A stretch of 37,997 nucleotides of DNA, taken from the IMG/VR virus record IMGVR_UViG_3300020044_003264, positions 1 through 37,997 of that record; one strand, given 5' to 3'. This DNA is from a virus. Taxonomy: Duplodnaviria; Caudoviricetes. Position numbers and translations under genes: made by a program. Positions 1-37,997 of this stretch are shown here, in pieces. How positions within the stretch are numbered: position 1 is the first letter of the stretch; every line of letters begins with the position of its first letter. The notes under the pieces are model-generated. The model made no database searches and was not told where the DNA came from. It saw nothing but the letters and a program-made list of their open reading frames with translations.

Positions 1-2
1 AA

Positions 3-143
3 ACTGTTGGTGGTTTTATTGGTAAGACAACATTATATGAAAATAAAGCAAATCAACCATATGTTGGATCATTTAATCGAATAGATTATTATAAAATACA
101 ATTAGAACGTTCAGATATTCAAGGTGAGTTAGCAATATGTTAA
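3..143 (+). CDS. 3' end of a probable head-tail joining (stopper-like) protein, truncated by the window edge
   Basis: Open frame TVGGFIGKTTLYENKANQPYVGSFNRIDYYKIQLERSDIQGELAIC*. It overlaps the next start and lies upstream of the tail genes. Confidence 0.5.
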   Translation, partial: TVGGFIGKTTLYENKANQPYVGSFNRIDYYKIQLERSDIQGELAIC

Positions 144-808
144 ATATTAAAATAAATGCAATGGAGTTGAACAGAACATTAAAAAATGTTATAGAATATT
201 CTGATGGATTTTTAAAAGGCATAGATATGAAAAAAATAGATTTTAACAATGAAGTTGCTGACTTTACCTCTGCTGCATTAAATAAATATATTGATGCTCA
301 AGCAAGAATGAATCCACTTAAATTACATCATGTATATGAATGGGGTAAAGCAGGAAATCAAGCATCAAGACTTTTTGAATTTGAAACAAAAGTTTCAGGA
401 AAAACCATATCATTTACTGGTAAATTTCTTCCATCAAAATCTATAAGTAGCACATCAAATGAACCATTTACAGATAAAGCAAATATTATGGAAAATTCCA
501 TTCAGGTAGTAATAGAACCTAAAAATAGTGATGTGCTAGCATTTGAAAATAATGGAGAGACAATATTTACTACAAATGCAATTTATATAGAGCATCCTGG
601 TGGAGATGAGATTGCTGGAAGTTTTGGAGAAACAGTAAATAATTTTTTTGAAAATTATTTTACTAATGGACTATTAAAGCCATTAATAGATAAATTATCA
701 AAAGCAAATGAATTTACTACATCATTTTCTTCTGGAGCAAAGGGTGGTAGAAATATTGGTATTCGTGCAGGAAAAGAATATTTAACTATTAAGGGGACAG
801 TAGAATGA
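137..808 (+). CDS. Virion neck/tail-completion-type protein (hypothetical)
   Basis: 223-aa ORF in the head-tail joining position, ATGA overlap with the next gene; LHHVYEWG motif. Confidence 0.5.
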   Translation: MLNIKINAMELNRTLKNVIEYSDGFLKGIDMKKIDFNNEVADFTSAALNKYIDAQARMNPLKLHHVYEWGKAGNQASRLFEFETKVSGKTISFTGKFLPSKSISSTSNEPFTDKANIMENSIQVVIEPKNSDVLAFENNGETIFTTNAIYIEHPGGDEIAGSFGETVNNFFENYFTNGLLKPLIDKLSKANEFTTSFSSGAKGGRNIGIRAGKEYLTIKGTVE

Positions 809-1308
809 GTCTAACAGATTTAACCCTTCCAGTTCTTGCAGTAAATGGATATTTATGGGACACCATAAAAGAAATTGAACCAAGTTTTTCAACTAGATAT
901 GGCTCTACTCTTCCCTTTTTTCCACTTAGCGATTCAGCAACGGGAGCAAGTTGGGAAAATAAACCTTATATTATCTATGACAGAATGATGAGAACTACAG
1001 GAAGCCCCTTCTATCCAGTAAAAAAAGATCACATACTTTATGCCGTAAAAGCAACAGATATTGAATCGTTGCAATGGGGGCTGGCAATTGAATATATTCT
1101 TGATAGAATGGATGATGCTGCTCAAGATATTAATGAATGGAATAGACAAAAAAATAATAAATATAAGGTATATTTTCATAGTTTGAGAGTATTCCAATCA
1201 GAGGCATCTACAAATAGAAACTTTAGCACAAGACCGTATTACATTACCGAATTTATTGTTCAGTCTGAATATCATTTTACTGAATCGTTAGAATCATTTT
1301 TAACATAA
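805..1308 (+). CDS. Putative tail terminator / tail completion protein
   Basis: 167 aa, directly upstream of the major tail protein; call based on size and synteny. Confidence 0.5.
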   Translation: MSLTDLTLPVLAVNGYLWDTIKEIEPSFSTRYGSTLPFFPLSDSATGASWENKPYIIYDRMMRTTGSPFYPVKKDHILYAVKATDIESLQWGLAIEYILDRMDDAAQDINEWNRQKNNKYKVYFHSLRVFQSEASTNRNFSTRPYYITEFIVQSEYHFTESLESFLT

Positions 1309-1314
1309 AAAGCA

Positions 1315-1322
1315 GGTATAAT
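1315..1322 (+). promoter_or_regulatory. Putative -10 promoter element (GGTATAAT) for the major tail gene
   Basis: Intergenic TATAAT, followed by an SD-like GAGGTG before ATG 1376. Confidence 0.55.
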
Positions 1323-1375
1323 TAATACTGAGGAAACACGCCAAAAAAATAAAAGGAAAATAGAGGTGAAATAAT

Positions 1376-2050
1376 ATGGCTTACAGTCGTGGTGATTCAA
1401 AGCAGATTATCGTTGGTGCAGCAGCACTATTCGTATCAAAGACTGCTGAATTCAGTCCAACAAATACCAGCCCAGTACTACCAGATTTCGTAGCAGGTAC
1501 AGCATATCGTGAAACTCTCACAAGTGCTTCAACGGTTGTTCGTAACGTTGGCTACACAATGAATGGTTTAGAAATTCAATTCCAACCAGATTTTGGTGAG
1601 GTTCAGGTAGATCAACTTCTTGACGTTGCAAAGTTGTACAAGCAGGGTATGAAGGTTAACCTTAATACTGCATTTGCAGAAGCAACTCTTGAGAATCTTC
1701 TTGTAGCAGTTGCTGCTAGCAGCAATGATCTTGCACAGGATGTCAAGTTAGACAATCCACTTGAGGCAGGAACAGTTAACTATGCAGACGTTATGGAGAT
1801 TAAGTCAGGAGAACTTGGCGAATGCCCAGTAGAGCGTGGACTTATTGCAATTGGACCTGGCACAGGAGATTGTGCAGCAGGAAGTTCAATTGAAAGAATC
1901 TATGTTGCTTACCGTGCGCTCTCAATTGAGAACGTTACAGTGTCTGCAAAGCGTGATGCTCCTTCAATGTTTGAAGTTTCATTCCGTTTGCTCCCAGCAA
2001 ACAACGGTTCATACGGAAAGATCGTTGACCGTCTTGTCCCATCTTCATGA
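1376..2050 (+). CDS. Major tail (tube) protein
   Basis: Motifs IIVGAAALF, NVGYTMNGLE, VDQLLD, FAEATLENL and FEVSFRLLP are typical of siphovirus tube proteins. Followed by a terminator, chaperones and the tape measure. Confidence 0.85.
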   Translation: MAYSRGDSKQIIVGAAALFVSKTAEFSPTNTSPVLPDFVAGTAYRETLTSASTVVRNVGYTMNGLEIQFQPDFGEVQVDQLLDVAKLYKQGMKVNLNTAFAEATLENLLVAVAASSNDLAQDVKLDNPLEAGTVNYADVMEIKSGELGECPVERGLIAIGPGTGDCAAGSSIERIYVAYRALSIENVTVSAKRDAPSMFEVSFRLLPANNGSYGKIVDRLVPSS

Positions 2051-2075
2051 TAGGATTATAACTTAATAGGCATTT

Positions 2076-2099
2076 GCCCCGCTTCGGCGGGGCTTTTGT
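2076..2099 (+). terminator. Rho-independent terminator
   Basis: GCCCCGC-TTCG-GCGGGGC hairpin with a C(UUCG)G loop, followed by TTTTGT. Confidence 0.9.
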
Positions 2100-2105
2100 C
2101 ATGCA

Positions 2106-2114
2106 TGATATAAT
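2106..2114 (+). promoter_or_regulatory. Extended -10 promoter (TGATATAAT)
   Basis: Immediately after the terminator and before the chaperone gene. The same 9-mer recurs at 2861 and 21827. Confidence 0.65.
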
Positions 2115-2147
2115 TTATTCACTAACCTTAGAAAGGGTAAAAAATAA

Positions 2148-2489
2148 ATGGCTACTACAGTTTTTGAAAAAACAGATCTCGTCCTTATGGACGGAACAAA
2201 GATAGTTATGCGACCACTTAAGATTTCACTTCTTCGTAAATTCATGAAAAAGTTTGATACCGTTGTTGATGTTGCTTCAAGCAATGTTGACTCAATGGAT
2301 GTATTGATTGATTGCGCCCTTATTGCAATGGAACAATATTCTCCAGAACTTTCAACAGATCGTGAAAAGTTTGAAGATGTTGCAGATATCAAAATGGTTT
2401 ATAAGATTATTGAAGTTGCCTCTGGCATCAAGTTGGACGCAGAGGGAAACGATCAGACGGTAGCAGCGGCACTACTTGGTCAGAACTAG
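2148..2489 (+). CDS. Tail assembly chaperone (gpG-like)
   Basis: 113 aa between the major tail gene and the tape measure; contains an in-frame slippery site. Confidence 0.8.
   Translation: MATTVFEKTDLVLMDGTKIVMRPLKISLLRKFMKKFDTVVDVASSNVDSMDVLIDCALIAMEQYSPELSTDREKFEDVADIKMVYKIIEVASGIKLDAEGNDQTVAAALLGQN
2444..2450 (+). other. -1 programmed ribosomal frameshift site G GGA AAC
   Basis: X XXY YYZ heptamer in the correct phase. The -1 frame is open from 2414 to the stop at 2851. Confidence 0.85.
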
Positions 2490-2851
2490 ACCTTGCTACC
2501 CTTGAAGCAGAAATTTTTCTTTTAGGTAATTGGAAAGATTATGAAGAATTAGAAAATAATCTTTCTATGCCAGAGATAACTGCTACATTGACAGCAATAA
2601 GAGAAAAAGAAAATAATCATAATAAATTCTTAGCAGCGATACAAGGAATTGATCTTGATGGAGAGTCTCAAGAAACCAAGGGACAAAAAGAATGGGAAGA
2701 TATAAAAGCAAGAGTATTTAGCGGAGGAACGGCAACAGATTCAAACGATATTACTTCTCTTCAAGGTATAAATGCATCACAGGCTGGATTTGGTATTGGA
2801 GCGGGGTTATCATACAACAATCTTGGAAATGAAAATGGCAGTTGGAATTAA
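2450..2851 (+). CDS. gpT-like C-terminal part of the frameshifted chaperone (fusion about 234 aa)
   Basis: The -1 frame reads RSDGSSGTTWSELDLATLEAEIFLLGNWKDYEELENNLSMPEIT..., so the listed ATG at 2567 is internal. Confidence 0.8.
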   Translation, partial: RSDGSSGTTWSELDLATLEAEIFLLGNWKDYEELENNLSMPEITATLTAIREKENNHNKFLAAIQGIDLDGESQETKGQKEWEDIKARVFSGGTATDSNDITSLQGINASQAGFGIGAGLSYNNLGNENGSWN

Positions 2852-2860
2852 CCCCTAAGA

Positions 2861-2869
2861 TGATATAAT
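2861..2869 (+). promoter_or_regulatory. Extended -10 promoter (TGATATAAT) for the tape measure gene
   Basis: Intergenic, followed by AAGGTG and ATG 2889. Confidence 0.65.
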
Positions 2870-2888
2870 CTATTAAGGTGAAAATATA

Positions 2889-5800
2889 ATGTCAGATGTA
2901 AACGCTATTATTAATATAGATATAAATTCTACTTCTGCATTGACAAATCTTAAAAGACTTGAAAGTCAAATTGATCAATTTAATAGATCAATTGCAACAA
3001 GTAATGCAACTGCTGCAGCATCACAACAAAGTTTAAATAGAGCGCTTCTTGATGGTATTAATAATACTGGGTTATTTACTGCAAAAATTACTCCAGTTGA
3101 ATCATCAATGATAAGATTTTCAAGATCTCTTGATGAAGGACGCCTATCTCTTGGAGAATATACAAAATATGCTAGTTCTCAATTACCTGGATTAAGTAGG
3201 GTATTTAAAAGAGAATTTGACAGTATTGAGCAAGTTGCTACATCTAGAGTAAAAAGTATGCAAACTCAATACTTGGCTCTCGGAAAAACGGTAGATGGAG
3301 TTACAAGAACAATTGCCTCAACTCCAACAGGTTTAGGAAAAGGCTTGGCTACAGATTTAGCCATGGTTCAACAGCGTCAACAAATATTTAATAAACTGCT
3401 TGATGATGGTTCCACAAAATTGCTCAACTGGGGAAAGAACACTCAGTGGGCTGGTCGTCAGTTGATGGTTGGATTTACGCTTCCTCTTGCTGCATTTGGT
3501 GCGGCAGCATCTAAAACATTCATGGAGATTGATAAAGCAACAATTTCACTTAAAAGAGTATATGGAGATTTAAATACAACCAAAGCAGAATTAGATTCAA
3601 ATGTTCAGGCAATTAAGGGTCTTGGTAAGGAATATACAAAATATGGAATAACATTGGCTCAGACTATAGAATTGTCTGGACGAGCGGCAGCCACTGGTGC
3701 GACTAATGAAAAACTTATGGCAGCAACTGAACAGACTCTAAGGTTTGCAACTCTTGGTCAAATGGATTACAATCAAGCACTTGATACAACTATTTCACTT
3801 CAAACTGCATTTGCTATCTCAAATGAGGATCTTGGAAAAACTGTTGACTACCTAAACGCGGTAGAAAACCAAACAATCCTTACGATGGAGGATATGTCAC
3901 TTGCTATTCCAAGAGTTGCAACAGTCGTCAAGGGTCTTGGAGGTAGTGTACAAGATTTAGCAGTAATGATGACAGCAATGCGCGAGGGTGGTGTTAGCGC
4001 AGAAAATGCTGCAAACGGTTTGAAGTCTGGTCTTGCATCATTGATTAATCCAACAGATCGAGCATCTGAAGGTTTGGCTAAAATGGGTATTAATCTTAAT
4101 TCAATAATAAAGCAAAATAAGGGCGACCTTATGGGCATTATTACTGAATTTGGAACGGCAATTAATAAATTAGATGAATTTAGTCGTCAACAAGTTCTTG
4201 AACAAGTTTTTGGTAAGTATCAATACGCAAGAATGAGTGCATTATTTACCAACATCACAAAGGATGCTGGGCAGGCAGCAAGAGCAATGGATATTGCTGG
4301 AATGTCAGCAGCAGATCTTGCCAAGGTATCAGAAAAAGAACTTGGTCAAATATCTGAATCAACATCTGTAAAATTTCAAGCAGCAATGGAACAACTTAAA
4401 ATTTCTATTGCTCCTATTGGGGAGGCATTCTTAAAAGGAATTACTCCAATAGTTAACATGGTTTCAAAAATTGCAGATGCATTTAATAATCTTCCCGATG
4501 GTGTTAAAAACACGATTGCAGTTGTCACAGGATTAGTTGCAGGTCTTGGACCAGTATTTCTTATGACAATTGGTTTGCTTGGTAACGGTTTGGCAAACTT
4601 AGTTAAAGGTTTTCAATTTTTTAGAAAAATGATTGCAGGAATTAAAGGTGATGCCTCAGCATTTACTTGGTTAGCACAAGGAGAACTTGAAGCAGTTACA
4701 GCAAGCAAAGCACTTGAAGGAAGTGCTACTAATCTTACCGATAAATTACTTCTTCAAAGAGGAGCCGTTGCTGGACTTACCGCAGAATACGAAAGATTTG
4801 CTGTTGTTGCAGGACTTGCAGGAGCAAGAATGGGCGGCATGGGTGGGGGAACAGCAACTCGTGGTGCAGCAAGCAAGCGTACTCTGCCATCACCTAGAGG
4901 TTTTGCAACAGGTGGAATAGTTCCTGGTACAGGAAGTGGCGATACAATTCCAGCCCTTCTGACACCTGGTGAAAGTGTAATTACTAAAAAGGCTACGCAA
5001 AAGTATGCTCCAATCCTTCAACAGATGAACGATGGAACTCTACCTGGATTTGCTTTTGGAACAATTGCTGAAGGAATGCAATCTGCTATCTTTAAAAAAA
5101 CTGGAAGGCAAATGGTTTCAAGAAGCGGAAAGATTCCAAACCTTCCAGCCGCAGCATTAACTTCAACTGGATCTGGACTTAGTTGGCAGAGTCAAGGTCC
5201 AATGCTTGCAAGAGAGAGTGAAGCATTAGGGAGGCCGACAACAAGAGGAGGTAAAAAAGAAGATTGGAAAGATGTTCAGCGTGGTCATGTTGTTTCAGCA
5301 ATAAGAAACGGGAAAGATCAGTACAATCCTGGAATAATGCTTTGGCAAAGAGGATCAATTAATCAAAGGCTTAAAAGTGATAGCAAGAATCCCGTCACTG
5401 CACAAGAATTAATTGATGATTTTGAAAGTTTAGATGTTCATCCAGCATCCATGCTATCTAGCGCAATGATTGGATTAGGGGTAGATGCAACTGAAGCAAG
5501 AACTTATGCAAAAAAAGCATATGAAGATATGGTTAAAAGATTGGCAAAAGAAACAAAAAGAAAACCTCCAACTTTATTTGGAGGATCAGAAAAAAGTTTT
5601 GAAGATTTTGCTGAACAAAGTTTTAGAAGTATCTTACCAACAGAAATTTTTGATAGTTTATATTCTTTAGGAACATATCGTGCTGGTGGAGGAAGATCGA
5701 AAAAGGCAATTCTTAGACCAGTAGAACTTTCTGGTGGAAGAGTCTCTATTGGACAAGCATTGAAATCATGGCAAACGAGTTCTAGAGTAGTAAGAGAAGA

Positions 5801-8800
5801 TCCAGAAATGCTTGGTGCATTAATGAGTGGAATGCGACCATCACAATCAGCAAAAACATTAACCAGAGGAACAACTCTTGGTCTTTCAAGGGGTAGCGAA
5901 TTTGATCCAACAGATGAAAGAATGATTATGGACGCCTTGCGTTCTGGAAATGTTGATAGTCTTATTGGTAGAACATTTCCAATGAGGGGACCAATTTCCT
6001 ACACTGCTGGAAATTCTGATTCTGCAATTAATGCTATGAGACAAAATTCAGATGTAAACAGAATTGAAGAGTTAAAAAGACAACACACTCAAGCAAAAAT
6101 AAAGCACAAGGCTGATTTAGAAAAAATTAAACAACTAAAAGAAAAAATTGCATTGGGAACAGCAGGTCCAGCAACCATGCGTAGGTATGAAGCACAACTT
6201 GCAGAATTAGAGGGCTTTGTCTCCATGTATGCTGCTGGGCAAAAAAGAAGAGGAAAGGAGATAAAAAGTTTAACATCAAGAGGATATGAAGATTTGCTAA
6301 TTGAGCAAAGTTTTCCATCTGGAAGTTCAATGATAGATGTAAATGAAATAAATCCAAGTGGTACATTTATGGGCAAAGATGTATCAAGAGAAAATGAATT
6401 CTTGTCTGGTGGATCAATGGTAAGGATAAAAGGTGTAAAAGTTGATTCAAAAACTGGACTTCAAACACTTGAACTTGAAACAATATCCGATAACATTCAA
6501 AGGCGTGCATTAGGTGGACCAATAGTTCCAGGAAGTGGAAACAACGATACAGTACCCGCAATGCTAACTCCAGGAGAGTTTGTAATTAATAAGCAAGCAA
6601 CTCAAGCAAACTTACCATTACTTCATGCAATTAATAATGGAAAAATTGTTAATAAAAATAAGGGTGGAATGATTGATGGTATTCAATATTTTGCAGAAGG
6701 TGGTGAGGCTCAATCAGATAGAGGTAGTGCGTCTGGCTCTGGGGCATACAAAGCAGAAACAAGAAGAATAATGGCTGTTGGATGGGATAGCCTGCAAACA
6801 GAAAAATTAATCTTAGAGGCTATGCGAGATAATAATAAAATTACTCAATCACAATTTGATGCCTTTAGTCAAGGAGAAACATCTCATATAACTCCAGAAG
6901 TCGGTCCAAATGGAGGAAAGATGTGGAGACCATCAAACATGATGGCAGATTTAGGATTAATTAATAATTATATTGAAGCACAAAAAGGTACATCTAAAAA
7001 AGCATTAGGAAATGCTAAATTATTTGGTGAAATTCAAAGTAAAACAAGTCTTTCCGCAGAACGCTTGCGTGCAGAATTAGATTTACTTTCACGAGGATTC
7101 CATGCAACAACAAGAGAATCTGCTATGGCATTGCGAGCACTTTCTCAAGTTGGTGATCAAACTGCACAAAAAATAGCAGTAAATAAAGTTTTAGAGGCTA
7201 GACTACAAGGAACGTTTTATGATACTTTAAATGCACCAGAAAGACAATACCGTTCAGACCTTCCAGTAGAAGAAAAATTCGGTAAGCGTGGCAAGGGTGG
7301 TAATCGTGGTAGAAACATTCCTCAGCCTGAAACTAGAGATCCAATGCGTCCACCAAAAGTATCATCACAGGAAGCAGACAGAATAAGAAGGCAAGCAAGA
7401 ACAGAAGCAGAAAGAAGTCTTATTGCTGAAAGAGGAGTTCCTTTTATTCAAAATAGTGATTATGAAAAAGAAATAGAAAAAAGAGCCAAGGATATAAGAA
7501 CTAGAGAATATAAAAGAATAAGCAAGGAACATGGAAGAGAGCAGGCAAGACTTATTGCAATATCAAGACAAAGCGAGATGCAACAGCCAACTCCAGAATT
7601 GGATATGAATGTTCCAAACTCAGAAGAAGAAAGAAACTTAAGAAGACAAGCCAGAAGACAAAAAATAGGTAAAGGTCTTAAAGGAGCAGGAGGAGCAGTT
7701 GGTATGCTTTCGATGCTTCCCTTTATGATGCAAAATGAAGAAGGAAAGTTCATGGGCATGGATGCAAACATGCTGGGCACTGGAATGATGGTTGGTGGTA
7801 TGGCTATGCCAGCAATGGGAAGTGCAGTTAGTGCAGCGGGTGGAGCAGGGATGCTTGCAGGAGGTGGCATAATTGCAACCCTTGGTACAGTTTTAGCACC
7901 TCTTGCTGCGGCTGCTGCCATTGCTGGTGTTGGATTAATGATATGGAGAAAGAATATTGATAATACTTCTAAAGAAACTGCTAAATTAGCATCTAATGTT
8001 GGAGTAACAGCAAATTCTTTAGGAGAAATATCAAAAATATTAGGAGTCTCAACTCCATCTCAAAGACAAGCCCAAATGAACTTAGGAATAACAAAAGAAG
8101 ACATTCAAAATCAAGAAATAATTTCTCCAATTCTTCAAAGTGAAGGTGGTCAAAAATTTATTGAAGAATTAAAAACTGCAACATCTGAAGAAAGATTTAA
8201 AAAATTAGCAGATTACACTAAAGCGGCTATTGCCTCAGGAATGATGGACAAGTCAACGGCTTCAACATTTGCTAAGGGGGTCAGCCTTTCATTAAACGAT
8301 GTTCTTCTTGGAAGAAGAATGATGCCAGTTATATCTGGTCAAAAGATTGGCAGTGGTGGAATGATGTCCATAGCAGATGAAAGAATTTCTGCTCTTAATA
8401 AATCCTCAGAAATAAAAAGAGTTGCAGCAGCAAGCGGAGAATCTCGAACTATCACAACTGCTGACGCGGCCTATACAGTAGGGGCAACAACTCAAGTAAT
8501 ATCTGATCTTTCTAATGTTATTGCTTTGGCTAGAGAAGAGTACGATAAGGGAACAATATCATTTGAAAAGATGAGATCAACAGTAGACAAGGCAACTGCT
8601 TCTCAGAATGAATACAGCAGTATGCTTACAAAAGCAATTTCTGGGTCTATGGAGCAAGGTGGAACCAGACAAGCACTCAATGATGCTCTTGTCACTATGG
8701 GTGTTGATCCAGAAAAATTATCAACATTTAAGAATGCTATGGATATAGGTGTGGGCGGTCCTGGAGTAAGTGCTTTTCAACAAGAACAAACAAAAAGAAT

Positions 8801-11800
8801 TTTGACAGAAAAGGGAATGTCTGGAAACATAGTTACTAATCCAAATGCAATCGGCAGTAGTAGAAGTGCGGCATATGGTGCAAGATTCTCTAATTTAACT
8901 GGAAGCGCCAAATCTTTTGAAAATTATCAAGCAGCAAAAGAACAAGCAGCAAGAGATGAAAGTGCCATTGTAAATGCTCAAACTTCTGGATTAGCAGAGC
9001 AATTACTTCAAGCAGTTGCAGCAAATAAGATTACAATAGATCAAGCAAATGTAATTTCAGAACAAGTAAGAACTGGATCAAAATTTGGAATGGATCTTGT
9101 TCGTGAGTTTAATGCAGGAGCAAAAGATTTAGGAGGAACCTTAAATGCATTATTTGTAGCCTCATCAAGAACAGCAGATATTGCTGGAGTTAGCGATGCT
9201 AAGGTTATGGGAATTTCACAAAAAGATAGGTATATTTCCGCTGGTGCAGCATTTGGACGTAAAGGTGGAGATGTTGAACAATATGCTGCTTTAATTGAAA
9301 GTATTCCATCACAAAAAAGAATAGACATTATCACAACATTTAATGGGTTAACATATGAACAACAATCAAAAGAAATAGCAGACATGACTCAGTTATCCGC
9401 AGCGGGTGGATCAGAAAATGCTGGAAAACTTCAATCATCTGATTTTTATCAAAAAGAATTAAAAAAGGGAAAAACAAAAGCAATTATAGACAGAAGTGTT
9501 GGTGCAGCAAATGCAGGAGTTGGAGAAGACTATTTAAGTATAATGGCAACAATAACAGCAGAAGATAATGGGGAGCCAATTAGTTCAAAAGAATATTACA
9601 GTAGATCTAAGATAGTGTTAAAAGCATTAAAAGACTTTAGTTCTAATGATAAAGTAAAAAAACAAAAGGCTGGAATAATTTTAATGCAACAAATTGAAGA
9701 TCCAGATGGAAAAAAAATATCAGCAAAAGATGCAGAAAAAGGAATGCAAGACTTAATGAAAAGATTTGGAAAAGGTAAAACATTAAATCTTCCACGTACT
9801 GTATTTAAAAAAGTATTAATTTTAGAATCAAAAGTTATAGGTTTACAAAAAATGATAGATGCAGAAAAAACAATATTATCAACCTTAGATGCTGGTAGTC
9901 AAAAAGCACAAGATTTAAGGTTAGCAATCAGATTGCAAGAAAATGCTCAAGTTGCACTTTACGATCAAATACAATCTGAATATGATCAATCTGGTGTAAG
10001 TGGCGGTGGGGGTGGCGGTAAAGGCGGTGGTGGTGGAACAAACCCACTATTAGATTTTAAAAAATCATTACTAGAACAAATAAAACTTTATGCAGATATA
10101 GAAGCAACATTAAAAACTCTTTTTTCTGCAAAAAATTCAATTCTTGGAATTCTTTCAAAAAATAATGGAATAGATGATAAACTTCGGGCTGCTGGTCTAG
10201 GTGAAACCATGGTTCAAAGCATTATGGGTATGGGTGCTGATGCTGCAAAGAAGTGGATTGGCAAAAATATATCTGGTGGTAAATTAAACGCGGCAGGAAA
10301 ACAAGAACAAACTATTGCAAGGGCAAATGTTCTAGGAGCAGCGGGAAGTCAAGCAGAAGGAGCAATTAATACTGCTAAAGCACAACAGCAGGCATCTGCA
10401 TATCTTATTACTGGAAAATATGGCAAAGGAAAAAAGCAAACATTAGGTCAGGCAAGTGGTCAAGTTTTATCAATGATTGCAGGAAGTCCTGAACTTTCCG
10501 ATGCATATGTTGCTGCTGTAAATGAAGTAATTGCTGCTGATAAGAAATACCGATCATCAACGGGAGAAGCAAAAGTAAAAGCCAAAAATGAATGGGATGC
10601 AAAAAGAGAAAGTTTAGAAAAATATTTAAAAAGATTAGATGAATCTATAACACAACAAACAGTTGCTGGAAAATTAACAGAAGCCAGAGCAACAATAAAG
10701 GAAGATGCTGCTAAAAATTTTGCAAAGAATAGACTTGCAAAAGATTCATCAATTTCAAAAGAATTAAGAGATGCAATATCAGGTGATGGAGCATCTAGTT
10801 TAGCATATATACAACTTGGTAATGCGGTAACCAGAAGTCAAGCAGCACTTGCAAAAACAAAAAAGGGCAGTAGAGGATACGCAAAGAAAAAACAACAGGC
10901 TGAATTTGCTCAATCAGCATTTAGTGATTTTATGAAAGGGCAGGAGTTGGGGCTTGGTGATCCTGAACAAAGACGACTTCAAGCAAATTTAGATCTAGCA
11001 AATAAAGCAAAAGAAGAATCAGATAAATTATATAAAGCACAAACAGATCCATTAATAGAGCAAATTAATTTAATCAATAGACAAATTGAAGCAATTCAAA
11101 AACTTAACGATGCTGATCAAAATAGAATCAGAAATCTTAATAGAGAAAAAGAAATGCTTGAACGTGATATTGAAGCCATTAATCGTAAAAATGAAAAAGA
11201 TCAAGTTAGCATAGAAAAACTTCAGCGTGAAGATGAATTAAGAAATCGCGTTGCAGATGCATTGAACCATGAACTATCTCTTATGAGTAATCAAGAAACA
11301 AAAATACGAGAAGCCTATGATAAAAGAGTTAAGGCTCTTGATGAAGTTGCAAAAATTAATGACTATATAATTGGTCAACAAAAAAGTCAATTGGGTCTTG
11401 CTCAAGCATTAAGTCAAGGAGATGTTTATGCCGCTGCCGCAGCACAACAAGAAATGCAAACGGGTACTGCTCAATTTGCTCAAAATCAAATGCGTGCAGG
11501 ACTTCAAACGGGCATGGAGAATCAAGTTGCTGGACTTACAACTTCTGGTGGATTAACGAGGGTACAGGCAGAAGATCAAATTCGTGCAATAGGTGAGCAA
11601 TCATATCAAACATCGTTGCTTGTCAGAGATTTACAAGATGTAATTTATGCAAGAAATCTTGATATTGCAGCAATAAAAGAAACAATACGAGGAAAAGATG
11701 ATGATATTCGAAGGATTCAAGACGATATATATAAGAGAGAAACAAACATAATTGGACTTCAAACAGGAAAACTAACAGATTTGAATAATCAATTAACTGC

Positions 11801-12509
11801 AATAAATGATCAAAAAGATGCTGTAGATAAGGTTGCTAATGCTAATATTGATGCTGCTCAAGTAGCATTAGACAATTATGGATTAACTCAAGAACAAATA
11901 GACCAAGTTTATAATCTAGCACTTCAATGGAGAGAAGTTGTTAAGCAAATAGATAATGCTAACAAAGCAATGAAGGATCAACTTAAAGATCTTATTGAGC
12001 CAACAAAACCAGATGACACTGCAAGTGCTAAAGTAAAAGCACAGTATGAGACAGATTATGCAGAATGGAAAACAAAATATGATAAAATCATAGCAGATAA
12101 TGCAGCAGCAAAAAAGACTGCTATGGATAGTGGTAAACCTTTGAGTACCGTTATTGCCAAGGCTGCTGGAGGAATTATTGGTACAGGTGGAAGAGACTCA
12201 ATTCCTGCCATGCTTACCCCTGGAGAATTTGTCATGCGTAAAGCATCTGTTGAAAAATACGGAGCATCAATGTTTGAAAAAATGAATATGGGAGCATTTG
12301 AAATGCCAAGATACAATATGCAGCAGCCATCTACTACTGCTATTCAGCCAGTATCTAATAATTCAAATATTAATGCACCAGTGTATAATAGTTATAGTGT
12401 GAATGTTCATGCAAATACAAATGCAAATGCAGACGATATTGCAAACACGGTTATGACTAAGATAAAGAGGGTAGATAGTATGGCAGTAAGGAGTTTCCGT
12501 GGATACTAA
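2889..12509 (+). CDS. Tape measure protein (3206 aa) with inserted candidate enzymatic domains
   Basis: TP901-type tape measure core at ~3450-4450, hydrophobic segments, coiled coils, three GG..PGxGxxDT(I/V)PA(M/L)LTPGE-like motifs, and position after the chaperones. Confidence 0.92.
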   Translation: MSDVNAIINIDINSTSALTNLKRLESQIDQFNRSIATSNATAAASQQSLNRALLDGINNTGLFTAKITPVESSMIRFSRSLDEGRLSLGEYTKYASSQLPGLSRVFKREFDSIEQVATSRVKSMQTQYLALGKTVDGVTRTIASTPTGLGKGLATDLAMVQQRQQIFNKLLDDGSTKLLNWGKNTQWAGRQLMVGFTLPLAAFGAAASKTFMEIDKATISLKRVYGDLNTTKAELDSNVQAIKGLGKEYTKYGITLAQTIELSGRAAATGATNEKLMAATEQTLRFATLGQMDYNQALDTTISLQTAFAISNEDLGKTVDYLNAVENQTILTMEDMSLAIPRVATVVKGLGGSVQDLAVMMTAMREGGVSAENAANGLKSGLASLINPTDRASEGLAKMGINLNSIIKQNKGDLMGIITEFGTAINKLDEFSRQQVLEQVFGKYQYARMSALFTNITKDAGQAARAMDIAGMSAADLAKVSEKELGQISESTSVKFQAAMEQLKISIAPIGEAFLKGITPIVNMVSKIADAFNNLPDGVKNTIAVVTGLVAGLGPVFLMTIGLLGNGLANLVKGFQFFRKMIAGIKGDASAFTWLAQGELEAVTASKALEGSATNLTDKLLLQRGAVAGLTAEYERFAVVAGLAGARMGGMGGGTATRGAASKRTLPSPRGFATGGIVPGTGSGDTIPALLTPGESVITKKATQKYAPILQQMNDGTLPGFAFGTIAEGMQSAIFKKTGRQMVSRSGKIPNLPAAALTSTGSGLSWQSQGPMLARESEALGRPTTRGGKKEDWKDVQRGHVVSAIRNGKDQYNPGIMLWQRGSINQRLKSDSKNPVTAQELIDDFESLDVHPASMLSSAMIGLGVDATEARTYAKKAYEDMVKRLAKETKRKPPTLFGGSEKSFEDFAEQSFRSILPTEIFDSLYSLGTYRAGGGRSKKAILRPVELSGGRVSIGQALKSWQTSSRVVREDPEMLGALMSGMRPSQSAKTLTRGTTLGLSRGSEFDPTDERMIMDALRSGNVDSLIGRTFPMRGPISYTAGNSDSAINAMRQNSDVNRIEELKRQHTQAKIKHKADLEKIKQLKEKIALGTAGPATMRRYEAQLAELEGFVSMYAAGQKRRGKEIKSLTSRGYEDLLIEQSFPSGSSMIDVNEINPSGTFMGKDVSRENEFLSGGSMVRIKGVKVDSKTGLQTLELETISDNIQRRALGGPIVPGSGNNDTVPAMLTPGEFVINKQATQANLPLLHAINNGKIVNKNKGGMIDGIQYFAEGGEAQSDRGSASGSGAYKAETRRIMAVGWDSLQTEKLILEAMRDNNKITQSQFDAFSQGETSHITPEVGPNGGKMWRPSNMMADLGLINNYIEAQKGTSKKALGNAKLFGEIQSKTSLSAERLRAELDLLSRGFHATTRESAMALRALSQVGDQTAQKIAVNKVLEARLQGTFYDTLNAPERQYRSDLPVEEKFGKRGKGGNRGRNIPQPETRDPMRPPKVSSQEADRIRRQARTEAERSLIAERGVPFIQNSDYEKEIEKRAKDIRTREYKRISKEHGREQARLIAISRQSEMQQPTPELDMNVPNSEEERNLRRQARRQKIGKGLKGAGGAVGMLSMLPFMMQNEEGKFMGMDANMLGTGMMVGGMAMPAMGSAVSAAGGAGMLAGGGIIATLGTVLAPLAAAAAIAGVGLMIWRKNIDNTSKETAKLASNVGVTANSLGEISKILGVSTPSQRQAQMNLGITKEDIQNQEIISPILQSEGGQKFIEELKTATSEERFKKLADYTKAAIASGMMDKSTASTFAKGVSLSLNDVLLGRRMMPVISGQKIGSGGMMSIADERISALNKSSEIKRVAAASGESRTITTADAAYTVGATTQVISDLSNVIALAREEYDKGTISFEKMRSTVDKATASQNEYSSMLTKAISGSMEQGGTRQALNDALVTMGVDPEKLSTFKNAMDIGVGGPGVSAFQQEQTKRILTEKGMSGNIVTNPNAIGSSRSAAYGARFSNLTGSAKSFENYQAAKEQAARDESAIVNAQTSGLAEQLLQAVAANKITIDQANVISEQVRTGSKFGMDLVREFNAGAKDLGGTLNALFVASSRTADIAGVSDAKVMGISQKDRYISAGAAFGRKGGDVEQYAALIESIPSQKRIDIITTFNGLTYEQQSKEIADMTQLSAAGGSENAGKLQSSDFYQKELKKGKTKAIIDRSVGAANAGVGEDYLSIMATITAEDNGEPISSKEYYSRSKIVLKALKDFSSNDKVKKQKAGIILMQQIEDPDGKKISAKDAEKGMQDLMKRFGKGKTLNLPRTVFKKVLILESKVIGLQKMIDAEKTILSTLDAGSQKAQDLRLAIRLQENAQVALYDQIQSEYDQSGVSGGGGGGKGGGGGTNPLLDFKKSLLEQIKLYADIEATLKTLFSAKNSILGILSKNNGIDDKLRAAGLGETMVQSIMGMGADAAKKWIGKNISGGKLNAAGKQEQTIARANVLGAAGSQAEGAINTAKAQQQASAYLITGKYGKGKKQTLGQASGQVLSMIAGSPELSDAYVAAVNEVIAADKKYRSSTGEAKVKAKNEWDAKRESLEKYLKRLDESITQQTVAGKLTEARATIKEDAAKNFAKNRLAKDSSISKELRDAISGDGASSLAYIQLGNAVTRSQAALAKTKKGSRGYAKKKQQAEFAQSAFSDFMKGQELGLGDPEQRRLQANLDLANKAKEESDKLYKAQTDPLIEQINLINRQIEAIQKLNDADQNRIRNLNREKEMLERDIEAINRKNEKDQVSIEKLQREDELRNRVADALNHELSLMSNQETKIREAYDKRVKALDEVAKINDYIIGQQKSQLGLAQALSQGDVYAAAAAQQEMQTGTAQFAQNQMRAGLQTGMENQVAGLTTSGGLTRVQAEDQIRAIGEQSYQTSLLVRDLQDVIYARNLDIAAIKETIRGKDDDIRRIQDDIYKRETNIIGLQTGKLTDLNNQLTAINDQKDAVDKVANANIDAAQVALDNYGLTQEQIDQVYNLALQWREVVKQIDNANKAMKDQLKDLIEPTKPDDTASAKVKAQYETDYAEWKTKYDKIIADNAAAKKTAMDSGKPLSTVIAKAAGGIIGTGGRDSIPAMLTPGEFVMRKASVEKYGASMFEKMNMGAFEMPRYNMQQPSTTAIQPVSNNSNINAPVYNSYSVNVHANTNANADDIANTVMTKIKRVDSMAVRSFRGY
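5745..6490 (+). other. Putative ADP-ribosyltransferase domain (VIP2/C3-like R-S-E clan) within the tape measure
   Basis: Ordered motifs TLTRG (Arg 5865), GRTFPMRGPISYT (Ser 5997), LLIEQSFPSGS and RENEFL (ExE 6390-6398). Confidence 0.7.
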
Positions 12510-13179
12510 TCCAAGTAATTTAGAACTGGTTACTTTAAATCCCCCAGCAAATCCAACGACTCAAGTGTATGGTGCTAACTATATACCCAAAAGAACAAAG
12601 TGGTCAAGACCACAAGCAATGCTTTGGTCTGACAATGCTGGAACTATTATGGATAATGTGAGATTTCCATTAGGTATTGAAAAAGAAGATTTTTTGATAT
12701 TATCAGATCATAATCGTGGAGAAATGAATATCTCTCAACAAAGAATTGAAACTAGGCAAAGAATGATCAATGGAACAATGAGATCATATTTTATTGCTAA
12801 TAAGATAAATATATCTGTTGCTTGGAATAGACTTCCATCTAGATCATTTTCTAGAAACGTAATTTTTGATCAAAATGGTATTCCAGTCGAATCATCAACA
12901 TATACTGAATATACCGCAGATGCGGGGGCAGGCGGTGTAGAGATTCTTGATTGGTATGAAAATCATTCAGGACCATTCTATGTGTATTTAGCATATGATA
13001 AATATAATAATGCATCTTTTCAAACTGGTGGGGCAATAACAGATGCTTCTTTTGATTACCTATCAATTTATAACGATGTTAGACTTATGTTTTTTTCATC
13101 ATTTGAGTATTCAATAGAAAAAAGAGGCGCAAATAATTTTGATTTTTGGAATATTAGTGTGTCATTGGAAGAAGTCTAA
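12499..13179 (+). CDS. Minor tail protein (distal-tail position)
   Basis: First gene after the tape measure; LILSDHNR...RQRMINGTMRS and a terminal WNISVSLEEV. Confidence 0.7.
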   Translation: MDTNPSNLELVTLNPPANPTTQVYGANYIPKRTKWSRPQAMLWSDNAGTIMDNVRFPLGIEKEDFLILSDHNRGEMNISQQRIETRQRMINGTMRSYFIANKINISVAWNRLPSRSFSRNVIFDQNGIPVESSTYTEYTADAGAGGVEILDWYENHSGPFYVYLAYDKYNNASFQTGGAITDASFDYLSIYNDVRLMFFSSFEYSIEKRGANNFDFWNISVSLEEV

Positions 13180-16100
13180 TGTTTCAATCAGATCCTCTAA
13201 ATGATCATCTTAAAACATCTCATACAATTGCAAGTGCTCAAGAAGTATTTCTTGAATTAAATCTTGGCCTATATGGTTTTATGCAATCCTCTAATGAGTA
13301 AAGAAGGTTCATCTTTTTCTTTTTTGTGATAAAAGATACTGGTTCTCCATCATCATCAAAACCATTGTCAACCACAATATCAGAATCTGTGGCTCCAGTG
13401 TAATACTTTATTAATCCGCTATCATCATCATAAGTTGTTTTAATTGAAGCAAACACACTTCCTGCAAGTGCGGGTCTGTAACGATAGTTGTCAAGATCTG
13501 GAATAACTAAATTATTAAATTTAGGTAATGTAATGAATTATACATCAGTATATAATATAACATTTAAACAGTTAACATCAAATATTGCTACTTTGACAAC
13601 TTCAGAACCCTATTTACAAATATCAAATAAAATAAAAATAGGAGATACAGTAATTGTAAAAGGAATTGATTCTACCTTTAATGGAACTTATACTATAACC
13701 GCTGTAACAAATAATACAATTAGTTATTTTAAAACATCAGCAAACGTTAGTCTTACTAGTACAACAGGAAATATATTAATAAATACAAATATTAAAGGAA
13801 ATCAGTATGTTGATAGTCCAAAAACCCATAAGAGCGAAACTGAACCACTATTATCTACAAATGTGGCTAGGCGTCCTAGATATTATATGTCATCTAAATT
13901 TGATCAATTTAAATATTGGACCTCATATAGACAAGAAACAGATGGTAATGATAATGGAGAGTATGGAATATCAAAAAGAAATTCAATAGATAAAAAAGAT
14001 TATATTTATGATGCCGCTCCATTTGTTGTATATAGAGAAAAAGTTCCAGTAAATAAACTTGTATTTAAAATGCAAACAAGTGTTGGAGAAATAGATCTTG
14101 GTCCGTATAGATTACAAAGCAACCCTAGAAGTTCTACTAATCCAGATCCGTTATATGGAGAAGAAAGAAAAACAATTCCCAAAAAATGGATGGTACAAGT
14201 TCTTAAAGATGATAGTACTACTTGGACTAATATTATATCTTTTTCAAATAATTTTTTATATACAAAAGAAGATAATACTATAGTCACTAGATCATCAACT
14301 AATCCAATAATAAATTCAGATGGATATGTAGAATTGCAATATGGATTAGATGTTCCAGCAGCATATCAAGATTCATTTGTTCTTGTAGATACTATATATT
14401 CTTCATCAAGTTTACCGGGAACAAATACCCCAATAGGTTACGCATATTTATTTAAAGAAACAGAAACTGATAAAGGAAAACTTTATATCAGTGATGGATC
14501 TGGTTGGGATATTGTCACTCCATCATACTCTTGGACTTTAGCAGATGAAACAATCAGCGCAAGCACAAAGTTTATTACAAAACTTTCAGATCCATATTCA
14601 TATGTTGAAAATAATACAAAAGTATATAGAGATTTTCAATTCATTCGCGGTATAAGAATTGTTGTAGACACAATGAATAGACCTGATTGCACATTTGATC
14701 TTATTGAAATGTCTCCAAGATTATATGCAAGAATTACTGACAAGGTAACAGCATATTCTGTTACAAAAACATTATCTGATTTAGGATCAACATCTATTCC
14801 AGTAGGTAATCTTTTTGCTTCGGTAGGAAACCTATCATTATTTGATGATGACTTTTCATTCAGTTCTAATAATCAATTTAATGAAAATACAAACCAAGGA
14901 AGCATTATTTCAAAATATGTAGATAATCAAATGAAATTTGATTTTTATGATGTTGTAAGAAATGTTAACTCAGTTGATTATTATATTCCAGTAAAGACTA
15001 TGTACTCTCAAGGATTTCCTCAAACAAGTGATGTTGCTGCAACAGTTGATATTCAAATTCGTGATTTTTTCTTTTTTCTTGAATCTCAAAAGGCACCATC
15101 AATGCTTCTTACTGACGTATCTTTAAGTTATGCAATAGTTGTTCTTTTAGATAATGTTGGATTTAGTAATTATGTATTTAAAAGAACAACAAATGAAAAA
15201 GAATTAATAATTCCATATTTTTTTGTTGGTCCAGATCAAAGTGTTGCAGAGGTTTTGCAACAATTAGCAGTGTCATCACAAAGTGCAATGTTTTTTGATG
15301 AATATAACAACCTTGTTGTAATGTCAAAAAACTACATGCTTCCATCTGAGGAGGAGAGGCCAACCGATTTAGTCCTATATGGTCAAGAAGAGTTAGTTGA
15401 CTCCAAAGTAAATCTTCCAAATATTATTAATATTTCATCTAAAGAAAAGCGGGTATACAACGGAGGTCAAATTAACTATACCTCTAGATATATTCAAAGA
15501 TCATTAGGATCAATTTCTCAAGCACCATATATTGATCAATATAAAACTTATACATATAAGCCTTCACTATTATGGGAAGTTGCGGGGCAACAGGATAGGC
15601 AAACTATTAATGAATTGGGCGCTCAATCTTCAGGTTACTCCCTTGCAGCAACTCCATTAAATACAAATTTATCAGCATCGTTGCCAATTGTTGAATATCC
15701 TTTAATTTCCAATACTGGTGTAGTATCTGCAATTAGTGGAACTGGACCTTGGTCAGCAGTAATAACTGTACCGAATGCTAATAAGTTTTTTACTGGAATC
15801 AAGATTATTGCAACTGATGGCACTGGATCTCTTGGAAGCGGAGGTACATACACAGTAACAAATGTAAACAATGTCAACAACACAGTGACTTTTACTGCAA
15901 CTGGTGGCACCCTTCCAGATACAGGAACAATTACAAATATTCGCAATGCAGAAAAGATATTAAACAATAACACTATGGACCTTGGTGAAGGTATCTATTG
16001 GCTTGGAAATTATTCTGGATACCTCTATGCAAATGGAGAAATAATTAAATACGATGCAGTAGAGTATGTCGTTCAAGGTGTTGGCAATGTATGGATTAGC

Positions 16101-19100
16101 AATAATCATGAATATCAAGACTATTTTTCAGCATTAAAGTTTAATGGAAAAATGTATCCAAGTGGTAGCGTAAGGATCTATGCTGAGCCAAAATATGAAG
16201 AATATCCTATATCAAGTGGAACTTTTATAATGTCCTTAGGGGATGTAAAGGAACATGGTAGGGGCCAATTTGGAACTACTGTGACTGAGCACATTGCTGG
16301 GCTTACTGAATCAAGTCATTGGATAAAGGATACCAACATAAAAGGTTGTATTCAGAGTGCTAGACAATATATGTTCACTATGAATAAAACAGTATCATAT
16401 CCGACAGGAATGGGAGTCGGAGAAGCAGGTAATACAAAAAATACAACTGGCGGCCAGTTTAGTTCATACGAGTATGCAATAAAGTCATCAAGAAATGGGA
16501 TAATTAAAAACTTTATGGCGAATAAAAACTATACTGAAAATGAAATTGCATATATGAAAACTGCACAATCTGGAGCAATTCAATCATCAGCATTAGTTTT
16601 TAATGGTCCTCCACTTCCAAGTGGCATAAACTCAGCAGATTTTGTTTCATATATATATAAACAACTTGATAAGCCATACACTCATTTTGGAACAAGAATG
16701 AGGATTATTGGAAAAATAGAGTCATCAACAAATCAATCTCAAACAGCAAGCGGTGGATATAGTATTATTTCAAGTAATAGTGTCGTATCGCCAAATTCAT
16801 CAAGCGATATCAAAGTTACTGGTGGTTCTGGTGGAATAGGATTTGGAATAAATTCGGCATACAATAATGGATATTTTTTTGAAATTGTCGCATTAAGTAC
16901 AAACTCAGTAAGCGCATACACCAGCAACAACAGTGTTAAAGATTTTGAAATTGTAAAAAGTCCAGTAACTCAATCAGTAGATGGATTAGTTACTGTAACA
17001 ACAAAAACACAGCATACTTTTAATGTTGGAGATAAAATAATTGTTTCTGGTTTAGTTGATGATAATAGAAAAACTCAAACAACAACTACTCTTAATGGAG
17101 AGTTTTCTGTAACGTCTATTGGAAACAATAGAAAGACATTTCAGTATCAAATTACCCCCCCACCTACAGGATATCTAACACCTTCAATTACAACGTCTGG
17201 CGTTACATCCTCTACGTCACTATTAATTCAAAATAGTGTGCCTAAAGTTTTTACTATTGTTCCAGATCAAATATACAATTTTAATATAACAAACAAGCAA
17301 CTAACATCAAATGTTGCAACCTTGACAACTTCAACTAATCATACAATAAAAGTAGGAGACTCAGTAACGGTTACAGGAGTAGACGCTACATTCAATGGAA
17401 CGTATACTGTAACCGCTACTGCTAGTAACACTTTTAATTATGCAAAAACAGCAGGAGACATTTCCTCTACAGCAGTAAGTCCAGCAGGTAGCGTAAGTGG
17501 AACAAATACTTTATTTACAACTGGTATGCGTTTGAGAGCATTAAACCCAACAACACCATCTAATTATATGGAAGGAGTTGTAACTATATTAGGTACAACA
17601 ATGACCATGACTGTTGATGCTATTGGGGGGTCGGGAACTTATGCATCATGGGTAATAAGTTTGGCAAGTAATATTGGTGCAAAGGGGGATGGAACTTCTG
17701 TAACTTATTTGTGTAATAATGAATTCTCTATTGGTCAATTAGTTACTATAACTGGCATGAAAACATCAACTGGTTCTAGTTTGAATTTAACTAACGCAAT
17801 TATTCAAAGCAGAACAAGTTCTCAATTTACTGTAAGTTCAACAGTAGTTGGATCTGGTTTTGGGGGAATAGCGACATTTGTTCCTCTTAGTACTATTTCT
17901 CAAAATGGAGGAACTGTATCAATAAATCTTGAAGATGATATTGCATTCTCAAATATATTCTTCTACAAGGTTCTTGCTGGTCAGAATAAATCAGAAATTA
18001 TTAAAAAAGCAAGGACTGGAAACGTTGCTACACTTACAACATTAATACCACATAGTTTTATAGTTAATGATTCAATTACTGTAAGCAATGTTGATGCAGC
18101 ACTCAATGGAACATATACAATAACTGCTGTAACACAATATACTTTATCTTATCAAACATCAACTAGTGGAACTATAGCAGAAACACAGATATCGCCTATT
18201 GGCTTAGTTGTAGGAAATGAAAAAGTAGCAATTCCACAAACTCTTTGGCAAGGTCTTGCAGATATTATTGTTGACGATGGAAAGTTTACTGGTTTATCAA
18301 GAATGGTAAGTTCTGAAAAAACAACAGTATATGATCTTTCTGTTGAGTATGTAAATATAGGATCAGTAAGAAGGTTTTATTTATACTTAAATAATAAACA
18401 ACTTGCAGTAATTGATGATCCAGATCCTCTACCAGAATATAATAATCTTGCCTTATTTGTTAGAGGATCTTCAAAGTGCATGTTTGAAAATGTTTATGCA
18501 TTAAATACAGGATACGAGAATACAGATCCAAATAAGGCTGTTCAAATACCAATATCAAAAGTTTTTGGGGATCAAGAAGTAAATGCAAATGAAGCATTAA
18601 ATAAATATGCTATTAACGGTTTTGTTCAGCAAACATTCCTGTCTGGAATAGGATCTGAACAGCCACCCAAATATCAATTATTCTATGATGAGTTTGGAAC
18701 TATTATGAGGGAGGCTGTATTCTTTAACGTTCGCTATGACCGTGCATTCCCTGCCCTGTATTCAAAGATTGCAGACACGCTGAACGGAACAAAAGGGTAC
18801 ACCGTATCAGGATACTACGCTGGATCATATGGGGCTGAGTTTATGATATTTAACTGTACTGATAAGAACCTTAACCTTGACGATACTACTGGAAATTATT
18901 TAAGAATTCTTGGAATTGCTTTTACTCAGAACACAACATATTCTCTTACTGTGGATGAATATCTAAAGAGGGTGAGCAATCTTTCAGATGCCCCAATCTA
19001 TGATAATCTTACTCCAGGACAGTCATTAAACTATAAAAAGATTTACGATACCATTAAGAATAGTAGATTGAAATATGGCGTTAATGAGTTTTCAATAGAA

Positions 19101-19364
19101 AGTCCTTATTTACAAACCACGGCAGCAGCAGAAGCAATGCTTGATTGGATTATCAATAAAACTATTGATCCAAGAAAAACAATTGGAGTGAACACCTTTG
19201 CTACCCCAACCTTACAATTAGGAGATATTGTCACAATGAATTATAAGAATTCTGATGGACTGTATGTTGTTGCAGATGCCAATGAAAGATATGTTGTGTA
19301 TAACATAGAAAATCAAAAGGGACCAACTGGAACTCAAATGACAGTCCATTTGGCAGAGGTGTAA
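13179..19364 (+). CDS. Large tail tip/baseplate hub protein. True start is ATG 13179; interrupted here by an inversion of 13267-13491 (2061 aa when restored).
   Basis: TAATG coupling to the upstream gene, same frame as ORF 13488-19364, and re-inversion gives a stop-free frame. C-terminal TLQLGDIVT...VHLAEV resembles tail-hub proteins. Confidence 0.75.
13261..13497. repeat. Inverted repeats ATCTTG (13261-13266) / CAAGAT (13492-13497) flanking the flipped segment
   Basis: AAATCTTGGC versus reverse-complement AGATCTTGAC: 6-bp core, 8 of 10 positions matching. Confidence 0.8.
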
Positions 19365-20430
19365 TATGGCATTTGAAAGTTATGCTGATGTTCAAGCAGC
19401 CCTTGATGAAGAGTATGCTGCATGGCAAGGAGGAGCCGCTGGTAGAAGTGCTAGAGGTCAAGAAGCAAGAGATTGGTGGGCTGCTCAAACTGCTGCTCCT
19501 TCTGTAGGTGAAGGATCTACAACACCAATGTCATCTCCACCACCAGCACCAGTTCTTCCTACATTTATTCCAATAACATCTAGCATAACTGCAATAAAGC
19601 AGGCTCCTATAGATACCGTTGTATTTAATGAAGACTCTGTTTCAATCCAGCAATTGACTGAATTACTTTATGAAGAAATTGGCGGTATGGAATTAATAAA
19701 TATTTCCAGAGAAGATACAGTAAATGGTCAAGATGTTGTTTATTCTCCAATTAGTAATATTGGTAGTATTTGGTATCAATATAATCCAAATAATGTAATT
19801 GCCGTAGGTTCTTCATTTGACACATTCTTTTCTCGTTTTGCAATTGATTTAATTTTAAGAGGAATGAATATTCCTTACTTCAATGAAGACGGGGATCTTG
19901 TAATAGAAATTGACGATGTGCTTAGTGATGAAGAAATTCATTATCAAATAGCATCCAGTGGTACAATTAACGAGGTTGATATTTAATGATTACAAATCAA
20001 GGTAAAGAGATTATTTCAAAGTACTTGCTTAGTCAAGTTCCGTCCTACGCTACTCATATTGCGGTAGGTTGTGGTGCTACTCCGCTTGATGGAAATGATA
20101 CCGCTCCGTCAACAATAACTTTACTAGAAAAAGAAATTCTTGATTTTGAAATGTTTAGGGTTCCAATTACGTCTAAAGGATTTGTTAATCAAGAATATAA
20201 TTTTGAGATAACCAATAAGCAACTAACATCAAATATTGCTACATTAACCACCTCTATTGCACATAATATAAGCATAGGAGATTCAGTAATTATAACTGGT
20301 ATTGATTCTACTTTTAATGGAACATATAGCGTTTCTGGTGTTCCCACAAGCACCACTTTTAATTATTCATTAACTCATACAAATATTTCATCTACTGCGG
20401 TAAGCCCTGTTGGAAATGTAAATGTATCAA
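13551..20430 (+). repeat. Dispersed ~75-aa beta-rich repeat module in tail proteins
   Basis: Close copies at ~13551-13785, 17274-17500, 17990-18215 and 20196-20430. Diverged copies at ~15715-15940, 16945-17155 and 17670-17880. Consensus KQLTSNxATLTTS..H...GDSV..xGxDxxFNGTYxxT. Confidence 0.85.
19366..19986 (+). CDS. Minor tail/baseplate protein with Ala/Pro-rich N-terminus
   Basis: 206 aa, coupled to its neighbours in the tail module; EEIGGMELINISR motif. Confidence 0.55.
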   Translation: MAFESYADVQAALDEEYAAWQGGAAGRSARGQEARDWWAAQTAAPSVGEGSTTPMSSPPPAPVLPTFIPITSSITAIKQAPIDTVVFNEDSVSIQQLTELLYEEIGGMELINISREDTVNGQDVVYSPISNIGSIWYQYNPNNVIAVGSSFDTFFSRFAIDLILRGMNIPYFNEDGDLVIEIDDVLSDEEIHYQIASSGTINEVDI

Positions 20431-21344
20431 AAACTAAAGTTTCTTTAACTGCGGAACTACCAACAAGTGAAAGATATGAAATAACTGAGATTGGTGTCTG
20501 GTCTGCTCCTAGCAATACTCTTGCAATTAATTTTGACAGTAAAATCATTTTTGATTTTTCTGAATCTTGGAAAGGCCACGGTACATCAATTTATGATCCT
20601 GTTATAAAAACTAATCTTGGAAATAACACAGTAGACATAGTTGATGGTGGAAACAAAATATTCTATGCATTAACATCAGATCCTCTATTTCAAGATTCTG
20701 TAAGAAAAAATAGAAAAGAGGGTCCAAGATATTTAACAACAACATTGATGATGCGCGGGGATGCTTCAACAATTACTGGAAGTTCTGGATCTTGGATTGG
20801 TTCAGGAGAACATATTCATCTTAATGGAATAAGTTTTGATATTAGTAGAAACAGTGCAAATGATATTCTTAAACTTGCTTTTTCGTTGGTTGATAAAACA
20901 GAAATTGCAGGAGCGCTTCCAGATAATGTAAAAATTCTTATACAATTTTATAAAAATGAAGATGAGAAAACTGCTACTGGATATGCTACTGCTGAAATTC
21001 AAATAGCAGGTACAGAGTTTTCAGGAACAGGTCCAGAGTTTTCAGGAAATAGATATCATGTTGTAGATATTCCAATCAGCGATCTTATTACAAGCACTGG
21101 ATTTAGTGCTCCAACAATTCGGGTATGCAGAATATTTACACAAATAACTTCATCATCTTTAACACCATCTACCGATCATTATTTAGCATTTGATGCGTTT
21201 AGAATTGAAAATGTCACCACAACAAATCCACTATACAAACTATCTGGATATTCAGTTGTAAGAAATAGCACAGGTTATCCAATTGTAAAAAATAAAAATA
21301 CAAATAATTATATTGATTTTAGGTTTAATCTAGGAATAGTATAA
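19986..21344 (+). CDS. Tail fibre/baseplate-type protein
   Basis: N-terminal MITNQGK...HIAVGCG...FEMFRVPI...ITEIGVW pattern of tail-fibre attachment domains, with one repeat module inserted. Confidence 0.65.
   Translation: MITNQGKEIISKYLLSQVPSYATHIAVGCGATPLDGNDTAPSTITLLEKEILDFEMFRVPITSKGFVNQEYNFEITNKQLTSNIATLTTSIAHNISIGDSVIITGIDSTFNGTYSVSGVPTSTTFNYSLTHTNISSTAVSPVGNVNVSKTKVSLTAELPTSERYEITEIGVWSAPSNTLAINFDSKIIFDFSESWKGHGTSIYDPVIKTNLGNNTVDIVDGGNKIFYALTSDPLFQDSVRKNRKEGPRYLTTTLMMRGDASTITGSSGSWIGSGEHIHLNGISFDISRNSANDILKLAFSLVDKTEIAGALPDNVKILIQFYKNEDEKTATGYATAEIQIAGTEFSGTGPEFSGNRYHVVDIPISDLITSTGFSAPTIRVCRIFTQITSSSLTPSTDHYLAFDAFRIENVTTTNPLYKLSGYSVVRNSTGYPIVKNKNTNNYIDFRFNLGIV
21007..21048 (+). repeat. 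21-bp in-frame tandem duplication
   Basis: CAGGTACAGAGTTTTCAGGAA followed by CAGGTCCAGAGTTTTCAGGAA (1 mismatch). Confidence 0.9.
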
Positions 21345-21826
21345 TGGCAAAACTTATTATAAAGAAAGAAGACTTGCCTCCAGTAAGTGGATCATCACAA
21401 TCATATCCAATTAGATATAGGCTAGTTTCAGAAGATAAAAGTAAGTTTTCATATTGGTCACCAATCTTCAACATTCCAATTGAAAGACAGTATACCGTGC
21501 TTCCACTTCCTGTGTCAAAGTCTGGAACAGTCGTAAATAACGTGTGGAATATTGTTGAAAATGTAAATTCTTATGATGTTTGGATTAGATGGGGAAAGCC
21601 AGCACAACCAGGTGATTGGTTTTTTCTACAAAATACTAGCAACAATAGCATCAGCACAATTATTCCATCAAGTTTTTATAACGGTGGAGTTTTAGTTTCA
21701 GATATACCAAATAGATTTTCAATTAGAATATATGAAGCAACATATTCTGTAGCAATATATCCTGCTCCAGCAAAAGCACAATATCCAGCATTTTTGTTAT
21801 ACGAAATAATTAATGAAACTGTATAA
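21344..21826 (+). CDS. Tail-associated protein (hypothetical)
   Basis: 160 aa, TAATG coupling; IRYRLVSEDKSKFSYWSPI motif. Confidence 0.5.
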   Translation: MAKLIIKKEDLPPVSGSSQSYPIRYRLVSEDKSKFSYWSPIFNIPIERQYTVLPLPVSKSGTVVNNVWNIVENVNSYDVWIRWGKPAQPGDWFFLQNTSNNSISTIIPSSFYNGGVLVSDIPNRFSIRIYEATYSVAIYPAPAKAQYPAFLLYEIINETV

Positions 21827-21835
21827 TGATATAAT
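21827..21835 (+). promoter_or_regulatory. Extended -10 promoter (TGATATAAT)
   Basis: Intergenic, followed by AGGAG and ATG 21851. Confidence 0.6.
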
Positions 21836-21850
21836 TAACTAGGAGAAAAC

Positions 21851-22294
21851 ATGGCAATACCTACACCAGATCGCGGTCAACCAATAGATGTAACATACCT
21901 ATATGACATTGCGACAGAGATTAATAAAATTTCAAGTCAGATTTCTGACGCAAACTATAACTATACTACTGTAAATATGAGAGATATTGGATCAAAAACA
22001 ATTCCAACTAGATCAGCAAAAATTGTTGCTGGATATAAAGATGTTGCAATAAATCAAACAGTAAAAGTTGGAGATAGTTTACCTTTTACTTTTGATTTTG
22101 GTACATATTTTCAATATCCACCAATTGCTACCGCAACCATAATGAACACTGGCACTAGCGATATCAGCGATGACGTTATTGTCAGTATTAGAACTATAAC
22201 TACTTCTCAAGTAACTGGTGTGTTAAAATTTAATAGATCTGGAACTGCCACGGCAGCGATAAACGTTATTGCCATCGGCATACCTCAAACGTAA
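21851..22294 (+). CDS. Small tail-fibre/lectin-like beta-sandwich protein
   Basis: F.F...F..PP...AT...NVIAIG pattern seen in tail-fibre C-terminal domains; strong SD. Confidence 0.5.
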   Translation: MAIPTPDRGQPIDVTYLYDIATEINKISSQISDANYNYTTVNMRDIGSKTIPTRSAKIVAGYKDVAINQTVKVGDSLPFTFDFGTYFQYPPIATATIMNTGTSDISDDVIVSIRTITTSQVTGVLKFNRSGTATAAINVIAIGIPQT

Positions 22295-22312
22295 TGATAT
22301 ACTTATGCCACT

Positions 22313-22504
22313 ATGCTAACTTGTAAAAAATGCACTGGAAGAATGTTTATAGACAGAGCGTTCTCTGAGCATAACCATATGGAAACTTTTTGTATAAGGT
22401 GTGGAACAAGAGTGTTCTATCATAATTTTGATCAATCAGACGGAGAAATCTCATGGCTATGGAACATGGAAAAGATGAGAATGAAACATCACATATCAAA
22501 GTAA
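22313..22504 (+). CDS. Small zinc-ribbon protein
   Basis: CKKC...CIRCG; preceded by TGATATACT at 22295-22303. Confidence 0.65.
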   Translation: MLTCKKCTGRMFIDRAFSEHNHMETFCIRCGTRVFYHNFDQSDGEISWLWNMEKMRMKHHISK

Positions 22505-22995
22505 TAAAAAAACCAAAAAGAAAGACTTGGTTTCTTGATGGAGACTTGGTAAGAATATTACATGTTAGTCGTGCTCAAGGAATCGTTATACTTTGGAGTC
22601 ATTCAAAGTCTTTACAAATGACCACAACGCTGGTAGAATTTAAAAAAAAGAGAAAGAAAGCCTTCACAATAGCAGAAACAGCAAGTCTTTTAAACTATCA
22701 CAAGAAGAGCATTCCTAGACTAGTGAAGGCTGGAATGCTACCTCCTGCCGTTGGAGTTCTTCCAGAAGGCAAGACTGCTTTTCATTATCTTTCTTATTAT
22801 AGTGAAGACCATATCTGGGAAGCAAGAAATCTTATGGCTCAGACCCATATGGGCAGGGCAAGGAAAGACGGTAGAGTCACAAACAATAAAACTCCTACAG
22901 AACAAGAATTAAAATATGCTATGGGAGAAGGAATGATTTACTATGTAAAAAATGATGAGGGTAGGTTTATTCCTGTTTTCAGTGAAACGATGTAG
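22453..22995 (+). CDS. HTH (MerR/excisionase-like) DNA-binding protein
   Basis: FTIAETASLLNYHKKSIPRLVKAGMLP helix-turn-helix. Confidence 0.65.
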   Translation: MAMEHGKDENETSHIKVIKKPKRKTWFLDGDLVRILHVSRAQGIVILWSHSKSLQMTTTLVEFKKKRKKAFTIAETASLLNYHKKSIPRLVKAGMLPPAVGVLPEGKTAFHYLSYYSEDHIWEARNLMAQTHMGRARKDGRVTNNKTPTEQELKYAMGEGMIYYVKNDEGRFIPVFSETM

Positions 22996-22997
22996 AC

Positions 22998-23026
22998 TTG
23001 ACTTATTTATTCAGATACGATATTAT
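22998..23026 (+). promoter_or_regulatory. sigma70/SigA-type promoter for the replication genes
   Basis: TTGACT-N17-TATTAT in the intergenic gap. Confidence 0.6.
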
Positions 23027-23054
23027 TACCAGTAACAACTAGGAAAGGCTTTAC

Positions 23055-23252
23055 ATGGAAGAAACTAGAATATCTTGGTCCCTCGGTTATACTTTTAATA
23101 CGGGGAACTTTCAAAATCTTCGTCTTGACTGTCAAGTGACAGATTACAAGCATGAAGATGAAACAGCAAAAGAAGCATCTGACCGCATTTATCAGTTTGT
23201 GGAAAATCAACTAATTGAAAAACTCAACGAAGCAAAGGAACAACTAGCATGA
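23055..23252 (+). CDS. Hypothetical protein
   Basis: 65 aa, SD-like GAAAGG; LGYTFNTGNFQNLRLD motif. Confidence 0.6.
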   Translation: MEETRISWSLGYTFNTGNFQNLRLDCQVTDYKHEDETAKEASDRIYQFVENQLIEKLNEAKEQLA

Positions 23253-23440
23253 TTGATAAGAATAAGGGTCGTTATGTAGCGGTACATGAGAATCCAATAG
23301 TACTTTGTTCATATGGTGATACACCAGCAGATGCATTTAAGCAGATGGCTAAGTTGATCAAAGAACAAGATTGTCAGTATGTCACTGCTGTAAATACATC
23401 ATTTGATGAAGAAGTTCATTACGTTACCGTTTATATTTAA
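23249..23440 (+). CDS. Hypothetical protein
   Basis: 63 aa, ATGA overlap with the previous gene. Confidence 0.55.
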   Translation: MIDKNKGRYVAVHENPIVLCSYGDTPADAFKQMAKLIKEQDCQYVTAVNTSFDEEVHYVTVYI

Positions 23441-23448
23441 GGAGAGTC

Positions 23449-23757
23449 ATGGCTGATCGTAAGGATAGGTTTGCACTTATCACTAGGTTCGAAAGGTCAT
23501 GCAAGATGAAAGGCATGTCTGCGCCCATTATCAATAAGTATAATGAGCAGTGGGCAGCAGACGCCCTTTTAGAATCTTTTGATATAGATGAATTATATAG
23601 GGCAATAGAATACTATTTTAGTATTCAAGAGCGTCCCACATGGAAGGTATTTGCCAACAACGCTGGTCGTCTGCTAGAATCCATGCAGGCAAGTAGAGAA
23701 GACAAAGAATTTAGGGCAGAGATGCGACAAAAGGCGAAGGAATGGGTAAATGGCTAA
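23449..23757 (+). CDS. Hypothetical protein, possibly helicase-loader-like
   Basis: 102 aa, AAGGAG SD, overlaps the helicase start; function inferred from position only. Confidence 0.45.
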   Translation: MADRKDRFALITRFERSCKMKGMSAPIINKYNEQWAADALLESFDIDELYRAIEYYFSIQERPTWKVFANNAGRLLESMQASREDKEFRAEMRQKAKEWVNG

Positions 23758-24964
23758 TTTAGAGGCAAAGACACTATCAGCAGTATTAAATGATAAGCAG
23801 GTACATATTCTGCTACAGGCTAATATTGATACTATTCTTAGAACACACAATGATGTGTGGGGATTTGTGAGAAACTATTATGAGCAGAATCAGACTGTTC
23901 CTCCTGCAAATATTGTAAAGCAGCAGTTTGCTGATTTTGAGTATACCTCTGATACTGGTAGCACCAAGCATCATCTTGATGAACTGCGTACCGACTTTCT
24001 TAATGATAATATTAAGATAATGCTGCGTTCCGCTGCAAATGAAGTTCAAGATGGAAAGGCAATTGATGCCCTCAATACTCTTGTTACTGAAACAGCGAAT
24101 CTAAAGCGTATTACATCGACGGTACGAGATCTTGACGTATCAAATGTTGATGATGCTGTAGCATATTTTGAGAATATTAAAAGGCTACAAGAAAGTGGTA
24201 TGCATGGAATCTACACAGGACTCGCAGGATTTGATAACTATATGCCAGCGGGAATTACCCCCGGACAGTTTGGCGTTCTTCTTGCTTACCCCGCTATTGG
24301 TAAGTCTTGGATGGCTTTGTACCTTGCTGTACAGGCATGGAAGCATGGCAAGTCACCACTGATCATCAGCCTTGAAATGACGGAGGCAGAAGTTCGTAAT
24401 AGACTATTTGCAATCATTGGTAACGGTATGTGGAGTCATCGTAAACTATCATCTGGAAACGTAGAGATTGATATGTTTAAGAAGTGGATGAGCAAGACCT
24501 TTGATGGTAAGCCAAGCATCCATATCATTTCCAACGAGGGAATTGGAGAGGTTTCTCCATCAGTTCTTCGTGGAAAGATTGATCAGTATAATCCATCTAT
24601 TGTATTCGTTGACTACCTCAACCTTATGACCTCTAATACTCGTACTGAGAGTGAAGTTGTAAAGATGAAGAATCTTTCGCGGGAACTGAAGTTGCTTGCA
24701 ATTAGCGAGGAAGTTCCAATTGTAGCCATCTCATCTGCAACACCAGATGATGTAACGGATATGAATAGTGTTCCAACACTTGGTCAGACCTCTTGGTCAC
24801 GTCAGATTGCTTATGATGCCGACTGGCTTTTGGCATTAGGTCGTGCTGCGAATAGTGACGTACTAGAATGCGTATTCAGGAAGAATCGAAATGGATTTCT
24901 TGGAGAGTTCATGGTTCAGGTTGACTTTGACAGCGGTCGATTTATTTACAAGGATTTTGAATAA
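23750..24964 (+). CDS. dnaB: DnaB-like replicative helicase
   Basis: Walker A AYPAIGKS, ISLEM, Walker B VFVDYL, IAYDAD, KNRNG. Confidence 0.93.
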   Translation: MANLEAKTLSAVLNDKQVHILLQANIDTILRTHNDVWGFVRNYYEQNQTVPPANIVKQQFADFEYTSDTGSTKHHLDELRTDFLNDNIKIMLRSAANEVQDGKAIDALNTLVTETANLKRITSTVRDLDVSNVDDAVAYFENIKRLQESGMHGIYTGLAGFDNYMPAGITPGQFGVLLAYPAIGKSWMALYLAVQAWKHGKSPLIISLEMTEAEVRNRLFAIIGNGMWSHRKLSSGNVEIDMFKKWMSKTFDGKPSIHIISNEGIGEVSPSVLRGKIDQYNPSIVFVDYLNLMTSNTRTESEVVKMKNLSRELKLLAISEEVPIVAISSATPDDVTDMNSVPTLGQTSWSRQIAYDADWLLALGRAANSDVLECVFRKNRNGFLGEFMVQVDFDSGRFIYKDFE

Positions 24965-24982
24965 ATAGTATATAATTAATAA

Positions 24983-25300
24983 ATGAATTTCATGCATAAA
25001 AAAATAAAAAGATTTGAACTTGTCGGACAAATATCCGACGATTCTTTTATTTTACGCATGAAGAATCAGTATATAAAATTATTATCTGAATTAATGAAAG
25101 ATGAAGGATACGTTCAGCGTGTTGACATTGATCCAGATTGGTCGTTATCATATGAAGATGGTCATTATGAATTTATATTAAGCGTATACGGATCATATAT
25201 TGGAAAGAGGGAAGCCGCATGTATCGACGGTTTAGACAAGAACCGACCGCTCTATACTCCCCAGAACAAGTTAAGCGAGTCGTTCAAAACTCAGGTGTAG
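24983..25300 (+). CDS. Hypothetical protein, probably leaderless
   Basis: TATAAT at 24971-24976 is separated from ATG 24983 by 6 nt; no SD. Confidence 0.6.
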   Translation: MNFMHKKIKRFELVGQISDDSFILRMKNQYIKLLSELMKDEGYVQRVDIDPDWSLSYEDGHYEFILSVYGSYIGKREAACIDGLDKNRPLYTPQNKLSESFKTQV

Positions 25301-26163
25301 AAGTAGTAGGAGAAGTTCCTAATGGATGGATTATGTTCTGTCCATTTCATAATAACTACCGCACTCCCGCAGGGGAAATGGATAAGCATGGTGGACATTT
25401 CTACTGCTTCTCATGCAGTACATCAATCAGTCTTATTGACTTTGTAATCAACCTTACCAAAAAGACTTACTTTGAATCTGTTCGATTCATTAAATCTTTT
25501 GAGGTTGATAGTAGCATTGTTGATAGCCTTGACATTGCTCTTGAGACAAGGGTGGAGTTTGAGCCATTTGATGAACTCATGATCAAGAGACTAAATAATC
25601 AAGCATTGGAATCTCCTAGGGCGGTTCGTTACTTTGAGTTTAGGAGTATAACTAAAGACAGCATGATAAAGTTTTCACTAGGATATAGTGAGAAGCAGGA
25701 CATGGTTACTGTTCCGATTACAACTCCAGATGGTAACATGTTCGTTGGATTTGTTGGTCGATCTGTGGAGGGTAAGGATTTTAAGAATACTCCAAAACTT
25801 CCAAAGTCAAAGATTCTTTTCAATTTGCATAGGGCAAGATTACATGATACAGTCTATGTAGTTGAGTCCTCCTTTGATGCAATTCGTTTAGATCAATGCG
25901 GCATTGCAGCGGTAGCAACTCTTGGCTCTAGCATATCCAAAAATCAAATTGATCTATTGACAAAGCACTTTAACAATGTTATACTTATCCCTGATAACGA
26001 CGATGCTGGTAAAGAAATGGTTCGTCGTATCATTGATATCATGGGGCCAAGAGCCGTGGCAATTGGAATTCCCCAAAGATTCAAGGATATTGGAGACATG
26101 ACAGATTCCGATATTGGTGAATTAATTAAAAAAACGCAAGATCCATTATTAGCAATGTATTAA
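25219..26163 (+). CDS. dnaG: DNA primase (CHC2 zinc finger + Toprim)
   Basis: CPFH...CFSC, GFVGR, VVESSFDA, PDNDDAG, KDIGD. Confidence 0.92.
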   Translation: MYRRFRQEPTALYSPEQVKRVVQNSGVEVVGEVPNGWIMFCPFHNNYRTPAGEMDKHGGHFYCFSCSTSISLIDFVINLTKKTYFESVRFIKSFEVDSSIVDSLDIALETRVEFEPFDELMIKRLNNQALESPRAVRYFEFRSITKDSMIKFSLGYSEKQDMVTVPITTPDGNMFVGFVGRSVEGKDFKNTPKLPKSKILFNLHRARLHDTVYVVESSFDAIRLDQCGIAAVATLGSSISKNQIDLLTKHFNNVILIPDNDDAGKEMVRRIIDIMGPRAVAIGIPQRFKDIGDMTDSDIGELIKKTQDPLLAMY

Positions 26164-26188
26164 TCAAAAATATAAGGAGAGTATTATC

Positions 26189-26860
26189 ATGAGTATTTTG
26201 AGAGGTTTGAAGGCTATGGAGCAACTTGATCGTTCTCCTGCAAATTCAGGAGATGGAACTAAGGTTCGTTGGCTTAAGTTGGAAGATAGTCAGAGTGCAA
26301 AGGTTCGATTTGTCAATGAACTTGACGAGGATTCACCAAATTATGATGCAGCACGGGATATTGCAATCGTAGTATCTGAGCATACCAATCCAAAGGATTA
26401 CAAGCGCAAGGCTGTTTGTACTATGGATAGTGAAGGTCGTTGTTTTGGCTGTGAAATGGCTAGAAAGCAGACTGAGGCTGATCGCAAGCAGGGTTCATGG
26501 CGTGCTCGTTTTCGCTATTACACCAATCTGCTTGTGGATGACGGTATGGAAGAGCCATATGTTGCAGTTTGGTCACAGGGTGTAGGCAAGCAGTCTGCAT
26601 TTAATACTCTCAAGGAGTATGCTATTGATACTGGAAGTATCACCAATAGGTCTTGGCGAATGAAGCGTCAGGGCAGTGGAACTGACACTAGTTATATTAT
26701 TCTTCCTGGAGATCCAGACAACGAGAAGTATGACTGGAGCAAGGTTGAACCATTCAATCTTGAGAAGGTTGTTCGTCAGGTTCCATATGCAGAGCAGGAG
26801 TCATTCTATTTGGGATTTGATACTCCAACATCCAGCGACACAAAAAATGTTGACTGGTAA
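26189..26860 (+). CDS. Single-stranded DNA-binding protein (gp32-like, zinc-binding)
   Basis: H...C...CFGCE, KRQGSGTDTSY, acidic tail ending in W; lies between primase and polymerase. Confidence 0.75.
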   Translation: MSILRGLKAMEQLDRSPANSGDGTKVRWLKLEDSQSAKVRFVNELDEDSPNYDAARDIAIVVSEHTNPKDYKRKAVCTMDSEGRCFGCEMARKQTEADRKQGSWRARFRYYTNLLVDDGMEEPYVAVWSQGVGKQSAFNTLKEYAIDTGSITNRSWRMKRQGSGTDTSYIILPGDPDNEKYDWSKVEPFNLEKVVRQVPYAEQESFYLGFDTPTSSDTKNVDW

Positions 26861-26889
26861 TTGACAAATAGAGAAGGGGACGGTAGAAT
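26861..26889 (+). promoter_or_regulatory. Consensus promoter for dnaE
   Basis: TTGACA-N17-TAGAAT. Confidence 0.75.
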
Positions 26890-26919
26890 AAAACTATCGT
26901 CCCCTTCTCATTTCTATTT
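26871..26919 (+). terminator. 16-bp hairpin, probable terminator of the ssb transcript, overlapping the dnaE promoter
   Basis: GAGAAGGGGACGGTAG-aataaaa-CTATCGTCCCCTTCTC (one G-U pair), followed by ATTTCTATTT. Confidence 0.65.
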
Positions 26920-26929
26920 AAGGAGTTTT

Positions 26930-29900
26930 ATGCCTAACTACGTCCCCCTTCACCTACACACACATTACTCTCAAATGGACGGAGTTGCAACACCAGAAGA
27001 ATATGTAGAGCGAGCACAGCAGAACGGTATGTCTGCAATCGCTATCACTGATCATGGAACGCTCTCTGGTCATCGACCAATGTATCGTGCGGCTAAGGCG
27101 GGTGGCCTTAAGCCTATCCTTGGAGTAGAAGGATATATTACGGCAGATAGATTTGATAAGCGTGACAAGAAAGAACGAACTCTTCCCCTTGACATGGTAT
27201 ACAACCATATAGTAATTCTTGCTAAGAATGATCTTGGTCTTGAGAACCTTGGTCGTCTTAATGAGATTTCTTGGAACGAGGGGTACTACCGTAAGCCTCG
27301 TATTGACTTTGAGGTTCTGGAGAAGTATCGTGAGGGGCTTATTGTTTCCTCTGCCTGCATGTCTGGCCTTATCAATAAGGCTATTGAGGTAGACGATTAT
27401 GCTGTAGCAAAGGCGCACCTAAAGTGGTTTGGAGATCGCTTTGGCGATGACTTCTATGTTGAGGTTATGCCACACAATACTGCTGGTATGAATCGGGCAT
27501 TGATTGATCTTGCTGATGCCTGTGGTCATAAGATTATCGTGACTCCAGACTGCCATCATGCGACGGTAGACCAGAAGGTCATTCAGGAGATCATGCTTAT
27601 TAACAATACTCATGCTAAGTTTGAGAAGGATATCTCCTACGACAAGTCTCGTAAGGTAGAAGACCCTCTTAAGCGTCTTGACTATCTGTATGGACAGGAC
27701 CGCATGATGAGTTTCAATAAGTTCGATATTCATCTTCTTTCTGGTGATGAGATGCATGAGTCAATGGGTGAAGACTTTCGCGCAGACATGTTTGCTAATA
27801 CCTTGGATATTGCTGACAAGATAGAAGAGTATACGATTCATCGTAATCTCAACCTTCTTCCTGTTGAGCACAAAGATCCTGATGCACAGATCAGAAAGTA
27901 TGCATTTTCTTGGCTAAAGGCCAACAACTTGGATACTAATCAAGAGTATGTAGATAGGCTCAATGAAGAACTTGAGACTATCAAGCAGAAGAAGTTTGCC
28001 TCTTACTTCATTGTTGTCCAGAATATGCTTAATTGGGCAAAGAAGGAAGGTATCATGGTTGGTCCCGGTCGTGGCTCGTCTGCTGGATCACTAGTCTGCT
28101 ATGCCTTGGGCATCACAGATATTGATCCCATCAAGCATGGACTTCTATTCTTCCGATTCATTGACATGGATCGTGACGACATGCCAGACGTTGACTCTGA
28201 TATTCAGGATTCTCGTCGTGAAGAGGTAAAGGATTATCTAGAGAAGCAGTATAAGCATGTTGCATCTATTGCAACGTTCCTACAGTTTAAGGATAAGGGC
28301 GTTGTCAGAGACGTGGCTCGTTGCTTCAACGTTCCTCTTGCTGATGTGAATCGTGCGCTAAAGACAGTGGATACTTGGGAAGAGTATGTAATGTCTAAGA
28401 ACACTCAGTGGTTCCGTGAAAAGTATCCTGAAGTAGAACTGTATGGAAATCAACTGCGTGGTCGCATTCGTGGCACTGGAGTCCATGCAGCAGGCGTTGT
28501 TACGTCCAAGATTCCAATCTCTAGGGTCGCTCCAATGGAGACTCGTAACGTCACAGGAAGCGATTCTAGGCTCCCTGTGGTCGCGGTAGACATGGAAGAG
28601 GCAGCAGACATTGGTTTGATCAAGATCGACGCTCTGGGACTTAAGACTCTTACAGTTATGAATGATGCTCTCAATATTATTGAGGATCGAACTGGGAGAA
28701 GAATTGTTCTAAAGGATATTAATCTTGAGGATTCCAATATCTATAACATGCTGTCTGATGGTCATACCAAGGGAGTCTTTCAATGTGAAGCAACACCATA
28801 CACAAACCTACTAATTAAGATGGGCATTAGTAAGTTTGATGAACTTGTTGCATCTAACGCTCTTGTTCGTCCTGGTGCCATGAATACCATTGGCAAGGAC
28901 TATATTGCTCGCAAGCAGGGTAAGCAGGGTATCGTTTACGCATCCCCAATTATGAAGGAGTTTACCGAAGATACTTACGGTACAATTCTATATCAGGAAC
29001 AAGTTATGCTTGCTTGCACAAAGTTGGGCGGCATGACTATGGGAGAGGCCAATAAGGTTCGTAAGATTATTGGTAAGAAGAAGGATGCGAGAGAGTTTGA
29101 CGAGTTCAAGGAGTTATTTGTTCGGAATGCAACTGGGCCACTTGGCGGGGCGGCTGCTGAAAAGATGTGGCATGACTTTGAGGCACACGCAGGATACTCG
29201 TTCAATAAGTCTCATGCTGTCGCTTACTCAACAATTTCGTATTGGACGGCGTGGCTGAAGTACTACTATCCGCTTGAGTTCATGTTCTCTCTTCTTAGTA
29301 ATGAGAAGGACAAGGACGGTCGTACTGAATACCTAATTGAGGCAAAGCGTATGGGCATTCCTATGCGTCTGCCACATATTAATGACTCTGGATCTGACTT
29401 CAAGATTGAGGGTAAGGGAATTAGGTTTGGTCTTTCCTCCATTAAGTACATCTCAGACAAGATTGCATCCAAGTATCTTGAAGCACGTCCATTTAAATCA
29501 TTTGAAGATGTAAAGGAGTTTACATACACGAAGGGTAATGGCGTTAACTCACGGGCACTTGAATCAATGAGGGCAGTTGGAGCATTGACATTCCCAGACA
29601 ACCCTAGGAATGACGAAGAGATTCGTAGCAACATGTATGAATACCTAAACCTTCCAGAGTTTAATATGCAGGTTCCTCAGCATTATCATGCTTATGTAAC
29701 CTCTGCTGATGACTTTGATGAGAAGGGTGCATTCATCCTTATGGGTGTTGTTCGTGGTATTAAGCGTGGCAAGGGATGGAGCCGTGTAGATATTCTAGAC
29801 GGTACAGGATCAATTGGAGTATTCGATGAAGAACAAACTACTATCGAAGCAGGTAGGACTTACATTATTCTTGTTGGATCTAACAGAATTGTGGAAGCAG

Positions 29901-30199
29901 TTCCTATTGACGAGATATCAACGAGCAAGTCACCGCTTATCAGGTTTTTAAATTACAAGCAACTGCCGTACAGCGATGACGAATACTATGTGTTATCCTT
30001 TAAGCCAAGGATTACCAAGGCAGGTAAGAGGATGGCAAGCCTAGTAGTTGCCAACTCAGGTAGAGATCTCCTATCAATGATTGTCTTTCCAACTGCATTT
30101 GCGGTTGCATACACAAGGATAGAAGAAGGTAACATTTATAAGATTAACTACAGTCTCTCAAAGGACGAGGACTTAATATTTCAGGAGGTAGTAGCATGA
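26930..30199 (+). CDS. dnaE: DNA polymerase III alpha subunit (1089 aa)
   Basis: PHP LHLHTHYS..DG and AITDHG, GPGRGSSAGS, PDVDSD, HAAGVV, KIDALGL, GYSFNKSHA. AAGGAG SD before ATG 26930. Confidence 0.97.
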   Translation: MPNYVPLHLHTHYSQMDGVATPEEYVERAQQNGMSAIAITDHGTLSGHRPMYRAAKAGGLKPILGVEGYITADRFDKRDKKERTLPLDMVYNHIVILAKNDLGLENLGRLNEISWNEGYYRKPRIDFEVLEKYREGLIVSSACMSGLINKAIEVDDYAVAKAHLKWFGDRFGDDFYVEVMPHNTAGMNRALIDLADACGHKIIVTPDCHHATVDQKVIQEIMLINNTHAKFEKDISYDKSRKVEDPLKRLDYLYGQDRMMSFNKFDIHLLSGDEMHESMGEDFRADMFANTLDIADKIEEYTIHRNLNLLPVEHKDPDAQIRKYAFSWLKANNLDTNQEYVDRLNEELETIKQKKFASYFIVVQNMLNWAKKEGIMVGPGRGSSAGSLVCYALGITDIDPIKHGLLFFRFIDMDRDDMPDVDSDIQDSRREEVKDYLEKQYKHVASIATFLQFKDKGVVRDVARCFNVPLADVNRALKTVDTWEEYVMSKNTQWFREKYPEVELYGNQLRGRIRGTGVHAAGVVTSKIPISRVAPMETRNVTGSDSRLPVVAVDMEEAADIGLIKIDALGLKTLTVMNDALNIIEDRTGRRIVLKDINLEDSNIYNMLSDGHTKGVFQCEATPYTNLLIKMGISKFDELVASNALVRPGAMNTIGKDYIARKQGKQGIVYASPIMKEFTEDTYGTILYQEQVMLACTKLGGMTMGEANKVRKIIGKKKDAREFDEFKELFVRNATGPLGGAAAEKMWHDFEAHAGYSFNKSHAVAYSTISYWTAWLKYYYPLEFMFSLLSNEKDKDGRTEYLIEAKRMGIPMRLPHINDSGSDFKIEGKGIRFGLSSIKYISDKIASKYLEARPFKSFEDVKEFTYTKGNGVNSRALESMRAVGALTFPDNPRNDEEIRSNMYEYLNLPEFNMQVPQHYHAYVTSADDFDEKGAFILMGVVRGIKRGKGWSRVDILDGTGSIGVFDEEQTTIEAGRTYIILVGSNRIVEAVPIDEISTSKSPLIRFLNYKQLPYSDDEYYVLSFKPRITKAGKRMASLVVANSGRDLLSMIVFPTAFAVAYTRIEEGNIYKINYSLSKDEDLIFQEVVA

Positions 30200-30534
30200 A
30201 CGTAATAAATCTAGATGCAGAGTCAAAGCGTTTGCACGATAACGCTGTTGATAAGGGTTTCTGGGAACCAAATAATAAGGATACTCATACGATCTTCTAT
30301 CTTAAGCAGATCGCTATGATTCATTCAGAATGCTCAGAAGTTCTTGAGGCAATTCGTAAGAGCAAGGGAGAACAACAGGTTGTAGAAGAACTTGCAGACA
30401 TTATGATTAGAACGTTAGATCTCTATTGGGGTCTAAAGTTAGATGGTTATACAAATATCTCTCTTCATGACACATACTTGCAAAAGACTACATACAATGA
30501 ACAGCGTGAAAGAATGCATGGGGTGCTTGCGTGA
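30196..30534 (+). CDS. MazG-like nucleotide pyrophosphohydrolase
   Basis: IHSECSEVLEAIRK...EELADIMIR. Confidence 0.85.
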   Translation: MNVINLDAESKRLHDNAVDKGFWEPNNKDTHTIFYLKQIAMIHSECSEVLEAIRKSKGEQQVVEELADIMIRTLDLYWGLKLDGYTNISLHDTYLQKTTYNEQRERMHGVLA

Positions 30535-31547
30535 CGAATATCGAAGAGGTGCTTGCTAGTCTCAACCCAAAATTGCGTAAGAAGATTAGTTTAGGATCGG
30601 AGATTGAGCAAACCCAATTTGCCAAGACACCAAGTTTTGGATTAAATCGTGCTCTAAATGGAGGATTCCCATATGGTCGTCAAGTATTGGTGTGGGGTAA
30701 TAAGTCTTCTGGCAAGTCTTCATTTTGCCTGCAATTGATTGCTCAAGCACAACAGGAAGGCAAGGTTTGTGCATGGATTGATGCAGAGATGACCTACTCT
30801 CCAGAATGGGCTACAAAATTGGGGGTAGATAGTACAAGCCTTATTCATTCAACTGCTCGTACTATGAATGATATGGTAGATGTAGGCACAGACTTAATGA
30901 AGGCAGGAGTAGACCTTATTGTTGTTGATAGTATTTCTGCACTTCTACCTGCAATATATTTTGAAAAAGATAGCGCAGATCTAAAGCAATTGGAGAATAC
31001 AAAGCAGATTGGCGCAGAGGCAAGAGATATGACAAATGCTGTCAAGATGCTAAATTATTCAAATAATCAGGTCAAGCCTACGCTGTTGATTCTCATATCG
31101 CAGGCTCGTAATAATATTGGTGCCATGTACGTCTCACAACAGCCTACAGGAGGCATGGCAACTAAGTTCTACTCATCCACCATTGTCAAACTGTTCTCAT
31201 CAGAATCTGATAATCAAGCAATCAAGGGAAAGATTTATGTCGGAGATAAGATTATTGAAGAAAAGGTTGGCAGGAAAGTTCGTTGGGATGTTCAATTCTC
31301 AAAGACTAGCCCAGCATTCCAAACGGGAGAATATGATTTCTACTTTAGGGGAAGTGATTTGGGAGTTGACTCTATAGCCGATCTTGTTGATACCGCAGAA
31401 ATGTTAGGCTTCATTGAACGAGGAGGTGCTTGGTATACAGTTGAAGGAGAACGTTATCAAGGTAGAGAAAAGTTAATCCTTGGAGTTAAGGAAAACCTTG
31501 ATATCCAACAAGCACTAATTGAGAAGGTATCCAATGAACAACTATAG
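30531..31547 (+). CDS. recA: RecA/UvsX-like recombinase
   Basis: GGFPYGR, Walker A GNKSSGKS, WIDAE, IVVDSI, ISQAR, TGG..KFYSS, GAWY. Confidence 0.93.
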   Translation: MTNIEEVLASLNPKLRKKISLGSEIEQTQFAKTPSFGLNRALNGGFPYGRQVLVWGNKSSGKSSFCLQLIAQAQQEGKVCAWIDAEMTYSPEWATKLGVDSTSLIHSTARTMNDMVDVGTDLMKAGVDLIVVDSISALLPAIYFEKDSADLKQLENTKQIGAEARDMTNAVKMLNYSNNQVKPTLLILISQARNNIGAMYVSQQPTGGMATKFYSSTIVKLFSSESDNQAIKGKIYVGDKIIEEKVGRKVRWDVQFSKTSPAFQTGEYDFYFRGSDLGVDSIADLVDTAEMLGFIERGGAWYTVEGERYQGREKLILGVKENLDIQQALIEKVSNEQL

Positions 31548-31740
31548 TAAGCCAAACTACAATAATCGTAATCACTTAAAGCCAGTGGCAAAATTTACCA
31601 ACTACAATGGTGAGTTTATCTGTCAAAAATGTAAAGCAGAAGTAAAGAGGGCTAGGTTCTGGAAAGATACTTTTGACTTTACTTGGATGTGTGAATGCAA
31701 GTTTGTTTCAAAAGTAAACCTTTATGGAAAGGGATACTGA
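31534..31740 (+). CDS. Small Cys-rich (zinc-ribbon-like) protein
   Basis: CQKC...WMCEC; AAGG SD before ATG 31534. Confidence 0.55.
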   Translation: MNNYSKPNYNNRNHLKPVAKFTNYNGEFICQKCKAEVKRARFWKDTFDFTWMCECKFVSKVNLYGKGY

Positions 31741-32030
31741 TGACAGAGCGTGGAGAGGCGAGCAGGATAGGTGCAAAACTGCACAAGAATTCTGGTCGCA
31801 ATAATACTAAAGCAGATGCAAGTTGGAATAGTTACGTTCTTGATTTTAAGGAATTTAGTAAATCTTTTAGCATCACTCAAAATGTTTGGGCAAAAGTAGT
31901 AACAGATACCTTAAGGGTTGACAAACAGAAGTCTCCTGCGATATGCTTAATCCTTGATGGTAAAACTAGACTTGCCATAATTGAATGGTCTGAATTTGAA
32001 AGGTTGGTCGAAAATGACAACGACTCTTGA
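31740..32030 (+). CDS. PD-(D/E)XK nuclease, Hjc-like Holliday junction resolvase
   Basis: E...NSG...KAD...LDFKE motif; TGATG coupling. Confidence 0.65.
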   Translation: MTERGEASRIGAKLHKNSGRNNTKADASWNSYVLDFKEFSKSFSITQNVWAKVVTDTLRVDKQKSPAICLILDGKTRLAIIEWSEFERLVENDNDS

Positions 32031-32310
32031 ACAGATTAACGATCTGTATGAAATTGCAGAGTACATGAATGATCCAGAGTTGACCTCAGCATTAGAGTTT
32101 ATTGCCAAAGTTATCTTTAAGCCAGATATTCCACCACACGTTGCTACCGTAGAGATAGTTAGAATGCAAGCAATTGCAGCAAAACTTCAAATGCGAGCAA
32201 CATGGATGGCTAATGTAGACAAAAGTAATAGGGATAAAAAGAATATCTATTACACCGCAGCGGCAGAGGTAGATAAAGTCGTTGCCGCATTAAAGTTTCT
32301 ATTAAAGTAG
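32014..32310 (+). CDS. Hypothetical helical protein
   Basis: 98 aa from ATG 32014, overlapping the previous gene. Confidence 0.55.
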   Translation: MTTTLEQINDLYEIAEYMNDPELTSALEFIAKVIFKPDIPPHVATVEIVRMQAIAAKLQMRATWMANVDKSNRDKKNIYYTAAAEVDKVVAALKFLLK

Positions 32311-32343
32311 GGTACAATTATGTTTTACAAACAAAGGATAATA

Positions 32344-33114
32344 ATGGCTAAAAACTTTTTAAAACAAGTAATGGATAAGCAACCAGAGGGAGCAATAGAC
32401 ACCAAGGCGTTTATTGAAAAGATTGAATCTGGCTATATCGCAGGTAAGGGGCAGCCAGAGTTTAAAACAAAAAAGACTTTTAGCCCATCCTCTCTTGTGT
32501 ATGGAAACGGTGCGTGCCCTAGATATTGGTGGTTAGCATTTACTGGAACAGAATTTGTTGATGATCACGATCCATATGCTGTAGCAAATATGAGTTCTGG
32601 AACAATGAGTCATGAGCGAATTCAGAAAGCAATTGAAGATGCTGGAATGATGGTTGAAAAAGAAAAGAGGATCATCACTCAAGATCCACCAATCTTTGGT
32701 TTTGCAGATGCTGTCGTCCAGTGGGGCGAAGAGCAGCCAGTAGTAGAAATCAAGACAATGAGAGATGAAGCCTTTGCTTATAGGAAGTATGCAAAGCCAC
32801 CTTCATACCACTTAATGCAGTTGGTTATCTATATGAAGGTTCTTGGAAAGAAGTTAGGAATTCTTCTTTATGAGAATAAGAACTCTCATGAACTTCATGC
32901 CATCACTGTTGAGCCTACACCAGAACTTATTGAATGGGCAGACTATGCTTTTGATTGGATGAGAAAAGTTCGTCATCAATGGGAGAGTGAGGAGATTCCT
33001 CAAAAGACCTATAGGTCTAATTCAAAGGTATGCAAGGGATGCCCAGTATCAGCAGCATGTGCTCTTGCTCCAAAGGGCAAGGAGAAGATTGAACCTCTGG
33101 AGTATCTTGCATGA
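32344..33114 (+). CDS. Cas4-like / RecB-family exonuclease
   Basis: CPR..., H, GFAD, VEIKT, Q...Y and C-terminal CKGC.....C (four-Cys Fe-S pattern). SD AAAGGA before ATG 32344. Confidence 0.85.
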   Translation: MAKNFLKQVMDKQPEGAIDTKAFIEKIESGYIAGKGQPEFKTKKTFSPSSLVYGNGACPRYWWLAFTGTEFVDDHDPYAVANMSSGTMSHERIQKAIEDAGMMVEKEKRIITQDPPIFGFADAVVQWGEEQPVVEIKTMRDEAFAYRKYAKPPSYHLMQLVIYMKVLGKKLGILLYENKNSHELHAITVEPTPELIEWADYAFDWMRKVRHQWESEEIPQKTYRSNSKVCKGCPVSAACALAPKGKEKIEPLEYLA

Positions 33115-33407
33115 AAACTTGCGACTGGTGCGGCAATAACTTTGTTGCAAATGTTAGTTATCAAATTTATTGCTCACCAGAATGCAGGGAACTTTCCACT
33201 AAAGAAAAGGTAAGTGAAAGACAAAGAAATAAAAAAATGCAGTCTTTTAGAGGGAAGAAGAGATATTGTTCTACCGGATGTGGAACCCTTCTATCTATTT
33301 ATAACTCAAAGAAACGCTGTAACCAATGCAATGTTGATGTAAATAAAATTGACAAAGCATTAAAACAACTTAAAGGAATAATAGATTATGAAAGAATTGA
33401 CGATTAG
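33111..33407 (+). CDS. Multi-Cys zinc-finger protein
   Basis: CDWC, CSPEC, CSTGC, CNQC. Confidence 0.65.
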   Translation: MKTCDWCGNNFVANVSYQIYCSPECRELSTKEKVSERQRNKKMQSFRGKKRYCSTGCGTLLSIYNSKKRCNQCNVDVNKIDKALKQLKGIIDYERIDD

Positions 33408-33954
33408 ACCAAGGTCATTTTGCTCTATTGATGCCAGCACTAACAGTCTAGCGTTTGCATATTTCTATGAAGAGAAGTTAAAGAGTTATGGAAAGATTAA
33501 GTATTTTGGAAGCGATATCTATGAAAAGATTATTGATACTGCATACAAAACAAAGGCATTCTTTGAAAACTTTGAAGATGTAGAATACATGGTGATAGAG
33601 CAAGTGATCTATATGAATTCACCGAAGACCGCTGCAAATCTTGCAATGAGTCATGGTGCGCTTGTTGCTGCTGCCGGAATAGCAGGTATAAATCATATTG
33701 CAAGCGTTAGCCCAATGCAATGGCAGAATTGGTCGGGGAATAAAAGATTGACCGCAGAAGAAAAAGAAAAGATTCGTAATGCAAATCCAGACAAGTCTGC
33801 TTCTTGGTATAAGACTCAAGAAAGATTATTTCGTAAACAAAAAACAATAAGGTTTGTCAATGAAAAGTTTAATGTAAAGATTGATGATGATGATGTAGCA
33901 GATGCAGTCTGTATAGGAGCCTGGAGTATTGACAATTGGGGAAAGGTGTTCTAG
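33388..33954 (+). CDS. RuvC-like Holliday junction resolvase
   Basis: SIDAST, VIEQ, P..WQ, DDVADAVCIG acidic residues of the RNase H fold. Confidence 0.8.
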   Translation: MKELTIRPRSFCSIDASTNSLAFAYFYEEKLKSYGKIKYFGSDIYEKIIDTAYKTKAFFENFEDVEYMVIEQVIYMNSPKTAANLAMSHGALVAAAGIAGINHIASVSPMQWQNWSGNKRLTAEEKEKIRNANPDKSASWYKTQERLFRKQKTIRFVNEKFNVKIDDDDVADAVCIGAWSIDNWGKVF

Positions 33955-33957
33955 AAT

Positions 33958-34110
33958 ATGGCTAAGAACGTTGGCCTGCATCATTCAGAGGCATATCTAA
34001 AGAAGCGTCTATATTTAGACAAAAAGACACCAGAGCAAATTGCCACAGAATGTGGGGTAAGTTTGCAAATCATATATCGACAGATGAAAAAGTTTGGATT
34101 AAAAAAATGA
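33958..34110 (+). CDS. 50-aa HTH DNA-binding protein (absent from the ORF track)
   Basis: MAKNVGLHHSEAYLKKRLYLDKKTPEQIATECGVSLQIIYRQMKKFGLKK*; SD GAAAGGTG; ATGA overlap with the next gene. Confidence 0.8.
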   Translation: MAKNVGLHHSEAYLKKRLYLDKKTPEQIATECGVSLQIIYRQMKKFGLKK

Positions 34111-34328
34111 AGGACATGGTAAATCATCCACCTCACTATACGAGTGATCCATCTGGCGTAGAGTGCATACAGATTACTCGTCACAGAAATTTTAATGTTG
34201 GTAATGCCATTAAATATCTTTGGAGAGCAGGAATAAAGGATGATGCTAAGCAAATTGAAGATTTAAAAAAGGCTATTTTCTATATTAATGATGAAATTAA
34301 TAGGCTAGAAAATAGTAAATTTATGTGA
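34107..34328 (+). CDS. DUF3310 (SaV-like) protein
   Basis: VNHPPHY...IECI...GNAIKYLWRAGIK...EDLKKA. Confidence 0.85.
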   Translation: MKDMVNHPPHYTSDPSGVECIQITRHRNFNVGNAIKYLWRAGIKDDAKQIEDLKKAIFYINDEINRLENSKFM

Positions 34329-34339
34329 TTTATTTCACA
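34324..34339. promoter_or_regulatory. CRP/GlxR-type palindromic site TGTGA-N6-TCACA
   Basis: aTGTGA tttatt TCACAt, a perfect match to the consensus. Confidence 0.6.
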
Positions 34340-34355
34340 TCTCCCCTATAAACCA

Positions 34356-34385
34356 TTGGCAATAGAGCATATTTTGTGTTATGCT
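34356..34385 (+). promoter_or_regulatory. Promoter of the transglycosylase gene
   Basis: TTGGCA-N18-TATGCT with extended TG; SD AAGGAGG downstream. Confidence 0.55.
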
Positions 34386-34417
34386 AGATAACTGTTGCCG
34401 CCGCAAGGAGGAATCAA

Positions 34418-34963
34418 ATGACGAAAACGAAACTGGTAGGAGGAATTATGGCTAGCATTATGGCAATAACTTTAGTTACAGCCTCTGCTAACGCTGCTTC
34501 AACCGAACAGGTGTATGCTAAGTCAAATGCACCTATTGCGACGGAGGCTTTTATGAATAAGCCTGTCGTAAGAATGGCTATTCAAGAGCCAAAGAGTACC
34601 TGTAAGAATTGGCTTTCTAAATCGTTAAAGCAAGCAGGTTTTAAGGGAAAGGGATTGAAGATTGCTTGGTCTATTGCTATGAGAGAAAGTGGAGGAAGAG
34701 CAGATGCTATTTCTTCTACTGGAGACTATGGAGTTTTTCAATTCAATCGCGCAGCGTGGGGAAAGCAACCTTGGTGGGACACATCAAAGATGCTCACACG
34801 CAACTACAATATCATGATTGCCTATAGCATTTCGCAACATGGTAAAACCTTTTATCCTTGGGATATTGATGGTCGTGGAAATCACAAGGGCGTATATACA
34901 TCTGCGTCTGTTTATAATAAATACAAGTCGTGGTACAACAAGTATCCGACAACCTGTAAGTAG
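34418..34963 (+). CDS. Secreted lysozyme-like / SLT (Rpf-like) lytic transglycosylase
   Basis: Signal peptide MTKTKLVGGIMASIMAITLVTASANA; catalytic IAMRESGG...DYGVFQFN; later PW motif. Confidence 0.8.
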   Translation: MTKTKLVGGIMASIMAITLVTASANAASTEQVYAKSNAPIATEAFMNKPVVRMAIQEPKSTCKNWLSKSLKQAGFKGKGLKIAWSIAMRESGGRADAISSTGDYGVFQFNRAAWGKQPWWDTSKMLTRNYNIMIAYSISQHGKTFYPWDIDGRGNHKGVYTSASVYNKYKSWYNKYPTTCK

Positions 34964-34967
34964 TAGA

Positions 34968-35019
34968 TGGCGGGATAAGGTAACCAATTCAAACAGGTGG
35001 CAACAACCTTATCCCGCCA
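34968..35019 (+). terminator. 14-bp perfect inverted repeat with a 24-nt loop (terminator or regulatory structure)
   Basis: TGGCGGGATAAGGT (34968-34981) / ACCTTATCCCGCCA (35006-35019); no U-tract follows. Confidence 0.45.
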
Positions 35020-35038
35020 CTGCTATACTAGTGGCATT

Positions 35039-35563
35039 ATGATAGATATTATTGAACATATGGAGGAAGTAAATAAAGTAGCCTCCGAATATATAAAAGG
35101 ATTTAATGAGACTGAGATCTCTAAAGAACTTGACATACCGAGAGCCAGAGTATCTTCTCTTCTTAGAGAATGGAAAACAATGGCGTCTAACTCAGAGGCA
35201 GTTAGATCAAGAGCAAGAGAAGCCCTTGCTGGAGCAGATCAACATTACAGTAAGTTGATCAAGCAATCCTATGAAGTTATTGAAGATGCAAACACTCAAG
35301 GTAGCCTTTCAGCAAAGACAACTGCAATTAAACTTATTCTAGATATTGAATCTAAAAGAATAGATATGCTTCAAAAAGCAGGGCTATTAGAAAATAAGGA
35401 ACTCTCAGATCAGTTATTGGAAACAGAAAGAAAACAAGAACTACTAATGAAGATCTTAGTAGAAGTATCTGGCAAGTGTCCAACGTGCAAACTAAAAGTT
35501 CTTGATCGCCTATCAGAAGTATCTGGTCCAAATGGAGATGCCGTGGTAATCCATGAATCTTGA
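35039..35563 (+). CDS. Probable terminase small subunit (HTH)
   Basis: GFNETEISKELDIPRARVSSLL HTH plus helical region, directly upstream of terL. TGCTATACT at 35021-35029 favours a start at 35039. Confidence 0.65.
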   Translation: MIDIIEHMEEVNKVASEYIKGFNETEISKELDIPRARVSSLLREWKTMASNSEAVRSRAREALAGADQHYSKLIKQSYEVIEDANTQGSLSAKTTAIKLILDIESKRIDMLQKAGLLENKELSDQLLETERKQELLMKILVEVSGKCPTCKLKVLDRLSEVSGPNGDAVVIHES

Positions 35564-37334
35564 TCTGTCAGAATTCCTTAGCGCCCTTGATGAGTCTCCA
35601 TTTGAAGAGAGTCCAGTAGACCTTGACACATTCCTTCATGATCCTCAATATTTAGATCAGCCAGAACTATCACAGATCCAAAGAGATCTTGTAGAGGCCA
35701 TGAGTCAAATCTATAAAGAAGATGACCTTATTAGGTTCATGGGATATGAAGAAGGTAAAGCACACTTTAAAAAATATACTAAAGCAGAGGTGCTTCTTCA
35801 CTTAGGCAAGGGATCTGGTAAAGATCATACGTCTACCATTGGTTGTGCATACCTTGTATATAAACTCCTATGCTTAAAAGATCCCGCAAGATACTTTGGT
35901 AAACCACCCGGTGATGCTATTGATATTATCAATGTCGCGGTAAACGCTCAACAGGCAAAGAATGTATTCTTTAAAGGATTTAAGAATAAGATTGCTCGTT
36001 CCCCTTGGTTTGCAGGCAAGTATGATGCAAAGGCTGATAGCATTGAGTTTGACAGAGCAATAACCGTATACTCTGGTCACTCTGAAAGAGAGGGACATGA
36101 AGGTCTTAATCTTATCCTTGCAATCCTTGATGAAATTTCTGGATTTGCTCAAGAGTCTGCATCAGGAAATGAAAATGCAAAAACTGGCGATGCTATTTAT
36201 AAGGCATTCCGCGCTTCAGTAGACTCTCGTTTCCCAGATTTTGGAAAAGTAATCCTTCTGTCATTTCCTCGTTACCCAGGAGATTTTATTTCTAAAAGGT
36301 ACGATGAGGTTGTTGCAGAAAAAGATGTTGAGTATAAATCACACACATTTATTATTAATGAAGAACTTCCACATGATTCAATAGATAATCAGTTTACTAT
36401 TGAATGGACAGAGGATCATATAATATCTTATAAATATCCTGGGGTATATGCAATTAAACGTCCAACATGGGATGCAAATCCAACAAGAAAAATTGAAGAC
36501 TTTAAGATAGCGTTTATGACAGATAATGCAGATGCTATGCAGAGATTTGCTTGTATGCCATCATTTTCCTCTGATGCATTCTTTAAAGATAAGCAGGTAT
36601 TAGAACGATCAATGTGCTTGCATAACCCTATTGATCAATCTAAAAGAATTGAACCAGTATGGCAACCAAAAGAGGATATAAGATATTATCTTCATGCTGA
36701 TCTTGCACAGAAACATGACAAATGCGCTATTGCAATTGCACATGTAGACAAATGGGTTCAAGTAAGAACCTTTAACGATTACACTCAAATACATCCTTTT
36801 ATTATTGTTGATGCAATTGTTTGGTGGGAGCCTAGAAAAGAAGGTCCAGTCAACCTATCTGAAGTAAAGGATTGGATTGTTAACTTTAGAAGACAAGGAT
36901 TCCAGTTGGGCCTTGTGACATTTGACAGATGGCAGTCGTTTGATATTCAACAAGAACTTAAGTCTGTGGGAATAAAGACTGATACGTTGTCTGTGGGGAA
37001 AAAGCACTATGAAGACCTTGCAATGCTTTACTACGAGAACCGTGTCATGATGCCTCATATTGATATTCTCTTGCAGGAAATGAGCGAGTTAAAGATCATT
37101 AACGATAGAAAGGTTGATCACCCTAGAAAGGGCTCTAAGGATCTCTCAGATGCCGTTACAGGGGCGGTATACAATGCAATAGCCCATACTCCTCGTAATA
37201 TCAATCAAGAGATTGATATTCATGATTATAAATCAATGACTACGGATATTTCACTATTACTAGCATCTACCCCGTTATTTCTAGCAGCAGATCTATTAAA
37301 ATCACCCTCATTATTTCCTAATATTATTTCATAA
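35553..37334 (+). CDS. terL: Terminase large subunit; the last ~30 codons derive from a rearranged segment
   Basis: Walker A GKGSGKD, Walker B ILDE, LLSFPR, HADLAQKHD, TFDRWQS, VDHPRKGSKDLSDA. Confidence 0.92.
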   Translation: MNLDLSEFLSALDESPFEESPVDLDTFLHDPQYLDQPELSQIQRDLVEAMSQIYKEDDLIRFMGYEEGKAHFKKYTKAEVLLHLGKGSGKDHTSTIGCAYLVYKLLCLKDPARYFGKPPGDAIDIINVAVNAQQAKNVFFKGFKNKIARSPWFAGKYDAKADSIEFDRAITVYSGHSEREGHEGLNLILAILDEISGFAQESASGNENAKTGDAIYKAFRASVDSRFPDFGKVILLSFPRYPGDFISKRYDEVVAEKDVEYKSHTFIINEELPHDSIDNQFTIEWTEDHIISYKYPGVYAIKRPTWDANPTRKIEDFKIAFMTDNADAMQRFACMPSFSSDAFFKDKQVLERSMCLHNPIDQSKRIEPVWQPKEDIRYYLHADLAQKHDKCAIAIAHVDKWVQVRTFNDYTQIHPFIIVDAIVWWEPRKEGPVNLSEVKDWIVNFRRQGFQLGLVTFDRWQSFDIQQELKSVGIKTDTLSVGKKHYEDLAMLYYENRVMMPHIDILLQEMSELKIINDRKVDHPRKGSKDLSDAVTGAVYNAIAHTPRNINQEIDIHDYKSMTTDISLLLASTPLFLAADLLKSPSLFPNIIS

Positions 37335-37426
37335 TAATCTGAATAATAATTAAATAAAAAATCAAAATGTTTTTTTCTCCAAGGCTCTCCAGTATCTCTC
37401 CAAGGAATAATTACTTGTTGTCTCAT
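37226..37426 (-). pseudogene. N-terminal fragment of a GT2/GT7-like glycosyltransferase, cut at the DxD motif
   Basis: VIIPWRD...FNRSAARNNGV...VVID then L*, where DAD would be expected. Confidence 0.7.
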
Positions 37427-37770
37427 TAACTATCACCATGTTTTCTTATAAAATATTTTTGATTATTAAGAATTAATGAAATTTGTTTTTTTTCTTCTCG
37501 GCTATGCCATAAGTGTCCACCAAAACCATCAACTCTTTTTAACTTGATTCCTTTAGATTCTCTTGTAGCAAGAAGATCAGAATCTTCATATCCCCATCCA
37601 ATAAAATTAATATCATATCCACCATAATCAAAAAATATATCTTTTGTCATGCATATTGCACCACCTACGGCAAAGTTTTTTGATTTGTTAGATGATATAA
37701 AATTTATTATGTTATCTTTATAAATTTTATTTGTAACCTCTTTGTCAAAAGAATAGAAGTCAGTAAAGGT
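37426..37770 (-). pseudogene. C-terminal fragment of a galactosyltransferase-like (GT7 C-domain) glycosyltransferase
   Basis: GGAI...GGYDINFIGWGYEDSD...HLWH; no N-terminal half on this strand. Confidence 0.75.
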
Positions 37771-37803
37771 TGGACTCAAGCCACAATTGCGTAAAAAGTA
37801 TAG

Positions 37804-37997
37804 ATGAGTAGTATAATTATTCCTTGGAGAGATAGTGGATCTGAATCAAGACTATTAGCATTTAAATATATATTAAAACATATGGAAAAATATAATCCAA
37901 TAGTTATAGATGATAAGTCCACAATCTTTTCAAGATCTGGTTCTAGAAACTTAGGGGCATCAATATCAAAAAATAATCCAATAATGTTTTTAGATGC
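37804..37997 (+). CDS. N-terminus of a GT2/GT7-like glycosyltransferase, runs off the window
   Basis: MSSIIIPWRDSGSESRLLAFKYILKHMEKYNPIVIDDKSTIFSRSGSRNLGASISKNNPIMFLDA; not in the ORF track. Confidence 0.8.
   Translation, partial: MSSIIIPWRDSGSESRLLAFKYILKHMEKYNPIVIDDKSTIFSRSGSRNLGASISKNNPIMFLD

What the first reader, a model, noticed from the sequence alone, without database searches (positions are those of the whole stretch)
4902..12300. Tape measure built like a cargo-carrying polyprotein: three copies of a normally C-terminal motif next to enzyme-like domains
Seen: the motif (F/A)AxGG..PGxGxxD(T/S)(I/V)PA(M/L)LTPGE(F/S)V..K.(A/S) occurs at ~4902-5060, ~6501-6700 and ~12162-12300. The two internal copies end in a second FAxG(G/T) and are each followed by non-helical globular sequence. 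Known: a related motif (FATGG...GEFV..K.AT) lies in the C-terminal part of lambda gpH, which is proteolytically matured, and tape measures are ejected at infection. Inference: the internal copies delimit swappable cassettes and may be processing sites or recombination anchors, so the tail lumen could deliver several effectors into the host.
Basis: partly seen in the sequence, partly recalled or inferred. Interest (0 to 1): 0.85.

Follow-up and report, generated by a model that had tools for sequence, protein, structure and literature searches.

The report
Tape measure carrying swappable enzyme cassettes
The tail "ruler" protein of this uncultured phage carries a predicted ADP-ribosyltransferase and two possible nuclease modules fenced by a repeated motif at which close relatives gain, lose and swap modules, and it is likely cut at that motif so that the enzymes would be injected into the host with the DNA.

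Summary
Confirmed. ORF 2889-12509 is a 3,206-aa tape measure protein (TMP) of a probable actinobacterial siphovirus, with three copies of a ~50-aa motif at 4902, 6504 and 12159. Between two hydrophobic blocks lie three modules: an R-S-E ADP-ribosyltransferase (pLDDT 90, Z 13.2 to iota-like and C3 enzymes, R/S/ExE intact) and two His-Asn domains that only weakly resemble HNH nucleases (Z 4.1). Relatives prove modularity: identity to TMPs 92-94% alike at the N terminus falls from 96% to 10-20% right after copy 1, and four clean cassette indels (163-949 aa) sit at motif heads. Relatives add kinase-like, HAD, nucleotidyltransferase-like and GNAT-like cassettes, most tested ones under purifying selection. 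T5's mapped TMP cut (after R1127) falls exactly at an x|AxGG head, although homology beyond that head was not shown. Best reading: a polyprotein cut during tail maturation that injects a polymorphic effector set (0.5). Cutting, delivery and activity are untested. The motif is not 'normally C-terminal': 52 of 59 complete relatives have an internal copy, and cultured actinophages use two copies around wall hydrolases. My ten literature searches found no cytoplasmic-type cargo arrays in TMPs, but this scan has noted similar arrays in about 31 other genomes.

The parts
2889..12509 (+). Tape measure protein gene, 3,206 aa
   Evidence: PF10145 E 2e-29; TIGR01760 E 1.6e-38; same gene order as Streptomyces phage Comrade: major tail, two chaperone-sized ORFs, TMP, minor tail genes
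2889..4901 (+). Conserved N-terminal TMP region, including hydrophobic block 1 (aa 541-568, nt 4509-4592)
4902..5063 (+). Motif copy 1 (FATGG ... DTIPALLTPGESV ... PGFAFGT); relatives diverge immediately after PGFAxG
5064..5700 (+). Cassette A1: hypervariable His-Asn domain (H800, N825), HNH-like by motif only
   Evidence: 29-30% identity to P0004/P0008, no hit in the 89-94% N-terminal relatives; profile link to cassette B E 2.4e-4; not folded
5679..5738 (+). Degenerate short heads (R-AGGG, L-SGG) at the A1/ART boundary; relatives read FAGG or ALGG here
   Evidence: identity to P0002/P0003 returns to 90% or more at aa ~950
5718..6497 (+). Cassette A2: predicted R-S-E mono-ADP-ribosyltransferase (R993, S1037, E1168-x-E1170) with a ~75-aa helical hairpin insert
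   Evidence: AlphaFold2 pLDDT 89.7; VIA Z 13.2, rmsd 2.5, 142 aligned; Foldseek E 3.5e-5; alignment
6504..6704 (+). Motif copy 2 (R-ALGG ... DTVPAMLTPGEFV ... NKGG ... FAEGG)
6714..7289 (+). Cassette B: compact His-Asn-Asn domain (H1333, N1350, N1359), weakly HNH-like
   Evidence: H and last N invariant in 15 of 15 aligned; pLDDT 82.3; top VIA hit Cas9 HNH region, Z 4.1; found in 26 TMPs
7671..7949 (+). Hydrophobic block 2 (peak aa 1652-1687), closing the cargo region
   Evidence: hydropathy scan; equivalent block lies only ~140 aa after block 1 in Comrade
7950..12158 (+). Long alanine-rich and coiled-coil-like ruler region, helical by composition (inferred, not folded)
   Evidence: 27-44% identity to most relatives over aa 1900-2600
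12159..12299 (+). Motif copy 3 (K-AAGG ... DSIPAMLTPGEFV), ~115 aa from the C terminus, like lambda gpH 732-784

Best explanation
This tape measure protein carries swappable modules fenced by a conserved motif, among them a predicted ADP-ribosyltransferase and two possible nucleases, and it is likely a precursor that would be cut at each x|AxGG motif head during tail maturation so that the modules would be ejected into the host as separate effectors. Shown: (1) it is a TMP; (2) cargo sits between two hydrophobic blocks that are only ~140 aa apart in cultured relatives; (3) cargo is gained, lost and swapped at the motif; (4) the motif and most tested cargo are under purifying selection. Predicted: (5) cassette A2 has an arginine-type (E-x-E) mono-ART fold with intact catalytic residues. 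Inferred: (6) cargo is packed unfolded in the tail lumen and cut at motif heads, as T5 pb2 is cut at R|AEGG, by an unknown protease or by the motif itself (D and E are invariant); (7) on ejection the hydrophobic blocks insert into the cell membrane and the cargo reaches the cytoplasm, where its co-substrates (NAD+, ATP, acetyl-CoA) are; (8) it modifies or cuts host defence or transcription targets in the first moments of infection, like T4 Alt, and cassette turnover reflects an arms race with host defences.
For: Modularity: identity to P0003 and P0002 (94% and 92% at the N terminus) is 96% across copy 1, 3-36% across A1, and 90-93% again at the ART start. Six TMPs 89-94% alike at the N terminus carry four different first cassettes. 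Clean indels between close pairs sit at motif heads: 543 aa (P0004/P0008), 949 aa (L038/L037), 183 aa (L001/L010) and 163 aa (L010/L002). L001 has at least six long copies. Cargo is scattered over the N-terminal tree. Enzymes: ART fold; HAD phosphatase above the Pfam cut-off in L002, L010, L038 and L049, and GNAT in L049; kinase-like cassette with invariant K, E, D-x-D, N and D whose nearest named Atlas clusters are LepB_N, PI3_PI4_kinase and HipA_2. Selection: dN/dS 0.07-0.18 for five of six cargo comparisons between L001, L002 and L010, and 0.09-0.13 for the motif. Processing: T5 pb2 is cut after R1127 (PMC10038345), residue 1128 starts one of only two [AN]xGG sites in its 1,219 aa; a cut at lambda gpH 733 would give 12.5 kDa against the reported ~14 kDa; K or R precedes the head in 45 of 91 scored copies.
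Against: No cleavage, packaging, delivery or activity was observed. T5's motif matches this one over only 11 columns (probability 1%) and shares no PHROG with it. The JBD30 paper reads the same motif (1022-1066) as a baseplate hook, with a guessed cut at its C-terminal end (PMC11445458). L068 carries a His-Asn domain with no internal long motif, so the long motif is not required. The HNH fold match is weak (Z 4.1; Foldseek none). The nucleotidyltransferase-like cassette is below all cut-offs and has dN/dS 0.47. Close relatives differ by up to 1,222 aa (L037 1,889, L038 3,111), which would change tail length greatly if all cargo is packed. Only 15 of 109 unselected TMPs carry non-HNH cargo by my profiles, a lower bound. 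Membrane topology was not determined.
Confidence: 0.5

Rival explanations
1. The cargo is delivered but stays attached: the TMP inserts as a membrane hairpin, the cargo loop hangs in the cytoplasm at the injection site and acts locally on TMP-sensing or DNA-cutting defences, and the motif is a folding or anchoring 'hook' rather than a cut site.
For: Cargo lies exactly between the two hydrophobic blocks. JBD30 authors predict a hook fold for the motif. L068 has cargo without a long internal motif. The defence nuclease SNIPE associates with TMPs during injection (PMC13190303, passages).
Against: Every clean indel junction and most cassette boundaries carry the short xAxGG head, which is the part that matches T5's cut. 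A hook role explains one C-terminal copy, not six or more internal ones.
Confidence: 0.25
2. The cargo is cut out before or during tail assembly and never packaged: the TMP gene is an expression vehicle and the enzymes act late in the producing cell, for example against superinfecting phages or late-acting defences.
For: It avoids the tail-length problem (1,222-aa difference between L037 and L038) and the need to unfold and refold globular domains in a narrow tube.
Against: Excising the middle would separate the N-terminal part from the ruler before length is set. In lambda, cutting follows tail assembly, and the T5 and lambda fragments stay in the tail. A free gene would do this job more simply.
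Confidence: 0.12
3. The cargo is a 'Trojan horse' aimed at protist grazers that ingest virions or infected cells.
For: The ART's best structural matches act on eukaryotic targets. The idea was proposed for ART genes of freshwater phages (PMC6802176, passages). One near cluster of the kinase-like cassette is Legionella LepB_N.
Against: The same fold includes T4 Alt/ModA/ModB, which act on bacteria, and the bacterial toxin-immunity ARTs 8za7 and 6drh score Z 12.7 and 10.2. A tail lumen opens onto a bacterial envelope, and no eukaryote-entry component is evident.
Confidence: 0.06
4. The cassettes are selfish or neutral in-frame insertions, homing-nuclease-like, tolerated because the motif lets them be cut out.
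For: The first slot is hypervariable and nuclease-like.
Against: Non-nuclease cassettes are under purifying selection, keep catalytic residues and recur across the tree.
Confidence: 0.07

Closest known systems
Phage T5 tape measure pb2, matured into pb2* and pb2C (PMC10038345, passages read)
   Same: An enzyme domain is carried in the TMP and separated by a cut that falls at an x|AxGG head; both fragments stay in the tail and are ejected.
   Different: One cut near the C terminus and one wall-degrading domain. Here there are internal heads and cytoplasmic-type enzymes. Homology of the motif body was not shown.
Lambda gpH, matured into gpH* and gpHC (PMC12617516, passages read)
   Same: Related motif at residues 732-784 (shared phrog_24 positions), in the region where the ~14-kDa fragment is cut off.
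   Different: Single motif region, no enzyme cargo, exact cut site and protease unknown.
Tape measures of cultured actinophages: Streptomyces phage Comrade gp39 (Stanwilliamsviridae), mycobacteriophage Douge gp16
   Same: Comrade is among the closest cultured relatives (36.5%). Both have two motif copies. In Comrade they fence what read by eye as lysozyme-like and M23-like domains.
   Different: Their fenced cargo is near the C terminus and aimed at the cell wall. Comrade has only ~140 aa between the hydrophobic blocks where this protein has ~1,000. No record among 50,697 phages matches the ART, cassette B or the kinase-like cassette.
Polyvalent proteins (Iyer et al. 2017, PMC5512222; abstract, passages and section 9 read)
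   Same: Unrelated enzymes (ART, kinase, GNAT, nucleotidyltransferase, nuclease) in one polypeptide, proposed to be injected early and processed.
   Different: The word 'tape' does not occur in that paper's main text. Processing there is ascribed to HExxH metallopeptidases, absent here. [quoted passage not shown]
T4 Alt and MuF-fused VIP2-like ARTs of actinophages (PMC5512222 section 9; PMC7302621 passages)
   Same: Virion-borne R-S-E ART that enters, or is predicted to enter, with the DNA.
   Different: Carried in the head, as a single domain; here in the tail ruler, as one of several swappable modules.

Membership tests
Siphovirus tape measure proteins (TP901 type) | PhageMin_Tail / tape_meas_TP901 domain | tested here: met
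   PF10145 E 2e-29, TIGR01760 E 1.6e-38
Siphovirus tape measure proteins (TP901 type) | Gene between major tail/chaperone genes and distal tail/hub genes | tested here: met
   same order in Comrade
Siphovirus tape measure proteins (TP901 type) | Sets tail length | not testable with these tools
   needs electron microscopy of virions
R-S-E mono-ADP-ribosyltransferases (cassette A2) | C3/Vip2-type fold | tested here: met
   VIA Z 13.2, rmsd 2.5, 142 aligned; top 8 rows all ARTs; Foldseek E 3.5e-5
R-S-E mono-ADP-ribosyltransferases (cassette A2) | Catalytic R, S-x-S/T and E-x-E | tested here: met
   R993 invariant, E1168 and E1170 in 90% or more of 14 rows, S1037-Y-T present
R-S-E mono-ADP-ribosyltransferases (cassette A2) | Sequence match to Pfam ADPrib_exo_Tox | tested here: inconclusive
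   no match; a ~75-aa insert splits the domain
R-S-E mono-ADP-ribosyltransferases (cassette A2) | Transfers ADP-ribose from NAD+ | not testable with these tools
   needs an assay
HNH / His-Me finger nucleases (cassettes A1, B) | Catalytic His on a strand and Asn ligand at the start of a helix | tested here: met
   B: H58 on strand 55-58, N84 in helix 82-89, both invariant in 15 of 15; N75 lies 9 before N84, as in Cas9 N854/N863 (numbers recalled). A1 lacks the middle Asn.
HNH / His-Me finger nucleases (cassettes A1, B) | beta-beta-alpha-metal fold | tested here: inconclusive
   top VIA row Cas9 546-657, Z 4.1, rmsd 4.1, 93 aligned, four more Cas9 rows at Z 2.9-3.0 among unrelated helical rows; Foldseek and Pfam none; A1 not folded
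T5 pb2-type processed tape measures | x|AxGG head at the cut site | tested here: met
   heads at 4902, 6504, 12159 and short ones at 5049, 5679, 6657, 6690; T5 1128
T5 pb2-type processed tape measures | Homology of the motif body to T5 pb2C | tested here: inconclusive
   11 columns, probability 1%; no shared PHROG
T5 pb2-type processed tape measures | Cleavage in the mature tail | not testable with these tools
   needs virion proteomics
Polyvalent proteins (Iyer 2017) | Two or more unrelated enzyme domains in one polypeptide | tested here: met
   ART plus His-Asn domains here; kinase-like, HAD, GNAT-like and others in relatives
Polyvalent proteins (Iyer 2017) | HExxH metallopeptidase as processing domain (in 36% of members, not obligatory) | tested here: not met
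   no HExxH in the window TMP; 1 of 123 TMPs has the pattern
Polyvalent proteins (Iyer 2017) | Injected with the DNA | not testable with these tools
   inferred from TMP biology
Polymorphic toxin systems (MuF type; features recalled, paper seen as listing only) | Variable toxin at the C terminus | tested here: not met
   variable part is internal; the C terminus is conserved
Polymorphic toxin systems (MuF type; features recalled, paper seen as listing only) | Immunity gene directly downstream | tested here: not met
   next ORF (12499-13179) overlaps the TMP stop and sits in the minor tail gene position; an immunity gene elsewhere is not excluded, since the record is ~35% complete

The most novel reading that the evidence does not exclude
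The non-contractile tail works as a programmable protein magazine: a self-cleaving ~50-aa module (invariant G, D and E) splits the tape measure into a train of separately folded effectors that enter the cytoplasm ahead of the DNA, and phages reload the magazine by recombining at that module. The same module would be the unknown protease or cut signal that matures lambda gpH and T5 pb2.
Probability: 0.2. Interest if true: 0.92.

Novelty: new variant of a known kind. Interest (0 to 1): 0.7.

Why it matters
Tape measures are known to carry wall hydrolases, and virion-borne effectors are known from heads. A polymorphic array of cytoplasmic-type enzymes inside the tail ruler would be a separate first-strike route for siphoviruses, in phages of probable actinobacterial hosts whose relatives occur in lake metagenomes. 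It also makes an old question testable: how TMP cleavage is catalysed is stated to be unknown for lambda (PMC12617516), and this family offers over 200 natural copies of the candidate signal with three invariant residues. Natural pairs that differ by 163-949 aa at motif junctions test directly whether folded-domain cargo counts toward tail length.

Tried and rejected
DNA repeat search gave no family covering the motif copies. Pfam, PHROG and NCBIfam give nothing for cassettes A1, A2 and B. PDB sequence searches with the B, ART and kinase-like alignments gave only chance hits. Foldseek for B: nothing in PDB, one TMP relative in BFVD; the Atlas result for B had low recognition and is not used. 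No stand-alone homologue of B of similar length was found, which does not show absence. A viral-contig scan with the ART found nothing. ART-PolyVal and ADPrib_exo_Tox profile scans of 5 records each were empty, and the first rang in no control, so the PARP-like reading of some relatives' cassettes is by eye only. The test of alignment ends against motif sites (42% vs 9% within 10 aa) is rejected because masking the motif forces ends there. Pairs L139/L142 and L049/L123 were too diverged in the cargo region to give a junction, so the four clean junctions come from five informative of six to seven pairs examined, not from a census. A weak LexA hit of the motif profile (E 0.02) suggested a Ser-Lys peptidase, but the serine position is not conserved; rejected. 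The short TMPs of L060 and L061 come from a frameshift in a repeat and a single stop, not from a split at the motif. The dN/dS for L018/L093 (0.86) rests on almost no changes and is uninformative. Misassembly is rejected: no long DNA repeats, and independent proteins share the layout. Contigs of four lake or freshwater runs cover cassette A1 little or not at all; absence of cover is not evidence. Ghai et al. 2017 was not held, so whether its ART lies in a TMP is unchecked. The F-pyocin preprint had nothing on TMP cleavage. No complex prediction was run.
Full report
Setting. The window is a whole 37,997-base virus record, about 35% complete. It runs from tail genes through a replication block (DnaB, primase, DnaE, RecA) to the terminase. 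ORF 2889-12509 encodes a 3,206-aa tape measure protein (TMP): PF10145 E 2e-29, TIGR01760 E 1.6e-38. Its best cultured matches are Streptomyces phages at 34-37% identity, with the same gene order in Comrade. Two of two near-complete relatives tested (101-106 kb) encode WhiB, of 5 records searched, so an actinobacterial host is likely. Relatives at mostly 80-95% DNA identity lie in four of four lake or freshwater runs laid on the gene.

The observation. Three copies of a ~50-aa motif start at 4902, 6504 and 12159, and the internal ones end in a second FAxG(G/T). They are the only hits of a 60-copy profile in the record. In five near-complete relatives all 11 hits lie in long frames at the TMP locus. 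G, D and E are invariant in the 60-copy alignment, and the D...GE core is found in 201 of 206 distinct copies. The motif has no Pfam family. It is related to lambda gpH 732-784, JBD30 gp46 1017-1066 and two places in Douge gp16. It is not normally single or C-terminal in this family: of 59 complete distinct TMPs found with the N-terminal region as query, 52 have a copy between residues 500 and 1000, 56 have one near the C terminus, and internal copies number 0, 1, 2 or 3 in 4, 44, 9 and 2 proteins. The incomplete L001 has six.

Anatomy. Hydrophobic blocks lie at aa 541-568 and 1652-1687. In Comrade the equivalents are at 532-574 and 714-761. The ~1,000 residues between them here hold copy 1, cassette A1, cassette A2, copy 2, cassette B and a charged linker. 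Comrade instead has two weaker copies near the C terminus (1650 and 2035) around domains that read by eye as lysozyme-like and M23-like. So fencing of cargo by this motif exists in cultured phages; the position and kind of cargo are what differ.

Cassette A2 (5718-6497). A search of 1.84 billion representatives gave 13 hits; 11 are full TMPs of this family and 2 are fragments carrying the motif. The AlphaFold2 model has pLDDT 89.7 (two of the 14 alignment rows were poorly aligned). The eight best of 48,161 chains are all ADP-ribosyltransferases, led by CPILE-a (Z 13.2, rmsd 2.5, 142 aligned) and C3stau2; Foldseek agrees (E 3.5e-5). R993, S1037-Y-T and E1168-N-E1170 are present and conserved. 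E-x-E marks arginine-specific enzymes (established knowledge). A ~75-aa helical hairpin splits the domain, which probably explains the lack of a Pfam hit.

Cassettes A1 and B. B (6714-7289) folds with pLDDT 82.3 into a compact, mostly helical domain with two short strands. H1333 and N1359 are invariant in 15 of 15 aligned members. The best structural match is the HNH region of a Cas9, but at Z 4.1 among unrelated helical rows, and Foldseek finds nothing. A1 (H800, N825) links to B by profile comparison (E 2.4e-4) and to a third subfamily (E 3.6e-5). Some His-Asn profile hits 66 of 109 unselected TMPs, seeds included. I put nuclease activity at about 0.6.

Modularity. Against P0003 and P0002, identity is 96% through copy 1, 3-36% through A1 and 90-93% at the start of the ART, and the break follows PGFAxG exactly. 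Six TMPs 89-94% alike at the N terminus carry four unrelated or barely related first cassettes, and the window's A1 matches proteins only 65% alike at the N terminus. Four clean indels in close pairs have motif heads at their junctions: 543 aa, and 949, 183 and 163 aa; two further pairs were too diverged to call. One contig of run X3 matches the window up to 5054 and then continues for about 400 unaligned bases. Relatives add HAD phosphatases (above the Pfam cut-off in 4 proteins), a GNAT-like domain, a kinase-like domain in 14 TMPs, a sub-threshold HIGH nucleotidyltransferase-like domain and, by eye only, PARP-like ARTs. These are scattered over the N-terminal tree. By my profiles 15 of 109 unselected TMPs carry such non-HNH cargo, a lower bound. 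dN/dS is 0.07-0.18 in five of six cargo comparisons among L001, L002 and L010, 0.47 for the nucleotidyltransferase-like cassette, 0.40 for the distant window/L005 ART pair and 0.09-0.13 for the motif. Copies within one gene share 69-82% of bases in L001 but only about half of fourfold third positions: the motif is kept as protein, though it can also seed recombination.

Is the motif a cut site? T5 pb2 is cut after R1127 and both pieces stay in the tail (PMC10038345, passages; the figure with the site was not seen). In the fetched sequence residue 1128 begins A-E-G-G, one of two [AN]xGG sites in 1,219 aa. Lambda gpH loses a ~14-kDa piece from its glycine-rich C-terminal region by an unknown enzyme (PMC12617516, passages); a cut at the motif head gives 12.5 kDa, and a cut at its end gives 7 kDa. 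K or R precedes the head in 45 of 91 scored copies, against 11.5% background. Against this: T5's motif body does not align significantly, the T5 coincidence was noticed after the fact, and the JBD30 authors read the motif as a baseplate hook cut at its far end, by prediction only (PMC11445458 section 16). No HExxH peptidase is present.

Mechanism. Most likely the TMP is made as a precursor, packed in the tail, cut at motif heads, and ejected so that the cargo between the two membrane-seeking blocks reaches the cytoplasm, where NAD+, ATP and acetyl-CoA are available. The ART would then act like T4 Alt, and the His-Asn domains would cut host or competitor nucleic acid. My odds: modular cargo 0.95, delivery into the host 0.75, cutting at internal heads 0.55, whole model 0.5. 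Rivals are a tethered cargo loop (0.25), cargo that is never packaged (0.12), selfish inserts (0.07) and a toxin against grazers (0.06; idea from PMC6802176, passages).

Comparison and novelty. It works like polyvalent proteins and virion-borne ARTs (PMC5512222: abstract, passages, section 9; PMC7302621 and PMC7824862: passages). It differs in carrier (tail ruler), processing signal and ART class, and it fails the MuF-type polymorphic toxin tests. Ten full-text searches found no paper describing cytoplasmic-type enzyme arrays in TMPs. Subscription papers, Ghai 2017 and all supplements were not seen, and the Iyer 2017 supplements could hold such architectures. No record among 50,697 annotated phages matches three cassettes tested. 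This scan's own unchecked notes report similar arrays in about 31 other genomes. That is not independent support, but it means this window is one good example of a recurring theme. Verdict: a real and unusual variant of known kinds, interest 0.7.

Noticed in passing
window 13488-19364 and 19986-21344: The 1,958-aa minor tail protein repeats a ~60-aa beta-rich unit (LTSNxATLTT...GxDxTFNGTYT) several times, and the unit recurs in the 452-aa ORF; only weak E1_FCCH-like Pfam hit.
   Followed up: no
window 34418-34963: Lysozyme-like (SLT_3, Transglycosylas) gene among replication genes, just before the terminase genes, away from the tail block.
   Followed up: no
window 2148-2851: Two chaperone-sized ORFs before the TMP, 77 nt apart; whether a frameshift joins them was not examined.
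   Followed up: no
phage records H69, H70: The motif also hits hypothetical proteins of large Synechococcus phages (175-190 kb), so it may occur outside siphovirus TMPs.
   Followed up: no
L042, L048, L066, L075, L140, L142: Extra motif copies in the C-terminal half of the TMP (residues 1685-2637), possibly fencing wall-directed cargo as in Comrade.
   Followed up: no
L093, TMP residues 670-1710: Cargo order His-Asn domain, kinase-like, ART-like, then a motif copy directly before the hydrophobic block, so the motif fences the array at both ends.
   Followed up: partly
L060 near 13312; L061 near 9998: TMP frames broken by a frameshift inside a tandem repeat (L060) and by a single stop (L061); probably assembly or sequencing errors.
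   Followed up: partly
L001, L002, L010 TMP cassettes with a HIGH-like motif: Weak matches to NMN adenylyltransferases next to ARTs and HAD phosphatases suggest an NAD-centred cargo set.
   Followed up: partly
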